NCBI GenBank assembly: GCA_035536255.1
Contig: DATLOP010000228.1
Location: 1 to 55,136 of the forward strand
DNA: 55,136 bases
Direction of reading: 5' to 3'
From: Solirubrobacteraceae bacterium
GTDB lineage: Bacteria; Actinomycetota; Thermoleophilia; Solirubrobacterales; Solirubrobacteraceae
A program made the position numbers and the translations under genes. The notes beneath the pieces were generated by a model. The model was given only the letters and a program-made list of their open reading frames with translations, ran no database searches and was not told the DNA's origin. Positions within the stretch are counted from its first letter, which is position 1. The number at the start of each line of letters is the position of its first letter. Of this stretch, positions 1 through 55,136 are shown in pieces.

Positions 1-982
1 GCCGGCGGATGATCATCCGGAGCTCATCGACTGACGGGAGGCTGCTTTCGACCTCGGTGTGCCGAGTTCCAAGTACGCGAGCGATCGCTCGGGCGGCTGG
101 CCGCTCATCGAGGCGCCGGTCCTGGAACCCGACAGTGAACGTACGCACAGCACCCGAGCGCCCGCGCGCAAGCAGCGCGACGATTCCTGCGGAGTCGATC
201 CCCCCCGACAGCAGCGCACCGACGGGAACGTCTGCTTGACGCTGTGCCTCCACGGCTCGGCCCAGCAAGTCACGAAGCTCCTCCGCGGCGCCTGCGAACG
301 ACTCGAAGTACGCCGAATCGGGATGGGGCAGTTCCCACCAGCGTTCGATGCTCACAGTTCCCCGCTCGGCGACAAGTCGGTGACCCGCCGCAAGCTTCTC
401 GACACCGGAGAAGATGGTTCGCGGACCGGGGACGTACTGAAGGGCGAGGTAGAGGCGCAGTGAGAGAGGATCGATTTCCTGCCGTAGGGCAGCGCCCCTG
501 GTGAGTGCTTGGAGCTCGGATGCGAAGACCACTCCCTGGCTCGTCCGCGACCAGAGAAGCGGCTTCTCGCCGGCCCGGTCGCGCGCGAGTACAAGCCGCT
601 CGTTGCGCTCGTCGCAGATTGCGACCGCGAACATCCCTTCGAGCATCGTCGTGAACGCCGGGCCGAACTCTTCGTATAGGTGGGGCAAGACTGCCGTGTC
701 AGACTCGGCGGTCAGCTCGTGACCCCTACGCTGCAGGAGCAGACGGAGCTCGCGATGGTTGTAGATCTCGCCGTTCAGTACGGCGGCGATGGTTCCGTCC
801 TCGTTCAGGGCAGGCTGACGACCACCATGGACGTCGATGATCGCGAGCCGGCGCGCACCGACAGACGCGATCGCTGTTTCATGCACTCCCTCCGCGTCCG
901 GGCCGCGGTGCTCGAGGAGACGCAGCATGGCGGCGAGACGCTCGGAGTCGGGTGGGCCGCTGAAGCCGCAGATGCCGCACAT
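1..982 (-). CDS. asnB: Asparagine synthase (glutamine-hydrolysing) family amidotransferase; 3' end runs off the window
   Basis: This frame is missing from the ORF track because it has no stop inside the window. Hand translation from the ATG at 982-980 gives MCGICGFSGPPDSERLAAMLRLLEHRGPDAEG (Ntn Cys2 glutaminase start). It stays stop-free through ...VPVGALLSGGIDSAGIVALLARG (PP-loop SGGIDS at 191-208) to position 1. Confidence 0.85.
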   Translation of the reverse strand, partial: MCGICGFSGPPDSERLAAMLRLLEHRGPDAEGVHETAIASVGARRLAIIDVHGGRQPALNEDGTIAAVLNGEIYNHRELRLLLQRRGHELTAESDTAVLPHLYEEFGPAFTTMLEGMFAVAICDERNERLVLARDRAGEKPLLWSRTSQGVVFASELQALTRGAALRQEIDPLSLRLYLALQYVPGPRTIFSGVEKLAAGHRLVAERGTVSIERWWELPHPDSAYFESFAGAAEELRDLLGRAVEAQRQADVPVGALLSGGIDSAGIVALLARGRSGAVRTFTVGFQDRRLDERPAARAIARVLGTRHTEVESSLPSVDELRMIIRR

Positions 983-994
983 GAGCCGACGATC

Positions 995-1732
995 CTACGG
1001 CCGGCGGGCAGTCATCAGCACGCCATTGCCCAGGCGGTGGGAACTGGGGGAGCGCTCCACGGCGGACGCTGCGAGCAGCGCCGGCAGGAGGATGGCCTTC
1101 AACGGCTTTGCGGATCTGAGAGCTATCCGCGACTCCACGTCCGCGGCCCAGCGCGTGGCTCCCAGATGAAACGTGAAGTCGGTCCGGACCTCAACGAGTC
1201 CGGCGGCGGCCGCCGCCGCTTGAAGCTCGTGCGGCGCGTAGCCCTCGCGTAGATGCGGTCCCGCCCCGGCCTGCAGCTCGGCCTTCATCGCGTCCCTGAG
1301 GGATCGGGCCCGATGCCGCTGCGGTGCCGCCGGAACGTGCAGAATTAGGCTGCCGCCCGGGCGGGTGTGCGCCGTCAACCACGCCAAGGCGGCATGCGTA
1401 TCCGGCAGATGTTCCAACACGTCGACGCATACGACGAGGTCGAAGGACCAATCGAGCGGGGGGCCTGCGATCTTCCCGGTCTTGACCGTCACGTTCTCCT
1501 CCCGTCGCGCGACGGCCTGCGCGGACGCCACTATCAGTGGATCCGCGTCAATGCCGACAACCGTCGCTTCCGGGAACCGCTGGGCCAACTGTGCCGTCAG
1601 GCGTGCGTCTGCGCATCCGGCGTCCAGCACCGACCTCGGCTCCAGGCTCTTTGCGATGGAGCGGTGCACGTGCCTGAATCGGACGCGGCGCCCGATGCTG
1701 AACATGCGGCCCCTTACAGCCGTTCGAGGCAT
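995..1732 (-). CDS. Class I SAM-dependent methyltransferase
   Basis: Motif I VLDAGCADARL, followed by DLVVCVDVLEHLPD and RPGGSLILHVP. The track ORF (to 1957) is a shadow extension over the upstream gene. Start taken at the ATG at 1732; an alternative ATG lies at 1705 (MFSIGRR). Confidence 0.8.
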   Translation of the reverse strand: MPRTAVRGRMFSIGRRVRFRHVHRSIAKSLEPRSVLDAGCADARLTAQLAQRFPEATVVGIDADPLIVASAQAVARREENVTVKTGKIAGPPLDWSFDLVVCVDVLEHLPDTHAALAWLTAHTRPGGSLILHVPAAPQRHRARSLRDAMKAELQAGAGPHLREGYAPHELQAAAAAAGLVEVRTDFTFHLGATRWAADVESRIALRSAKPLKAILLPALLAASAVERSPSSHRLGNGVLMTARRP

Positions 1733-2706
1733 GCGGCGATCTCCTTCGCCCGTGCGCCGTAGGTCCCGTGCACGACCGCCTCGCGACCTCCCGTCGCGAT
1801 GTCCTCTCGGAGGCGCTCGTCGGCAAGGAGCGCCTCCACACCGCGGCGCAGCTCGGTCGGATCGGCGACGAGAAGCGCCTTGGAGTCGCCGAACATTCGC
1901 TCGTGGTCCGGAGTCCGGGTCGCAACCATTGCCGTGCGGGTTGCCGGTAATTCCCATGTCCGCATGTTGTGATTGTCCAGGTTCTGAGGATTGACAATGT
2001 TCAGCGCCGCCCGACTGCGGTGGTAGAGGTTCGCGACCTCGCGACCGAAATGCCTACCGCGTATTACCCGGCGTTCAAGTGGCGTGCCCGCGACACGCTG
2101 CGCCCAGCCCGATCCGGCAATTCCAACGTTGAGATGCGCGAGTTCGACGAGGAACTCTTGCCGCACCGCCTGCCACTGCCCGACGAAAACGACGTCGTAC
2201 CTGAAACCGATTCCTGGCGGCCGCGCGGGATAGAGGTCGGGGTCGTAGCCAAATGGGATCACAGCGACCCTACGTGCGCCGGCCCCGCGTAGGCGCCGCG
2301 CCGGGCCATTCGACCAAGTTACGGTGAGGTCGTATGCAGGAATCGCGTCAGTCCACTCCGTCTCCGCGTAAGCGGAAAACAGGGGATCGTCGGGGTAGTA
2401 CACCGCGATTGGAACTTGCAGGTTGCGACGCAACGCCTCCACGTCCTCGCGAAGCAAAAAACGTCCCTTGATGACCAAAACCGCGTCGGCCCGCATGCGA
2501 CGCGCAAGCCCGGCGACACGTCGAGTCAGGGGAGCGGTCAGGACACGTTCGCGCCCGGCGCGCCGCGCCGCGATCAGCAAGCGGTTTCCTCCCGCCAGGC
2601 CGCGGGCTGGCGCGATCATCGCGCGGTGGCCCGAGCTCCGGAACCCCCGGACGAAGCATGCTCCGAGTCCGGCTGCATCGCGGGGAGCCACGACGAGGAC
2701 ACGCAT
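1714..2706 (-). CDS. CgeB-like / DUF3880-type glycosyltransferase
   Basis: 330-aa ORF with ...YDVVFVGQW...NLYHRSRAALNIVNPQN...NMRTWELPATRTAMV..., typical of the CgeB-family GT1-like fold. Its start shares 1 nt with the upstream stop (TGATG). Confidence 0.65.
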   Translation of the reverse strand: MRVLVVAPRDAAGLGACFVRGFRSSGHRAMIAPARGLAGGNRLLIAARRAGRERVLTAPLTRRVAGLARRMRADAVLVIKGRFLLREDVEALRRNLQVPIAVYYPDDPLFSAYAETEWTDAIPAYDLTVTWSNGPARRLRGAGARRVAVIPFGYDPDLYPARPPGIGFRYDVVFVGQWQAVRQEFLVELAHLNVGIAGSGWAQRVAGTPLERRVIRGRHFGREVANLYHRSRAALNIVNPQNLDNHNMRTWELPATRTAMVATRTPDHERMFGDSKALLVADPTELRRGVEALLADERLREDIATGGREAVVHGTYGARAKEIAACLERL

Positions 2707-3776
2707 CAGTCGCCGCTCCGCCGAAGGATCTCTTGTATGACCCGCCGGGCTGACTCCTGCGCCGCCCCGACATCGAATGCCGTGCGAGCGACGGCCAGCG
2801 CCTGTTCCCGACGTTCTCGCATCGTGACGAGATCGCGAGGCCAGGACGCTATCGCCTCGGCGAGCCGCGACGGGTAGCCGCGGTCGACGACGCCTTCGTA
2901 CGGAAGGGTCCAGCCGAGATCCGCGAGCAGGTGGCTCGCTTCCCCGACGTCAGAGGCAAGAACGGGGCATCCGCACGCCAGGTACAGCGGTAACTTCCCG
3001 GTCGTCCTTACGACTCCAACTGCGTTCGCCGTCTGGGTCGACACCGCGACGTCCATGGCGCCGACCCAATCTGCGACCTCGTCGGCCTGTACCCCGCCTA
3101 CGAACCTGCACCGGTCGATGACACCAAGGTCCTCTGCGCGTCGCTGGAGGGATGGTCGAGCCGGGCCGTCGCCGACGAAGAGGGCGCAGACGTCCTTCGG
3201 CGTCATCGTCAGCGCCTCGACAAGGTCCCAACCATAAGAAATCCCCAGACGCGGCGCAGCGAGCATCGACCCCACGAGCCCTACGACGAACCTGTGCTCG
3301 AGCCCCAGCCGGCGCCGGATGGAACCGCCATCGCAAACGCGGGCACTCAGCGGCGGAAGATCCGGGATGAACGACGTTTCCTTGCCCGGCAGGAATTCGC
3401 GGTGGCGACGCCCCCGGACAACGACGTGGTCCGCGCATCCGACGGCGAACTTCTCGCCTGCGCCCACGACGACCAGCCCGAGCCACGATCTGCTCCCTCG
3501 CGATCGCTCGAGCGCAAATACAAGGTCACCAGTGTCCAGTACGACGCGACTGCCCACCAGCTTTGCCGTTGCCGCTGCGACAGTCGTGCTTGCCCCGACG
3601 TCAACCAGGTACGTGACGCGTGGACGCTTTTGGAGCGTCTCGCGGATCGCCGTCGCGACTCCTCGGCGGCCTCGGCCGCAGGCGATGACGTCAGCGCCCA
3701 AGAAGCCGCCGAGAAGAAGGCGCCCCCGGTCGACCGCGGGTGCCGAATGCGCCAGTACAACGAGGTCGGCCCTCAT
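2706..3776 (-). CDS. Glycosyltransferase, GT4/GT1-like
   Basis: 356 aa. C-terminal half reads ...FVGDGPARPSLQRRAEDLGV..RFVGGV...MDVAVSTQ....GKLPLYLACGCPVLASDVGEA, a GT-B sugar-donor domain pattern. ATGA overlap with the upstream gene. Confidence 0.75.
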   Translation of the reverse strand: MRADLVVLAHSAPAVDRGRLLLGGFLGADVIACGRGRRGVATAIRETLQKRPRVTYLVDVGASTTVAAATAKLVGSRVVLDTGDLVFALERSRGSRSWLGLVVVGAGEKFAVGCADHVVVRGRRHREFLPGKETSFIPDLPPLSARVCDGGSIRRRLGLEHRFVVGLVGSMLAAPRLGISYGWDLVEALTMTPKDVCALFVGDGPARPSLQRRAEDLGVIDRCRFVGGVQADEVADWVGAMDVAVSTQTANAVGVVRTTGKLPLYLACGCPVLASDVGEASHLLADLGWTLPYEGVVDRGYPSRLAEAIASWPRDLVTMRERREQALAVARTAFDVGAAQESARRVIQEILRRSGD

Positions 3777-5287
3777 GCCGAGGTCACTCGCCGGTTCTCG
3801 CGCGACACGTTGGTCTTCGTTGAGAGGACAAAACCGACGATCGTCAACAGCGCAGCGCCCACCAGGACTCTCCCAACTCCGGTTCGGAAAAGGAGTACAG
3901 AGTCAGCCTCGACCTGCAAAAGCGTTGGGAGCGAAATTGCGTACATTCCGATGGCAGGGGGCGTCCACGCTCGCGCCAAATATTCGTACCAAAACCGGTA
4001 CATGACGCCAAACAGGAACATGCCGACAAAAACTGCACCAGCTCCGAAGTTGAGATAAAGCTCGCCGATGAAGGTGACAGACTGCGAGCTTGTATCATGA
4101 GCGCCTGTACGTCCCCAGTAGGTCACGGCGAACCAGTCGCCGAGCGACACCCCCGGCTTTTCCGGCCACAAGGCTCTCGGTATGAACGTCTCCGGCAGGC
4201 GCGTATACGTGTCGCCGTTTAGAAAGGGATACGCTCCGGGCGTCAAGGCTCGCGCTACCAGGAGCGAGTCAACACTGGACAGCCGCCGGGTGAATAGGCG
4301 GGCGACGTAAGTGAAGTACTGATCCGGGCGAACCACGCGGCCGGTCTCCGCGGTCACTAGCGCCTTTGGAACGGTTGCCAAGGAGGACGCCAAGGAAGCC
4401 TGCCCCGGTCGATCCCGTTCGTGTCGCAGGGCTTGGACCGCAGGGAAGGCCACAAACAGAAAAACGACCGCAGCAATCGCTATCTGGCCGGGCCGCAGCG
4501 GGCGACGTCCGTAGTGATAGGCGGCGGCGATCGTCAGAATCGCCCACAGGATCGGCGCCTTCTGCACGAAGACCAGCCCGGCTGTGAGCATTGCCATTCC
4601 GCTGATGGCGAGCAGCCACAGAATGAGCGCGCGCAGGCGTGGGGGAGCATCCTGGCGGGCGAAGACGAGATAAACGAAGCCCAGTTGCGCTCCGACCGCC
4701 CCGGTCTGGACGGGTTCCGTCAGGCCCGTTCCCGCCAGCCCTCCCCACGCGGCGTACGGCGCGAGCACGAAACACGGGAGCCCAACCGCCGTGAGCATCA
4801 ATCCAGCGGAAAGCCACCGCTGGCGACGCACCGGAGGGCGAGGCCGCGGGACGGTGTGCGCGACGTCTCGACCGATACGCCAGACGTAGCCGAGGTAGAA
4901 GCCGAGGATGCCGCAAATCGCAAGGTCGAGTGTCTGCGCGATGTACAGGTCATATGCCGCCGCGGCTCGGAAGCTGATGTCCCGCCCTGCGACGTGGCTC
5001 GACTCGAGCGCCCAACCACGCAGCGCATAGAGAGCGAGGAAGGCGGCGCCGACGAGCGTGATCGGCGACATCAGGTCCACCCGCCGCGAGAAGAGCGGCG
5101 CCGCCAGGGGGGCTAGGCAAAGGGCCGTCAGCACGACCAAGCGGACGGTTACGCTCTTGGTAGGCTCGCTCGGGGTGGGGACCGCGAATACCAGGCAGAC
5201 GGCCGTCGCAGCGGCCCCGGTCGCGAACAACAAGGCCGCGCGACGCCGCGCGCTACCGACAGTTCGCGCTGGCAGCGCGGGTCGCAC
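3773..5287 (-). CDS. wzy: Polytopic membrane protein, oligosaccharide repeat-unit polymerase (Wzy-like)
   Basis: 504 aa with more than 10 hydrophobic segments and a large late loop. C-terminal ...SVTFIGELYLNFGAGAVFVGMFLFG resembles repeat-unit polymerases. GC is visibly lower than in neighbouring genes. Sits inside a GT operon. Confidence 0.6.
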   Translation of the reverse strand: MRPALPARTVGSARRRAALLFATGAAATAVCLVFAVPTPSEPTKSVTVRLVVLTALCLAPLAAPLFSRRVDLMSPITLVGAAFLALYALRGWALESSHVAGRDISFRAAAAYDLYIAQTLDLAICGILGFYLGYVWRIGRDVAHTVPRPRPPVRRQRWLSAGLMLTAVGLPCFVLAPYAAWGGLAGTGLTEPVQTGAVGAQLGFVYLVFARQDAPPRLRALILWLLAISGMAMLTAGLVFVQKAPILWAILTIAAAYHYGRRPLRPGQIAIAAVVFLFVAFPAVQALRHERDRPGQASLASSLATVPKALVTAETGRVVRPDQYFTYVARLFTRRLSSVDSLLVARALTPGAYPFLNGDTYTRLPETFIPRALWPEKPGVSLGDWFAVTYWGRTGAHDTSSQSVTFIGELYLNFGAGAVFVGMFLFGVMYRFWYEYLARAWTPPAIGMYAISLPTLLQVEADSVLLFRTGVGRVLVGAALLTIVGFVLSTKTNVSRENRRVTSA

Positions 5288-5315
5288 GCGGCGAATCTAG
5301 CATGGGGCTACCTGC

Positions 5316-6134
5316 ATGAGCACCGACGCGAAAACGAGTTCCGAGGTGTCAACGTCGTCATCCGACGTCCCCGCCCCCGCCCCCGTCGCCGATCTCGTCG
5401 ACTTGCGGCGGTTCGTCCGTCGGCACGTCACCGTAATTCTGCTGTTTGTGGTGTCAGGAACCGCGCTAGGCGGTGTAAGAGCCGCGGCTGGGGACGAGAT
5501 ATACGAAGCCAGCACGACGATCCTCTTCACCAACGACCCGGTGGCGCGTCTGGCGGGATTCACCGATGACTTCTCCGATGTCGGCGATCCGACGCAGCCT
5601 GGATCAACCATGCAGACCCGTCTTCGGCTGATCGAGCAACGCTCCATCGCCGTTGCGGTGACGCGGCAGGTCGGCGCGGAGGAGAGCCCTGAGGAGCTGT
5701 TAGGTCGCGTTCGAGCCGAGCAGGACGTCGTTTCGTCGCTTGCGCGCGTGGTTGCGAGAGCTGACACCGCGGGCGGCGCAGCACGGCTGGCGAACGTGTG
5801 GGCCCGGACGTTCGTTTCCGCGCAGGCACGGGAACGCGAAGAAGCGTTCTCTCGAGGGATCATGGCGCTTCGGCGCGAGCTGCCGGCAACTCGGGGCCGC
5901 GAGCGCCTTCAGTTGGCACGGCGTCTCGGCCGCCTGAGGACGATTCAAGCCACGAACATCGCCCCGGTTCGATTGGTCACCGAAGCGCGTCCGCCGTCGG
6001 AGCCGGTGGGCGTGAAATGGACAGTTGGCATGGCGTCCGGGTTCCTCGTTGGCCTCGTACTTGGCTTCGGGGCGGGGTTCCTGCGGGACCGCTTGAGTGG
6101 CAGCACCACTACGATCGCGAGAGCCGGTGGCTAA
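5316..6134 (+). CDS. wzz: Wzz-like polysaccharide co-polymerase (chain-length determinant), no kinase domain
   Basis: 272 aa. N-terminal TM (VTVILLFVVSGTALGG), a long Arg/Glu/Ala-rich middle region that looks coiled-coil, and a C-terminal TM (MASGFLVGLVLGFGAGFL). This is PCP topology. Divergent from wzy. Confidence 0.6.
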   Translation: MSTDAKTSSEVSTSSSDVPAPAPVADLVDLRRFVRRHVTVILLFVVSGTALGGVRAAAGDEIYEASTTILFTNDPVARLAGFTDDFSDVGDPTQPGSTMQTRLRLIEQRSIAVAVTRQVGAEESPEELLGRVRAEQDVVSSLARVVARADTAGGAARLANVWARTFVSAQAREREEAFSRGIMALRRELPATRGRERLQLARRLGRLRTIQATNIAPVRLVTEARPPSEPVGVKWTVGMASGFLVGLVLGFGAGFLRDRLSGSTTTIARAGG

Positions 6135-6981
6135 CGCGGCGTCACCATCACGCGAAGGTGCGAGGGTCTTCGCCTTGCGTCTCCTCGCACGCGTCCTGGG
6201 CGGCCTACCTCTAGGACTCGGCCAGCATCGTCTAGCTGCGGTGTGCGCTGCGCGTCTGAGCCGGAGGCCTGGAGAGCGACACGTTCACCAAGTCCTCAAG
6301 AGCGGAGCCCATCTGTGTATCGACCTCCATGACCGCATTCAAGCGACCGCGTTCCTACTGCGCACGTACGAGCCGGAGATCGTGGAGGCGATCGTCCGGC
6401 GACTTCCGCGCGGGGGGATCTTCGTCGACGGCGGCGCAAATGTCGGGCTGGTGACATTCAGCGTCGGCTCACGGCGCCCTGACGCGACCATCCATGCGTT
6501 CGAGCCCCAACCCGCGTGCGCTGAGCAATGGCGTGAGAACCACCGCCTTAACCCTGCGGTGAACGCACATCTCGTGGAGGCGGCCCTCGGGGAGGAAGTT
6601 GGGACCGTCGAGCTCAGCCACGAAGGAGACCCCTCAAACCGGCACGTTCGCCTTTCCTTCGAGCCTGCCCTGCCCGCCGTGCCGATGACATCTCTGGACG
6701 CGTACGCCGAAGACATGCGGCTGGGGGTCATCGACGTCGTGAAGCTCGACCTCGAAGGATATGAACCGCTCGCACTTCGCGGCGCCGCACGGCTCCTTCG
6801 CGAGGGGCGGATCCGTTGTCTGGTTTGCGAACTCGTACCGGGCTACCCGGAGCGCTACGGGTTTCGCCGGAGCGAGGTGACCGCTGAGCTGCTCGAACGG
6901 GGGTTTCGGATCGAGGCATTTCCCACTCTGGGCATGCGCAGGACACAACGGGCGCCCGATCTTTTGTTCGTGCGCGACTGA
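6097..6981 (+). CDS. FkbM-family methyltransferase
   Basis: GGIFVDGGANVGLVTF...IHAFEPQP...VKLDLEGYEPLALRGA. The start is uncertain: GTG 6097 overlaps wzz by 38 nt; GTG 6127 is an alternative. Confidence 0.8.
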   Translation: MAAPLRSREPVANAASPSREGARVFALRLLARVLGGLPLGLGQHRLAAVCAARLSRRPGERHVHQVLKSGAHLCIDLHDRIQATAFLLRTYEPEIVEAIVRRLPRGGIFVDGGANVGLVTFSVGSRRPDATIHAFEPQPACAEQWRENHRLNPAVNAHLVEAALGEEVGTVELSHEGDPSNRHVRLSFEPALPAVPMTSLDAYAEDMRLGVIDVVKLDLEGYEPLALRGAARLLREGRIRCLVCELVPGYPERYGFRRSEVTAELLERGFRIEAFPTLGMRRTQRAPDLLFVRD

Positions 6982-6984
6982 GAC

Positions 6985-8223
6985 GTGTCAGATCCTGTTG
7001 CCCTAGCCGTGCTGGCGGACCTGCCGCACCCGCCGATGTCGGGAAACCATCTTCGGGACCTCCAAAACCTTCGGGTTCTGAGTCTGCTGGGTTACGACGT
7101 GCGAATTGTGGCGGGAGTCGCGCGCACCGATCCCTGCCTGGTCGGACCGATCGGGACACTGTGCGCGTCGCAGCACGTGCCAGGCTACGTGCCAGGAGCT
7201 GCGGCACGGATCCGCCGCGTGCTGGCAGTGATGCGCGGCGCACTCGCGACCCCCGCGCGGGACCCCTGGGCCGAAAACCACACGCGTGCACACTTTGAAG
7301 CGACTGTGCTCCGCGCGGCAAGACGCATTCAGCCCGACGTAATTCTCGTGCGGTCCCTGTTCGGACATCTGGTCGAGCCGCTGCGGGCGACAACCCGGCT
7401 GGTAATACTGGATGCCCATGATTCACAAGTCTTGGTCGCTCGCGCGCTAAGCACCCACGCCACGCGGTCAAGCCGGCTGGGCCTTCGAGTACGGGAGGTC
7501 GCTGCGGCCCGCGCCGAAGCGTCGTATCAACAGGCTGACGAGCTGTGGGTTCCGTCCAGACGCGAGCAGAGTTACTTTGCTCGGCGGACGCCAGGACTCG
7601 CAACGGTGATCGTCCCGAACGGCATAGAGCCGGAGCCCCTTTCGCATCCACGCGACAGCGGCAATGCGGAACTGCTTCTGATCGCGGGTTTCGGCTGGCC
7701 CCCGAATGTCGCCGCCGCCGAGACCCTCGTGGAGGAGCTCCTGCCACGGGTACGGCGGCGCCATCCCAATGCGCACGTGACGCTCGTCGGGCGTGACCTC
7801 TCGCCGCGTCTGATCGACCGGTGGCGCAACGCTCCGGTGCGCTGGTTGGGCACGGTCGAATCGACGGGGCCGTACCTCCGAAGGGCGGCGGCCGTCGTCT
7901 TTGCCCCCCCGTCGTCGGCTGCGACCGGCACGCCGCTGAAGATCGCCGAGGCGCTGGCCGCCGGCCTTCCGCTCGTCGCCACGCCGGTCGCGTCGGAGGC
8001 GCTGGGCCTCGAGCCGGGCGTCCACGCGGTCATCGATTACGACCTAGATGTCCTCGCCGACGGGATCTGCCGCATCATCGAGGATGCGTCGTTCGCCGAC
8101 AGGCTCAGGGACGCCGGCCGGAGCTGGGTGGTCGACAACCTCTCTAGCGCGAGCATCGCGGCACGTCTCAGACGCGAGTCGGTAGTAGCCTCGACTCCCG
8201 AGTCAGCACGAGCGCACCCGTGA
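6985..8223 (+). CDS. Glycosyltransferase family 4
   Basis: 412 aa; ...LLLIAGFGWPPNVAAAETLVEELLP...VTLVGRD...AAVVFAPPSSAATGTPLKIAEALAAGLPLVATPVASEALG. Confidence 0.8.
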   Translation: MSDPVALAVLADLPHPPMSGNHLRDLQNLRVLSLLGYDVRIVAGVARTDPCLVGPIGTLCASQHVPGYVPGAAARIRRVLAVMRGALATPARDPWAENHTRAHFEATVLRAARRIQPDVILVRSLFGHLVEPLRATTRLVILDAHDSQVLVARALSTHATRSSRLGLRVREVAAARAEASYQQADELWVPSRREQSYFARRTPGLATVIVPNGIEPEPLSHPRDSGNAELLLIAGFGWPPNVAAAETLVEELLPRVRRRHPNAHVTLVGRDLSPRLIDRWRNAPVRWLGTVESTGPYLRRAAAVVFAPPSSAATGTPLKIAEALAAGLPLVATPVASEALGLEPGVHAVIDYDLDVLADGICRIIEDASFADRLRDAGRSWVVDNLSSASIAARLRRESVVASTPESARAHP

Positions 8224-8858
8224 CCCTCCTACCTCGACGTGAGACAGCGAGAGAGCGATGGCGGACGTTCGTGGAAAGCCGACACACGACCTTCGCCGAT
8301 CCAGGGGCGAAGGTTCTCGACGTCGGCTGCGGCCGGTCGAAGTTTCCCGGCGCGGTTGGCATGGATCGCTTGGAGAACACGGACGCTGACGTTATTCACG
8401 AGCTGGACGTTCTCCCGTATCCGTTGGATGACAATTCGTTCGACCTGGTGATCGCTCGCCATGTTCTCGAGCACGTCGCCGCGCCGCTGGATGTCCTCGC
8501 CGAGCTCCACAGAGTAACGCGCGCGGGCGGCGAGGTAAGCATCATCAGCCCGCATTTCGCGAGTGTCACATCTTGGACTGATCCGACGCATCGACATCAC
8601 TTCAGCTCGCGGTCGTTCGACTATCTTCTCAGCGACACGGAGTGGAACTTCTACAGCAACGTTCGGTTCGAGCTGCTCGACCGCCGCATCACCCTCGGGA
8701 TGGTGCAAGGACCTGGCGGCCGAGTGTTCCCACTGCTGCGGCTTCTCGGCGTCGAGGCGCTCGTCAATCGGTTCATCGACGTGTTCGAGCGGTGGTGGGC
8801 GTTCGCACTTCCGCTTGGGCCCAAGGACCTGGTCATACGGCTTCGGGTCGTAAAGTGA
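8220..8858 (+). CDS. Class I SAM-dependent methyltransferase (Methyltransf_11-like)
   Basis: KVLDVGCGRSKFPGAVGMD...FDLVIARHVLEHVAAP...AGGEVSIISPHF...DPTHRHHFSSRSF. GTGA overlap with the upstream gene. Clear paralog of 42089-42676. Confidence 0.85.
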   Translation: MTLLPRRETARERWRTFVESRHTTFADPGAKVLDVGCGRSKFPGAVGMDRLENTDADVIHELDVLPYPLDDNSFDLVIARHVLEHVAAPLDVLAELHRVTRAGGEVSIISPHFASVTSWTDPTHRHHFSSRSFDYLLSDTEWNFYSNVRFELLDRRITLGMVQGPGGRVFPLLRLLGVEALVNRFIDVFERWWAFALPLGPKDLVIRLRVVK

Positions 8859-10021
8859 CCCTCTCGGTGGTGGCCCTGCTGCCGGCTCCACCGCACCCGG
8901 CAGCGCGGAATACGGCGGCCCGCTATTACGCGGCCCTCCTCACGGGCCTTTCGGAGATCGGAGTGTCCTCTCGCTCCCTCGCGGTCGACGACGGTAGCGG
9001 GGAAGCAGCCCGGGATTGGGTTCGGTCGGTTCCGAACGCGACGCTGGCGACGTTCGCTCCGGACGTCGTGACGCGTGACCTGGGGTCGCGCCTGCGGAGG
9101 CTGCGCGCACCGATGTCCGACGCGGCGCCTGTTGCCCTCCGCGACGCCCTCGACCGAGAACTCGCGGCCGGATACGACGTGCTGCATGTCGAGGAGGCTC
9201 ATCTCGGCCGTCTCAGCGCGGGGCGGGCGAACGCCGTCTTATCGGTGCTCCACAGCGAGGCGCGGGACAGCCGAGCCGCGTCGGGCGATGGGATGCGGGC
9301 CGCGTTGCGGCGCGCGCGAACGATCCGCGCTGAGCGCATTGTCCTGCGCATGCAGCTGAACATCCGGACAATCTCGCGCGAGCTCGCGGAAGACGTCCGC
9401 GCCGCCGGCGCAGCGGCGCCGATCACCGTTGTCCCACTTTCGCTCGGTCTGGCCGAGTATGAGTTTCGACCGAGCGGGCGTCCTCCCACGGTTGGGCTCA
9501 TAGGGTCGATGACGTGGCCCCCCAACCGCGCCGCCGCGCTGCGACTGATGAAAGATGTCTGGCCAGTCGTAATTCGAGCCCATCCCACCGCCGAATTGCT
9601 GGTAGCGGGATGGCGAGCCGACACGCTCGAGAGCGCCGCGGTGGGCCTGCCCAACGTCACGGTCCTCAGCGACCTACCCGACCATCGTTCATTCTTCGAC
9701 CGCGTCGGGTTGCTGGCGTTCCCGATCGACGTCGGGTCGGGCATGAAGGTCAAGGTGCTGGAAAGCATGGCCCTCGGAGTACCTGTCGTCACGACGCCGG
9801 CCGGCGTCGAGGGACTCCGGCCGCCGCTCGAGCGGGCGTGGTACGCCGGATCTGACGATCGCACGATGGCAGCAGCGATCGTCGAAGCGCTGGGCGACGA
9901 GGCTGAGCGGGAGGCGCGCGCGCGGCGGGCACGCCGTCTGGTAGACGAGCAGTGCTCGCCACGCGCGGTCGCGACACAGCTCGTCGAGCTGTACGAGCGG
10001 TTGAAGCGTCCCATTGCATGA
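8855..10021 (+). CDS. Glycosyltransferase family 4
   Basis: The real start is the GTG at 8855 (GTGA overlap). The track ORF from 8642 is a shadow extension. IGSMTWPPNRAAALRL...ELLVAGW...GSGMKVKVLESMALGVPVVTTPAGVEGL. Confidence 0.8.
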   Translation: MTLSVVALLPAPPHPAARNTAARYYAALLTGLSEIGVSSRSLAVDDGSGEAARDWVRSVPNATLATFAPDVVTRDLGSRLRRLRAPMSDAAPVALRDALDRELAAGYDVLHVEEAHLGRLSAGRANAVLSVLHSEARDSRAASGDGMRAALRRARTIRAERIVLRMQLNIRTISRELAEDVRAAGAAAPITVVPLSLGLAEYEFRPSGRPPTVGLIGSMTWPPNRAAALRLMKDVWPVVIRAHPTAELLVAGWRADTLESAAVGLPNVTVLSDLPDHRSFFDRVGLLAFPIDVGSGMKVKVLESMALGVPVVTTPAGVEGLRPPLERAWYAGSDDRTMAAAIVEALGDEAEREARARRARRLVDEQCSPRAVATQLVELYERLKRPIA

Positions 10022-11541
10022 ACCGGGCGCAGCGCGGATCCCTGGCTTCGCATGCCACGCTCTCGCTGTCGGCCGGCGTCCTCTCTGCCGTCGTCACACT
10101 CGCAACGTTGCCCTACATCGTCGACGGGCTAGGGCTCGCGGTGTACGGGCTTTTTGCGCTCTTGTCGCTCGCGTCCGCCTACGTCGGCGTGCTCGACCTC
10201 GGCTTCAGCTGGACTACGAGCCGCTTCGTCGCGGACGCGCTGGGGCGTGAAGACCATCAGATGCTGGATGACGTCTTGGGCGCGAGCCTGGTCCTTTACG
10301 TCGTGGTCGGGTCGTTTGGTGGTGGCGTTTTGGCGCTCGCCGCACCTGTGCTGGTGGAGGACGTCTTCAATGTTCCGCCTGACCTTCGTCGCCCGGGCGC
10401 TCTGGCGGGACAGATCTTCGGGCTCGCTTTTCCGGCTGCCATGGCACAGACGTATGCCTCAGCCGTCCTCCGGGGGGCTCAGCGGTTCGACCTCACGGCC
10501 GTCTTGCAGGCCGGGACCGCCATGGGCACGTCGGCCGGCCTGGTCGCGGCGGTCGCCGCGGGAGCCGGCATCGTCGGCGTGACCGCTACCGTCGCCGGGG
10601 TCCAATGCGTCGCGGCGGCGCTCGGGCTCGCCGCGGCGAGATGGGTGCTTCCTGGCGCCCTACGATTCCGACGGCCCAAGCGGCGGACCCTCACTCTGCT
10701 GGGCGGCTTTTCTGCCAAGGTGGCCGTAACGAATCTCGGAATGCAATTGCTCTACCTCCCTAACCGACTTGCGGTGGGCATCCTGCTTCCCCTCGCGGCG
10801 GTCGGCAACTTCACGGTGCCCTTCGCCTTAGCGCAGCGGCTGCAAATGGTTCCAGCCGCGCTTGCCTCCGCCGGGCTTCCGACGCTCACAGGGGCGACGG
10901 CCCGCGGCGAGGCAACGGCGTTCAAGACGACGTTCTGGCGTCTCCTCGCGGCCAACGGGGCTCTACTCCTGCCGGCGACGGCGCTTGTCGTCGTATGGGC
11001 TCCCACGTTTCTTGAGATCTGGTTTTCGAGCGCCCTCTCGGAAAACGCATCGATGGTTCTGCGCATCTCAGTCGTAGCGGTACTCCTGAACGCTGGCACT
11101 TCGGTGCTAGCAGTCGCATGCGACAGCGCGGGCAAGCCGGAGGTGCCCGCGCTGGCGACTGCGATTGCCGGCATCGCCAACGTCGGGCTGGCATTTGCGC
11201 TCACCGCGGCCTGGGGAATCGTCGGATCTGCCGTTGCGCTCCTAGCGAGCCTAGGTTTGCTGGTCGGAGCGATCATCGTGCTTTGGCGCCGACACTCGCT
11301 CCCGCGCCTCGACCGTCCGCCGTTCCATCCCGGACCGCGCCTCGTCGCCGGCGGGGTGCTCGCCATCTTGATCTGGGGTGCTTCCGCATGGTTCACCGAG
11401 CCGATCGTCGATGACCGCCCGTCGCTTGTCGTATGGATCTGCGTGTTCGTGGGAACGGCGTACATTGGCGTTGGAGCCGCGGTCGGCCGTGACCGACTCG
11501 CCCGCCTGCTGCCAAACCGAGAAGCCGGGGCCCGGGAGTGA
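10018..11541 (+). CDS. wzx: Wzx-type flippase (MOP/polysaccharide biosynthesis protein family)
   Basis: ATG at 10018 (ATGA overlap with the upstream stop). About 507 aa with 12-14 hydrophobic segments and Gly/Ala-rich helices typical of PST-family flippases. Confidence 0.7.
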   Translation: MNRAQRGSLASHATLSLSAGVLSAVVTLATLPYIVDGLGLAVYGLFALLSLASAYVGVLDLGFSWTTSRFVADALGREDHQMLDDVLGASLVLYVVVGSFGGGVLALAAPVLVEDVFNVPPDLRRPGALAGQIFGLAFPAAMAQTYASAVLRGAQRFDLTAVLQAGTAMGTSAGLVAAVAAGAGIVGVTATVAGVQCVAAALGLAAARWVLPGALRFRRPKRRTLTLLGGFSAKVAVTNLGMQLLYLPNRLAVGILLPLAAVGNFTVPFALAQRLQMVPAALASAGLPTLTGATARGEATAFKTTFWRLLAANGALLLPATALVVVWAPTFLEIWFSSALSENASMVLRISVVAVLLNAGTSVLAVACDSAGKPEVPALATAIAGIANVGLAFALTAAWGIVGSAVALLASLGLLVGAIIVLWRRHSLPRLDRPPFHPGPRLVAGGVLAILIWGASAWFTEPIVDDRPSLVVWICVFVGTAYIGVGAAVGRDRLARLLPNREAGARE

Positions 11542-12533
11542 GGGTGTGCTTGGCGGCGCATCCGACGGCGTTCCAGCAACCCGGCGGCGGTGAACGAGTC
11601 GCTCTGTCGCTCTACGAAGCGCTAAAGAGCCATGTCGACCAGGTTGAGATGTTCGATCCGTGGTCGACGAAGCTGCGCGACTTCGACGTCCTGCACTACT
11701 TCTCCTCGATCGGGGGCGAGCACTTCCCCGAGTGGCGCAAGCATGTTGCCCGCCTCGCGGTTACTCCCTTCATTTGGCCGGAACTGCCGAAATGGGTCGC
11801 CCTCACTCGACGGGCGCGCCGTGCTGCGCGGCGCGGGATGCGCCGCCCTGTCGCAGGGCCGTACGCCGCGGTCGACGTCCTCTTCCCGACCTCCATGCGC
11901 GAGGCGGATCTCCTCGTCCGCAACTACGCGGTTCCTCGAAACCGGGTGACCGTCATTCCGCACGGAGCGGACCTACGGTTCGCTGAGCCCGCCACTGGGA
12001 CGTTTGCCAAAACCGTGGGGGTGCCACGGTTCACGCTCTGTCCGGCGCGCATCGATCAGAACAAGAACCAACTGCGTCTTGTCCGCGCGCTCGCTGACAT
12101 GGACCTCGACCTCGTGATTCTCGGAGACGTTGCGCCAGGCTGTGAGAGCTACGCGAAGGCGTGCCGCGCTGCCGCGGGTCCTCGAACGCGGTTCTTGCCT
12201 TCGCTGCCGCATGGGTCCGAGGAGCTCCGAGACGGTTTTGTAACCGCTGATTGCGTAGTGATGCCAAGCGAGTACGAGTTGTGCTCGATGGCCATGCTCG
12301 AAGCTGGCGTTGCCGGTACCCCGCTGGCTTCTACGACGGGTGGCGGAATGGTCCAGCACCTGTCCCCATACGCCGAGTTCTTCAATCCGCGCTCTGAGAC
12401 TGAGATCGGGAGAGCTGTGCTCGCGGCCATAGCCACGGGGCGACGCCCGGGACAGTCGGAGCACTTCGCGACGAAGTTCTCCTGGGACGAGGTCGCCCGT
12501 CGCACGGTGGAGGCCTACCTCCGAGTCACGTGA
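11538..12533 (+). CDS. Glycosyltransferase family 4/GT1
   Basis: GTGA-coupled start; ...RIDQNKNQLRLVRAL...LVILGD...VVMPSEYELCSMAMLEAGVAGTPLAST. Confidence 0.75.
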   Translation: MRVCLAAHPTAFQQPGGGERVALSLYEALKSHVDQVEMFDPWSTKLRDFDVLHYFSSIGGEHFPEWRKHVARLAVTPFIWPELPKWVALTRRARRAARRGMRRPVAGPYAAVDVLFPTSMREADLLVRNYAVPRNRVTVIPHGADLRFAEPATGTFAKTVGVPRFTLCPARIDQNKNQLRLVRALADMDLDLVILGDVAPGCESYAKACRAAAGPRTRFLPSLPHGSEELRDGFVTADCVVMPSEYELCSMAMLEAGVAGTPLASTTGGGMVQHLSPYAEFFNPRSETEIGRAVLAAIATGRRPGQSEHFATKFSWDEVARRTVEAYLRVT

Positions 12534-15502
12534 TCGTTTTCACCCTGCGGCTTGCGGCTGAGCTTCTGCAGCGTTTGGTCCTGAGGATTCAGCTGCGAGG
12601 CGAGGGTGTAGCAGCGGCGGGCCAGCGCCAGGTCGCCCCGCCGCGCGGCCAGGTCCCCGAGCAGCGCCCACGGCACGAAGTTGTGCGGCTCCAGCTCGGT
12701 CGCGCGCACGAGCTCCGAACGCGCCCGCGCGTAATCCCCGAGCCGGGCATAAGCCGCCGCCCGCAGATAGCGCGTCTCCATCGACTGGCCGTTCATCGAC
12801 AACGAGTCGTGGGCCTTGGCGAGGGCACGAACCGGGTCGCTCGCCAGTGCGTGCTCGCCCTGGCTGCGGTAGTGCTGCGCGAGGACCGGCCGCACGATCG
12901 CGAGGACCGCGAGCCCTATCGCCACGCCGATGGCGGCTCGGGCGGCCAGGCGGCCCGGGCTGGCGCGGACCGATTCGCGCCCCGCGGCGCGGTGCTCGGA
13001 GACGCTCTCGGGCCGCGCAACCAGATAGGCGACGGCCACCAGCCCCAGGCCCACCGCGCCGGGCACCAGGTGCGACCAGTCGACGCTTGAGTGCGCGAAC
13101 CACGCCGAGAAGACTCCGCCCGCCGCGACCAGCATCGCGCGGTCGCCGGGACCGAGGGGCCGCGCCGCCAGCCGCCGCCGCCAGCCGGCCGCTATGGCGA
13201 GCACGAACAGCGCCAGGCCGGCCGCCCCGAGTAGCCCGAGCTCGGCGAGCGTCTGGAGCCCGATGCTGTGCGGCTGGCGGATGTCCTCGGTTGTGCGGCG
13301 CTGGAGGAAGTAGTCGCGGCTGTAGTTGCCTGCGCCGACGCCGCGGGCGGGCTGGTCGGTGAACTCGCGGACGGCGATGCGCCAGTAGTCGTAGCGGTTG
13401 CCGCCGCCCGACAGGAGGCGGTTGCGACCGCCGTCCGGGTCGAGGTTCCTGAACGCGCTGACCTCGGCCTTCGCGCGCTCGGTGATGGCGGGCGCCTTGG
13501 CGGCTGCCACGAGCACGACGCCGCCGATTAGGAGGCCCAGCGCCACGGCGCTGGCCCGCCGGGCCGAGGACGGAGGGACCTGGGACACCAGCTGGAAGCA
13601 GATTCCCCACGCCAGCCCGGCGATCGCCGCCGCCAGCAGCGCGGCGCGCGCGGCGTCCCGGATCGCCGACTCGTACGCGGCGGACGATGCGCCGGCGCTC
13701 TCGTAGACGTCGAAGAGCGGCCCGTTGAGCGCGACTACCGGGCCCAGCACGCACACCATCAGCCACGCCCGCCGCTGGCGGCCCGGGACGAAGGCCAGGA
13801 CGGCGACCACCGAAGCGATGAGGGCGAACGCGACGCCGCGCGCCTGCGACAGCGCGGCCAGCGCGGCCAGCGCGGCCGCTCCCGCTGCGCCGACGCCCGC
13901 CAGCACCGAGTTTCGCGCGTACTGGGCGAGGGCGACGAACGGCCAAATGCCGACGACCAGGAAGAGCCCCTGGCTGTTGACGTATCCCAACGGCTCAAAC
14001 AGCCGACCGCTCTGGAAGAGCGAGGGGGCGTCGCCCCACAGCGCCACCGCCAGGATGTAGCCCGCGACCACCAGCAGCCCCGCCGCTCCGCCGGCCAGCG
14101 CCGCGCGGATCGCGCCGTCGGTGTGCATCAAAAGTAGTGCGGTACCGAGGAACGCCGCGTACAGGACCCAGCGGTCGGCATCGACCAACGCCCGGTCCGC
14201 CGACTCGGCCCATGTGGTGGAGAGGAAGGCAAGGACGGCGAGCGCGACCAGACCGGCAAGCGCCGCGAGTCCGAGCCGCCCTGGCCAGGGCTCGCCCGCC
14301 ACGAAGAGGCCGAACATCAGCGCCAGGATCCCGAGCGCGATGGGGCCCCAGACGGAGAAGCTGTAGAAACCCTCGACCAGCGGGCTCGCGCCGCATGCGA
14401 AGCCCAGAACGGCGGCGAGGACGGGACGCACCGGCAGGCTCGGGCGCACGGCGCGCGCGACGGGGGCGGCGTCGGACTCGGCGCTGCTCTGGCCGCCGTC
14501 CGCCACCGCCACCGCGCCGTCGTCCAGGATCAGGATCGTCGCGCCGGCCAAGGCGAGGCAGAGCACCGCGATCCAGACGAGCGGGGCCCCGCCCAGCTCG
14601 CTGCCCACGATCGCCAGGACCGCAAGGCTGGCCTGCGCGGCGCCGAGGGCGAGCGCGACGAGCGGGGCGGAGCCGAGCTGCCGCAGGAGACGGTGGGTCA
14701 TGTGATCCCGCCCGCCGGTCATGATCGACACGCCCCGGCGCCGGCGCGAGATCGTCACCAGCGTGGTGTCGGTCAACGGCAGGCCGACCAGCAGCACGGC
14801 TCCGAGCCCGACCCACTCCGCTCCGTCGTTGAGGGCCGGGACCGCCATCGCCAGGGCTCCGACCAGGAAGCCGACGGGCATGCTGCCGCCGTCGCCGAGG
14901 AAGATCCGCGCCGGCGAGCGAGCGTTGAACGGGAGAAAGCCGAGGCACGCCCCGGCGAGCGCCAAAGCCAGCGCCGCCACCTCGTACTCCCCGGTGGTGG
15001 CCGCCAGGCCGGCGATGCCCAGCGAAGACGCCGTCGCGCAGGACGCCGCCGTCCCGTCCATGTTGTCCATCAGGTTGAACGCGTTGACCACCGCGACCAC
15101 CCACAGGACGGTGACGGCGAGGTTCACCAGGTCGCTGGAGACCACGGACCACCCGAGCCCGAGCGACCACAGGGCGGCGGCGAGCGTGGCCTCGAGCAGC
15201 ACGCGCAGCGAGGGGCGCACCGTGCGGCGGTCGTCGACGGTCCCCAGCGCGCACAGCGCCAGGGCCCCCGCGACCAGCGGCCACAGCTCGCCCAGCCGGC
15301 CGGCCACGCCGGCGGCCAGCGCGAACGCCGCCACCACCGCCAGCCCGCCGAGGTACGGCGTGGGCGCGGCGTGGCTCTTGTAGCCGACGGGCTGGTCCAG
15401 GAAGGCGGTCCGCAGCGCCAGGCGCCGGGCGAGCGGCGTCAGCGCCAGCGCCCCGACGGCCGCGATCCCGAAGGCCGCCGCTAGCCGCAGCTCAACCGGC
15501 AC
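12515..15502 (-). CDS. Fusion protein: WecA/MraY-type polyprenyl-phosphate sugar-1-phosphate transferase + O-antigen ligase/Wzy_C-like polytopic module + C-terminal TPR repeats
   Basis: Single uninterrupted 995-aa ORF. Residues 1-325 carry GTVDDRR, VVNAFNLMDNMDG and FLGDGGSMPVG. Residues about 355-830 carry NRYDYWRIAVREFTDQPARGVGAGNYSRDYF...QPHSIGLQTLAELGLLGAAGLALFVL. Residues about 880-975 carry YLRAAAYARLGDYARARSELVRATELEPHNFVPWALLGDLAARRGDLALARRCY. Confidence 0.85.
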   Translation of the reverse strand: MPVELRLAAAFGIAAVGALALTPLARRLALRTAFLDQPVGYKSHAAPTPYLGGLAVVAAFALAAGVAGRLGELWPLVAGALALCALGTVDDRRTVRPSLRVLLEATLAAALWSLGLGWSVVSSDLVNLAVTVLWVVAVVNAFNLMDNMDGTAASCATASSLGIAGLAATTGEYEVAALALALAGACLGFLPFNARSPARIFLGDGGSMPVGFLVGALAMAVPALNDGAEWVGLGAVLLVGLPLTDTTLVTISRRRRGVSIMTGGRDHMTHRLLRQLGSAPLVALALGAAQASLAVLAIVGSELGGAPLVWIAVLCLALAGATILILDDGAVAVADGGQSSAESDAAPVARAVRPSLPVRPVLAAVLGFACGASPLVEGFYSFSVWGPIALGILALMFGLFVAGEPWPGRLGLAALAGLVALAVLAFLSTTWAESADRALVDADRWVLYAAFLGTALLLMHTDGAIRAALAGGAAGLLVVAGYILAVALWGDAPSLFQSGRLFEPLGYVNSQGLFLVVGIWPFVALAQYARNSVLAGVGAAGAAALAALAALSQARGVAFALIASVVAVLAFVPGRQRRAWLMVCVLGPVVALNGPLFDVYESAGASSAAYESAIRDAARAALLAAAIAGLAWGICFQLVSQVPPSSARRASAVALGLLIGGVVLVAAAKAPAITERAKAEVSAFRNLDPDGGRNRLLSGGGNRYDYWRIAVREFTDQPARGVGAGNYSRDYFLQRRTTEDIRQPHSIGLQTLAELGLLGAAGLALFVLAIAAGWRRRLAARPLGPGDRAMLVAAGGVFSAWFAHSSVDWSHLVPGAVGLGLVAVAYLVARPESVSEHRAAGRESVRASPGRLAARAAIGVAIGLAVLAIVRPVLAQHYRSQGEHALASDPVRALAKAHDSLSMNGQSMETRYLRAAAYARLGDYARARSELVRATELEPHNFVPWALLGDLAARRGDLALARRCYTLASQLNPQDQTLQKLSRKPQGENDHVTRR

Positions 15503-15641
15503 GAACCTTCAGTCCGCCGACCGGGTCGCGCACGATCGGGGTAGAGTTCGAACCATCAGGATTCAGGTTAGTCATGGGCTGGGGATCTCGTCGCGCCGCC
15601 GGGAGCTGATCGCCCTCGGAGCCGTCGCGGTCACGCTCTGC

Positions 15642-16067
15642 GTGCCTGCCGGGGCCGCCGGCCAGGTGACCTTCGACCCGGACACGCCCGCGGGACGCGA
15701 GTACGCCATCCCCCTAGACGACGCGCGGCGTCAGTACGGGGCCGGGGCTGCCGACACGGGCCGATCCGCGCAGTCTGGCCGATCCGCCGGGGGCGGGTCG
15801 GCACAGGGGCAGCCCCCCGCCGCGCCGCTCTTCGGCGAGGGCATCGAGCCGCCCGCGCGTCGCACCCCGCGCAGCGTTCCGGGATCCGGATCGGCCTCGC
15901 GCTCGCCCGCCGCCGTCGCCGCGGCGGCGGACAACCGCCGCGCGGCGGTCGAGGCCGTCGGCGACCCGGGGTCGGGAACCGCCCTCGCGCTGGGCGCCGC
16001 GGTAGCGGTCCTGCTGCTCGGCTCCGGACTCGGCGTGGTCCTGCGCCTTCGCAATCGCGACGTTTGA
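15642..16067 (+). CDS. Small Ala/Gly/Ser/Pro-rich exported protein with a C-terminal membrane anchor
   Basis: The canonical GTG ORF gives 141 aa and ends ...GTALALGAAVAVLLLGSGLGVVLRLRNRDV. The frame is open upstream and encodes a signal-peptide-like SSRRRELIALGAVAVTLCVPAGAAG with no ATG, GTG or TTG. The true start may be CTG 15579. Confidence 0.5.
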   Translation: MPAGAAGQVTFDPDTPAGREYAIPLDDARRQYGAGAADTGRSAQSGRSAGGGSAQGQPPAAPLFGEGIEPPARRTPRSVPGSGSASRSPAAVAAAADNRRAAVEAVGDPGSGTALALGAAVAVLLLGSGLGVVLRLRNRDV

Positions 16068-16120
16068 TCGGTCCGCCTCGCAGCGGCTAGGGTGTCGGCG
16101 ATGAGCAGAAAGGCAGCGGG

Positions 16121-17131
16121 TTGCGCTATCTGATCACGGGCGGGGCGGGGTTCATCGGGTCGCACCTGGCCGACGAGCTGCTGGCCCGCGGAGACCGCGT
16201 CCAGGTGATGGACGACCTGTCCACGGGGTCGATGGACAACATCCGCCACCTCAAGGACAACCCGCGCTTCGACTACGCGATCGAGTCCGCGGCCGATCCG
16301 CGGCTGGTCGCCGAGCTGGTGGACGAGGCCGACGTCGTCTTCCACCTCGCGGCTGCCGTCGGGGTCGACCTGATCGTCGAGAGTCCCGTGCGCGCCATCG
16401 AGACGAACGTCCACTGCACCGAGGTCGTCCTGACCCACGCCAACAAGAAGAAGAAGCCCGTGTTCGTCGCCTCCACGAGCGAGGTCTACGGCAAGAGCCA
16501 CAAACTCCCGTTCCGCGAGGACGGCGACCTGGTGCTCGGGCCGACCTACAACGGACGCTGGTCCTACGCGTGCTCCAAGGCGATCGACGAGTACCTCGCG
16601 CTGGCCTACTGGAGCGAGCGCAAGCTGCCGGTGGTCATCGCCCGGCTGTTCAACACCGTCGGGCCGCGACAGACCGGCCGCTACGGGATGGTGATCCCGA
16701 GCTTCGTGCGCCAGGCACTGGCCGGTCAGACGCTCACCGTCTACGGCGACGGCACCCAGCAACGCTGCTTCTGCCACGTGCGCGACGTGGTTCGGGCCAT
16801 GGTGGACCTGATGGCGTCGGACGACGCCTACGGACAGATCTTCAACGTCGGCAGCCAGGAGGAGATCTCGATCGGCGAGCTGGCGCGCCGGGTCGTCGAG
16901 GCCGCGGGGTCGGAGTCCGAGATCGGCCTGGTGTCCTACGAGGACGCGTACGCGCCGGGCTTCGAGGACATGGTCAGGCGCATCCCCGACATATCGAAGA
17001 TCGAGAGCTACATCGGCTGGCGGCCGACCACGCCGCTGGGCGCGATCCTCGAAGAGGTCATCGCCTACCACCAGGCACCGCCGTCGGGGGCGACGACCGG
17101 GTTCGAGTCCGACCCGGCGCCGGTCGCCTAG
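16121..17131 (+). CDS. NAD-dependent epimerase/dehydratase (UDP-glucuronate decarboxylase / ArnA-C-like SDR)
   Basis: TTG start; MRYLITGGAGFIGSHLADELL...ASTSEVYG...YACSKAIDE (YxxxK)...RLFNTVGPRQ. Confidence 0.85.
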   Translation: MRYLITGGAGFIGSHLADELLARGDRVQVMDDLSTGSMDNIRHLKDNPRFDYAIESAADPRLVAELVDEADVVFHLAAAVGVDLIVESPVRAIETNVHCTEVVLTHANKKKKPVFVASTSEVYGKSHKLPFREDGDLVLGPTYNGRWSYACSKAIDEYLALAYWSERKLPVVIARLFNTVGPRQTGRYGMVIPSFVRQALAGQTLTVYGDGTQQRCFCHVRDVVRAMVDLMASDDAYGQIFNVGSQEEISIGELARRVVEAAGSESEIGLVSYEDAYAPGFEDMVRRIPDISKIESYIGWRPTTPLGAILEEVIAYHQAPPSGATTGFESDPAPVA

Positions 17132-17212
17132 CCCCTCTCGCATATCCGTCCATATCGCCGGAATGACCGGAATTACGGTCAAGTCGCGGACGGAGGTGTC
17201 GATGGTCAAAGC

Positions 17213-19063
17213 ATGGGATGTGGTTGGCCCTGCCCCCGCAAGTCCTCGCGGCTGCGCCGCCTCGGACTCTCGGCCGTCCTCGCGACGGCCATCCTCCTCG
17301 CGCTGCCCGCCGCCGCGCTGGCGCAGTTCCCGATCAACACGGTTCCCCCGTCGATCACGGGCACCGCGCAGGTGGGCCACACGCTGACGTGCTCGAACGG
17401 CACGTGGCTGAACTTCCCGACGTCGTTCGCCCGTCAGTGGCAGCGCAACGGCTCGGCGCTGCTGGGCGAGACCTCTTCCACGTATGAGGTCAAGCTGGAG
17501 GACGTCAACCAGGTGATCACCTGCTCGGTCACCGCGAGCAACAGCGACGGACCGAGCCCGTTCGCGGCGACTTCGCTGCCGGTCGTGCCGATCGCCGCGC
17601 CGGCCGCGGCCAAGCCCGTCAACCTGATGCCCCCGACCATCACCGGCACGGCCCATCAGGGCCAGCAGCTCGCCTGCTCGGACGGGACCTGGCTGAACTT
17701 CCCGACCTCCTACGCGCGCCAGTGGAAGCGCGACGGCGCGGCCATCCCCGGGGCGACGGGCGCCACGCACACCGTGGTCGCCGCTGACGTCGGCCGTCAG
17801 GTCACGTGCTCGGTCGTCGCCTCCAACGGCGCCGGCGACTCGGTTGAGGCGACGTCGGCGCCGGTCGTCCCGACCGGGCCGGCCCCCCCCGGCAAGCCGG
17901 CCAACCTTGCGCCCCCGGTCATCACGGGCGCCGCCCAGGAGGGCCAGCAGCTCGCCTGCTCGGACGGGATCTGGCAGAACTCCCCCGCCTCCTACGCGCG
18001 CCAGTGGAAGCGCGACGGCGCGGCCATCCCCGGGGCGACGGGAGCCACGCACACCGTGGTCGCGGCTGACGTAGGCCATCAGGTCACCTGCTCGGTCATC
18101 GCGTCCAACGGCGCCGGCGACTCGGGCGAGGCGACCTCGGCGCCCGTCGTCCCGACCGGGTCGGCGGCCCCCGTCGAGCCGGTCAACCTTGCGCCCCCGG
18201 TCATCACGGGCGTCGCCCAGGAGGGCAGGGACCTTCAGTGCTCGGACGGCCTGTGGCTCAACGACCCGACCTCCCACGCACGCCAGTGGAAGCGCGACGG
18301 TGCGGACATCGCCGGGGCGACGGGCGCCACGCACACCGTGGTCGCGGCTGACGTCGGCCGTCAGGTCACCTGCTCGGTCGTCGCCTCCAACGGCGCCGGC
18401 GCCTCGGCGCAGGCCACGTCGCTGCCGGTCGTCCCGATCGCCGCGGACCCCGTGAGCCCGCCGGCCGCCCCGCCCACCCCGACCGTCCCCGGCGTCACGC
18501 CGGGACCGGGCACGGGCGGCGGCGCTCCCGCGAGCCCGCCCGCCGCGGACCGCACACGGCCGGTCATCCGGACGTGGTCGATGCTGCGCACCCGCTTCAC
18601 GGTGGGCGGCGGGACGACAGCGCTGGCCGCCGCGACCCGGCCGCGCGCCGGCACCGCGTTCCGCCTGACGCTGTCCGAGCGCGCGCGCGTCGCCATCTTC
18701 ATCGCCCGCACGACGATCGGATACCGCCAGGGCCGGCGCTGCCTGGTCGTGACGAAGGCGCTGCGCCTGCGTCTCGCCCGCACGATCCGGGGCGGCACCA
18801 CCCGCAGCCGCGCGGTCCGCCTGAGGTGGCTCCTGCGCCGGCGCGCCTGCACGATCCTCAAGCACCTCGGCACGCTCGTGCGCACCGCGCGGCCGGGCGC
18901 CAACTCCGTGCCGTTCAGCGGTCGGCTGGGTCGCCGCGCGCTCCCGGTGGGCCGCTACACCGCCGCCATCGGCGCGGTCGACGCCGCGGGCAACGTCTCG
19001 ATGTGGCGGCGCGTGTTCTTCAACGTCGTCCCGCAGCCCAGGCCAACCCCCCGTCGCGGCTAG
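17213..19063 (+). CDS. Secreted protein with four tandem Ig-like repeats and a C-terminal beta-rich domain
   Basis: Signal peptide MGCGWPCPRKSSRLRRLGLSAVLATAILLALPAAALA/QF. Four units of about 94 aa follow the pattern PPxITGxAxxGxxLxCSxGxWxNxPxSxARQWxRxG...ATGATHTVVAADVGxQVTCSVxASNGAG, separated by Pro/Ala/Thr linkers. The tail is basic and ends ...FSGRLGRRALPVGRYTAAIGAVDAAGNVS. Confidence 0.85.
   Translation: MGCGWPCPRKSSRLRRLGLSAVLATAILLALPAAALAQFPINTVPPSITGTAQVGHTLTCSNGTWLNFPTSFARQWQRNGSALLGETSSTYEVKLEDVNQVITCSVTASNSDGPSPFAATSLPVVPIAAPAAAKPVNLMPPTITGTAHQGQQLACSDGTWLNFPTSYARQWKRDGAAIPGATGATHTVVAADVGRQVTCSVVASNGAGDSVEATSAPVVPTGPAPPGKPANLAPPVITGAAQEGQQLACSDGIWQNSPASYARQWKRDGAAIPGATGATHTVVAADVGHQVTCSVIASNGAGDSGEATSAPVVPTGSAAPVEPVNLAPPVITGVAQEGRDLQCSDGLWLNDPTSHARQWKRDGADIAGATGATHTVVAADVGRQVTCSVVASNGAGASAQATSLPVVPIAADPVSPPAAPPTPTVPGVTPGPGTGGGAPASPPAADRTRPVIRTWSMLRTRFTVGGGTTALAAATRPRAGTAFRLTLSERARVAIFIARTTIGYRQGRRCLVVTKALRLRLARTIRGGTTRSRAVRLRWLLRRRACTILKHLGTLVRTARPGANSVPFSGRLGRRALPVGRYTAAIGAVDAAGNVSMWRRVFFNVVPQPRPTPRRG
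17333..18445 (+). repeat. Four tandem coding repeats of about 282 bp (Ig-like domain units)
   Basis: Unit boundaries are about 17333, 17615, 17897 and 18179, ending at 18445. Units 2-4 are roughly 90% identical at DNA level by eye; for example, cgccagtggaagcgcgacggcgcggccatccccggggcgacggg recurs. Confidence 0.85.
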
Positions 19064-19123
19064 GCCATACCGCCACCCCAAGGCATAGGCTCCCGCTCGA
19101 CGGTGGTACTAGGGGAACATCAG

Positions 19124-19966
19124 ATGCCGGACGTCGCGGTCGTGGTCGTGCACTACAGGACCCCGGTGGAGCTCAGGGCGTGTCTGGACGCGCTGCGCGC
19201 GCAGCGGCCCCGCCCGGCCGAGATCCTCGTCGTGGACAACTCGGCGCTGGTCGACGGCGCGACCTCGCGCCCGGCCCCGGGAGAGGACTGGGAGTGGGTG
19301 CGCAGCCCGAACGTCGGTTACGCCGCGGGGTGCAACGTCGGCGTGGCACGGACGGACAGCCCGCTGGTGACGGTCCTCAACGCGGACGTGACGCTCGAGC
19401 CCGACGCCCTCTCGACCCTGCGCGCGCGGCTCCTCGCCGGCCGGCGGACCTTCGCCGTCGGACCGCGCCTGTGGGACCCCGGCGGCTCCATCCAGCTCTC
19501 CGCTCGGTCCGATCCGGGAGTTCACACGGCGTTCCTGGGACGCAGCAGCACGATCACGCGCGCGCTGCGGCGGCGCGGGCACACGCCCGCCGGGCTGGCG
19601 GCCGCCGAGAACCTGCGGGCGCGGGCCGTGGACTGGGTGTCCGGCGCGTGTCAGATGTTCCGCCGGGACGCGTTCGCCCGGGTAGGCGGGTTCGACGAGC
19701 GCTTCTGGATGTACTGGGAGGACGCCGACCTGTGCCGGCGCCTGCGCGAGGCCGGGGGGGAGGTCTGGTACGAGCCCGCGGCCCAAGCCCGGCACAGCAC
19801 GGGCGCGAGCGGGCGCACCGTGCGCACCGTGCAGGCCTTCCACGCGTCGGCGGCGCGCTTCTACGAGAAACACCTGGCCCGCTCGCGCGTGGACGCTGAG
19901 GTCGTCCGGGCCCTGCTCCGGACCCGCGCGGCGTATGTGTGCCGGGCGCAGCATGGGGCCGGCTAG
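19124..19966 (+). CDS. Glycosyltransferase family 2
   Basis: ATG 19124 preceded by aggggaac; MPDVAVVVVHYRTPVELRACLDAL...ILVVDNS...NVGYAAGCN...VLNADV...WMYWEDADLCRR. Confidence 0.85.
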   Translation: MPDVAVVVVHYRTPVELRACLDALRAQRPRPAEILVVDNSALVDGATSRPAPGEDWEWVRSPNVGYAAGCNVGVARTDSPLVTVLNADVTLEPDALSTLRARLLAGRRTFAVGPRLWDPGGSIQLSARSDPGVHTAFLGRSSTITRALRRRGHTPAGLAAAENLRARAVDWVSGACQMFRRDAFARVGGFDERFWMYWEDADLCRRLREAGGEVWYEPAAQARHSTGASGRTVRTVQAFHASAARFYEKHLARSRVDAEVVRALLRTRAAYVCRAQHGAG

Positions 19967-21037
19967 CGGCACGCTCGTGATCGACGCGCTCGCCGCGCGC
20001 TTCGGCGGGACCGCTTACTCGGTGGTCCAGCTCGCGCCGCGCCTGGCGCGGCGTCCCGGGATCAACGGCGTCTGCGTCATAACGCGCGAGAACTCGATGG
20101 TGGACCGCGGCCTGCGCGACCTCCCGGGCGTACGGGTCCTGCGCCTGGCGGAGCGCCGTCCCCTCGAGCTCGTCTCCAGGGTCGTGTGGGAGGCCCTGCG
20201 CCTGCCGCGACGTGTGGCGGCGATGCGCCCGGTGGGACTCCTGACCTTCTCCGGGATGCTTCCCCGAGCGGTGCCGTCCCCGACGGTCGCCTACCTCTGC
20301 AACCCGCTGATGTTCAGTGCGGACGGTCGTGCCGGCGACCGCACGCGCGTGCGCGCCGTGTCGCGCACGCTGGCCCGCGGCGCGACGGCGGCCGTCCCGA
20401 GTCACGGGATGGCTCGCCTCGTGGCCAAGGCAACCGGGGCTCGGCCGGCGGTCGCGCCGCTCGGGGTGGACCACTCGAGGTTCACGCCGGGGCCGCAGGC
20501 CGGGACGGACGTGCTCTACGTCGCCGACTTCTACCCGCACAAACGTCACGACCTCCTGCTCGAGGCGTGGTCGCGGCTTCCCGCTCCGCGGCCCCGGCTG
20601 CGGCTCGTCGGCAATCCCGACGTCTCACCGCGCCAGCACGCGGAGATCGTCCGGCGCGCCGGCGGCCTGTCGTCGCTCGGGGAGGTGACCGTGGAGCGGG
20701 GCCTCTCGCTCACCGAGCTCGTCGATGCCTACCGGGCCGCGCGAGTGACGGTCGTCCCCTCGACCCAGGAGAGCTTCTGCATGCCGCTCGCCGAGACCCT
20801 GGCGGCCGGCACCCCCGCGGTGGCGCGCGACCTGCCGGCGCTGCGCGAGACGGCCGGGGGCGGCGCGCGCTACGTCGCGGACGACGACCCGGAGCGCTGG
20901 GCCGCCGCCATGGCGCAGGTCCTCCGGGACGACGGCCACCATGCCGAACTGCGCCGGGCGGGAGCGCAGCACGTCCGGCGGTTCACCTGGGACGGTTTGG
21001 CCGAGCGACTGGGGGAGGCCCTCGGCCTCCCGGACCG

Positions 21038-21041
<4 letters not shown>
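19953..21041 (+). CDS. Glycosyltransferase family 4
   Basis: LYVADFYPHKRHDLLLEAW...LRLVGN...VVPSTQESFCMPLAETLAAGTPAVARDLPALRETAG. Start taken at ATG 19953. Confidence 0.8.
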
Positions 21042-22995
<1,954 letters not shown>

Positions 22996-23001
22996 TTACC
23001 C

Positions 23002-23262
23002 ATGCCCAAGAACGTAAAGGCAAAGGGAGGGGGCGAGATCGCCCGGACCAGGATCTCCTCCAAGCATCAGGTGACGATCGCCAAGCCCCCGTTCGACCAG
23101 GCCGGCTTCCGCGCCGGCGAAGAGCTCATCGTCCGCGCGCTGGGCCCCGGGCGGGTCGAGCTGACCGGGCTCGACGCGGTCTTGGACAGGCATCGCGGGA
23201 GGCTTTCGACCGGCGGCGCGCTGCGCCGGACGCTCGACGACCTGCGCCGCGAGTGGGACTAG
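23002..23262 (+). CDS. vapB: AbrB/SpoVT-MazE-fold antitoxin (VapB-like)
   Basis: 86 aa; RISSKHQVTIAKPPFDQAGFRAGEELIV is a swapped-hairpin AbrB-type motif. Overlaps the downstream PIN gene by 10 nt. Confidence 0.75.
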   Translation: MPKNVKAKGGGEIARTRISSKHQVTIAKPPFDQAGFRAGEELIVRALGPGRVELTGLDAVLDRHRGRLSTGGALRRTLDDLRREWD

Positions 23263-23699
23263 CGCTGCTGGACAGCTCGTCGGTCGTCGGCTACCTGGAC
23301 GCGGACGACCTGCTCCACGACGACGCGGTGGCGAAGGTCGAGGGCGCGGTGCGAGCGGGATCGGGCCTCGCGATCTCCGCGATCACGTGGACGGAGCTTC
23401 TGCACGGCGCGGCGGTCGGTCATCGCGCCGAGCGGGCGATCCGCGAGCTCGCGACCGACCTGGGCATCGCGATCCTGCCCGTCGACACGGCGGTCGCCGA
23501 GCGGGCGGCGGCGCTGCAGGGCGAGTACGCACGGCGATCGCCCGCCGGGCGAGCCCGCCGCCTGAAGACGCCGGACGCGCTCATCCTCGCCACCGCCGAC
23601 GTCGCCGCCGACGTCGACACCGTGATCTGCGGCGACGACCGCTGGCCGAAGGTCCCCGGCGCCCGCCCCCAGATCGTCCTCGTCCGCGAGCGACGCTAG
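23253..23699 (+). CDS. vapC: PIN-domain ribonuclease toxin (VapC)
   Basis: GTG start; LALLDSSSVVGYLDADD...ISAITWTELLHG...KTPDALILATA...VICGDD. The acidic PIN residues are in place. Confidence 0.8.
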   Translation: MGLALLDSSSVVGYLDADDLLHDDAVAKVEGAVRAGSGLAISAITWTELLHGAAVGHRAERAIRELATDLGIAILPVDTAVAERAAALQGEYARRSPAGRARRLKTPDALILATADVAADVDTVICGDDRWPKVPGARPQIVLVRERR

Positions 23700-23765
23700 G
23701 ACATTACGGTTCCTTGTTGCAGTGCACGACTGCGTCGTAACACTGTCCCTGGCACAGTCGCGGCG

Positions 23766-23987
23766 ATGTGGGATATCACTCACCACCGGCGATCCCGGCC
23801 GCTCCGCCCGGATTGCGCCGGGCGCAGCCAAAGACCCCCTTTCCAGGACTACCGGCACGGAACGTTGGAGATGTACGACCGCAGAGGCAGGCACCTAGGA
23901 GAGTTCGACCCGGAGACAGGCGAGCGATTGAAGGGGTCCGAGCGCGACCCGTACCATCGTCGTCTAGACGCTCATGTGGGCTCTTAG
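23766..23987 (+). CDS. Minimal colicin E3/cloacin-type ribosome-inactivating RNase domain protein (stand-alone)
   Basis: 73 aa. QDYRHGTLEMYDRRGRHLGEFDPETGERLKGSERDP aligns by eye with the colicin E3 C-terminus recalled from memory: WDSQHGELEGYRASDGQHLGSFDPKTGNQLKGPDPKR. No secretion or translocation domain. Local GC is lower. Confidence 0.65.
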   Translation: MWDITHHRRSRPLRPDCAGRSQRPPFQDYRHGTLEMYDRRGRHLGEFDPETGERLKGSERDPYHRRLDAHVGS

Positions 23988-24279
23988 GCAATACCACCCG
24001 GACACCGGCGAGCTGGTTAGCGAGCTCCACTTGCCGATGCTGCGCCTCGAAGATGCGGAGGAAGTGCTCGGCTTTGCGCCGACGAAGTTCGGCTCCACCG
24101 CACTTGACCCGGAAACGCTTCCGGCATTGCTCAGCCGGTTTGGGATGCGGGTCGAGCGCGGCGATCTGAAGTCGTTCTTGGACTTCGACGTCGACGAGCA
24201 CCCCTCGGCCGGCGACGTGACCACTCACGACAGCGCCGAAGATCTCCTCGACCACCTCGGTCGCGTCGACGGCGCGTGA
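23974..24279 (+). CDS. Small acidic protein, putative cognate immunity protein
   Basis: 101 aa, rich in Asp/Glu. Overlaps the toxin gene by 14 nt in a toxin-then-immunity order. Loose resemblance to the ImmE3 pattern (..YHPDTGELV..AEEVLGF..SFLDFDVDEH). Confidence 0.5.
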   Translation: MWALRQYHPDTGELVSELHLPMLRLEDAEEVLGFAPTKFGSTALDPETLPALLSRFGMRVERGDLKSFLDFDVDEHPSAGDVTTHDSAEDLLDHLGRVDGA

Positions 24280-24361
24280 TCCCAGCCTTCAACGTGGAGC
24301 CTGAGCTCCTGCCCTGCGCGGTAGGGCGCATCTCGGAGCGACGCGGCGTGTTTGCGTCTGC

Positions 24362-25834
24362 GTGCCCCGCTCCCTCCTGACCGCGGTCGTGACCGCGTCG
24401 GCGCTGGCCGCGGTGCCGGCGACGGCGCCCGCGGCGAGCCTGTCTCTGCGGCCGGCGATCGCAGCGCCCGGGACCACGGTCGCGGCCGAGGGCGCGGGCT
24501 GGCGGCCGGGGACGCCGGTGGTCGTCCGGCGCCGCGGCGGGGGGCGCCTGGGGGTCGGGCGGGTCGGGTCCGACGGGCGGTTCGCCACGCCCCTGCGGCT
24601 GCCGTCCAACCTCAGCGTTCGCACGCATCCCATCCGCGCCCGGGCCGGGCGCACCGCCGTGGACGGCCGCCTGCGCGTCGTGCCGGCCACCCGTGACTGG
24701 GCGCCCAAGGCGATTTCCTTCTCCCACACCCAGGTTGGTCTCTCGATCTCCCGGACGGTCGCCTTCCCGACCGCCCCGGTCCGCATCGACGTCCGCGGCC
24801 TGAATCGCAACGACCTCGTGACGGCCCAGCTGCGCGACGCGCCGCCGGCCATCGCGCGGGCCGGCGCGCGCGGTCGGGCCACCGTCACGCTGACCGTCCC
24901 CGGCTCCCGCCTCGAGGGCTCGACGCTGACCCTGCGGGCCGGGCGCCTGCGCCGCGTCGAGCCGTTCTACGTCCTGCCGCCGCAGACCGTCGTCCCGCCC
25001 CTGCCCGCCCCCACCCGGACGAACCCGCTGCTCGCGGCGGCGGGGGACATCGCGTGCTTCCCGGGCGAGCCGCGCACCGCGGAGCGCTGCCACCACCAGG
25101 AGACCGGCGACCAGCTGGTGCAGGCGGCCCCCGACGCCGTGGCCATGCTCGGCGACGCCCAGTACGAGCGCGGAACGCCCGAGGAGTGGGTCGAGTACGA
25201 CCGGACGTGGGGGCGCGTGCGCGACCGCACCCGCCCCGCCGTCGGCAACCACGAGTACGGCACGCCCGGCGCCTCGCAGTACTTCACCTACTTCGGCGCG
25301 GCCGCCGGCGCCCCCGACCGCGGCTACTACTCCTACGACCTCGGGGCCTGGCACGTCGTGGTCCTGAACTCCAACTGCGGATTCGTCAGCTGCTTCGTCG
25401 ACAGCGCGCAGGAGCGCTGGCTGCGCGCCGACCTCGCGGCGCACCCCGACCGCTGCACGCTGGCCTACTGGCACCATCCACGCCACTCGTCGGTCCAGCG
25501 GGTCGGGAACACGTCCGTCCAGGCGCTGTGGGCCGCTCTGGCGCAGGCCGGCGCCGACGTGGTCCTGACCGGGCACGTCCACCACTACGAGCGGATCGCG
25601 CCCCTGGACGCCGACGGCCAGATCGACCGCGTGAACGGCATGCGCTCGTTCGTCGTGGGCACGGGCGGGCGCAACTACCAGCGCATGCCCGTGCGCAAGG
25701 CGTACTCCGAGGCCGCCAGCACCGACACCTTCGGCATCCTGCTGCTCGAGCTGCGCCCCGACGGCTACGGCTGGCTGTTCGCCCCGGAGCCCGGCGACGA
25801 CTACACCGACACCGGCAACGGAGCCTGCCGTTAG
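24362..25834 (+). CDS. Secreted calcineurin-like metallophosphoesterase
   Basis: Signal peptide MPRSLLTAVVTASALAAVPATAPAAS. Motifs AAGDIAC, MLGDAQYE, VGNHEY, WHHPRHS, LTGHVHHYER. Confidence 0.85.
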   Translation: MPRSLLTAVVTASALAAVPATAPAASLSLRPAIAAPGTTVAAEGAGWRPGTPVVVRRRGGGRLGVGRVGSDGRFATPLRLPSNLSVRTHPIRARAGRTAVDGRLRVVPATRDWAPKAISFSHTQVGLSISRTVAFPTAPVRIDVRGLNRNDLVTAQLRDAPPAIARAGARGRATVTLTVPGSRLEGSTLTLRAGRLRRVEPFYVLPPQTVVPPLPAPTRTNPLLAAAGDIACFPGEPRTAERCHHQETGDQLVQAAPDAVAMLGDAQYERGTPEEWVEYDRTWGRVRDRTRPAVGNHEYGTPGASQYFTYFGAAAGAPDRGYYSYDLGAWHVVVLNSNCGFVSCFVDSAQERWLRADLAAHPDRCTLAYWHHPRHSSVQRVGNTSVQALWAALAQAGADVVLTGHVHHYERIAPLDADGQIDRVNGMRSFVVGTGGRNYQRMPVRKAYSEAASTDTFGILLLELRPDGYGWLFAPEPGDDYTDTGNGACR

Positions 25835-26220
25835 GCGGGCGAGAGGACGGTCAGGCCGCGTTCTCGCGCCGCGCCGGCCAGCCGCCGGTCGTAGGAGACG
25901 AACTCCTCGATCCCGTCGACGAGCAGAGCCGTCGCCAGGTGGATCGCGTCGAGGGATCGCAGCCGCGGCGGGTCGACGGTCGCCGCCAGCCGGCGGGCGC
26001 GCTCATCGAGCGACAGGAACGAGACGAGGCCGAGAGCCTCCGCCATGGTCCGCTCGTCGATCGTCCCGCGAAGTCGTGCCGCGCGACGCACCTCGACCTC
26101 GGCCACCTCGGACGCCACCAGGTGACGACCGAGAACCAGCTCCTCGACCGCGTCGGATTCCGGCTCGCGCACCACCAGCTTCACCAGGGCCGAGGCATCG
26201 ATGTACGCGGCCCGTCTCAG
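25831..26220 (-). CDS. vapC: PIN-domain toxin (VapC); probable CTG start
   Basis: The canonical GTG ORF (start 26184) begins MKLVVREPESD and lacks the first PIN strand. The open frame upstream encodes RRAAYIDASALV, and CTG 26220-26218 overlaps the antitoxin stop (CTGA). Later motifs: SLDAIHLATAL, FVSYDRRL. Confidence 0.7.
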   Translation of the reverse strand: MRRAAYIDASALVKLVVREPESDAVEELVLGRHLVASEVAEVEVRRAARLRGTIDERTMAEALGLVSFLSLDERARRLAATVDPPRLRSLDAIHLATALLVDGIEEFVSYDRRLAGAARERGLTVLSPA

Positions 26221-26540
26221 ATCGTGTCCTCGCGCAGCTCCTGCAGCGCCCGGCTCGCCGCGTACGGATCGTCAGGGTCCATCGGCGGCAGCGGGCCGCG
26301 GCGCGCCAGCGCCTCCTCCGGGGTGTACTTCGCCGGCCGCGTTCCCGGGAAGTCGCGCAGGAGCCTGGCGACGAACGGGTCCTCGGGCTCGGGCGCGAGC
26401 ACCTCGGCGCCGGCCAGGAGCAGCTCGCGAGCCAGGGCGGCGTCGGGTTTGTCGCTGTCCAGCGCGCCCCGGGCGCGGTCGAGCGCCGCGTCTACCTCGG
26501 GATCGCGAACCAGCGCGAGGCGGCGGTGCTTCGTGGGCAT
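26217..26540 (-). CDS. Putative type II antitoxin partner of the PIN toxin
   Basis: 107-aa acidic protein immediately upstream of, and overlapping, the PIN gene. Family not recognised by eye. Confidence 0.55.
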   Translation of the reverse strand: MPTKHRRLALVRDPEVDAALDRARGALDSDKPDAALARELLLAGAEVLAPEPEDPFVARLLRDFPGTRPAKYTPEEALARRGPLPPMDPDDPYAASRALQELREDTI

Positions 26541-26548
26541 GCGAGGAA

Positions 26549-26568
26549 GTGTAACACCGGTGTTACAC
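26549..26568. promoter_or_regulatory. Perfect 20-bp palindrome GTGTAACACCGGTGTTACAC, 8 nt upstream of the antitoxin ATG
   Basis: Checked by hand to be exactly self-complementary. It overlaps the TAA stop of the upstream epimerase gene. No U-tract follows it. Confidence 0.6.
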
Positions 26569-27528
26569 CCGGACCTCGAGGCGCTCGCGCAGCCACTCGA
26601 CGGTCTGCGCGATCCCCTCCTCGACGTCGATCCGCGCCCGCCAGCCCAGCAGCCGCTCCGCCTTCTCGACCGAGGGCCAGCGCCGCTGGACGTCGACCTC
26701 GAACGAGTCGCGGTGGGAGAGCTCGAACTCGCCGGGGTCGTTGCCGCAGGCCTCCCAGACGATCCGGGCGATCTCGGCCACGGTGAGCTCGCGCGCCGCC
26801 GACACGTTGAAGTCCTCGTTCAGCGCGGCCGGCGAGCGCATGGCGGTGACGACGCCCTCGGCGATGTCGTCGACGTGGGTCAGCGTGCGGGTCTGCTCGC
26901 CGGAGCCGAAGATCTCCAGCGGCCGGCGGCCGGTCAGCGACTTGCGGATGAGGTCGGGCACGGCGTGGGCGATCCCCGGCTCGTCGTCGGGCATCTCGCC
27001 CGGCCCGTAGGCGTTGAAGGGCCGGCAGATCGTGAACGGCAGCCCGTGCTCGTCGTGGGCGGCGCGGCAGTAGACCTCGCCGGTGAGCTTGGAGAACCCG
27101 TACGCCGAGCGCGGGACCGGGCACTGCGACAGGTAGTCCTCGGGCGTGGGGAAGACCTCGGCGCGCTCGAAGACCATCGAGCTGGACACGTAGACGAAGC
27201 GCGCCACCGAGCGGTCCAGCGCCGCGCGGATCACGCTGTTGTAGAGCGCGTTGTTGACCTCGGTCAGCGTGTGGGGCAGCTTGTGGAAGTTGGCGATCCC
27301 GCCCACGATCGCCGCCAGGTGGATGACGTGGTCGCAACCCGCCATAGCGCTGCGCGACTCGTTGACGTCGCGCAGGTCGCCGGTGTGGACCTCGCAGCCC
27401 TCGCGCATCCACTGCGGCGCGGGCCGGGCGTCGGACACCCGCACCTCGAAGTCGGCGTCGGCCAGCAGGCGCCGCACGACGGCGGCGCCGATCGTGCCCG
27501 CGCCTCCGGTGACCAGGACTCGGCTCAT
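26563..27528 (-). CDS. NAD-dependent epimerase/dehydratase (SDR; possibly a GDP-sugar epimerase or reductase)
   Basis: MSRVLVTGGAGTIGAAVVRRL...SSSMVFE...YGFSKLTGE (YxxxK)...CRPFNAYGPGE. Confidence 0.85.
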   Translation of the reverse strand: MSRVLVTGGAGTIGAAVVRRLLADADFEVRVSDARPAPQWMREGCEVHTGDLRDVNESRSAMAGCDHVIHLAAIVGGIANFHKLPHTLTEVNNALYNSVIRAALDRSVARFVYVSSSMVFERAEVFPTPEDYLSQCPVPRSAYGFSKLTGEVYCRAAHDEHGLPFTICRPFNAYGPGEMPDDEPGIAHAVPDLIRKSLTGRRPLEIFGSGEQTRTLTHVDDIAEGVVTAMRSPAALNEDFNVSAARELTVAEIARIVWEACGNDPGEFELSHRDSFEVDVQRRWPSVEKAERLLGWRARIDVEEGIAQTVEWLRERLEVRV

Positions 27529-27562
27529 GGGCCGGTCAGGTTAGTCACTAGTGTTTCGCCGC

Positions 27563-28489
27563 ATGTCGACCGCGGTGGTGACCGGGGGCGCGGGGTTCAT
27601 CGGATCCCACGTCGCCGACAAGCTCCTGGCCGCCGGCACCGCGGTGGTGGCCGTCGACGACCTCTCGACGGGCAAGCGCGAGAACGTCGCCGGCGCCGGC
27701 GTCGAGCTGGAGGTCGCCGACGTCCGCGACGCCGACGCCATGCGGGCCCTGCTGGAGCGGGTGCGCCCCGACGTCGTCTACCACCTGGCGGCCCAGATCA
27801 GCGTCACGCGCTCGGTGGGCGAGGTGGAGTACGACGCCGACGTCAACGTCCGCGGCACGGCCACGCTGCTCGAGGCGGCGCGCCGCGCCGAGGTCCCACG
27901 CTTCGTCTACGTCTCCACCGGCGGGGCGCTGTACGGCGACGCCGACGTCGTCCCCACGCCCGAGGGCTCCCACATCCAGCCGCTCGCGCCCTACGGGCTG
28001 AGCAAGTGGGTCGGCGAGCGCTACTGCGACCTCTACCGCGCGCTGCACGCGATGTCCACGCTGACGCTGCGCCTGGCCAACATCTACGGCCCGCGCCAGG
28101 ATCCGCACGGCGAGGCCGGCGTCGTGGCCATCTTCTGCCAGCGCCTGCACGCCGGCGAACCGGCCGTCGTCTTCGGCGACGGGCGCCAGACCCGCGACTA
28201 CACCTACGTCGGCGACGTGGCCGACGCCGTGCTCGCCGCCGGGGCCTCGGACGCCACCGGCGCGGTGAACATCGGCCGCGGCGAGGAGTCCTCGGTGCTC
28301 GACCTGGTGGACACGCTGCGCGCGCTCTCGGGCGGCGACGGCTTCCAGCCCGAGCACGCGCCCGAGCGCCCGGGCGAGGCGCGGCGCAGCTGCCTGGACC
28401 CGGCGCGCGCCCGCGAGGCGCTGGACTGGACCGCCTCGACGTCCCTGCGCGACGGCCTGGACGTCACGCTGCGCAGCTTCGCGCCCTAG
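27563..28489 (+). CDS. UDP-glucose 4-epimerase-like SDR
   Basis: MSTAVVTGGAGFIGSHVADKLL...VDDLSTGKRENV...YVSTGGALYG...YGLSKWVGE...LANIYGPRQ. GTG 27551 is an alternative start. Confidence 0.85.
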   Translation: MSTAVVTGGAGFIGSHVADKLLAAGTAVVAVDDLSTGKRENVAGAGVELEVADVRDADAMRALLERVRPDVVYHLAAQISVTRSVGEVEYDADVNVRGTATLLEAARRAEVPRFVYVSTGGALYGDADVVPTPEGSHIQPLAPYGLSKWVGERYCDLYRALHAMSTLTLRLANIYGPRQDPHGEAGVVAIFCQRLHAGEPAVVFGDGRQTRDYTYVGDVADAVLAAGASDATGAVNIGRGEESSVLDLVDTLRALSGGDGFQPEHAPERPGEARRSCLDPARAREALDWTASTSLRDGLDVTLRSFAP

Positions 28490-29772
28490 GGACCGAGTAG
28501 GGCCGCGGGCACGACCGCGATGCCGTCGGGCCGCCGGTACGCCTCTTGGCCGGTGGTGACGACCACCGAGTCCAGGAGCTCGTCGCCGATCCGGTCTGCG
28601 AGCCACTTGAGGTGGCGCAGGTCGTCGTCTTCCACGGTGCGCGCGAGCTTCACCTCGATCGCCACGACTCGCCCGTCGGCGCGCTGGGCGATGAGGTCGA
28701 CCTCGTGCTCTCCGGACCCGGTTCGCAGGTGCAGCACCCGCGCCTCGGCGGCTTGTGCGTACACGCGGACGGACAGGGTGACGAGGGACTCGAAGAGTGA
28801 CCCCAGCAGCGTGCCGGAACGCGGAATCGCGGGGCCGGGGCCCGCGCCCGCCAGAAGCGCGTCGGAGTCGACGCCGAGCAAGCGCGCGGCGAGCGCGGGA
28901 TCGGCCAGATGGTGCTTCGGAGGGAGCGTCAGGCGCCGGATGTGGCTGCGGCTCGGCGCCCACGCCGGGAGTGGGTCGACGATCCACAGGCGCTCGAGCA
29001 CGTCGCGATACGGGAGTGTCGCGGTCTTGGCCGGTTTGTCGCCATGCCCGCTCGTCGCCGCGTCGCGGATCTTCTCGAACGATGTCGTCGTCGCAGAGGC
29101 GGCGGCGTACGCCGTCATCCAGCGCAGCAGTGCGTCCGGGTTGCGCAGCGAGTGTCCGAGGTCGGGGAAGTCCCGGTCGACGATCCGATGCAGGTAGCCG
29201 TCGAGCTGCGCGCGCCGGGCTCGCCCCGACAGCTCACGAAGGCCCGGAAACCCGGACCGCACGATCTCCTCCACGTAGTCCTCCAGGCCCCACCGCGTCC
29301 ACCCGCGGACGCCCTCTCGGGCCCCCGACAGCAGGGCGCGGAGGCTGACCGTAGGCCGGACCGCTCCGCGCTCCGCCAGGGCCATCGGCCGCATCCGGAC
29401 ACTGACGATTCGTCCCGCACCGGAATGGGTGCCCGACCCGGCCGGTGAGGCCGATCCCGTGAGCAGGAAGCGGCCGGCGGCCGCGCCGCGGTCCACTTCG
29501 CGGCGAATCAGGTCCCACGACTCCGGCACGTACTGCCACTCGTCGATGAGGACCGGAGGCGGGCCATCCAGCAGCCGGGCCGGCTCCGCGAGCATGACGT
29601 CGCGCTGCGCCGGGTCGTCGAGCCCGTGGACCGTCTTGGCGCGCCTGGAGGCGGTAACGGTCTTCCCGACGCCCTTGGGGCCTTCGAGCGCGAGCGCCGG
29701 CAGCTCCGACATCAACTCGTCGAGCTCGTGGTCGACGACTCGCGGACGGTACGGGGCATGAGGAGGTCGCAC
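28486..29772 (-). CDS. AAA+ ATPase of the AAA_14 + DUF4143 family
   Basis: Walker A LEGPKGVGKTV and Walker B VLIDEWQYVP. The C-terminal half is typical of DUF4143. GTG start lies 6 nt after a TAGTCT -10-like box. Confidence 0.75.
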   Translation of the reverse strand: MRPPHAPYRPRVVDHELDELMSELPALALEGPKGVGKTVTASRRAKTVHGLDDPAQRDVMLAEPARLLDGPPPVLIDEWQYVPESWDLIRREVDRGAAAGRFLLTGSASPAGSGTHSGAGRIVSVRMRPMALAERGAVRPTVSLRALLSGAREGVRGWTRWGLEDYVEEIVRSGFPGLRELSGRARRAQLDGYLHRIVDRDFPDLGHSLRNPDALLRWMTAYAAASATTTSFEKIRDAATSGHGDKPAKTATLPYRDVLERLWIVDPLPAWAPSRSHIRRLTLPPKHHLADPALAARLLGVDSDALLAGAGPGPAIPRSGTLLGSLFESLVTLSVRVYAQAAEARVLHLRTGSGEHEVDLIAQRADGRVVAIEVKLARTVEDDDLRHLKWLADRIGDELLDSVVVTTGQEAYRRPDGIAVVPAALLGP

Positions 29773-29778
29773 CTTGCA

Positions 29779-29844
29779 AGACTACCATTCTGACGCCAGT
29801 TAGACTACTGATCTGACGGCGACTGGGAGACCATCCTGACGGAC
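29779..29844. promoter_or_regulatory. Three direct repeats with exact 23-bp phasing in the ATPase/Fic divergent intergenic region
   Basis: AGACTACCATTCTGACG (29779), AGACTACTGATCTGACG (29802) and GGGAGACCATCCTGACG (29825). CTGACG cores sit at 29790, 29813 and 29836. Confidence 0.6.
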
Positions 29845-29945
29845 TCGACGCAGTAGCAAGCAGTTTTCCGACCCAACCACTCGCTAACGAGCAGAAATCG
29901 GTCGCAATCGGCCACTAGCGAACGCTTATCCGTATACTGGGCCGT

Positions 29946-31433
29946 ATGACGACCGGTAACCAACGGTTTTCTGTCGACGCTCAGCCAGAGGTCTTCTTCA
30001 GCGACTCCACCATCAGCGACGCGGTGCGCTCTGCCGTCCGCAATGAGAAGGCCCGGCGGCTCGGCCCGCGCCTGTACACCCGGAACATGCACGAGGCTCC
30101 GGAGGCCGTCGCCCGCCGCAACTGGGCGCTGATTGCAGCGGGGTACTTCCCCGGCTCGGTCATGACCGGACGCACCGCCATGGAGTTCGCCCCGGCGGCC
30201 GACGGGTCGGTGTTCCTCATCGCGCCCACGACTCGCGAGGTCCGCCTCCCAGGTCTCCGCCTCCGGCCCCGGCACGGCCCCCCTCCCGCCGAGGGCGACA
30301 CCTCTTGGATGGGCCATCCAATCTTCATGAGCTCGCGGCCGCGCGCCTTTCTCGAAAACCTGGAGCCGTCTCGCGCACGGGGCGGCGCGGCTTCGCGCAC
30401 TCTGCGACGCGACGAGCTCGAAGCGGCGCTCGAGGAATACGGTCGCTTGGACCCGGCTAGCTTCCACCGTCTTCGCGACGAGGCACGCGCGCTCGCGCCG
30501 ACGCTCGGCATGGACGCTCAGTCGGTCGCGCTTGACGAGCTGATCGGGACGCTGCTCGGCACGCGTGACGCTCCTCTGTCCTCGTCGTCCGCTCGGGCGC
30601 GCGCCAAGGGCATTCCGTTCGATCCGGCGCGGATCGAGCGCTTTGAGGCGCTCGGGGGACATCTGCTGGGCACAGCGCTTCCCGCGCTGGGGGCCAACTC
30701 ATCGCACGACCTCTCGGTGTTCGCCTTCTTCGAGGCCTACTTCTCGAACTACATCGAGGGGACGGAGTTCACCGTCGCGGAGGCGGAGCGAATCGTGTTT
30801 CGGGGCGAGGTCCCGCAGCAGCGTCCGGCTGATGCCCACGACATACTCGGGACCTACCGGCTCCTCATTGACGGTACGGAGCGCCGCCGAGTTCCCGCGA
30901 GCGCGGACGAGCTGGTCGAACTTCTCAGGCGCCAGCACCACGCGATGTTGGGCGAGCGGCCGGACATCGGACCGGGTCAGTGGAAGCAGCGCCCGAACCA
31001 GGTGGGCGGCCGTCTCTTCGTCGCTCCTGAGCTCGTCGAGGGGACTCTGCGAGAGAGCTATCGGATCTACGGTTCGTTGCCCGCCGGATTCGCGCGCGCG
31101 GCCTTCGCGATGTTTCTCGTCTCCGAAGTGCACCCCTTTGCGGATGGGAACGGCCGGATGGCGCGCATCCTCATGAACTCGGAGCTGACCGCCGCCGACG
31201 AGCAGCGGATCATCGTCCGCACGCGTGACCGCGGCGACTACCTAGCTGCGCTGCGCGGCATGACGAACACGGGCAACGCCCTTGCGTACACCGCGGTCCT
31301 GGCTGATCTTCAGCGCAGCAGCGCCGCCGGGGACAACTCATCCCTGGCTGCCGCTGAACGCGATCTGAACAATCGTCAAGCGTTCGACGACCCCGACGCC
31401 GGTGGAGTGGATCTTGGCCGGATCGCGCGCTAG
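29946..31433 (+). CDS. Fic-family protein (class II, N-terminal inhibitory helix) with a long N-terminal extension
   Basis: Fic motif HPFADGNGRMARIL. Upstream inhibitory motif SNYIEG fits (S/T)xxxE(G/N). About 250 aa of N-terminal domain. TATACT lies 7 nt before the ATG. Confidence 0.85.
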   Translation: MTTGNQRFSVDAQPEVFFSDSTISDAVRSAVRNEKARRLGPRLYTRNMHEAPEAVARRNWALIAAGYFPGSVMTGRTAMEFAPAADGSVFLIAPTTREVRLPGLRLRPRHGPPPAEGDTSWMGHPIFMSSRPRAFLENLEPSRARGGAASRTLRRDELEAALEEYGRLDPASFHRLRDEARALAPTLGMDAQSVALDELIGTLLGTRDAPLSSSSARARAKGIPFDPARIERFEALGGHLLGTALPALGANSSHDLSVFAFFEAYFSNYIEGTEFTVAEAERIVFRGEVPQQRPADAHDILGTYRLLIDGTERRRVPASADELVELLRRQHHAMLGERPDIGPGQWKQRPNQVGGRLFVAPELVEGTLRESYRIYGSLPAGFARAAFAMFLVSEVHPFADGNGRMARILMNSELTAADEQRIIVRTRDRGDYLAALRGMTNTGNALAYTAVLADLQRSSAAGDNSSLAAAERDLNNRQAFDDPDAGGVDLGRIAR

Positions 31434-32710
31434 TCGGCGGCGACCAGCGCCGCGACCTCGGCGGCGTAGGCGAACACCTGCGAGGACCCGAAGACGTTCC
31501 ACGGGTCGATGACCAGGCACTCGTCGCCCGCCAGGTCGCGGATCTCGCGCAGCCGCTCGGAGCCGTCGAAGGCCGAGTGGTTGGTGGCCACCACGACGGC
31601 GTCGGCGTCGCGCACCGCGTCCTCGAAGGACTGGGTGGGCGTGGGAACGACGGGATCGTGGATCGCCACGTCGGCCAGCTCGCGCTCCAGCAGCCGGATG
31701 AGCTTGTGCGCGAGCGAGTCGCGCTCGTCGTCGGTGTCGCGCTTGAAGGCCAGGCCGAGCACCGCGACCTTGCGGCCCGACAGCGACTCCAGCCGGCGCT
31801 TGGCGCCCTCGACCAGGAACAGCGGGACCGACTCGTTGACCCGCGAAACGGCCAGCAGCATCCCGGGCGCCGCCGAGCGCTCCTCGGAGAACGTGAAGTC
31901 CTTGCGCAGGCACGTGCCCGCGGTCAGGCCGGGGTGGGCGATCCCGCCGCGCGGGTAGTCGCGGTTGATGAGGTCGATGACGTCGAAGACGTTCGCGCCG
32001 TGCTGCTCGCAGTCCATCATCAGCAGGTTGGGCAGTGCGAAGTGCGTGTAGCGGATGATGTTCGTCCAGATCTTGGCCAGCTCGGCCTGCACCGGCGTCG
32101 TCTGCACGATCGGCGCGTCGAACACCGAGAACAGCTTGGCCGCCTCCTCGCCCGAGCGCTCGCCCACCCCGCCCACGATGCAGGGCAGCGTGTCGATCTC
32201 CTCCAGGAAGCGTCCGGCGGCGATCCGCTCGGGAGCGTGCGCGACGAACATCTCGGTCCCCACGTCGAAGCCGCGCTGCTTGGCCAGGTAGCCCGCGACG
32301 AACTCCGTCGTGCCGGGCGCGATCGTCGAGCGCAGCACCAGCGCGTGGCCGGGCCGCAGGACCGGGAGCAGGTCGTCGAGCGCCGAGCGGATGTCGCGCA
32401 TGTCGATCTCTATGTGCGAGAACGACGGCGTGCCCAGCGTGATGACGATCTGCTGGGCGGCGGCGGCGTCGGGCACCGCGTCGGTGAGCGTGAGGCGGCC
32501 GGACTCGCGCACGCGCTCGAGCAGCGCCTGCGCTCCCGTCTCCTCGAACGGCATGCGCCCGGCGCCCACCGCGGCCAGGCGATCGGGGTCCTTGTCCACG
32601 CCCACGACGGTGAGCCCCCGGTCGGCGAAGCACAGCGCCAGCGGAAGCCCCACGCGGCCGAGGCCGATGACGGATACCTCCGCGGACCTGGGAGTGGAGG
32701 CTACCGTCAC
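31430..32710 (-). CDS. Nucleotide-sugar dehydrogenase (UDP-glucose/GDP-mannose dehydrogenase family)
   Basis: VSVIGLGRVGLPLALCFADRG...LGTP...GTCLRKD (catalytic Cys)...VAVLGLAFKRDTDD. Confidence 0.9.
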   Translation of the reverse strand: MTVASTPRSAEVSVIGLGRVGLPLALCFADRGLTVVGVDKDPDRLAAVGAGRMPFEETGAQALLERVRESGRLTLTDAVPDAAAAQQIVITLGTPSFSHIEIDMRDIRSALDDLLPVLRPGHALVLRSTIAPGTTEFVAGYLAKQRGFDVGTEMFVAHAPERIAAGRFLEEIDTLPCIVGGVGERSGEEAAKLFSVFDAPIVQTTPVQAELAKIWTNIIRYTHFALPNLLMMDCEQHGANVFDVIDLINRDYPRGGIAHPGLTAGTCLRKDFTFSEERSAAPGMLLAVSRVNESVPLFLVEGAKRRLESLSGRKVAVLGLAFKRDTDDERDSLAHKLIRLLERELADVAIHDPVVPTPTQSFEDAVRDADAVVVATNHSAFDGSERLREIRDLAGDECLVIDPWNVFGSSQVFAYAAEVAALVAAD

Positions 32711-32784
32711 GCCCTCTTCAACGGCGGACGGGGCGAATCGTTGCTGCGCAGCGCCTATTCGTGCGGATGGCGCGCCACTTCAAG

Positions 32785-32820
32785 CATCATGATGACAACC
32801 TGCTGATGTTATGATGCATC
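32785..32820. promoter_or_regulatory. Two short perfect palindromes (CATCATGATG and GATGCATC) just upstream of the vapB start
   Basis: CATCATGATG at 32785-32794 and GATGCATC at 32813-32820, in an AT-richer stretch directly before ATG 32823. Confidence 0.45.
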
Positions 32821-32822
32821 GC

Positions 32823-33074
32823 ATGCGGACGACCCTCACGCTCGACCCGGATGTCGACGCGCAGCTCAAGCAGCTCGCGCGCGCGCGCGGCATCACGTTC
32901 AAGGAGGCCGTGAACTCGACGCTGCGACGGGGTCTGAAGCCGGATGTCGCCCGGAAGCCGTACCGGGTTCCCGCGCGACCGATGGGCTACCGCTTCGGCG
33001 ACAGGCTGCCGAGCCACGTGCTCACGGCGCTCGACGATGCGGAGTTCATCCGCAAGCGCGCGCTCGGCAAGTGA
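32823..33074 (+). CDS. vapB: Ribbon-helix-helix type antitoxin (VapB)
   Basis: MRTTLTLDPDVDAQLKQLARARGITFKEAVNSTLRRGL. In-frame ATGs at 32811 and 32814 are alternatives. Confidence 0.75.
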   Translation: MRTTLTLDPDVDAQLKQLARARGITFKEAVNSTLRRGLKPDVARKPYRVPARPMGYRFGDRLPSHVLTALDDAEFIRKRALGK

Positions 33075-33502
33075 AGCTCGCGGACGTGAACGTCCTCGTG
33101 TACGCCGTCGATGCGGGGGCGGTCCATCACGACGCGGCCCGAGAGTGGCTGGAGGCCGCCCTGTCGGGGGCCGAGACGGTCGCGTTCGCCTGGACCGCGA
33201 TCATGGGCTTCCTCAGGGTCGCGACGCACCCGGCGGCGTCCGACGATCCGTTCTCGGTCGACGAGGCGATCGACCTCGTCGAGGGTTGGCTGGGCCAACC
33301 GCCGGCGGTCGTCGTGAACCCGACGGAGCGCCACAGCGCGATCCTGCGCGACCTTCTCGGCCCGCTGCGTGTCGGCGGCGACCTGGTGCCCGACGCACAC
33401 CTCGCCGCGCTCGCGATCGAGCACGGCGCCGAGCTCGTCTCCTTCGACAACGACTTCGCGCGGTTCGCCGGGTTGCGCTGGGTGAACCCGGGGGGCGGCT
33501 AG
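33071..33502 (+). CDS. vapC: PIN-domain toxin (VapC)
   Basis: GTGA-coupled start; MKLADVNVLVYAVD...AFAWTAIMGFLRVATHP...VPDAHLAALAIEHGAELVSFDNDF. Confidence 0.85.
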   Translation: MKLADVNVLVYAVDAGAVHHDAAREWLEAALSGAETVAFAWTAIMGFLRVATHPAASDDPFSVDEAIDLVEGWLGQPPAVVVNPTERHSAILRDLLGPLRVGGDLVPDAHLAALAIEHGAELVSFDNDFARFAGLRWVNPGGG

Positions 33503-33816
33503 GGCAGATCGAGGACGATCGCGAGCGCGTCGTCGACGGCTCCCTGCTCGGACGCCGACAGGCGGCCGGCCGGCTCCTCCAGACGCTGGGCGTCGACCGC
33601 CCGCAGCTGCTCCACCAGCACGCGCGTGCGCTCGCCGGCCACCTCGACCTCGGGCCGGAACGTCGCGGGGGCTGCGCTGCGCGAGGTGGGCGCGACGATC
33701 ACGGTCGAGAGGGGGAGCAGCGCCTCGTTCTGGACGATGACGGCAAACTGCGGGCCCGACTGCTCGCGACCTCGCTGCGAACGCAGCCGGATCCGGAAGA
33801 CGTCCCCGCGGGTCAC
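33499..33816 (-). CDS. mazF: MazF/PemK-family endoribonuclease toxin
   Basis: MTRGDVFRIRL...GREQSGPQFAVIVQNE...STVIVAPTS...VLVEQLRAVDAQRL. Confidence 0.85.
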   Translation of the reverse strand: MTRGDVFRIRLRSQRGREQSGPQFAVIVQNEALLPLSTVIVAPTSRSAAPATFRPEVEVAGERTRVLVEQLRAVDAQRLEEPAGRLSASEQGAVDDALAIVLDLP

Positions 33817-34061
33817 GCGGGCCAGTCGGGCGACAGCTCGTCCATGGCCGTCATCACCGCACGCCGCTCACGGGTATCGGCGGGGTCGGCGGCCAGCCGG
33901 TGCGCTTCCTGCGTGAGGGCGGCACGTTCCGCGCGCCGATCGGCGCATTCGACGAGAGCGGCGCGAACAGCCTCGGACTCGTTGCGACCCTCGCGCATGA
34001 GACGCTCGAGCGCGCGCTCGGAAGTGGAGTCGAGGCGGGCACGGACGACGCGGGAGGCCAC
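33813..34061 (-). CDS. mazE: MazE-like antitoxin
   Basis: Overlaps mazF by 4 nt; VASRVVRARLDSTSERALERLMREGRNESEAVRAALVE. Start taken at GTG 34061. The track start, TTG 34079, lies inside the inverted repeat. Confidence 0.65.
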   Translation of the reverse strand: MASRVVRARLDSTSERALERLMREGRNESEAVRAALVECADRRAERAALTQEAHRLAADPADTRERRAVMTAMDELSPDWPA

Positions 34062-34070
34062 GAGCGGACC

Positions 34071-34089
34071 GTAGCACAAACTGTGCTAC
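34071..34089. promoter_or_regulatory. Inverted repeat GTAGCACA-aac-TGTGCTAC upstream of mazE
   Basis: 8-bp perfect arms with a 3-nt spacer, 10 nt upstream of the GTG start. Confidence 0.5.
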
Positions 34090-34191
34090 ATGCGCCTGAT
34101 GCCGCCACGACATACGCTTCTGCGCTCACCCGCCTACGACGGCGTGCGCGTGCTGGCCACGCTGCTGCGCTGCCGCTTCACCCCGGCCTAG
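34090..34191 (+). pseudogene. Relic of the 3' end of a GT2 (polyprenyl-phosphate sugar synthase-like) gene
   Basis: 34138-34191 encodes DGVRVLATLLRCRFTPA*, against DGFRVLATLLRCRFSRA* at the end of the GT2 gene (38697-38750). I counted 45/54 nt identical. No homology upstream of that point. Confidence 0.6.
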
Positions 34192-35156
34192 CCGGGCGGC
34201 AGGACGTCCGGGTGGGCGCGGTACCACTCCACGGTGCCGGCCAGGCCCGCCTCCAGCTCCACCGCGGGGGCCCAGTCGGTCAGCTCGCGCAGCTTGCCCG
34301 CGTCCACGTACTGGCGGTCGATCTCCGCCGCCGGCGTCCCGGTGCCGCGGACGTCGGGCTCCACCTCGGTCCCGGCGGCGCGGCAGACGAGCCGCACGAC
34401 GTCGAGCACCGAATGCGGCTCGCCGCCGCCGGCGTTGAACGCCTCGCCCGCCGCCCCGCCGGCGTCCAGCGCGCCGGCGATCGCCAGGTACGCCGCCGCG
34501 GCGTCGCCCGCGTGCAGGAAGTCGCGCTCCGGGGTCCCGTCCGAGCGGATGACCGGCGGGCGTCCCTGGATCGCCGCCGCGGCGGCCTCGGGGACCAGGC
34601 GCGAGAAGTTCAGGTCGCCGCCGCCGTACAGGTTGGCGAAGCGGGTGACCGCGACCGGCACGCCGTAGGTGTGGAAGTAGGAGCGCGCGATGAGGTCGGC
34701 CGCGGCCTTGGAGGCGTCGTAGGGATAGCGCGGGCGCAGCGCCATGTCCTCGCGGTAGGGCAGCTCGTCGTGGGCACCGTACGCCTTGTCCGAGGAGGCG
34801 ACGACGACCCGCGGGACCTCCAAGCGCCGGCAGGCGTCCAGGAGCACCCACGTGCCGCGGACGTTGGCCTCGAACGTGGCGACGGGCGAGCGGACCGCGG
34901 TGCCGACCAGGGTCTGCGCGGCCAGGTGGAAGACGGTGTCGGCCTCGTACTCGGCCAGCGCGCGCTCGACCGTCGCGGCGTCGCCGACGTCCCCGGTGAC
35001 CACGTCGCACGCCGCCTCCAGCCCGTCCAGGACGAGCGCCGAGGCGGCGGGCTCGTCGCGGCGCAGCACCGTCACCGCGTCGCCGCGCTCCAGCAGCGCC
35101 CGGACCAGCCACGTTCCCAGCAGCCCGTAGGCGCCGGTGACGAAGGCCCGGCTCAC
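34188..35156 (-). CDS. rfbG: CDP-glucose 4,6-dehydratase
   Basis: GTG 35156 overlaps the rfbF stop (GTGA). VSRAFVTGAYGLLGTWLVRALLERG...ASSDKAYG...YDASKAAAD...FANLYGGGD. The track ORF to 35660 is a shadow extension. Confidence 0.8.
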   Translation of the reverse strand: MSRAFVTGAYGLLGTWLVRALLERGDAVTVLRRDEPAASALVLDGLEAACDVVTGDVGDAATVERALAEYEADTVFHLAAQTLVGTAVRSPVATFEANVRGTWVLLDACRRLEVPRVVVASSDKAYGAHDELPYREDMALRPRYPYDASKAAADLIARSYFHTYGVPVAVTRFANLYGGGDLNFSRLVPEAAAAAIQGRPPVIRSDGTPERDFLHAGDAAAAYLAIAGALDAGGAAGEAFNAGGGEPHSVLDVVRLVCRAAGTEVEPDVRGTGTPAAEIDRQYVDAGKLRELTDWAPAVELEAGLAGTVEWYRAHPDVLPPG

Positions 35157-35881
35157 GCGGCCCACACCTTCCACGGGGCCCGGTCCTGCTCCCACAGGTC
35201 GTTTAGCAGGACCGCGTCCTTGTAGGTGTCCATGCAGTCCCAGAAGCCCTCGTGCCGGTAGGCCCGCAGCTGGCCGGCGGCGGCCAGCCGCTCCAGCGGC
35301 TCGCGCTCCAGGACGCTGCCCGTCGCCAGATGCTCGAACACGGCGGGCTCGAAGCAGAAGAATCCGCCGTTGACCCAGTGCTCGGAACGCGGCTTCTCGT
35401 GGAATCCGGTGACGATCCCGTCGCCGTCGAGCTCGGTGACGCCGAACTGCAGACGTGGGCGCACCACGGTCATGGTGGCCGCCGCGCCGTGCTCCCGGTG
35501 GAAGGCGACGAGACCGAGCAGGTCGATGTCGGCGACTCCGTCTCCGTAGGTCGCGCAGAAGGTCCGCTCGCCGATCTCCGAACGGGCGGTGGCCAGGCGA
35601 CCGCCCGTCGGGGTGTCGAGTCCCGTGTCCACCGGCACCACCTCGATCCCCTCCGGCCACGCCTCGGCGCGGGCGAAGTCGGCGATCAGCTCACCCTTGT
35701 AGCCCAGGCACAGCACGGCGCGCCGGAAGCCCTGCGCGGCGTAGATCCGGACGATGTGCCAGAGGATCGGCCGCCCTCCGACTTCGACCAAGGCCTTGGG
35801 GATCGCCTGCGCGTGCTCGCGCAGGCGCGTGCCGCGCCCGCCGCAGAGGATCGCGACGGTGTCGACCGCATCCGCTCCCAT
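35153..35881 (-). CDS. rfbF: Glucose-1-phosphate cytidylyltransferase
   Basis: VAILCGGRGTRLRE...PKALVEVGGRPILWHIVRIY...LGYKG...TGGR...YGDGVADID...EKP...WVNGGFFCFEP...FWDCMDTYKD. Confidence 0.9.
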   Translation of the reverse strand: MGADAVDTVAILCGGRGTRLREHAQAIPKALVEVGGRPILWHIVRIYAAQGFRRAVLCLGYKGELIADFARAEAWPEGIEVVPVDTGLDTPTGGRLATARSEIGERTFCATYGDGVADIDLLGLVAFHREHGAAATMTVVRPRLQFGVTELDGDGIVTGFHEKPRSEHWVNGGFFCFEPAVFEHLATGSVLEREPLERLAAAGQLRAYRHEGFWDCMDTYKDAVLLNDLWEQDRAPWKVWAA

Positions 35882-35905
35882 GAGCGGGCATCATTCCACG
35901 CCGTC

Positions 35906-36436
35906 ATGCAGCCGCTTCCCACCCGCCTGGACGGCCCGGTCCTCCTCCAACCGGCGATTCACGGCGACGAGCGCGGTTTCTTCCTCGAGACGTTCCGCGC
36001 GTCCAAGCTCGCCGAGCTGGGCATCCATGACGAGTGGGTGCAGGACAACCACTCGCGCTCGCGCCGCGGCATCCTGCGCGGAATGCACCACCAGCCCGGG
36101 ATGGCGAAGCTGGTGCGCTGCGCGCGCGGGACGATCCTCGACGTGCTGGTCGATGCCCGCCCGGAGTCGCCCGGCTTCGGCTCCTGGGAGGGCTTCGAGC
36201 TGAGCGACCGCAACGGGCGGGTCCTATACGCGCCGGACGGGTTCGGCCACGGGTTCTGCGTTCTCAGCGACGAGGCCGACGTGGTCTACAAGTGCTCCGC
36301 CTACTACGACCCCGAGGCCGAGATGGGCTTCGCCTTCGACGACCCCGAGGTCGGGATCGAGTGGCCCGACGGCCTGGACCCGGTCGTCTCGCAGCGCGAC
36401 CGGGCCGCCCCGCCACTGGCGCAGCTGCGCCGCTGA
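35906..36436 (+). CDS. dTDP-4-dehydrorhamnose 3,5-epimerase family (RmlC/RfbC-like cupin)
   Basis: ATG 35906; HGDERGFFLETF...QDNHSRSRRGILRGMHHQ...KLVRCARGTILDVLVD...PDGFGHGFCVLSD...YKCSAYYDPE. Confidence 0.85.
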   Translation: MQPLPTRLDGPVLLQPAIHGDERGFFLETFRASKLAELGIHDEWVQDNHSRSRRGILRGMHHQPGMAKLVRCARGTILDVLVDARPESPGFGSWEGFELSDRNGRVLYAPDGFGHGFCVLSDEADVVYKCSAYYDPEAEMGFAFDDPEVGIEWPDGLDPVVSQRDRAAPPLAQLRR

Positions 36437-36439
36437 GCC

Positions 36440-38053
36440 GTGACCGCGCGGTGGTGGCGAAACGAGCGGTTCTGGCGGTTGGCGCCGTGGCTCCCTCTGG
36501 TCCTGGCGGCGGTCTGGCTGGTGGCGCTCGCCGTGGACTTCAGAGACGTCGTCCAGGCGATCTTCGCCAACTCCGACTTCGCGTCGGCGCCAGTGATCGG
36601 CGAGCTCTACGACGAGCGGGACGGCGGCCCGGTCGTCCTGGGCAACTTTCCGTGGTACTCGACGCTGTGGTTCGAGCAGCTCACCGCTGGGTTGCCCGCG
36701 CACCGGCAGATCTGGCAGGTCGGACCGTGGCTGTTCGCGCTCCTGGGGGTGGGTGCGGCGGCGTGGGCGACCTGGCGGGCCGCGGGCGCCTGGGCGGCGA
36801 TGATCGTGGCCGTGGCGCTCGGGTGCGCCGGGCCGGCACTGCTCAACTTTCAGTTCGGCCTCAGCCTGCACTCGCCGGCCTACACGCACGTGTGCCTGCT
36901 CGGAGCGTTCCTCGTGCTGTGCGCGGAGCACGGCGGGCGGGTGGGCAACCGCGCGGTCCACGTCGCGCTGTGCGGCGCGCTGGCCGCGGTGACCGCGGTC
37001 GGGCTGGCCTCGGACGAGCTGCTGCTCCCGGCCGGTATCGCCCCGTTCCTGCTCGCGGCCGCGGCGCTGGTTCGCCTGCTCCCGCCGCCCGCCGGCCGGC
37101 GCATCGTCGTCTCGGCGGTCGCAATCGCGGCGTTCGCCGCTGTCGGGTCCCGGATCCTCGTGGACGTCATGGAGGACGCCGGCGTCGTGGCCGCCCCCTT
37201 CGACGTCGTCTTCGCGCAGTGGGACAGGCTGGTCCCCAACCTCCGGCTGCTCGCCCACTCGCTGGCCTTCATGTTCAACGGCGACTTCGGCGGGGCCAGG
37301 ATCGGACTGCGCTCGGTGGTCGAGCTGGCGAGTGCGGTAGCGGTCCTGGCCGCCGTCGTCGCGGTGGTGCGCCATGCCAGGCGCTGGATCCCCGCCGTCG
37401 CCGCCACCGTGGACGAGGACCCCCGGGAGGCGGCCCGGCGGGCCCACGTCGCGTTCTGGCTGGCGGCGGGCGCCGTGCTCGCGGCGACGTTCGTCCTGTC
37501 GAGCGTCCCCGTCGACAAGTACACCGCGCGCTACGTCCTGAGCGTCGGGTACGCGGTGGTCGTGCTCGTCGCCGTGGCCGCGGCCGCGCACCCCACGTCA
37601 CGCGCGGTCGTCGCGGCGGGCGTGTCCCTGGTCGTGGCCGGCGGCGTGGCGGGCCTTGTGCGCGGCGACCTCCAGGATCAGGTCATCGCGTCGGGCGACC
37701 TGTCCGGGCCCTTGGAGCGGCTCGCCCGGGCCGAGGGAGTCGAGCACGGGTACGCCGGCTATTGGACGGCCGCGCCGGTCACGTGGCAGACTCGCACGCG
37801 GCTGCGGCTCTACCCCGTGCGCACCTGCACCGGCTCGCCGACGCTGTGCCCGTACCCCTTCCACCGCATCGACAACTGGTATAAGCCCCGCTCCGGCGAG
37901 GGGTCGCTGCTGGTGGTCGATCCGCGGCAGACCCAGGCGGGAGCGCCGACCGGGCCGGACCCGGCCTTCGGTCCCCCGCGGCGGACCGTCCGGGTGGACC
38001 ACGCAACCGTCTACGTCTATGGCTACGACATCGCCTCGAGACTCGGACGCTGA
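36440..38053 (+). CDS. Large polytopic membrane protein, candidate GT-C-type glycosyltransferase
   Basis: 537 aa with more than 10 hydrophobic segments and a soluble C-terminal domain of about 130 aa. Located directly upstream of a Dpm1/ArnC-like GT2. No motif recognised with certainty. Confidence 0.45.
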   Translation: MTARWWRNERFWRLAPWLPLVLAAVWLVALAVDFRDVVQAIFANSDFASAPVIGELYDERDGGPVVLGNFPWYSTLWFEQLTAGLPAHRQIWQVGPWLFALLGVGAAAWATWRAAGAWAAMIVAVALGCAGPALLNFQFGLSLHSPAYTHVCLLGAFLVLCAEHGGRVGNRAVHVALCGALAAVTAVGLASDELLLPAGIAPFLLAAAALVRLLPPPAGRRIVVSAVAIAAFAAVGSRILVDVMEDAGVVAAPFDVVFAQWDRLVPNLRLLAHSLAFMFNGDFGGARIGLRSVVELASAVAVLAAVVAVVRHARRWIPAVAATVDEDPREAARRAHVAFWLAAGAVLAATFVLSSVPVDKYTARYVLSVGYAVVVLVAVAAAAHPTSRAVVAAGVSLVVAGGVAGLVRGDLQDQVIASGDLSGPLERLARAEGVEHGYAGYWTAAPVTWQTRTRLRLYPVRTCTGSPTLCPYPFHRIDNWYKPRSGEGSLLVVDPRQTQAGAPTGPDPAFGPPRRTVRVDHATVYVYGYDIASRLGR

Positions 38054-38072
38054 CCAGGAGGTCGGCCTCACC

Positions 38073-38750
38073 GTGCTGATGCCCGTCTACAACGAGGCGG
38101 ACACGGTCGAGCGGGCGATCGAGGCGGTCCTGCAGGCGGAGCTGCCGGTGGACTTCGAGCTGGTCGTCGTCGACGACGGCTCCACCGACGGGACCCGCGA
38201 GATCCTCGCCCGGGGCGAGTGGCCCGAGCGCGTGCGCATCTTCGAGCACGACGGCAACCGTGGGAAGGGCGCGGCGGTCCGGACCGCTCTCCAGCACGCC
38301 CGCGGCCGCTTCTCGGCCATCTTCGACGCCGACCTCGAGTACGACCCGGAGGACGTCGGCGACCTGCTGCCGCCCCTGATCGAGGGCCACGCCCGCGCGG
38401 CCTTCGGGGTGCGCGCGTTCAACGGCTACACGAGCCACTCGTTCATGTACGTCATCGGCAACCGCGGCGTCACGCTGGCCGCCAACATGCTCTTCAACGT
38501 CTACCTCAAGGACCTCATGACCTGCCACAAGGTCATCGAGACCGACCTCTTCCGCAGCCTCCCCCTCCGGGCCAACGGCTTCGACATCGAGCCCGAGATC
38601 GCGGCCCGGCTGATCCAGCGCCGCGAGCGGATCTTCGAGCTGCCCGTGCACTACAAGGCGCGCGCCACCAGCGAGGGAAAGAAGCTCACGTCGCTCGACG
38701 GCTTCCGCGTGCTGGCGACGCTGCTGCGCTGCCGGTTCAGCCGAGCCTGA
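38073..38750 (+). CDS. GT2 polyprenyl-phosphate glycosyltransferase (Dpm1/Ppm1/ArnC-like)
   Basis: AGGAGG at 38056-61, GTG at 38073; LMPVYNEADTVERAI...LVVVDDGSTDGT...GKGAAVR...FDADLEYDPED...GFDIEPEI. Confidence 0.8.
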   Translation: MLMPVYNEADTVERAIEAVLQAELPVDFELVVVDDGSTDGTREILARGEWPERVRIFEHDGNRGKGAAVRTALQHARGRFSAIFDADLEYDPEDVGDLLPPLIEGHARAAFGVRAFNGYTSHSFMYVIGNRGVTLAANMLFNVYLKDLMTCHKVIETDLFRSLPLRANGFDIEPEIAARLIQRRERIFELPVHYKARATSEGKKLTSLDGFRVLATLLRCRFSRA

Positions 38751-39591
38751 AGCGCTCGCGCAGGTACTGGCGGACGAACGCGGCCACGAAGCGCGGGTTG
38801 TAGCGCAGGTAGCGCCGCCACAGCCGGCGCGGCTCGTGCGCCAGGCGGAAGGCCCACTCCAGGCCAAGGCTCTGCAGGCGCTCGGGCGCCTGGGGCACGA
38901 GGCCGGCGTGGAAGTCGAAGGCCGCGCCCACCCCCACCATCACCGGTGCGTGGAGCTGCTCCTGCATCTGCGCCATCCACTTCTCCTGCCGGGGCTGGCC
39001 GATGCCCACCCACACGACGTCGGCGCGCGAGCGGTTGATCTCCCCGGCGAGGGCGGCGCGCTCCTCGGCGTCGAGGTCGCGGAAGGGCGGGGAGTAGCCG
39101 CCGACGATCTTGATGCCGGGGTAGCGGCGGCGCAGGTTGAGCGCAAGCTGGACGAGCGCTCCCTGGTTGCGCCCGCCGTACAGGAACATCCGCGTGCCGT
39201 TGCCCGCCGAGCGCTCGCAGTAGCGCGCCATCAGCTCGGGGCCGTACACGCGCGACGCGCTGCGATGGCCGAGCAGCTTCATCGCCCACACCAGCGGCTG
39301 ACCGTCGGGCACGCTCAGTGCGCCCTCGCGCAGCACGGCCTCGCGCGTCTCGGGGTCCTCCTGAGCCACCATGACCGCGTGCACCGCCGCGGGGATGACG
39401 TAGCCACGACCGCCGGCGGCGATCGTCGCGTCCATCCAGTCCATCGTGCGCTCGTAGTCGGTCAGGGCGAGCGGCACCCCCAGAACGGGCACGGTCGGCG
39501 GTGACGAGGCGGCGTCGGTGGCCAGGGCAGCAGGCGCGGCACCGGTGGCGCGCGCGTTTGCATCCGGGGACGGGCTCGTCCCGGTCGGCAT
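38737..39591 (-). CDS. WecB/TagA/CpsF-family glycosyltransferase (GT26)
   Basis: ATG 39591; VPLALTDYERTMDWM...VIPAAVHAVM...PDGQPLVWA...RVYGPELM...VWVGIGQPRQEKWM...GVGAAFDFHAG...APERLQSLGLEWAFRL. Confidence 0.85.
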   Translation of the reverse strand: MPTGTSPSPDANARATGAAPAALATDAASSPPTVPVLGVPLALTDYERTMDWMDATIAAGGRGYVIPAAVHAVMVAQEDPETREAVLREGALSVPDGQPLVWAMKLLGHRSASRVYGPELMARYCERSAGNGTRMFLYGGRNQGALVQLALNLRRRYPGIKIVGGYSPPFRDLDAEERAALAGEINRSRADVVWVGIGQPRQEKWMAQMQEQLHAPVMVGVGAAFDFHAGLVPQAPERLQSLGLEWAFRLAHEPRRLWRRYLRYNPRFVAAFVRQYLRERFRLG

Positions 39592-39627
39592 CGAATCGGG
39601 CCTCACGGCGGCTATAACGATGGCAGA

Positions 39628-40938
39628 GTGGTAAAGGTGCGGGGTTCCCGGGTGCCATCTTGCGTGCGCCGGCTCCTGGTGTGGGGCTGGTCGCTGCTTG
39701 TGGTGCTCGCCGCGGCCGTGCCGGCGGCGATCGACCCACCGGACCGGGCGTATCCGCCCATCCACTCCGACGGGGTCGGCTACCACGCCTGGACCCGGGC
39801 GATCGTCAAGCGCGAGTTCGGCTTCTGCCACTACACGCCGCTGCACCCCGTGGGGGCACTGAGCGCGGTCCATCCTCGCAACCCGAAGCGCTGCACGAAC
39901 CAGTTCTCCCCCGGCCTCGCGCTCCTGCGCCTGCCGGTGATGGCGTGGTTCGTCCAGGAGGCCAACCCAGATCTCGTGATCTCCGACGAGGAGCACGAGG
40001 CGAATCTGTGGATGGGCGTGGTCGCGCTCGCCATCGCGTGCGGGTTCTTGCTGGCCGGGTGCCGGTCGCTGGGCGTGCGGCCGCTCGTCGCCAACCTGGT
40101 CGCGCTCGCGACCGTGTTCGGTACCGGGCTCTACCACTACGCGACCTTCGACGGCTCGTTCACGCACGTCTACTCGGCGGCCCTCTTCGCGATCCTGGTG
40201 TGGCTCGGCCTGCGGGCCGGCCGCGCGGGCCGCGACCCGCCGGCGGTGGCGGTCGCGGCGCTGGCCGCCGTCATCGTGGCCGTGCGCCAGCCCAACGCCG
40301 CGGTACTACTCGTCCTGCTCGCCGGCTGGTTGGCCTGGCGGATGCGCGAGCTGCCCGCCGCGCAGCGCGGACGCCAGGTCGTGCGCTCGGCCGCGCCTAC
40401 CGTGGTGGGCATGGCGTGCGCGCTCGCCGCCCAGGCGATCTATGTCAAGTGGTCCTCGGGGCACTGGGGTCTTTCGGCCTACGTCGACGAGTCCTTCGAC
40501 CTCTCCTACCTCAAGGAGCGCCCGGTGCTGCTCTCCTACGAACGCGGGCTCTTCACCTGGTACCCCGCGGCCGGCGTCCTGCTCGCGGCGGCGCTGGCGA
40601 GCCGGCGCGCCCGGCCGCTGGGGCTCGTCGCCGCCGGCGTCGTAGCCGCCCTGGCCGTCGTCTACGGCTCGTGGCACTCCTGGCCGCTGGGCGCCGGCTT
40701 CGGCCACCGCGGGTTCGTGGACGTCGCGCCCCTGCTCGGGGTGGCCGGCGCGTACGGGCTCGACACGCTGCGCGTCCGGGTGCTGGCCCCCGCGCTGGCC
40801 GCCCTCGCGGTGTGCGCCTTCGCCACCGTCTCGCTGATGGCAGGCTACTGGCGCGGGACGATCCCGATCGTCCACACGTCGCCCGATCAGTACTGGTCCC
40901 ATCTGACCGGGCGCGACGCGCTCTGGCGCCGACCGTGA
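39628..40938 (+). CDS. Polytopic membrane protein, GT-C-like (ArnT/PMT-like) candidate
   Basis: 436 aa with about 10 TM segments. The first outside loop carries IHSDGVGYHAWTRAIV, which resembles the GT-C acidic loop. The start codon is uncertain because several GTGs are available. Confidence 0.5.
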   Translation: MVKVRGSRVPSCVRRLLVWGWSLLVVLAAAVPAAIDPPDRAYPPIHSDGVGYHAWTRAIVKREFGFCHYTPLHPVGALSAVHPRNPKRCTNQFSPGLALLRLPVMAWFVQEANPDLVISDEEHEANLWMGVVALAIACGFLLAGCRSLGVRPLVANLVALATVFGTGLYHYATFDGSFTHVYSAALFAILVWLGLRAGRAGRDPPAVAVAALAAVIVAVRQPNAAVLLVLLAGWLAWRMRELPAAQRGRQVVRSAAPTVVGMACALAAQAIYVKWSSGHWGLSAYVDESFDLSYLKERPVLLSYERGLFTWYPAAGVLLAAALASRRARPLGLVAAGVVAALAVVYGSWHSWPLGAGFGHRGFVDVAPLLGVAGAYGLDTLRVRVLAPALAALAVCAFATVSLMAGYWRGTIPIVHTSPDQYWSHLTGRDALWRRP

Positions 40939-42092
40939 GCCGGCCGTCGCACATCGGGGTCAACGCGGTCTTCCTGCGACCGCCCATGGCCGGAATCGAG
41001 ACTTACGTGCGGCGCCTGATGCCCGAGCTCGCCGCCTTGCGCCCGCGAACCCGTCTCAGCCTCTTCCTGGGCGCCGAGGGCGCCCGGGCGCTGGCCGCCG
41101 AGCCGTGGGCGGAGGAGGTGCAGCTGGTGACGCACCCCCTCCTCGGGGTCCGCCTCCTGAGCGCGCTGTCCGAGGTCGCGCTGCTGGGGCGCCTGGCCAG
41201 CGCCCGGGGCGTCGACGCCCTGAACTCGGTGGCCCTGACCGGGCCGTGGTGGGGGCGCTTCGCCCACGTCGTCACGGTCGGCGACATGACCTGGCACCTG
41301 GAGCGGGCCAGCGTGAGCCGCTCCACCGGGCTGGTCTGGCGCGCTCTCGTCCCGCGGACCGCCCGGCGCGCCGACCGCGTCCTGACCTACTCGGAGGCGG
41401 CGCGCCGGGACATCGTTTCGATCATCGGGGTGCCCCAGGACCGGGTGGACGTCGTGCCTCTGGGCCCCGGTTCGGCCGAGGCGGCGGGAGCCCCGGACGA
41501 GCCGGTGGTCCGCGAGCGCTACGACCTCGGGACGGGACCCGTCGTGCTGACCGTGTCGGGCAAGCGGCCGAGCAAGAACCTCGCCCGCCTCGTCGAGGCG
41601 ATGGCGCGCGTTCACGCCGAGCGCCCGGACGCGGTCCTCGTGATGCCGGGCGCGCCGACGCCCCACGAGCAGGAGCTGCGCGAGCTCGCGGACCGGTTGG
41701 GCGTCAGCGAACGGGTCCGCTTCCCCGCCTTCGTCCCGGACGCGGACCTGGAGGGGCTCTACCGGGTCGCACGCTGCTTCGTCTTCCCCTCGCTGTACGA
41801 GGGCTTCGGGCTGCCCGTGCTCGAGGCCATGCGACGCGGCGTGCCGGTCGCCTGCTCGCCGGCCTCGTCGATCCCGGAGGTGGCGGGTGACGCGGCGCTG
41901 TACTTCGACCCGCTCGATCCGGCGCAGATCGCGGACGCGATCCGGCGCCTCCTGGAGGACGACGCGCTGGCCTCCCGGCTGACCGCGGCGGGCCGCGAAC
42001 GGCAGCGGGCCTTCTCGTGGCGGCGCACCGCGGAGGGGACGCTGGAGTGCATCGACCGGGCGTGGCGCGAAAGCTATGGTCCGCGCGCATGA
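40935..42092 (+). CDS. Glycosyltransferase family 4 (mannosyltransferase-like)
   Basis: GTGA-coupled start; ...VLTVSGKRPSKNLARLVEA...FVFPSLYEGFGLPVLEAMRRGVPVACSPASSIPEVAGDAALYFDP. Paralogous to 47941-49053 and 49076-50203. Confidence 0.85.
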   Translation: MSRPSHIGVNAVFLRPPMAGIETYVRRLMPELAALRPRTRLSLFLGAEGARALAAEPWAEEVQLVTHPLLGVRLLSALSEVALLGRLASARGVDALNSVALTGPWWGRFAHVVTVGDMTWHLERASVSRSTGLVWRALVPRTARRADRVLTYSEAARRDIVSIIGVPQDRVDVVPLGPGSAEAAGAPDEPVVRERYDLGTGPVVLTVSGKRPSKNLARLVEAMARVHAERPDAVLVMPGAPTPHEQELRELADRLGVSERVRFPAFVPDADLEGLYRVARCFVFPSLYEGFGLPVLEAMRRGVPVACSPASSIPEVAGDAALYFDPLDPAQIADAIRRLLEDDALASRLTAAGRERQRAFSWRRTAEGTLECIDRAWRESYGPRA

Positions 42093-42676
42093 GCCCTCTC
42101 GGCAGGCTCCTCGGCCGGGTCACGGACCCGGAGCAGTTCCGGCTGGCGCCCAGCGGCCCGGGTCGCGTGCTCGACGTCGGCTGCGGCGCCAAGAAGTGGC
42201 CCGGGGCCGTGGGGGTGGACATCTCGCCGGACACCGACGCCGATGTCGTGCTCGACCTCGACGCCCCGCCCTACGAGGAGCTGGAAAGCGACTCCTTCGA
42301 CCAGATCCTCTGCCAGGACGTGCTCGAGCACGTGAGCGAGCCCGTGCGCGTGATGGAGGAGCTGCACCGGGTCGCCCGGCCGGGCGCGCGCCTGCACGTG
42401 CGCACGCCGCACTTCTCGTCCGTGCTGGCCTACAGCGACCCGACGCACCGCAGCTACTTCTCGTCGGCGGCGATCCGCGCCCTGGCGGAGCCGGGCTTCG
42501 CTCACTACACGCAGGTCCGCATGCGCGTCGTCGCGCTGTCGCTGGACTTCTGGTCGTTGTTCCGACTCACCGGCGTGGCGGCGCTGGCCAACCGCAACCT
42601 CGACCTGTACGAGCGCTACTTCGCCTTCCGCTTCCCGGCGATGAACATCCGAGCCGAGCTCGAGGTCCTCAAGTGA
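42089..42676 (+). CDS. Class I SAM-dependent methyltransferase
   Basis: ATGA-coupled start; RVLDVGCGAKKWPGAVGVD...FDQILCQDVLEHVSEP...PGARLHVRTPHF...DPTHRSYFS. Paralog of 8220-8858. Confidence 0.85.
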   Translation: MSPLGRLLGRVTDPEQFRLAPSGPGRVLDVGCGAKKWPGAVGVDISPDTDADVVLDLDAPPYEELESDSFDQILCQDVLEHVSEPVRVMEELHRVARPGARLHVRTPHFSSVLAYSDPTHRSYFSSAAIRALAEPGFAHYTQVRMRVVALSLDFWSLFRLTGVAALANRNLDLYERYFAFRFPAMNIRAELEVLK

Positions 42677-43455
42677 GCGCGGGACCAGGGCGGGCGACCG
42701 TCCAGCAGCTCATCGGCCGGGTGCCGCCGTTCACCGATCCGCGGGTGCGCAAGCAGGTGCTGCGCGGGCGCCGGGAGCTCGAGCGGGTGCGCCGCCGGGC
42801 GCTGGAGCGCCGCGGCTCGGACCGGCGCTCGCGGCCCGCCCTGTACGACATGGAGCGAAAGCTCGCCCAGCACCTGCCGGCGCGCGGGGGATTCTTCGTC
42901 GAGGCGGGCGCGAACGACGGGTACCTCCAGAGCAACACTTACTGGCTGGCCCGCTTCCAAGGCTGGCGCGGCGTGCTCGTAGAGCCCATCCCCGAGCTGT
43001 ACGCCGAATGTGTCCGTGAGCGCCCGGAGTCGAGAGTGTTCAACTGCGCGTTGGTGCCCTCGGAGCGCGAAGGCGAGCCCGTGACCATGCACTACGGGGG
43101 CCTGATGTCGATCGTGCGCGGGGTCAACGGCTCGGCCCACCAAGACGCGGCCCACGCGCGCGCGGGCTCCCAGCTGGGCTGGGACGCGACCTACGAGGTC
43201 CGCGTCCCGGGCCGAACGCTGAGCTCGCTGCTGGAGGAGGTCGGCGCCCCCGACGTCGACCTGCTGTCGCTGGACGTGGAGGGCTTCGAGCTGGATGCCC
43301 TCGCGGGACTGGACCTGGACCGGTTCGCCCCGCGCTTCGCGCTGGTGGAGGCGCTCGACGACGCGGCGCGCGAGTCCGTGACGGCAGCGCTTGCCGCCCG
43401 CTACGACCCCGTCAAGCCGCTCTCGCCTTACGACGTGCTGTATGCCCGCCGCTGA
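42673..43455 (+). CDS. FkbM-family methyltransferase
   Basis: GTGA-coupled start; GGFFVEAGANDGYLQSNTYWL...GVLVEPIP...LLSLDVEGFELDALAG. Confidence 0.8.
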   Translation: MSAGPGRATVQQLIGRVPPFTDPRVRKQVLRGRRELERVRRRALERRGSDRRSRPALYDMERKLAQHLPARGGFFVEAGANDGYLQSNTYWLARFQGWRGVLVEPIPELYAECVRERPESRVFNCALVPSEREGEPVTMHYGGLMSIVRGVNGSAHQDAAHARAGSQLGWDATYEVRVPGRTLSSLLEEVGAPDVDLLSLDVEGFELDALAGLDLDRFAPRFALVEALDDAARESVTAALAARYDPVKPLSPYDVLYARR

Positions 43456-44344
43456 GGGCCGGGCGGCCTCGGGGCTGCGCGCGCGCCTGAACGCGATCGG
43501 TCCCGTCCGCGCTCTGTTGACGCGGCCCGCCGTCGAGCACGTCGTCGCGCTCGTCAACCGCTCCAGCGTCATCGCCCGCGGGCGGGCGCGCTTCCTGGCG
43601 CGCGAGCTGCTGGGCCGCCGCGACGAGGTGCTGTATCCGGTGCGCGGGTTCCCGCACCCGGTCCTCGTGCGCCACGGGTCGGCCGACGTGGTCACCCTGG
43701 ACGACGTCTTCTACTCGCGCGACTACGACGTGCCGCCGCCCGTCGAGGAGGTGCTGGCGGCCGCGGACCGGCCGCTGCGCGTGCTCGACCTCGGCGGGAA
43801 CGTCGGGTACTTCGGCGCCTTCGTGCTGGCCGGGTACCCCGACGCCGAGATCACCTCGGTCGAGGCCGACCCACGCAACGCCCGGGCCCTGCGCCGGGTC
43901 GTGGCCGCGACCGGGCAGGGCAACCGCTGGAAGGTGATCGAGGCCGCCGCCTCGACCGGGGAGGGCACGGCGCGCTTCGTCCAGGCGCTCTACTCGACGG
44001 CGCACGTGGCCCGCGCGGGAGAGACGTCGGCGACGACCGAGGTCCCCGCGATCGACGTGCTGCCCCTGCTGGACGGGGCCGACCTGGTGAAGATCGACAT
44101 CGAGGGTTCGGAGTGGCCCATCCTGGCCGACCCGCGCTTCCCCGCCGCCGCGATTCGCGCCGTCGCCCTCGAGTACCACCCGGAGGGCTGTCCCGAGCCC
44201 GACGCGCGGACGGCCGCCGAGCGGATCCTGCGCGAGGCGGGCTACGCGACTCGGCCCGGCGGGCACCACCCGGCGGGCATGGGCGTCATGTGGGGCTGGC
44301 GTTCGGAGCCGGCGCCCACCGGCGCTCCAGCTCCGCCACGCTGA
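43442..44344 (+). CDS. FkbM-family methyltransferase
   Basis: VLDLGGNVGYFGAFVL...SVEADPRN...LVKIDIEGSEWPIL. ATG 43442. Confidence 0.8.
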   Translation: MPAAEGRAASGLRARLNAIGPVRALLTRPAVEHVVALVNRSSVIARGRARFLARELLGRRDEVLYPVRGFPHPVLVRHGSADVVTLDDVFYSRDYDVPPPVEEVLAAADRPLRVLDLGGNVGYFGAFVLAGYPDAEITSVEADPRNARALRRVVAATGQGNRWKVIEAAASTGEGTARFVQALYSTAHVARAGETSATTEVPAIDVLPLLDGADLVKIDIEGSEWPILADPRFPAAAIRAVALEYHPEGCPEPDARTAAERILREAGYATRPGGHHPAGMGVMWGWRSEPAPTGAPAPPR

Positions 44345-45251
44345 CGGGCCCGCATGCGGCGCGCAGGCGCCGGCGCCGGCGCAGCGCCGCGGGCAGGCGC
44401 GGGAGCAGGCTCAGCGACGCGGGCCAGTAGTAGGGCTTGCGGACGCTGCGCCGCAGCTCGGCCCACAGGTAGCCGCGCAGGTCGTTGCCGTCGAGCAGCA
44501 GCGACAGGTGGATCAGGCGCCGGTTGCGGTACACGCCGAGCTCCAGGCGGCGCGGTGAGATCGTGCGCTTCACCGTCGCCCCGCTCTCGTGGGCGAACTC
44601 CACGCCGGGCGCGAACAGCGAGCGCCGGCCGTGCAGCCACGCCACCAGGCCCAGGTCGACGTCCTCCCAGTACAGCGACGGCAGGTTGGTCCAGAACCCG
44701 CCCAGCGACCGGAACCACTCGCGGTCGTACAGCGCGGCGCCGCCCGACACGTAGGCGACGTCCGCCACGCCCGTCGCGCCCTCCAGCCCCGCGGGCTCGA
44801 TGGTCCACTCGTCCTCCCAGCGGACGGCGGTCGGGCCGGAGTCGATGCGCCCGCCTTCCACGTCGCGCACCAGGCCGCCCACGGCGAAGGCGCCGGGCTC
44901 GGAGCGCAGGACGTCCCACAGGGCGTCGACGGCGTGCGGCGGCGGGCTGATGTCGCTGTTCAGCGCCATGAACGCGCGACAGCCGATGCGCTCCACGGCG
45001 ACGTTGTAGCCCTGGAGCTTGTGGTTGCGCTGCAGCGCGACGAACTCGACCTCGGGGAAGTCCGCGACGACCCGGCGCGAGTCGTCCTCGCTGGCGTTGT
45101 CGACGACGTAGGCCCGCGTCGGGACCCGGGCGTTGCGCGCCGCCTCGACCACCGACGGCAGGTGCCGGCGCAGCAGGTCGGCGCCGTTCCAGTTGAGCAC
45201 GAGCAGCGCGATCTCGGGCGTCTCGGTCGCGGGCGCCATGGCCCTGACCAT
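44286..45251 (-). CDS. Glycosyltransferase family 2
   Basis: IALLVLNWNGADLLRRHLPSV...YVVDNASEDDS...LNSDI...LYWEDVDLG. Confidence 0.8.
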   Translation of the reverse strand: MVRAMAPATETPEIALLVLNWNGADLLRRHLPSVVEAARNARVPTRAYVVDNASEDDSRRVVADFPEVEFVALQRNHKLQGYNVAVERIGCRAFMALNSDISPPPHAVDALWDVLRSEPGAFAVGGLVRDVEGGRIDSGPTAVRWEDEWTIEPAGLEGATGVADVAYVSGGAALYDREWFRSLGGFWTNLPSLYWEDVDLGLVAWLHGRRSLFAPGVEFAHESGATVKRTISPRRLELGVYRNRRLIHLSLLLDGNDLRGYLWAELRRSVRKPYYWPASLSLLPRLPAALRRRRRLRAACGPVSVAELERRWAPAPNASPT

Positions 45252-45287
45252 GCCAGACGAAGGCGCAACTACACTCTGCGCCGCTCC

Positions 45288-46790
45288 ATGCCCTCCGCGT
45301 CGGATCCCGAGCCGGACCCGCGCCCGCTGGGCACCGAGGTACTCGACACCCCCGCCGCCGGGAGCCTGGTCATCCGCGGTGGCGCGATCCGGGCGGGCGG
45401 GTACGTCGCCGGGGTCGCGCTGAGTGTGCTGGCCGTGGCGATCCTCATCCGCCAGCTCGGCGCGGCCGACTACGGGCGCTACATCACGGTGATCTCGCTC
45501 GTGACCATCGTCGGCGCGCTGGCCGAGGCGGGGATGACCAACCTCGGCATCCGCGAGTACTCGACGCTGGAGGGCGCCGAGCGCGACCGCCTGATGCGCA
45601 ACCTGCTCGGTCTGCGCGTCGCGATCTCGGTCCTGGGGCTGGCCGTGGCCGTGGTCTTCGCGCTCCTGGCGGGCTACTCGGAGGTGATGGTCGTGGGGAC
45701 CCTGGTGGCCGGGCTGGGGCTCCTGCTGGCCAACCTGCTGGGCGCGGTCAGCGTGCCGCTCGCCGCCCGCCTGGCCCTCGGCCGGCTGACGATCGTCGAC
45801 CTCCTGCGCCAGGTCGTCACGGTGGTGGCAACCGTGGCGCTCGCCGCGGCCGGCGCCGGCCTGCTGGCCTACCTGGCGGTCCCCCTCCCGGCGGCGGCCG
45901 CCTCGATGGTCCTGACCCTGGTGTGGGTGCGCGGCGCCATCCCCCTCGCGCCGGCGTTCGACCGAGCGGTGTGGGGACGCCTGCTGCGCGTCGTCGCCTC
46001 GTTCGCGGCCGCCGCCGCCGTCGGGACGCTCTACGTGTACGTGATCGTGCTGGTGATGTCGCTGGTCTCCAGCGACACCGAGATCGGGTACTTCGGCGCG
46101 TCCTTCCGCGTCTTCCTAGTCGTGGGGAGCGTGGCCGGCCTGCTCGTGTCATCCGCCTTCCCGGTCCTGTCCCGGGCGGCGCGCGACGACCACGTACGCC
46201 TGCGCTATGCGCTCCAGCGGCTGTTCGAGGTGTCCGTGATCGTGGGGATGTGGGGGGCGCTGTGCACGGTCCTGGGCGCCGAGATCGCCATCGACGTAGT
46301 TGCCGGACCCGACTTCGGCCCCGCGGTCCCCACGCTGCGCATCCAGGGCGGGGCCGTGTTCGCCAGCTTCCTGCTGGCGACATGGGGCTTCGCGATCATC
46401 TCGCTGCACCGCCACGCCGCCCTGCTCGTGGCCAACGCGATCGCGCTGGCGCTGAGCCTGGGGTTCTCGATCGCGCTCGTCCCGGGCCTGGGCGCGCAGG
46501 GCGCCGCCCTCGCCACCGTGATCGGCGAGACCGGGCTCGCACTGGCCTACCTCGTCGCGCTCGTTCGCCACAGCCCGGAGCTGCGACCCGAGCTTGGCGT
46601 GCTGGCCAGGGTCCTGCCCGCGGGCGGGGTCGCGCTGGGCGCGGCGGTGCTACCTGGGCTGGCGCCGGTGCCCGCCGTGGCCGTGGCCACCGTGGTGTAC
46701 GCGGTCCTGGTGCTCGTCCTGCGGGCGGTCCCGCGCGAGCTGCTGGACGCCGCGCCGCGGCCGGGCGGCGCTAGATTCCGGCGCCCATGA
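45288..46790 (+). CDS. wzx: Second Wzx-type flippase (MOP family)
   Basis: ATG 45288. About 500 aa with 12-14 TM segments; ...YGRYITVISLVTIVGALAEAGMTNLGIREY... The track ORF from 44589 is a shadow extension. Confidence 0.7.
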   Translation: MPSASDPEPDPRPLGTEVLDTPAAGSLVIRGGAIRAGGYVAGVALSVLAVAILIRQLGAADYGRYITVISLVTIVGALAEAGMTNLGIREYSTLEGAERDRLMRNLLGLRVAISVLGLAVAVVFALLAGYSEVMVVGTLVAGLGLLLANLLGAVSVPLAARLALGRLTIVDLLRQVVTVVATVALAAAGAGLLAYLAVPLPAAAASMVLTLVWVRGAIPLAPAFDRAVWGRLLRVVASFAAAAAVGTLYVYVIVLVMSLVSSDTEIGYFGASFRVFLVVGSVAGLLVSSAFPVLSRAARDDHVRLRYALQRLFEVSVIVGMWGALCTVLGAEIAIDVVAGPDFGPAVPTLRIQGGAVFASFLLATWGFAIISLHRHAALLVANAIALALSLGFSIALVPGLGAQGAALATVIGETGLALAYLVALVRHSPELRPELGVLARVLPAGGVALGAAVLPGLAPVPAVAVATVVYAVLVLVLRAVPRELLDAAPRPGGARFRRP

Positions 46791-48004
46791 CCGCCTCGCG
46801 GCCCACCGTCGTCGTCGTGCGCGGGCATCTCGTGAACCCGTGGGAGCTGCGTCCCTGGGAGCTGCTCACAGACCGCTTCGACGTCGCCTACCTGGCGAGC
46901 CGGCGCAACCAGTTCGACCCCGAGGGCCTGAAGCTGCGACCCATCCCGGCCCGTACTCGGCGCGACATGCTGCCGCCCGGCCGCCTCGGCGAGGTGGCGG
47001 CGGGCCTGGCCGGCGACGACTACCTCGGCCTGCCGGACAAGCTGCGCGGAGCCGCGATCGTGCACGGTGCCGAGCTCTCGTTCTGGTTCGCGGCGGCCGC
47101 GGCGCGAGCGCGCGCCGCTCCCGGGGCCACGTTCAAGCTGGTCCAGACGGTCTGGGAGACGATCCCGTTCCTGGAGACGTACCGCAACCGCCACGCCCGG
47201 ACCTTCCGCCGGGACGTCCTGCCCGCCACCGACCTCTTCCTCGCCGCGACCGAGCGCGCGCGCGACGCGCTGCTGCTGGAGGGGGTGCCCGCCGAACGCA
47301 TCGAGGTCTGCCCGCCCGGAATCGACCTCGAGCGCTTCGGGGCCGCACCGGGCGGACCGGCGCCCGGCGAGCACCTGCTGATCTCGCCTGGCCGGCTGGT
47401 GTGGGAGAAGGGCCATCAGGACGTGCTGCGCGCCGTGGCCGCGCTGCGCGACGGTCTGGCCGGCGACCCCGTGGCGCCACCGCGGGTCCTGATCGTCGGC
47501 CGGGGGCCGGAGGAGGCCCGCCTGCGCTCCTACGCCGCCGAGCTGGGGCTCGCGGACCGGGTCGAGCTCACCGCGGTCCCCTACGACGGGATGCCCGCGA
47601 TGTACGCCCGGGCGTCCGCGCTGGTGCTGGCCAGCCTCCCCATGGCCGGGGCGCAGTTCCATGTCTTCGACATCCCCCGGGTCTTCTGGGAGGAGCAGTT
47701 CGGGATGGTGTTCGCCGAGGCGATGGCCGCCGGGCTGGACATCCTCACCACGACCAGCGGGGCGATTCCCGAGGTGGTGGGGGACAGCGCGTCGTACTTC
47801 GCGCCCGGCGACTGGATGGGCCTGGCCCGCCTGCTCGCGGCCGGGCCCCTGTCGCGCCCGCCGGCCGCGCGGGTAGAGCACCCGCGCGAGCGGGTCGAGC
47901 GCTATTCCATCCAGGCCGCGGCGGCGCGCCTGGGCGACGCCTACGACCGGCTGATGCGCTCGAGCACGGCGAGCATCTCGGCGGCGGCGCGGTCCCACGA
48001 GTAG
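46787..48004 (+). CDS. Glycosyltransferase family 4
   Basis: ATGA-coupled start; ...LISPGRLVWEKGHQDVLRA...LIVGRGPE...WEEQFGMVFAEAMAAGLDILTTTSGAIPEVVGD. Confidence 0.8.
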   Translation: MTASRPTVVVVRGHLVNPWELRPWELLTDRFDVAYLASRRNQFDPEGLKLRPIPARTRRDMLPPGRLGEVAAGLAGDDYLGLPDKLRGAAIVHGAELSFWFAAAAARARAAPGATFKLVQTVWETIPFLETYRNRHARTFRRDVLPATDLFLAATERARDALLLEGVPAERIEVCPPGIDLERFGAAPGGPAPGEHLLISPGRLVWEKGHQDVLRAVAALRDGLAGDPVAPPRVLIVGRGPEEARLRSYAAELGLADRVELTAVPYDGMPAMYARASALVLASLPMAGAQFHVFDIPRVFWEEQFGMVFAEAMAAGLDILTTTSGAIPEVVGDSASYFAPGDWMGLARLLAAGPLSRPPAARVEHPRERVERYSIQAAAARLGDAYDRLMRSSTASISAAARSHE

Positions 48005-49053
48005 CCGGCGGCCCGCTCGCGCCCGGCCCGGCGCAGGCGCTCGCGCAGCGGCTCGGACTCCAGAACCTCGCGCAGGCCCGCCTCGATGCTCTCCACGCGG
48101 CGAGGGTCGACGTAGACGGCGGCGTCGCCGCCCACCTCGGGGAGGCTGGAGCCGTCGGAGGTGATGGTCGGCGCGCCGGCCTGCATGGCCTCCAGCACCG
48201 GCAGGCCGAACCCCTCGTAGAGCGACGGGTAGCAGAACGCCGTGCACATCCCGTACAGCGCCGCCAGGTCCTCGTCGGCGACGAAGCCGATCACGCGTAC
48301 GTCGCGGGGATTGGCGGTGAGCTTGGCGAGCAGCCCCTCCATCTCCCAGCCGGGCGGACCGGCCACGACGAGCGGGTGCTCCCGGCGCAGCGCCTCCGGC
48401 AGCCGGACGTAGGCCTCGACGCGCCGGGCGAGGTTCTTGCGCGGCTCCACCGTCCCGACCGAGAGGACGAACGACGTCGGAAGGTCGAGCCGGCGGCGGA
48501 CGGCGTCGCGCTCGGCAGGCGGGGTGGGGCGGGCGAACCGCGGATGGGCGGCGAAGGGGATCACCTGGCTCTTCGCCGCCGCCTCCGGCAGCAGCTCGAC
48601 GAGGTCGTCGCGCGTGGCCTGCGAGTTGCACAGCAGCACTGCGGCTCGGCGCACGGCCGGGCCCAGCGTCGCGCGCTCGATGCGCTGCGCGCGGCGCTGG
48701 GCCTCGTCGGGGTGCACGAACGCGATCATGTCGTGGACGATCGCCGCGGCCGGGACGCGCAGCATCCACAGCGTCAGGTAGCTGTTGGTGGAGAGGAAGA
48801 CGTCGCAGGCGCGAGTGGCCCGCCATGCGGTGGCGGCGTGCCACAGCGGGTCGGGCAGGCGCACGCGCTCCCAGGCGAAGCGCGAGTCCAGCGGGAGGTC
48901 CGCAGCCTCGCGGCAGTACAGGCGGTAGGAGTAGCGGTCGTCGCGCTCGGCCAGGGCGTTCAGCAGCTCGCGCACGACGCGGCCGCGGCCGGCCGGCACC
49001 TCCTTCGCCGCCCGCGCGTCGATCCCGATGGTCAGCGGCCGGCGGTCGGGCAC
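47941..49053 (-). CDS. Glycosyltransferase family 4
   Basis: GTG 49053; LTIGIDARAA...VLSVGTVEPRKNLARRVEA...FCYPSLYEGFGLPVLEAMQAGAPTITSDGSSLPEVGGDAAVY. The 3' end overlaps the convergent gene by 64 nt. Confidence 0.8.
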   Translation of the reverse strand: MPDRRPLTIGIDARAAKEVPAGRGRVVRELLNALAERDDRYSYRLYCREAADLPLDSRFAWERVRLPDPLWHAATAWRATRACDVFLSTNSYLTLWMLRVPAAAIVHDMIAFVHPDEAQRRAQRIERATLGPAVRRAAVLLCNSQATRDDLVELLPEAAAKSQVIPFAAHPRFARPTPPAERDAVRRRLDLPTSFVLSVGTVEPRKNLARRVEAYVRLPEALRREHPLVVAGPPGWEMEGLLAKLTANPRDVRVIGFVADEDLAALYGMCTAFCYPSLYEGFGLPVLEAMQAGAPTITSDGSSLPEVGGDAAVYVDPRRVESIEAGLREVLESEPLRERLRRAGRERAAGYSWDRAAAEMLAVLERISRS

Positions 49054-49075
49054 GGGCGGATGAAAGCATGACCCC

Positions 49076-50203
49076 GTGCGCGTGGGCCTCAACCTGATCT
49101 TCCTCGTGCCGGGGGAGACCGGTGGGATGGAGGTCGCCGCGCGCGAGCTCGTCCCCGCCCTGCGCGCGGCGGCCCCCGGCGTCGAGCTCGTCGGCTTCTT
49201 CAACCGCGAAGCGCAGGATGACCCGCTCACGGCCGAGGTCGAAGCCGTGACCGTCCCGGTCCGGGCCCGCAATCGCGTCGAGTGGGTTCGCGGCGAGCAG
49301 CAGCACCTCCCGCGCCTGGCCCGGCGGGCGGGGGTGGACGTGCTGCACTCGCTCGCCAGCACGGCGCCGCTGTGGGGCGCCTTCGCGCGGGTGGTCACCG
49401 TCCACGACCTGATCTTCCGGCTGCACCCCGAGGCCCACCAGGGTCTGCGGACACGCGGGATGGGATTGCTCGTGCCGCTCGCGGCGCGGCGCTCGGACCG
49501 GGTGATCGCGGTGTCGCGCAGCACGCGGGACGATCTCGTGCGCCACGTGGGCATCGCCGCCGCCAAGGTGGACGTCGTCCCCCAGGGGATGGGCGCGCCG
49601 GCGCGCGCCGATCCGGTCCCCGAGGCGCGGCTGCGCGAGCGCCACGCGCTCGGGTCCCGCGCGGTGGTGCTCTCGGTGTCGGCCAAGCGACCGCACAAGA
49701 ACCTCGCGCGCCTGCTCGAGGCGCTGGCCCTGATCGCGCCCGAGCGCCGGCCCGCGCTCGTCCTCCCGGGCTACCCGACGTGGCACGAGACCGAGCTGCG
49801 CGAGCGCGCGCGGGCGCTGGGCGTCGAGGGGGACGTGCGCTTCCTGGGCTGGATCGACGCCGCCGAGCTCGAGGGCCTGTACGCGCTGGCCGCCGCCTTC
49901 GTCTTTCCCTCCCTCTACGAGGGGTTCGGGCTTCCCGTGCTGGAGGCGATGAGCCGCGGCGTCCCCGTCGCCACGTCGGACCGCAGCTCGCTGCCCGAGG
50001 TGGCGGGGGACGCCGCCCTGCTGTTCGACCCCCTCTCCCCACGCGCGATCGCGACGGCGATGGAGACCCTGCTCGGCGACGCGCAGCGCGCCGAGCGCCT
50101 GCGCGCGGCCGGGCGCCGGCGGGCCGCGCAGTTCACCTGGGAGGCCACCGCCGCCGGAACGCTGGACAGCTACGAGCGCGCCCTGCGCGCCCCCTCGTCG
50201 TAG
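49076..50203 (+). CDS. Glycosyltransferase family 4
   Basis: MRVGLNLIFLVPGETGGME...VLSVSAKRPHKNLARLLEA...FVFPSLYEGFGLPVLEAMSRGVPVATSDRSSLPEVAGDAALLFDP. Confidence 0.85.
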   Translation: MRVGLNLIFLVPGETGGMEVAARELVPALRAAAPGVELVGFFNREAQDDPLTAEVEAVTVPVRARNRVEWVRGEQQHLPRLARRAGVDVLHSLASTAPLWGAFARVVTVHDLIFRLHPEAHQGLRTRGMGLLVPLAARRSDRVIAVSRSTRDDLVRHVGIAAAKVDVVPQGMGAPARADPVPEARLRERHALGSRAVVLSVSAKRPHKNLARLLEALALIAPERRPALVLPGYPTWHETELRERARALGVEGDVRFLGWIDAAELEGLYALAAAFVFPSLYEGFGLPVLEAMSRGVPVATSDRSSLPEVAGDAALLFDPLSPRAIATAMETLLGDAQRAERLRAAGRRRAAQFTWEATAAGTLDSYERALRAPSS

Positions 50204-51330
50204 GCGGCGGCGACCGTGCTCAGCGAGCCGTCCAGCGACAGCCGCGGGCCGTTGCGCCGGAACCACTCCCACGTAGAGCGGCGCAGGTCGTCGCCGCCGG
50301 CGTGGACGCGCAGGACGGCGGCGGCCAGGTCCTCCGGGGCGCTGGAGGGGGCGATCGCGCCGTTCACGCCGTCCTCCACCAGCTCGGTGGCCGCGTTGTC
50401 GGGGTCCTCGACGACCACGCTCGGAGTGCCCCGGGCCGCCGCCTCGACCACGACGAGCCCGTAGCCCTCGCGGCGGGAGGGCAGCAGCAGGCACAGCGCC
50501 CGGGAGAGCGCGCCGTCGATGACGTCGGAGTCGACGAACCCCGGCACCGCGACGGCGCCGTCCAGCCCGCCCTCGGCGACCAGCCGCTCGACCTCCTCGT
50601 GGTCGGGGCCGTCGCCGTAGATCTCCGCGCGCAGCTCCGGCATCGCCGCGCGGGCGACCGCGATCGCCGGGACGATGGCCGGCACCCGCTTCTCCGGGAT
50701 GTGACGCCCGGCGAACACGACCACCGGCTCGGCGGGACGCGGCGGCGGGGGGTCGAGCTCACCGGCGTAGATCCCGGTCAGCGCCGTCGGGTCCCCGCGC
50801 AGCCCCTCCTCGCGCAGCCGGCGCGCGTGCAGCCGCGAGAAGCAGTAGGCCCGCTGCGGGACCCGGACGCACAGGCGCTGCACCCACGACCCGATCGCGC
50901 CGCCGCCGCGACCCAGGTACTCGCGCCAGTAGTCGCGCGTCCAGAGCTCGAACCAGTCCACGACCAGCTGGAAACCGTGCACCGGCCGAACCGCGGCCGC
51001 CGCGAGCAGCGAGAAGTAGGGGAAGGAGGCCGTGTGCACGACGTCGTAGCGCCGCCCGCGGCGCAGAAGGTGCCACAGGACCCCGGCCCCGAAGACCAGC
51101 GGGGGCAGTATGCGCCGCCGGCCCTCGACGTACAGGCGCATCCGCGGCCCGACCGCGACGACCTCGACGCCCTCGACGTCGGCCCGCTCGCCGCGGTCCC
51201 ACTGGCGCAGGGTCAGCATCGTGACGTCGTGACCCTCCGCGGCCAGGCGCTCGCCCAGGTTGCGGTACCAGCGCTCGGCGCCACCCACCGTGTACGGGTA
51301 CAGGCAGTCGTAGACCAGGCAGATCCTCAC
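50170..51330 (-). CDS. Glycosyltransferase family 4
   Basis: GTG 51330; VRICLVYDCLYPYTVGGAERWY...VVFAGRHIPEKR...LLLPSRREGYGLVVVEAAARGTPSVVV. The track ORF to 52761 is a shadow extension. Confidence 0.8.
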   Translation of the reverse strand: MRICLVYDCLYPYTVGGAERWYRNLGERLAAEGHDVTMLTLRQWDRGERADVEGVEVVAVGPRMRLYVEGRRRILPPLVFGAGVLWHLLRRGRRYDVVHTASFPYFSLLAAAAVRPVHGFQLVVDWFELWTRDYWREYLGRGGGAIGSWVQRLCVRVPQRAYCFSRLHARRLREEGLRGDPTALTGIYAGELDPPPPRPAEPVVVFAGRHIPEKRVPAIVPAIAVARAAMPELRAEIYGDGPDHEEVERLVAEGGLDGAVAVPGFVDSDVIDGALSRALCLLLPSRREGYGLVVVEAAARGTPSVVVEDPDNAATELVEDGVNGAIAPSSAPEDLAAAVLRVHAGGDDLRRSTWEWFRRNGPRLSLDGSLSTVAAAYDEGARRARS

Positions 51331-51384
51331 GGGCCGGTACCATGCCAGGGTCCAAACGCGCGACTCTCGTCGCCGTCGCGCGTT

Positions 51385-52605
51385 ATGGGCTTCGACCGGG
51401 GATCGCTGGGGCCCCCACGGCAAATGAGCACCGTCGAACGGACAACCGCCGCGCTGCGCGCGCAGCCGCCCTCCGGAACGCCGCCGCGCGTATCCGTCGT
51501 GATCCCCTGCCTCAACGAGGCCGAGACGATCGAGGAGTGCGTCCGGCGCGCCCGCGCCGCGATGGACGAGGCCGCCATCCCCGGCGAGGTCGTGGTGGCC
51601 GACAACGGCTCCGAGGACGGCAGCGCCGAGCTCGCCGAGGCGGCCGGCGCCCACGTCGTCCGCGAGCCCCGGCGCGGGTACGGCAGCGCCTACCTGGCCG
51701 GGTTCGCCTCGGCGCAGGGCGACTACATCGTGATGGCCGACGCCGACCTCACGTACGACTTCGGCTACATCCCGCGCTTCGTCGCCGAGCTGGACGCCGG
51801 GGCCGAGATGGTGATCGGCGACCGCATGGACAACATCCATCCCGGCGCGATGCCCTGGCTGCATCGCTACGTGGGCAACCCGGTGCTCACCGGCACCCTC
51901 AACGCCTTCTTCCGCACCGGCATCAAGGATGCCCACTGCGGTATGCGCGGGTTTCGGCGCGACGTCCTCCCCCGGCTGGCCCTGCGGACGACCGGCATGG
52001 AGTTCGCCTCGGAGATGGTGATCCGCGCCGCCAAGGAGAAACTCGACGTCCGCCAGTTCCCCATCGAGTACCACCCGCGCGGCGGCGAGTCGAAGCTGTC
52101 GAGCTTCCGGGACGGCTGGCGGCACCTGCGCTTCCTGCTCGTCCACAGCCCGACCCACCTGTTCATCGTCCCGGGGGCGGCGATGGCGCTCCTGGGCGTG
52201 CTGGTGGCCGCCGTGGTCCTGACGCAGCTCGACGTGTTCGGGCGCTCGTGGGACCTGCACGCGATGGTCGCGGGCTCGCTGCTGATGATCGTCGGGGTCC
52301 AGGTGCTGGCACTGGGCCTGTGCGCCCACGCCTACGGCACGTACTTCATGGCCGAGCGCGACCCGTGGTTCGACCGCATGCGGGCGCGGTTCCGTCTCGA
52401 GCACGGGCTGCTGCTGGGCGCCGCGGTGATCGCGACGGGCTTCGCGATCGCAGCCGTGATCGTCGTGACCTGGATCGACCGGGGCTTCGGCGAGCTGTCC
52501 GAGGAGCGCCTGGCGGTGTGGGCGGCGACGCTCATCATCGTCGGGATTCAGATCTTCTTCTCGTCGTTTTTGCTTTCGATCCTCGGCCTGCGCCGCTCCA
52601 GCTAG
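51385..52605 (+). CDS. Membrane-anchored GT2 (GtrB / polyprenyl-phosphate hexose synthase-like)
   Basis: VSVVIPCLNEAETIEECV...VVADNGSEDGS...MADADLTYD...GMRGFRRD, followed by about four C-terminal TM helices. ATG 51424 (MSTVERT) is an alternative start. Confidence 0.8.
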   Translation: MGFDRGSLGPPRQMSTVERTTAALRAQPPSGTPPRVSVVIPCLNEAETIEECVRRARAAMDEAAIPGEVVVADNGSEDGSAELAEAAGAHVVREPRRGYGSAYLAGFASAQGDYIVMADADLTYDFGYIPRFVAELDAGAEMVIGDRMDNIHPGAMPWLHRYVGNPVLTGTLNAFFRTGIKDAHCGMRGFRRDVLPRLALRTTGMEFASEMVIRAAKEKLDVRQFPIEYHPRGGESKLSSFRDGWRHLRFLLVHSPTHLFIVPGAAMALLGVLVAAVVLTQLDVFGRSWDLHAMVAGSLLMIVGVQVLALGLCAHAYGTYFMAERDPWFDRMRARFRLEHGLLLGAAVIATGFAIAAVIVVTWIDRGFGELSEERLAVWAATLIIVGIQIFFSSFLLSILGLRRSS

Positions 52606-52615
52606 CCCTCGGTAC

Positions 52616-53260
52616 GTGCGCCAGGCCGCAGCCATTGCCGCCGCGCTGGCACTGCTGGCCGGCGCGCTAGCCGCGGTGCTCTCCGCGCGGGACCCGCGCC
52701 TGGCGGCCACCAACAGCCGGGTCGTGTTCAGCGCCGTCGCGCTGCGGGTCAAGCCCGGCACCCAGCGCTGCTCGGTGTCGTCCTACATCCCGAAGGGCGC
52801 GTCCTCAGTGGTGGTGTTCGCCGGGACCGACGGCCGGCCCGGGCCGCCCCTGCGCGTGGAGGTCTTCTGGGGCCGGGCCCGGGTGAGCTCCGGCGCCGTA
52901 CGCGGCGGGTACCGCAGCGGTCCGCTGAGGATCGCGCTGCGCCCCCTGCGCCGCGACGCGTTCGCGGCCTGGGTCTGCATGCGCAACCTCGGCGGCTCGC
53001 GCGTGCGCTTCGCCGGCAACGCCACTCCGCAGAGTCCGTACGCCTCGCAGGGCACCGGCGGCGACGTCATCCGCTACGACTTCTACCGGTCCGGGCCCGA
53101 GACCTGGTGGGCGGTCGCCCCCGCCGTCGCCGAGCGCTTCGCGCGGGTGAAGCCGTCGTGGGTGGGGGAGTGGACCCTGTGGGTGGTCCTGGGCGCCGCG
53201 CTGCTGGTCGGCGCCGGCGCAAGCGTCCTCGTGCGCCGGGAGACGCGATGCGGCGTTTGA
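52616..53260 (+). CDS. Bitopic membrane protein of unknown function
   Basis: 214 aa. N-terminal TM (AAIAAALALLAGALAAVL), a central domain of about 150 aa, and a C-terminal TM (WTLWVVLGAALLVGAGASVLV). Lies between the GT2 and the DUF2142-like gene. Confidence 0.5.
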   Translation: MRQAAAIAAALALLAGALAAVLSARDPRLAATNSRVVFSAVALRVKPGTQRCSVSSYIPKGASSVVVFAGTDGRPGPPLRVEVFWGRARVSSGAVRGGYRSGPLRIALRPLRRDAFAAWVCMRNLGGSRVRFAGNATPQSPYASQGTGGDVIRYDFYRSGPETWWAVAPAVAERFARVKPSWVGEWTLWVVLGAALLVGAGASVLVRRETRCGV

Positions 53261-54696
53261 GCTTCCTGCGCCGCCTGCCCGCGGCGGCGTGGGCGTGCGC
53301 GGCGATCGCCGTGGTCAACGGCGCGCTGTGGGCGGCCCTCGTCCCCGCCTTCCAGATCCCGGACGAGATCGACCACGCCGGCTACGTGCAGTACGTCGCC
53401 GAGCGCCAGGACGTCCCGCGCCCGGGCCAGCATGCGGAGTACGCGGACGACCTGGCGCTGGCGGCCGGCGGGGTCCCCTTCACCGTAGAGGGACGTCCGA
53501 CCTGGTCCCCGGAGACGTCGCGCGAGGTGCACCGCACGCTGCGCGCGCCGCTCGACAGCCGGCCGGGGGGGACGGGCCAGGCCGCCGTCAACAACCCGCC
53601 TCTGTACTACCTGCTCGCGGCCGTCCCCTACCGGCTGGCCGCCGACCGCGAGTACTACGACCGCCTGTACGTCATGCGCCTGCTCTCCGCGCTGCTGGCC
53701 GGCGTCACCGTGCTCTTCACCTTCCTGTTCGTGCGCGACGTCCTGCCGCGCACGCGCTGGGCGTGGACCGTGGGCGCGCTGGCGGTGGCCTTCCAGCCCG
53801 TCTTCGGGTTCATGTCGGGCGGCGTGAACAACGACAACCTGGCCTACGCCGCCGGAGCCGCGGTCCTGTTCGTCGTCGCGCGCGGGCTGCGGCGGGGCCT
53901 GACCCCCGGGGTGGGGGCCGCGCTGGGCGCCGCCCTGCTCGCCGGGCTGCTGGCCAAGTCGAGCTTCCTCGGGATGGTGCCGGGCGCGCTCCTCGCGCTG
54001 GGACTGATGGTGTGGCGGTCCGGGCCGTCGCGCCGCCGCGCGCTGCTGGGCGCGCTGACCGCGCTGCTGACGCTGGCCCTGCCCTTCGGGCTGTGGCTGG
54101 TCGTCAACGAGCACGTCTTCGACCGCGTCGCGACGACCACCGGCGGGTTCGCCTCCTCGGCGGTCGAGAAGGAGGTCTCGATCCGCGAGCAGATCTCCTA
54201 CCTGTGGCAGTACTTCCTGCCGGCCCTCCCGTGGATGACGGCCGAGATGCCGGCGGACTACCCGGTCTGGGAAACCTACTTCCAGGGCTTCGTGGGCCGG
54301 TTCGGCTGGTTCCAGTACGGGTTCCCGATCTGGGTGAACTGGGTCGCGCTGGGCGTCTTCGCGGCGCTGGCCGCGCTGGCCGGCCGCGCGGTCGCGCTGG
54401 CGCGCCCGTGGCGCAGCGGGCGCTGGGCCGAGGCGCTCGCCTACGCCGGGATCCTCGGCGGCTTCGTGCTCTTCGTGAACGTCGCGGGCTACCGCTACTG
54501 GACGGTCAACGGGGCGCCCTTCGAGCAGACGCGCTACCTGTTCCCGGTCCTGGCGCTCTGGGGGCTGTTCGTCGCCGTGGCGGCGCGGGGCGCCGGGCCC
54601 CGGTGGGGGTCGGCGGTGGGAGGATTCCTCGTCGTCGTCCTCTTCGGCCACTCGCTCTTCGCCATGCTCCTCACCCTGTCGCGCTACTACGCGTAG
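53248..54696 (+). CDS. DUF2142-like polytopic membrane protein (GT-C-like candidate)
   Basis: ATG 53248. First loop carries FQIPDEIDHAGYVQYV (a PDExxH-type motif). About 12 TM segments. The track ORF from 53107 is a shadow extension. Confidence 0.6.
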   Translation: MRRLSFLRRLPAAAWACAAIAVVNGALWAALVPAFQIPDEIDHAGYVQYVAERQDVPRPGQHAEYADDLALAAGGVPFTVEGRPTWSPETSREVHRTLRAPLDSRPGGTGQAAVNNPPLYYLLAAVPYRLAADREYYDRLYVMRLLSALLAGVTVLFTFLFVRDVLPRTRWAWTVGALAVAFQPVFGFMSGGVNNDNLAYAAGAAVLFVVARGLRRGLTPGVGAALGAALLAGLLAKSSFLGMVPGALLALGLMVWRSGPSRRRALLGALTALLTLALPFGLWLVVNEHVFDRVATTTGGFASSAVEKEVSIREQISYLWQYFLPALPWMTAEMPADYPVWETYFQGFVGRFGWFQYGFPIWVNWVALGVFAALAALAGRAVALARPWRSGRWAEALAYAGILGGFVLFVNVAGYRYWTVNGAPFEQTRYLFPVLALWGLFVAVAARGAGPRWGSAVGGFLVVVLFGHSLFAMLLTLSRYYA

Positions 54697-54705
54697 CCTC
54701 AGGCC

Positions 54706-55136
54706 GTGACCGCTCGAAGCGCCCGAGCCGGCCGTCTCCTGCGCCGCCGTGGGCACGAGGAGCGAGCCCGGTACGCGCAGTTCGTCGCGCGGACCGAGCC
54801 CGCCCTGTCCATCCGCCCGCACCTGCGGCGCTTCGCCGCGCCCCCGGCGCTCGTCGAGCCCCGTGAGGAGCCGCAGCCGATCTCCGTGCTCATCGACACG
54901 TCGGGCGGGGGCGACCCGCAGGCCACGCGCGCCTCGCTGCCCGGCGCGGTGCCGGCCGCCGAGGGCGACGCGCGGCGGCTCCTGGGCGAGGTGCGCACGC
55001 CCTGGGCCGCCGTCGTGTCGGCGGGCGACCGGCTGGCCGACGGGGCGCTGAAGCGGCTGGGGCAGGCGGCCGCCGTGGCCGGGGACGCCGCGCTGATCAC
55101 CGGCGACGACGACGTCCTGGACGCGCGCGAGCGGCG
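54706..55136 (+). CDS. Probable glycosyltransferase (GT2-like N-terminus); 3' end runs off the window
   Basis: The frame from GTG 54706 is stop-free to the window end and is not in the track. It encodes ...ERARYAQFVARTEPAL...PISVLIDTSGG...WAAVVSAGDRLADGAL...ITGDDDVLD, the usual opening of large O-antigen-type GT2 proteins. Confidence 0.5.
   Translation, partial: MTARSARAGRLLRRRGHEERARYAQFVARTEPALSIRPHLRRFAAPPALVEPREEPQPISVLIDTSGGGDPQATRASLPGAVPAAEGDARRLLGEVRTPWAAVVSAGDRLADGALKRLGQAAAVAGDAALITGDDDVLDARER

Follow-up and report, generated by a model that had tools for sequence, protein, structure and literature searches.

A soil actinobacterium encodes a 995-aa protein in which a WecA/MraY-type phosphoglycosyl transferase (PGT), a disordered linker, a WaaL-like Wzy_C module, an extra transmembrane (TM) helix and three TPR repeats follow one another, and this protein appears to perform both membrane-bound ends of an undecaprenyl-diphosphate (Und-PP) glycan pathway, probably with a protein as acceptor (a reading to which we give a probability of roughly 0.55). 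The gene was found in a window of 55,136 nucleotides from a Solirubrobacteraceae bacterium (GCA_035536255.1, DATLOP010000228.1:1-55136; Table 1), and the relatives of this organism are Thermoleophilia (Actinomycetota), as suspected in a preliminary description of the same DNA, which had called the host a probable actinobacterium. That description knew of no characterised example of the three-part architecture, and no experimental characterisation of any such fusion was found in the literature; the architecture is nevertheless not rare but that of a family conserved in Thermoleophilia MAGs. The same domain order was seen in at least 120 homologues of full length, which are 43-50% identical to the window protein and with few exceptions come from uncultured Thermoleophilia, and the protein is already auto-annotated in databases as 'O-antigen ligase family protein' or WecA-type transferase.

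Table 1. Positions of the fusion gene, its parts and its neighbours within the window.
Feature	Position	Strand	Basis or remark
Variable part of glycan cluster, lower GC	995..12533	.	methyltransferases, five GT1/GT4-type glycosyltransferases, Wzy-like and Wzx-like genes
Wzy-like repeat-unit polymerase candidate, 504 aa	3773..5287	-	weak Pfam O-ag_pol_Wzy/O_anti_polymase; NCBIfam glyco_rpt_poly and XrtY_assoc_Wzy below cut-offs
Wzx-like flippase candidate, polytopic, 529 aa	9952..11541	+	NCBIfam WZX_like 1.3e-8, below cut-off
Whole fusion gene	12515..15502	-	995 aa plus stop; GTG start at 15502
About three TPR repeats, aa 890-983, predicted extracytoplasmic	12554..12835	-	Pfam TPR_2/TPR_8/TPR_1; TPR proteins retrieved by PDB profile search and by Foldseek
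Extra transmembrane helix, aa 849-876	12875..12958	-	AF2 helix 849-886, hydrophobic segment, positive-inside count
WaaL-like GT-C module (Wzy_C), aa 358-828, ~14 TM helices	13019..14431	-	Pfam PF04932, AF2, structural match in the PDB
Large extracytoplasmic catalytic loop (predicted), aa 669-746	13265..13498	-	alignment of 42 members
Disordered cytoplasmic linker, aa 335-357	14432..14500	-	low pLDDT; variable across family
Polytopic phosphoglycosyl transferase (WecA/MraY fold), aa 1-334	14501..15502	-	Pfam PF00953, BLASTP, Foldseek, motif alignment
Small conserved partner gene, divergent from fusion gene	15574..16067	+	signal peptide, motifs, C-terminal TM anchor
NAD-dependent SDR sugar epimerase/dehydratase	16121..17131	+	Pfam; all NCBIfam matches below cut-offs

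The fusion gene is one unbroken reading frame of 995 codons and a stop, read from its GTG start at 15502 down to 12515 on the minus strand, and its GC3 of 0.93 is typical of coding sequence within the window. The three parts ascribed to it in the preliminary description were recovered by a Pfam search of the 995-aa protein, which found Glycos_transf_4 (PF00953, aa 74-220, 100.6 bits against a cut-off of 27), Wzy_C (PF04932, aa 618-763, 50.9 bits against a cut-off of 31.7) and TPR_2/TPR_8 (aa ~890-980), with both catalytic domains above their cut-offs. Both of these domains are present in all but one of the top 120 database homologues, which are all of 950-1075 aa and nearly all reach a query coverage of ~95-100%.

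From sequence and modelling, the N-terminal half is classed as a polytopic phosphoglycosyl transferase, with a score above the PF00953 threshold, the Asp/His motifs of the family and a predicted MraY/GPT fold of 10-11 TM helices. The module is predicted to have 11 TM helices, with its N-terminus outside and its C-terminus inside, and it contains K42, D90-D91, N140xxN143xxD146xxD149-G, G203-D-G-G-S207, D245 and H267xxH270. The DD, NxxNxxDxxDG and GDGGS motifs, already described as intact, are also invariant, with D90-D91, N140/N143/D146/D149 and G203-S207 found in 42/42 aligned family members, and H267 and H270 are kept in 41/42. In BLASTP, E. coli WecA matches the module at 25% identity (E 1e-21), its D90/D91, D156/D159 and HIHH aligning such that DD, NAFNxxDxxDG and HxxH are in register, while Foldseek retrieves MraY (6oyh/8cxr/5ckr, E ~3e-6, TM 0.69-0.71) and DPAGT1 (TM ~0.6). 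The module shares with E. coli WecA (Rfe) and the MraY/GPT enzymes the Pfam family, eleven predicted helices, the DD/NxxNxxDxxDG/GDxGS/HxxH motifs and an MraY/DPAGT1-like fold, and is unlike them in that its C-terminus, rather than ending in the cytoplasm, runs on into a second enzyme. The assignment holds at the level of the family and not of the substrate sugar, as the WecA equivalog TIGR02380 scores 87.3 bits, below its cut-off of 326.

The Wzy_C module is more like a ligase or an oligosaccharyltransferase (OTase) than a polymerase, to judge from an invariant H[NSQ]x9Gxx[GTY] motif, WaaL as the sole significant structural match, the presence of Wzy and Wzx candidates nearby and its conservation beside variable glycosyltransferase sets. 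When the module was modelled separately with AF2 (pLDDT 84, pTM 0.89), its sole significant PDB fold match was WaaL (7tpg_B, E 4.5e-5, prob 1.0, TM 0.57 on target); PDB sequence searches with the module gave no match, so that the likeness to WaaL is there one of fold only, and an hhalign comparison with E. coli WaaL, which puts R703 in register with WaaL R288, was not significant (E 0.4). In the predicted catalytic loop, R695, R703, R708, E739 and H745-S746 (in QPHSIGLQTLAELGLLG) are invariant in 42/42 aligned members, and the same holds for the published ligase/OTase motif (10.1101/2022.10.31.514599), which reads here H745-S746-x9-G756-xx-G759 and reaches into the next helix. R555 is likewise invariant in the 42-member alignment, and it lies, together with R695, R703 and R708, at a predicted outside position. 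In E. coli WaaL, the key residues are R215/R288/H338/D389 (10.1101/2022.10.31.514599; PMC3643930), and two Arg of WaaL bind the Und-PP phosphates (R215/R288 in E. coli and R191/R265 in C. metallidurans). With WaaL (CAZy GT121; Cupriavidus metallidurans 7TPG; E. coli) the module has in common Wzy_C, the fold and the ligase motif, and its invariant Arg residues and an Asp in predicted outside loops may be a further common feature. It is unlike WaaL in showing no detectable sequence similarity to the solved WaaL, in its ~14 helices, where the WaaL structure paper is said to give 12 TM helices, and in the added helix and TPR. To our knowledge, Actinomycetota lack LPS, and there is no lipid A-core acceptor in the host lineage; with Thermoleophilia as relatives, strict functional membership of WaaL is therefore unlikely, the acceptor must differ from that of WaaL, and a protein acceptor is proposed.

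The whole protein is predicted to have 26 helices, a topology in which the transferase site faces the cytoplasm while the ligase loop and the TPR lie on the outer side, in agreement with the expectation of the preliminary description that initiation takes place inside and ligation or polymerisation outside. The short 'in' loops carry 16 K/R per 129 aa and the 'out' loops 3 per 92 aa, as the positive-inside rule would have it. The predicted outside position of the TPR depends on this topology, in which one helix, that at aa 849-876, is predicted with moderate confidence (pLDDT ~55-80) to return the chain to the outside. Between the two enzymes, aa 336-352 of the linker have a pLDDT <50 in the AF2 model; its length and sequence vary within the family, and split relatives end or start there.

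A Wzy_C module followed by a C-terminal TPR has been described in the O-OTases WsfB of the Paenibacillus alvei S-layer and PglL of Neisseria (PMC2943079), to which the fusion is likened by described architecture and not by sequence. Both transfer glycan en bloc from Und-PP, as is likewise proposed for the fusion, whereas neither is itself fused to an initiating transferase. An asparagine-synthase homologue is found near the module in 24 loci, a placement comparable to that of wsfA in the P. alvei cluster (PMC2943079). A precedent for a WaaL-type ligase joined to an enzyme of an earlier step is WadA of Brucella/Mesorhizobium, a bimodular GT25 and GT121 ligase (PMC10920833), although WadA is without TPR, and the enzyme joined to its ligase is a GT25 of soluble type, which attaches the final sugar of the core, where the fusion has a polytopic phosphoglycosyl transferase that initiates the chain.

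The preliminary description overlooked a conserved small gene beside the fusion gene. Its product is composed of a signal peptide, the sequence DPxTPAGREYAIPL, a Gly/Ala/Ser/Pro-rich ectodomain with LFGEGIEPP, a C-terminal TM anchor and an RLRNR tail; the family motif is DPxSPAxxEY, where the hydroxyl residue of DPxSPA is not invariant. The family has at least 280 homologues, all 'hypothetical' and without a Pfam domain. The small gene lies beside a Wzy_C-TPR gene in 34/80 sources, and when contigs were chosen by the presence of the small protein, its gene came immediately after the PGT/Wzy_C-TPR gene in 3/3. The pglL genes often adjoin their target genes (PMC3643930), and the small protein is a candidate acceptor or accessory subunit. 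It is missing within 10 kb from the split-adjacent clade and from 7 fused loci, and thus cannot be the sole acceptor.

Its absence from many loci also favours a second reading, possible but clearly less probable, in which both halves keep the catalytic roles given above and the acceptor is peptidoglycan, a secondary wall polymer or a membrane glycolipid, with the TPR docking on the wall or the assembly machinery and a wall- or lipid-anchored polysaccharide as product. A glycolipid is indeed the acceptor of WaaL, the sole significant structural match, the Wzy and Wzx candidates of the cluster fit a polymer better than a short protein glycan, and it has been suggested by the CAZy authors that Gram-positive GT121 members may ligate capsule to peptidoglycan (PMC10920833). 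While WaaL and O-OTases are indistinguishable by sequence, PglL is separated from WaaL by the PglL_A motif (PF15864; PMC3643930), and unlike PglL the fusion protein has no PglL_A among its Pfam matches at E <= 1, which speaks for a non-protein acceptor, with the limit that this motif was derived from Gram-negative PglL proteins. A protein acceptor is favoured over these by the C-terminal TPR of the reviewed O-OTases WsfB and PglL, by the secreted, anchored and conserved low-complexity protein that adjoins the gene in many lineages, and by the conserved neighbours in the related loci, which include neither an LCP gene nor one for the synthesis of a lipid anchor.

The genes around the fusion differ greatly in their conservation. 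In BLASTP searches of 79 related loci, the fusion gene was found in 74/79 and the SDR epimerase, usually adjacent to it, in 66/79, so that no other neighbour of the module is as widely conserved as the latter; 21/79 loci have GMD-type SDR matches, at only ~27% identity. The remaining cluster genes are found in 0-7 of 79 loci, and the Wzx-like candidate is not conserved in the related loci. Across loci with wholly different glycosyltransferase sets the Wzy_C module remains 40-50% identical, unlike repeat-unit-specific polymerases, and this helps to make it improbable that the module is a Wzy-type repeat-unit polymerase, whose fusion would couple initiation with polymerisation. Some polymerases do match Pfam Wzy_C, the GT-C clan fold class is common to SEDS and inverting polymerases (PMC10920833), and RodA appears weakly, at rank 20, in the fold search; however, inverting polymerases (CAZy GT125-129) have Glu/Asp where ligases have the motif His (PMC10920833), which is invariant here in 42/42, and separate Wzy-like genes are present both in the window and in a related locus, L035, which carries its own O_anti_polymase gene. 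From the options listed in the preliminary description, a polymerase thus loses ground to these genes and to the invariant His, and a ligase or O-oligosaccharyltransferase gains from the His motif and the WaaL fold.

It is very improbable that one half is catalytically dead and that the fusion serves regulation or as a scaffold, with the ligase half sensing or recruiting or the PGT half merely binding Und-P: the fusion protein misses every NCBIfam equivalog cut-off, yet the known catalytic residues of both halves are invariant or kept in 41/42 members at 43-50% identity, which indicates purifying selection on both active sites.

The unfused two-gene form is commoner than the fused form. A single intact fused ORF is found in 25/79 related genome loci, one of which (L036) is probably a frameshifted assembly, and among the 150 best 50%-identity representatives, 20 are of ~1000 aa and ~124 of 430-690 aa. 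In close relatives the same halves are separate genes with a conserved overlap of ~28 nt, so the window gene is a conserved gene pair in its fused state, and covalent fusion is not mechanistically needed because these relatives use two overlapping genes for the same job. With such an overlap a single indel could fuse the two genes, and the small neighbour gene likely carries a 1-nt indel ~75 nt from the fusion gene, its ATG at 15574 sitting 1 nt out of frame with the remainder of the ORF; that a lost base merged two genes in the window by an assembly or sequencing artefact is nonetheless scarcely credible, since the full-length ORF, with a real linker, recurs in at least 120 assemblies that are independent of one another and come from several sources, the window protein can be aligned with these homologues over its whole length, and the fused forms make up coherent clades, which interleave with split clades in the tree. 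The fusion is real, neither an artefact nor a singleton, and the same homologues and the fused loci argue against a missed stop or frameshift that would split the frame, a case raised in the preliminary description.

In the proposed mechanism, the WecA/MraY-type module at the N-terminus, whose active-site loops would face the cytoplasm, would by homology transfer a sugar-1-phosphate, probably HexNAc-1-P, from a UDP-sugar to polyprenyl phosphate, where the SDR epimerase probably supplies or modifies the first sugar. As the gene context suggests, separate glycosyltransferases and methyltransferases would lengthen the glycan, the Wzx-like protein would flip it and the Wzy-like protein may polymerise it. 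Fold, motif and topology suggest that the WaaL-like module, with its Arg/His loop outside, would take the completed glycan from Und-PP and transfer it en bloc to a hydroxyl of the acceptor, and that the extra helix would put the TPR on the outer side; acceptor binding is its most likely role there. This acceptor would be a protein, for which the small Gly/Ala/Ser/Pro-rich anchored neighbour is, speculatively, the prime candidate. The gene pair may then be inherited together as a 'first sugar plus final transferase' cassette, in which the transferase and the reducing-end sugar would stay matched as the neighbouring glycosyltransferase set changes.

A more far-reaching proposal, which we regard as doubtful, is that Thermoleophilia have a protein-anchored analogue of O-antigen. 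The WaaL-like module would here put an Und-PP-built polysaccharide on the small single-pass neighbour, with the TPR reading DPxSPAxxEY / LFGxGIxP and the glycan placed on the invariant Tyr or the Ser-rich stretch, and the fusion would serve to match the ligase with the reducing-end sugar and might allow local recycling of the lipid carrier. Such a system, if real, would be a new way of anchoring surface polysaccharide and, as far as we know, the first of the en bloc O-oligosaccharyltransferase type to be reported from Actinomycetota.

The fusion gene, on the minus strand, opens with a GTG at 15502 and runs uninterrupted (995 aa) as far as the stop at 12515, with an AAGG a few bases 5' of its start and a third-position GC (GC3) of 0.93 that resembles that of other genes in the window. 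In line with the proposal that first-step and last-step glycan enzymes are joined here to TPR repeats, Pfam recovers Glycos_transf_4, Wzy_C and TPR domains, all past their curated cut-offs, and every module of the protein falls in a known family. Matches to NCBIfam models are all sub-threshold (the WecA model TIGR02380 reaches 87 bits, its cut-off being 326), so the protein is assigned at family level only. A search of 5.8 billion proteins for homologues of the fusion gave 688 matches, the best 120 of which are all 950-1075 aa long and 42-57% identical (mostly 43-50%), with query coverage of 92-100% for nearly all and with PF00953 and PF04932 both present in all but one, which bears out an intact reading frame. 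The homologues carry source names of either 'O-antigen ligase family protein' or 'UDP-GlcNAc:undecaprenyl-phosphate GlcNAc-1-phosphate transferase'.

Features of the fusion protein, the window and the related loci (L numbers denote loci fetched for comparison)
Feature	Position	Strand	Remark
Glycos_transf_4, fusion protein	aa 74-220		Pfam 1.1e-28, above cut-off
Wzy_C, fusion protein	aa 618-763		Pfam 1.9e-13, above cut-off
TPR_2/TPR_8, fusion protein	~aa 890-980		Pfam, above cut-off
Transferase part	aa 3-334		11 helices (AlphaFold2 model)
Middle part	aa 358-828		~14 helices (AlphaFold2 model)
Catalytic loop	aa 669-746		78 residues (AlphaFold2 model)
Extra helix	aa 849-886		additional helix (AlphaFold2 model)
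TPR helices	aa 890-983		AlphaFold2 model
Small partner gene	15384-16067 or ~15574-16067	+	between fusion gene and epimerase
SDR epimerase	16121-17131	+	in 66/79 loci, usually directly adjacent
Secreted 616-aa protein	17213-19063	+	Ig-like repeats
SDR epimerase, second set	26563-27528	-	
SDR epimerase, second set	27551-28489	+	
UDP-glucose/GDP-mannose dehydrogenase	31430-32710	-	second set
Polysacc_synt_3 flippase-like protein	44589-46790	+	733 aa, second set
GT4 enzymes, second set	46787-48004; 49076-50203		
Glutamine-dependent asparagine-synthase homologue near the module	L002 17480-19414; L048 3643-5496; L042 14354-16282		24 loci in total
Overlap of split genes, with the WecA-like gene end GACTCCTGA	L030 ~10996-11023; L048 ~10930-10957; L045 ~10978-11005		also in other split loci

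With 42 homologues as input, AlphaFold2 gave a model (mean pLDDT 84, pTM 0.83) in which disorder is limited to the linker (aa 336-352) and some short loops, and helix boundaries were taken from it in place of a coarser hydropathy segmentation. When the N-terminus is set outside, every transferase motif falls in cytoplasmic loops and the predicted catalytic loop of the middle part lies outside, an orientation in which Lys and Arg in short loops number 16 per 129 aa on the 'in' side versus 3 per 92 aa on the 'out' side; in the model the TPR domain would likewise sit outside the membrane. The N-terminal module aligns with E. coli WecA by BLASTP (25% identity over 266 aa, E 1e-21), where D90-D91 of the fusion stand opposite D90-D91 of WecA, NAFNLMDNMDG opposite NAFNMVDGIDG (D156/D159), FLGDGGS opposite FMGDAGS and RDHMTHRLL opposite RQHIHHLIM. 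Published mutagenesis of WecA reportedly found these aligned residues to be functionally important. All 42 homologues keep the transferase Asp, Asn and Gly-Asp-Gly-Gly-Ser residues unchanged, with H267 and H270 kept in 41, and a Foldseek search with the model of the fusion returned MraY (E ~3e-6, TM 0.69-0.71) and human DPAGT1. The presence of two intact active sites on opposite membrane faces is strongly supported.

For the middle module, a polymerase, a ligase and an O-oligosaccharyltransferase had all been considered in the preliminary description. Modelled separately, aa 350-880 (pLDDT 84, pTM 0.89) gave one significant match among PDB folds, to the O-antigen ligase WaaL in 7TPG (E 4.5e-5, probability 1.0), with RodA as a distant runner-up. 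Searches of PDB sequences with the Wzy_C part, either as a single sequence or as a 25-sequence profile, gave no matches at E <= 10, and it is through fold comparison only that this part is tied to WaaL. Alignment of the family profile with E. coli WaaL by hhalign is non-significant (E 0.4) and pairs R703 with R288, a hint from sequence that the two may be counterparts. The motif H745-S746-x9-G756-xx-G759 is kept in 42 of 42 family members, and R555, R695, R703, R708 and D808 are invariant at positions predicted to lie outside. It has been reported that PglL has the same His and two Arg residues as WaaL (PMC3643930), and, from a CAZy analysis, that inverting polymerases have Glu or Asp at the site of the ligase His (PMC10920833). 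Separate candidates for the other steps are found in the window (Wzy-like, 3773-5287; Wzx-like, 9952-11541), and in a related locus a separate O_anti_polymase gene adjoins the Wzy_C-TPR gene. With the invariant His, the fold match to 7TPG and the separate Wzy-like candidate, the polymerase option recedes in favour of a probable ligase or O-oligosaccharyltransferase, and a resemblance of the module to WaaL-type en bloc transferases is strongly supported.

Relatives were collected by a scan with one genome per species, which gave 183, and 79 loci were kept, almost all from metagenome-assembled genomes labelled Thermoleophilaceae, Solirubrobacteraceae or Solirubrobacterales, so that the window too is probably from the class Thermoleophilia. 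At the level of reading frames, one intact fused ORF is present in 25 of the 79, a ~340-aa WecA-like gene followed immediately by a ~650-aa Wzy_C-TPR gene in 10, and the same two genes a few kb apart in 3, the remaining loci holding a partial module or the N-terminal part only. In the split loci the 5' gene terminates in a conserved ...GW.P.S.DS-TGA, and the Wzy_C-TPR gene begins, with ATG or GTG, ~27 nt before that end, giving a 28-nt overlap that is also present in short-read assemblies. This overlap is conserved and out of frame, so that a single indel would turn the split form into the fused one; fused proteins also have this W.P motif, and behind it a Pro/Ala/Arg-rich linker that varies. 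In a neighbour-joining tree built on the Wzy_C region the split clade lies between two fused clades, and the history of the family includes one or more fusions or fissions. One locus counted among the 25, L036, was discounted as a fusion within the split clade, the N-terminal part of its ORF reading a non-WecA frame, and is probably a frameshifted long-read assembly. A search with aa 350-995 against 1.84 billion 50%-identity representatives gave 618 matches at E <= 1e-30, and since only 20 of the best 150 are ~1000 aa long while ~124 measure 430-690 aa, the unfused Wzy_C-TPR protein is the commoner form. A covalent link between the two enzymes is not required, and co-inheritance of the transferase and Wzy_C pair, whether fused or overlapping, is strongly supported.

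Glycan genes are plentiful in the window, among them methyltransferases, GT1/GT4 and GT2 glycosyltransferases and a GDP-mannose dehydratase. Of all these glycan genes, only the fusion gene and the SDR epimerase are conserved beside homologues elsewhere. The GDP-mannose dehydratase has weak SDR-type matches in 21 loci at ~27% identity, and other genes of the cluster have matches in 0-7 of the 79. The first 12.5 kb hold methyltransferases, GT1/GT4 enzymes and Wzy-like and Wzx-like genes that are not in related loci, at a GC of 0.66-0.67 and a GC3 of ~0.76, as opposed to 0.93 in the fusion gene; past this block GC is 0.72-0.77 and GC3 above 0.9, and the step coincides exactly with the 3' end of the fusion gene. 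This block is probably a variable glycan cluster, subject to horizontal exchange, that adjoins a conserved core.

In other loci, frequent though non-universal neighbours include GT4 enzymes, Wzx, a secreted ~400-aa GH5-like protein and the asparagine-synthase homologue, whose nearest NCBIfam model is the XrtA/PEP-CTERM amidotransferase, below cut-off, and which is paralleled by wsfA in the S-layer glycosylation cluster of Paenibacillus alvei. In L001 the next gene downstream of the fusion (13040-14722) encodes a monotopic phosphoglycosyl transferase of the WbaP type (Bac_transf, 560 aa), and two different initiating enzymes therefore stand next to one ligase-like module. Another arrangement, seen in L054, L059, L064 and similar loci (~6500-15300), has no Wzy_C-TPR gene; an InlB-B-repeat surface protein is followed there by the epimerase, a WecA-like gene of 340 aa and a GT4 gene, and on the flanks of this group are a tyrosine-kinase-like protein of the Wzz/ParA type and a PMT_2 GT-C enzyme. 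The arrangement is probably a paralogous pathway with the same kind of initiating enzyme. The window itself carries a second set of glycan genes at 26563-50203, with a toxin-like PIN-domain protein (23253-23699, plus strand) between the two glycan regions, and the large ORFs 36440-38053, 39628-40938 and 53107-54696 have no Pfam match.

The small partner encoded between the fusion gene and the epimerase has a signal peptide, an (E)PGVHVDPxSPAxxEYxxPLxxAR motif, an ectodomain of ~100 aa (19.5% Gly, 16% Ala, 14% Ser, 10% Pro) that includes LFGxGIxP, and, at its C-terminus, a transmembrane anchor whose tail is basic. An HMM detects it in 34 of 80 sources, mostly no farther than ~100 bp from the gene bearing Wzy_C-TPR, and it was not found within 10 kb in the split-adjacent clade or in seven fused loci. 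At least 280 homologues were found in databases, all 'hypothetical' and without Pfam domains, and all three long contigs picked by the small protein alone show a PGT/Wzy_C(-TPR) region, the small protein and then the epimerase, with the enzymes fused in two and split and divergent in one. In the window, its signal peptide lies in frame upstream of the first ATG, GTG or TTG, and an ATG at 15574, well spaced from a Shine-Dalgarno sequence, is off that frame by 1 nt and adjoins a run of G (15576-15578). A homopolymer error, a true frameshift or a start at a non-canonical codon (CTG/ATC) could account for this. The secreted protein beyond the epimerase contains an Ig-like unit of 282 bp (94 aa) that is repeated 3.1 times in tandem with 85% identity (17566-18437), Pro/Ser/Thr-containing linkers and weak Ig_2 and ZirU-family matches; it was rejected as a general acceptor, having a homologue in none of the related loci.

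In the pathway we propose, the N-terminal module would place a sugar-1-phosphate onto polyprenyl phosphate as the priming step, the SDR epimerase would supply or modify that first sugar, the variable enzymes would extend, flip and perhaps polymerise the glycan, and the WaaL-like module would transfer it to an acceptor held by the outward TPR domain. A protein is favoured as this acceptor because the lineage is not known to have LPS. It is also favoured because Wzy_C with a C-terminal TPR is the architecture reported for WsfB and PglL (PMC2943079), and because the adjacent gene encodes a secreted, anchored, low-complexity protein, much as target genes often lie beside pglL (PMC3643930). Peptidoglycan, a wall polymer or a glycolipid as the acceptor is a serious rival to a protein.

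As for precedent, WadA (GT25 + GT121) joins a ligase to an earlier-acting enzyme (PMC10920833). No characterised PGT-ligase fusion was found in the literature, of which coverage was incomplete, so that absence is no proof, and no description was found of a polytopic initiating transferase joined to a WaaL-like module and TPR, or of the small partner family. The architecture is common in databases, under automatic annotation, and no characterisation of it was found. The fusion is noteworthy for glycobiology and overturns nothing. It would offer a compact cryo-EM target covering both steps and might find use in glycoengineering as a single-gene 'start and conjugate' part; the fused and split sisters are a ready-made comparison for effects of coupling on flux or carrier-lipid recycling. 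As one polypeptide that combines the first active site of a lipid-linked glycan pathway, at the cytoplasmic face, with the last, at the outer face, it is a natural 'Rosetta stone' that ties this WecA-type and this WaaL-like transferase to the same glycan in a class of soil actinobacteria that is abundant yet hardly cultured. It also points to en bloc glycan transfer in an LPS-free lineage, with a concrete candidate acceptor.

Follow-up and report, generated by a model that had tools for sequence, protein, structure and literature searches.

Among the described systems closest to the locus analyzed here is colicin E3 with its immunity protein Im3 (PDB 1E44, 1JCH, 3EIP, 4V5K). The roles of the catalytic residues D510, H513, and E517 of the E3 domain (PMC4905994), as well as that of a His conserved across the fold (PMC3482391), are described, and distant PF09000 members cut 16S rRNA between A1493 and G1494 (PMC9304027). 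The locus resembles this pair in toxin fold and catalytic motif, in the order of toxin then immunity gene, and in an immunity protein that is a distant homolog of Im3 by profile and fold. For an intact relative of the toxin, P0001, the model (pLDDT 92) overlays the E3 RNase domain (1E44_B) at a TM of 0.86, an rmsd of 1.8 Å, and 41% identity. Unlike colicin E3, the cassette comes without receptor-binding or translocation domains, plasmid, or lysis gene; its ancestral gene would be the killing domain alone, and the copy in the window (the whole stretch of Solirubrobacteraceae bacterium DNA that was analyzed, 55,136 nucleotides) is deleted and frameshifted.

Pyocin S6 likewise has a killing domain of 82 aa, an rRNase, followed by a small immunity gene that codes for a 77-aa protein. 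In Pseudomonas aeruginosa PAO1, a pyocin S6 toxin remnant accompanies an intact immunity gene that is experimentally protective (Dingemans et al. 2016, PMC4905994). The window has reached the same state, with the toxin reduced and the immunity gene intact. In PAO1, the remnant goes back to a delivered pyocin of 571 aa and is part of a pyocin locus, whereas the window copy would derive from a stand-alone 82-aa gene beside vapBC in a soil actinobacterium. The annotated layout of a P. aeruginosa plasmid shows the same S6 toxin remnant plus immunity gene.

The Tox-ColE3 tips of polymorphic toxins (Zhang et al. 2012, PMC3482391) belong to the same domain family as the window toxin. The immunity proteins named in that survey are Imm-Cloacin and Imm45, and its delivery routes are T2SS, T5SS, and T7SS; E3 pairs lacking delivery are not described there. 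A functional analogy to what the intact cassette probably does is provided by rRNA-cleaving type II toxin-antitoxin (TA) systems of actinobacteria, M. tuberculosis RelS-RelI (PMC13284704) and RelE1 (PMC12620021), where a small intracellular toxin cutting 16S rRNA near its 3′ end is paired with a downstream inhibitor; these differ in their RelE/RNase T1-like fold, cleavage site, and unrelated antitoxins. RelS-RelI was considered as an E3-like TA system and rejected as RelE-like. Finally, the genes gp52, gp51, and gp50 in the lysogeny module of Gordonia phage Phabuloso are annotated as a HicA-like toxin, a HicB-like antitoxin, and a metalloprotease. The phage module is like the cassette in pairing a PF09000 protein that has no delivery domain (49.7 bits) with a partner encoded downstream, within actinobacteria and their phages. 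It is unlike the window in its E3 subfamily, its phrog_12828-like partner, and its M78 peptidase, and it matches a three-gene module with a 72-aa E3 variant found in G004 and G024, which is not the DUF7683 pair of the window. The presence of a delivery-less PF09000 pair in a lysogeny module supports an intracellular or defence use of the E3 fold.

Genomic context and open reading frames

The two-gene cassette of ~0.6 kb lies between the vapC stop and the metallophosphoesterase start of the contig. The interval between these two is 23700..24361 (no strand assigned). In G001, G002, and G005, gmd directly adjoins the phosphoesterase gene; in the same-genus genome G004, the order is gmd-vapB-vapC-phosphoesterase, with ~70 nt at the site occupied by 662 nt in the window. 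The locally low GC noted in the initial annotation is real (64.5% over 23700-24361 vs 73-76% in the flanking genes), and GC3 is 0.80 in the cassette compared with 0.93-0.97 in the flanks. The 55-kb contig is collinear with same-genus genomes on both sides, and the module was found in 2 of 61 related genomes, a sporadic distribution. The ~0.6-kb cassette is a foreign insertion between vapC and the phosphoesterase gene. The neighborhood is TA-rich, with vapBC upstream at 23002-23699. None of the flanking direct or inverted repeats was convincing as a cassette boundary, and simple scans found no sigma-70-like promoter or intrinsic terminator at the cassette.

The cassette contains the two open frames initially annotated, at 23766-23987 (73 aa, ATG start, + strand) and 23974-24279 (101 aa), overlapping by 14 nt. 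The likeness of the 73-aa product to the colicin E3 rRNase domain, which had been recognized from its motif, is confirmed both by the profile check then suggested (PF09000, 36.4 bits, E 6.5e-9, cut-off 22) and by matches to the PDB colicin E3 chains 4UDM_B and 1E44_B (E 2.7e-5). In the alignments to these chains, the motif DYRHGTLEMY...GRHLGEFDPETGERLKG faces WDSQHGELEGY...GQHLGSFDPKTGNQLKG, and D28, H31, E35, and H43 of the ORF correspond to E3 D55, H58, E62, and the His of GQHLG. The Asp/His/Glu triplet is indeed kept, as the equivalents of D510, H513, and E517, the residue equivalences resting on the parts of colicin E3 reproduced in the PDB-chain alignments. The cassette also lacks any delivery domain, as annotated. 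NCBIfam gave no match for the 73-aa ORF or the 101-aa partner, PADLOC none for toxin, partner, or related modules, and PHROGs none for the DUF7683-type pair.

Lesions of the toxin gene

The proposal of an intact, minimal RNase for the 73-aa product did not hold. Its PF09000 match spans profile positions 43-75 of 80 only, 50 nt of the domain core are deleted, and residues 1-27 are out of frame, giving no family or Pfam match as read; the ORF is a composite open frame and not the native gene. Intact relatives match positions 1-80, whereas the window copy has no complete PF09000 domain in one reading frame. A homolog search returned the 101-aa partner, and not the 73-aa ORF, as the window-encoded protein. 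Queried with the two window proteins themselves, a word-based homolog search yielded next to nothing; finding relatives required P0001, the intact one, as query.

The N-terminal segment of the putative pseudogene was placed, from the relatives and the family HMM, at 23768..23843 on the + strand, in the frame of GTG 23768 (MGYHSPPAIPAAPPGLRRAQPKTPF). Of its residues, 13/25 are identical to the N-terminus of P0001, the DNA aligns gap-free with four relatives, and the start context GGCGATGTG is common to GTG 23768 and to L007, which also starts with GTG. When the window was left out in building the family HMM, positions 3-28 of the model still matched here (E 0.002 among six frames); the score is weak taken alone (7 bits), and the frame assignment rests mainly on collinearity and the DNA alignment. 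Read in the GTG frame, this N-terminal piece escapes Pfam both by itself and when spliced, and the family-specific HMM is the one profile that finds it, weakly. GC periodicity was uninformative for so short a segment.

A single 50-column gap follows position 23843 in the alignment with L002, L003, L007, L004, and L072, all of which carry the 50 nt. The junction (23843..23844, + strand) is also a frame shift: the family HMM splits over two frames, with positions 29-44 absent from every frame. The deletion takes out 16-18 core codons that form the most conserved block of the family (GGLRKRW…IYEW), including the invariant R32, W33, E42, and W43 and the near-invariant R30. In the PDB alignment this block is E3 GGGKRKRWTGDKGRKIYEW, with the equivalents of R495 and R497, both given as important for E3 activity by Walker 2004 as cited in PMC4905994, and the window copy lacks a segment equal to residues ~36-54 of the E3 domain. 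In the P0001 model, the block makes up strands 28-29, 32-34, and most of 40-44 (two to three beta-strands). It is kept in 29/29 aligned stand-alone members and 38/38 large toxins, and even in the shortest natural forms, the 72-aa variants of G004 and G024. R545 is, like R495 and R497 of the KRKRW motif, a conserved arginine important for activity, and its equivalent is present in the displaced third-frame tail only.

The middle segment (QDYRHGTLEMYDRRGRHLGEFDPETGERLKGS; 23844..23939, + strand) was assigned by PF09000 and the family HMM to the frame of ATG 23766, with 52-56 bits over HMM positions 45-77 and a coding-type GC periodicity (0.62/0.44/0.81). In the third frame, the tails of relatives and the HMM point to what is probably the ancestral 3′ end of the gene (SATRTIVV; 23941..23967, + strand, stop TAG 23965-23967). 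It resembles the terminal DATRTVEP of the G018 protein and the family pattern R[RT][VI]EP, and splicing it in raised the HMM score from 56.4 to 61.5 bits and the coverage from 77 to 81 of 83 positions. The tail has probably been displaced by a second frameshift, a 1-nt insertion near 23937-23943.

Because the deletion shifts the frame and the true N-terminus lies in the frame of GTG 23768, the first 27 residues of the 73-aa ORF are out-of-frame junk. Likewise, the second frameshift being probable, the last ~15 residues and the 14-nt overlap would be by-products of decay; the overlap exists as annotated, but it is probably not the native arrangement. That the 73-aa frame is open means little, since all three + frames are open in this region of 72% GC DNA. 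The toxin gene is read as a pseudogene, and we infer that toxicity has been lost, although the catalytic D, H, and E are kept in the open frame and some residual activity of the 73-aa ORF would be possible.

Both lesions are read from one assembly, a fragmented MAG of 2.59 Mb in 392 contigs that is 89% complete, and a C5 run lies beside the deletion junction. The deletion and the frameshift could then be assembly or sequencing artefacts, and the real organism would carry an intact 82-aa toxin and a live cassette. We consider this very unlikely, given that a 50-nt loss is atypical of short-read consensus error, that there are two lesions, apparently independent, and that the contig is collinear with same-genus genomes on both sides.

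The immunity gene and the stand-alone family

The downstream gene (23974..24279, + strand, 101 aa) is intact, and homology, profile, and model all place it as Im3-like and probably in the DUF7683 family. The partners of relatives start with MWVIRAY or MWMIRAY, which supports ATG 23974 as the start, and the GC periodicity is 0.72/0.41/0.80. The product is acidic, as annotated (pI 4.44, 21 D+E vs 8 K+R). Its ortholog, the 85-aa partner of G018, is 42% identical to it (E 2e-14). Pfam DUF7683 matches the G018 partner with 35 bits, the L002 partner with 59 bits, and the window partner with 18.2 bits, below the cut-off of 27 and over residues 1-35 only; among the 80 aligned partners, counting the window's own, 77 match at E<=0.01. 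A DUF7683-like gene lies directly downstream of the E3 domain in 79/80 related loci, both stand-alone and large delivered toxins, as it does in the window, and the commonest junction in the related loci is a 4-nt ATGA-type overlap.

Sequence searches with the window partner alone found no solved relative, and the family profile was required. With it, Im3 (1E44_A) was matched at E 1.9e-4 over residues 3-81 of 85, and a pyocin-S6-family immunity protein with an hhalign probability of 93.5% (E 2.3e-7). The P. aeruginosa S6-family immunity protein has no direct Pfam DUF7683 match and is linked by profile comparison only. In the AF2 model of the partner, mean pLDDT is 77 (84-92 over residues 1-75), and the best Foldseek match in the PDB is Im3 (3EIP_A, probability 1.00, TM 0.63, E 0.02), with the runners-up at a probability of ~0.5 or less. 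No HTH, RHH, or AbrB domain was found in the partner, which is predicted to have an Im3-like fold and a disordered acidic tail only. Family profile and predicted fold identify the partner as an intact, true relative of Im3, in agreement with its initial annotation as an immunity gene. The name DUF7683 does not occur in the literature searched; the family may now be assigned a function, as the immunity family of the E3/pyocin S6 rRNase subfamily, distantly related to Im3.

The toxin gene has intact counterparts. P0001 is a stand-alone 82-aa gene present on two contigs and followed by a 94-aa DUF7683 gene, and G018 has an 82-aa gene with its 85-aa partner. The initial annotation regarded such cassettes as poorly documented in actinobacteria. 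The family is not a rare one: a strict pattern scan of species-representative genomes gave 444 loci, a profile search 1,809 cluster representatives, and NCBI already labels such proteins 'colicin E3/pyocin S6 family cytotoxin'.

The same E3 subfamily and DUF7683 partner also terminate large toxins with Pyocin_S, ALF, haemagglutinin, RHS, PT-VENN, PT-HINT, or WXG100 domains. In Pseudomonas, some of the short copies are truncated pyocins. The window pair might accordingly be an orphan C-terminal module, left over from a large polymorphic toxin (Rhs, CdiA, ALF-repeat, or pyocin) or serving as a recombination cassette for one, all the more as stand-alone cassettes feed polymorphic toxin tips (Zhang et al. 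2012, PMC3482391). The locus itself speaks against this origin, a version of which had been raised at first. Upstream is vapC, with no full-length toxin, toxin remnant, or pre-toxin sequence (Rhs core, VENN, Pyocin_S), and the same site in G004 has no cassette. A six-frame search of the whole MAG for a full-length toxin sharing the domain, as had been suggested, found one PF09000 copy, that of the window (35.3 bits). In close relatives, which are 82-84 aa in length, the ATG or GTG start coincides exactly with the domain boundary; the 20 PF09000 matches in 12 genomes that have stand-alone copies all lie in open frames of 85-120 aa, with no large E3 toxin; and the flanks of the stand-alone copies are varied, with no recurrent toxin-delivery genes. 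An orphan module is highly improbable on these grounds.

The intact family has the sequence features of a type II TA cassette, namely an autonomous pair, a small toxin, a cognate inhibitor, and a sporadic, mobile distribution. In the window, the toxin gene is disrupted, so that the genome would have no live toxin. No DNA-binding or autoregulatory domain, as in type II antitoxins, was found in the partner. Of the TA-like alternative first envisaged, the part that stands is the existence of autonomous, delivery-less pairs among intact relatives; it does not extend to the window copy, with its disrupted toxin. The intact stand-alone family behaves like a TA-like cassette that is undescribed in the literature searched.

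Probable decay of the cassette and its meaning

Taken as a functional extra-minimal E3-type RNase starting at ATG 23766, and forming a live TA pair with the acidic ORF, the 73-aa ORF has in its favor the open frame, the kept D510, H513, and E517 equivalents with the conserved His, the intact overlapping partner, and the vapBC-bearing, TA-rich neighborhood. This main reading of the initial annotation is the least credible one. The first 27 residues of the ORF match nothing as read there, but fit the N-terminus of the family when read in another frame. The family conserves no residues more strongly than the 16-18 that are missing; stand-alone and large toxins alike keep them, as do even the 72-aa variants. 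The loss includes the equivalents of R495 and R497, together with two to three sheet strands. At 72% GC, moreover, chance alone leaves frames open.

The locus is most probably a decayed mobile two-gene cassette, consisting of a toxin pseudogene and an intact immunity gene. With the toxin broken by a 50-nt deletion and the inhibitor intact, this copy would be a relic of a widespread, little-studied cassette family. The first gene of the intact cassette would encode an 82-aa protein that is a complete colicin E3/pyocin S6 rRNase domain and nothing else. By homology, this product would cut 16S rRNA between A1493 and G1494, in the decoding centre, and halt translation, and the Im3-like DUF7683 product of the second gene is predicted to bind and neutralize it. 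Such a cassette was inserted between vapC and the metallophosphoesterase gene, after which the toxin would have been inactivated by the 50-nt loss of the RKRW...IYEW core with its frame shift, and a probable 1-nt insertion would have put the C-terminal tail out of frame. Ribosomes starting at the native GTG would now enter a nonsense frame; from ATG 23766, the product would be 27 junk residues followed by a 32-residue domain fragment (Q27-S58) and an out-of-frame tail. The immunity gene is intact. It could act as an orphan, protecting against the E3-type toxins of neighbors, by analogy with the PAO1 pyocin S6 remnant locus, or it may simply not have decayed yet.

We tentatively put forward, as a possibility on which we would not insist, that the intact ancestors are undescribed but widespread ribosome-targeting TA or abortive-infection cassettes (an 82-aa E3 16S rRNase plus DUF7683), each a mobile unit of ~0.6 kb, that spread among Actinomycetota, Cyanobacteriota, Pseudomonadota, and other phyla, with the toxin dead here and the immunity gene retained against the E3-tipped polymorphic toxins of neighbors such as Streptomyces, whose immunity family is the same.

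As a toxin, the presumably dead window copy matters little, and its value lies in what the relic reveals. The synteny series can be read as a history of arrival and decay, from the empty site to vapBC alone and then to vapBC plus a cassette with a dead toxin, ending in the 'remnant plus orphan immunity' state that is experimentally protective in P. aeruginosa PAO1. Beyond this locus, a complete E3 killing domain exists in many phyla as an autonomous 82-aa gene with its immunity gene, without delivery machinery or a resident large toxin. Such autonomous, delivery-less pairs are not described in the literature searched. The fold is known only in bacteriocins and contact-dependent effectors, and the pairs suggest a further role for it, TA-like or in defence.

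The colicin E3-like frame and its lesions

The initial annotation described a 73-aa ORF (23766-23987, + strand, ATG start) resembling the colicin E3 rRNase and, overlapping it by 14 nt, a 101-aa acidic partner ORF (23974-24279, + strand); coordinates and overlap were confirmed. The likeness is significant by PF09000 (Cytotoxic; 36.4 bits, E = 6.5e-9, Pfam cut-off 22) and by phmmer, which matched colicin E3 chains 4UDM_B and 1E44_B at E = 2.7e-5 and reproduced the quoted motif pair in both alignments. The PF09000 match is limited to profile positions 43-75 of 80 (ORF residues 28-60). The acidity of the partner (pI 4.44) and the local GC dip (64.5% over 23700-24361 versus 73-76% in flanking genes) were also borne out. 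Of the "minimal" E3-type RNase, the homology stands but the 73-aa ORF as a native gene does not, as it mixes frames and has a 50-nt gap. Most likely, the locus is a mobile E3-rRNase/Im3-like cassette in which the toxin gene is dead and the immunity gene still intact.

A word-based search gave a single close relative, P0001, an intact 82-aa protein found on two contigs. The first 27 residues of the 73-aa ORF do not match the P0001 N-terminus, MPYIPPPAIPPAFPTLRNVRRKTRY, which aligns instead with another + frame from a GTG at 23768, reading MGYHSPPAIPAAPPGLRRAQPKTPF (13/25 residues identical). The start context GGCGATGTG is common to the window and the Solirubrobacterales MAG locus L007, where the start must be GTG because the ATG frame closes at once. 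DNA alignment with the two P0001 contigs revealed a single 50-nt gap in the window's toxin gene, which a second alignment, adding L007, a further Solirubrobacterales MAG locus (L072) and the same-family genome G018, placed directly after base 23843; the missing 50 nt are kept in all relatives aligned. We built a family HMM on 78 relatives, leaving the window out: its positions 3-28 fall in the frame of the GTG (7 bits, E = 0.002) and positions 45-77 in that of the 73-aa ORF (52 bits), while positions 29-44 are absent from every frame of the window. A third frame encodes SATRTIVV* close to the 3' end (TAG stop at 23965-23967), which resembles the tails of relatives (DATRTVEP* in G018); once this tail was spliced in, the family HMM scored 61.5 bits instead of 56.4 and its coverage ended at position 81 of 83 instead of 77. 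This makes a second frameshift probable, by insertion of 1 nt near 23937-23943. If it is real, 6 nt separated the ancestral toxin stop from the partner ATG, and the 14-nt overlap arose secondarily through decay. That the lesions are an assembly artefact is improbable. All three + frames are open across this 72% GC stretch, so the open frame of the 73-aa ORF carries no weight as evidence; judged from these alignments, the ORF is not the native toxin gene.

The immunity partner and the wider family

The gene downstream of P0001 encodes a 94-aa DUF7683 protein (59 bits), and the 85-aa partner of G018 matches DUF7683 at 35 bits. The latter is 42% identical to the window partner (E = 2e-14) and begins MWVIRAY, versus MWALRQY in the window partner, which scores 18.2 bits against Pfam DUF7683, below the Pfam cut-off. 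A profile of 80 partners matched the colicin E3 immunity protein 1E44_A (E = 1.9e-4, residues 3-81 of 85) and, by hhalign, a P. aeruginosa 'pyocin S6 family toxin immunity protein' (probability 93.5%, E = 2.3e-7). The AlphaFold model of the window partner is confident over residues 1-75, and among PDB structures it matches Im3 best (3EIP_A; probability 1.00, TM 0.63), no other match exceeding a probability of ~0.5. The gene is intact, with coding GC periodicity. By family profile and model, the gene in the immunity position assigned initially encodes a predicted Im3-type immunity protein. The public gene call (P0002) starts at an internal TTG (MPMLRLED..., 82 aa); the ATG at 23974 (101 aa) is supported by homologs beginning MWVIRAY or MWMIRAY and by the N-terminal strand, which is modelled with confidence.

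Scanning species-representative genomes with a sequence pattern returned 444 loci, and searching 1.84 billion representatives with a profile returned 1,809 clusters (E<=0.001), with the domain at the C-terminus or a few residues off in 149/150 of the matches listed. The best 80 loci comprise 36 short genes (<=135 aa) and 44 ends of larger proteins (137 aa to >1000 aa); several of the 38 larger proteins scanned have Pyocin_S, ALF, haemagglutinin, RHS, PT-VENN, PT-HINT or WXG100 domains. A DUF7683-like gene directly follows the E3 domain in 79 of these 80 loci, and Pfam's own DUF7683 model confirmed 77/80 aligned partners, which argues that DUF7683, not mentioned in the literature searched, is the immunity family cognate to this E3 subfamily. 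Many short copies are 82-84 aa long with an ATG or GTG start exactly at the domain boundary; some in Pseudomonas are truncated pyocins instead. Proteins of this kind already go by 'colicin E3/pyocin S6 family cytotoxin' at NCBI. Among 122 ORFs flanking stand-alone copies, no recurrent neighbour was found (149 Pfam families, each in <=2 ORFs). Three of the five short PF09000 genes in one alphaproteobacterial MAG (G065; loci L026, L027 and L045) are near-identical, encode 116 aa and have identical upstream sequence, which suggests recent multiplication of the cassette in this genome.

The pair could also be what a polymorphic toxin left behind, or a spare tip for one, as the domain does end larger proteins. 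Across 12 host genomes of stand-alone copies, however, the open frames holding the 20 PF09000 matches all measure 85-120 aa; a large E3 toxin that could use the copies as spare tips is thus lacking there, and the window's PF09000 copy is the only one in its 2.59-Mb MAG (392 contigs). We regard this origin as distinctly unlikely.

Residues lost from the toxin and precedents for its probable decay

The deleted block corresponds to P0001 residues 26-43 (RGGLRKRWKDQSGYIYEW) and contains the family-invariant R32, W33, E42 and W43 and the near-invariant R30, all also kept in 38/38 large-toxin relatives. In the HMMER alignment of P0001 with crystal chain 1E44_B (E = 2.3e-13) the block is E3 GGGKRKRWTGDKGRKIYEW, so that E3 R40 and R42 (R495, R497) fall inside the deletion; D55, H58 and E62 (D510, H513, E517) fall just downstream. 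The latter three are essential in colicin E3, and mutation of R495, R497, E515 or R545 markedly lowers its activity (Walker et al. 2004, as cited in PMC4905994). The AlphaFold model of P0001 (pLDDT 92) superposes on 1E44_B (TM 0.86, rmsd 1.8 A); in it, strands 28-29 and 32-34, and most of 40-44, are made up of residues that the window has lost. The window's copy still has the D, H, E and H residues; from the loss of two to three sheet strands and two functionally important arginines, we infer that its product would be inactive. A live, extra-minimal RNase, for which the retained residues would speak, is very unlikely given these losses.

For a dead toxin gene with a surviving immunity gene, as proposed for the window, P. 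aeruginosa PAO1 is the tested precedent: beside its pyocin S6 toxin remnant, an intact immunity gene gives protection (PMC4905994). On the P. aeruginosa plasmid NZ_CP131792.1 (L100 985-2868), an array of orphan immunity genes ends in a pyocin-S6-type toxin whose annotation is split in two (profile positions 2-37 and 52-80) and which lacks the catalytic stretch. An intact 77-aa S6-family immunity gene follows, a decay pattern as in the window.

Cassette insertion and the role of the family

In the same-genus genomes G001, G002 and G005, gmd is directly followed by a metallophosphoesterase gene (three tandem paralogs in G005, at L092, G005:C1 73839-78676; one in the window). The order in G004, of the same genus, is gmd, vapB, vapC and phosphoesterase, the last ~70 nt after vapC; in the window this distance is 662 nt, with the cassette inside. 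This series, the GC3 of the cassette genes (0.80 versus 0.93-0.97 in host genes) and the presence of the module in 2/61 related genomes point to a recently acquired cassette of ~0.6 kb. Directly upstream lies the vapB/vapC pair (23002-23699): vapB (86 aa) is AbrB-like by eye, without a Pfam match, and vapC (148 aa) has a PIN match of 51.5 bits. A 69% identical pair is found at the same site in G004, and none in G001, G002 and G005. The two distributions indicate two successive small-cassette insertions at the gmd/phosphoesterase junction.

A separate E3 lineage in G004, the same-family genome G024 and three Gordonia phages, with a small PF09000 protein, then a partner and an M78 peptidase, supports an intracellular use of the E3 fold. 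In G004 and G024 this delivery-less module (- strand; L005 1173-1710 and 193-1212, L006 1176-1710) encodes a 72-aa PF09000 protein (45-47 bits), a 108-aa partner without a Pfam family that overlaps the toxin gene, and an M78 (ImmA/IrrE) peptidase of 339-372 aa; it differs from the window's own E3/DUF7683-type cassette. The phage modules are in the lysogeny region, with the toxin annotated 'HicA-like'. In Phabuloso (ON526981.1 gp52-gp50, L098 2165-3990), the module lies between immunity repressor and integrase. Here gp52, annotated 'HicA-like toxin' and also carried by two further Gordonia phages, has a C-terminal Cytotoxic domain (PF09000, 49.7 bits). Its neighbour gp51, annotated 'HicB-like antitoxin', and the partner in G004 both belong to phrog_12828, and gp50 resembles M78 peptidases; the annotation is probably mistaken.

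For the intact family, a putative intracellular TA-like or abortive-infection role is favoured by the autonomous start, the lack of a delivery part, the sporadic mobile distribution and TA-rich surroundings such as those in the window; the Im3-like partner has no DNA-binding domain. Already known are the E3 fold, the immunity family and an end state with a toxin remnant and an orphan immunity gene. Relative to the literature searched, the novelties are a stand-alone cassette without delivery parts and the recognition of DUF7683 as the Im3-like immunity family. The window copy is a decayed example of this cassette, and its immunity gene may be kept by selection as an orphan defence or may merely not yet have been degraded.
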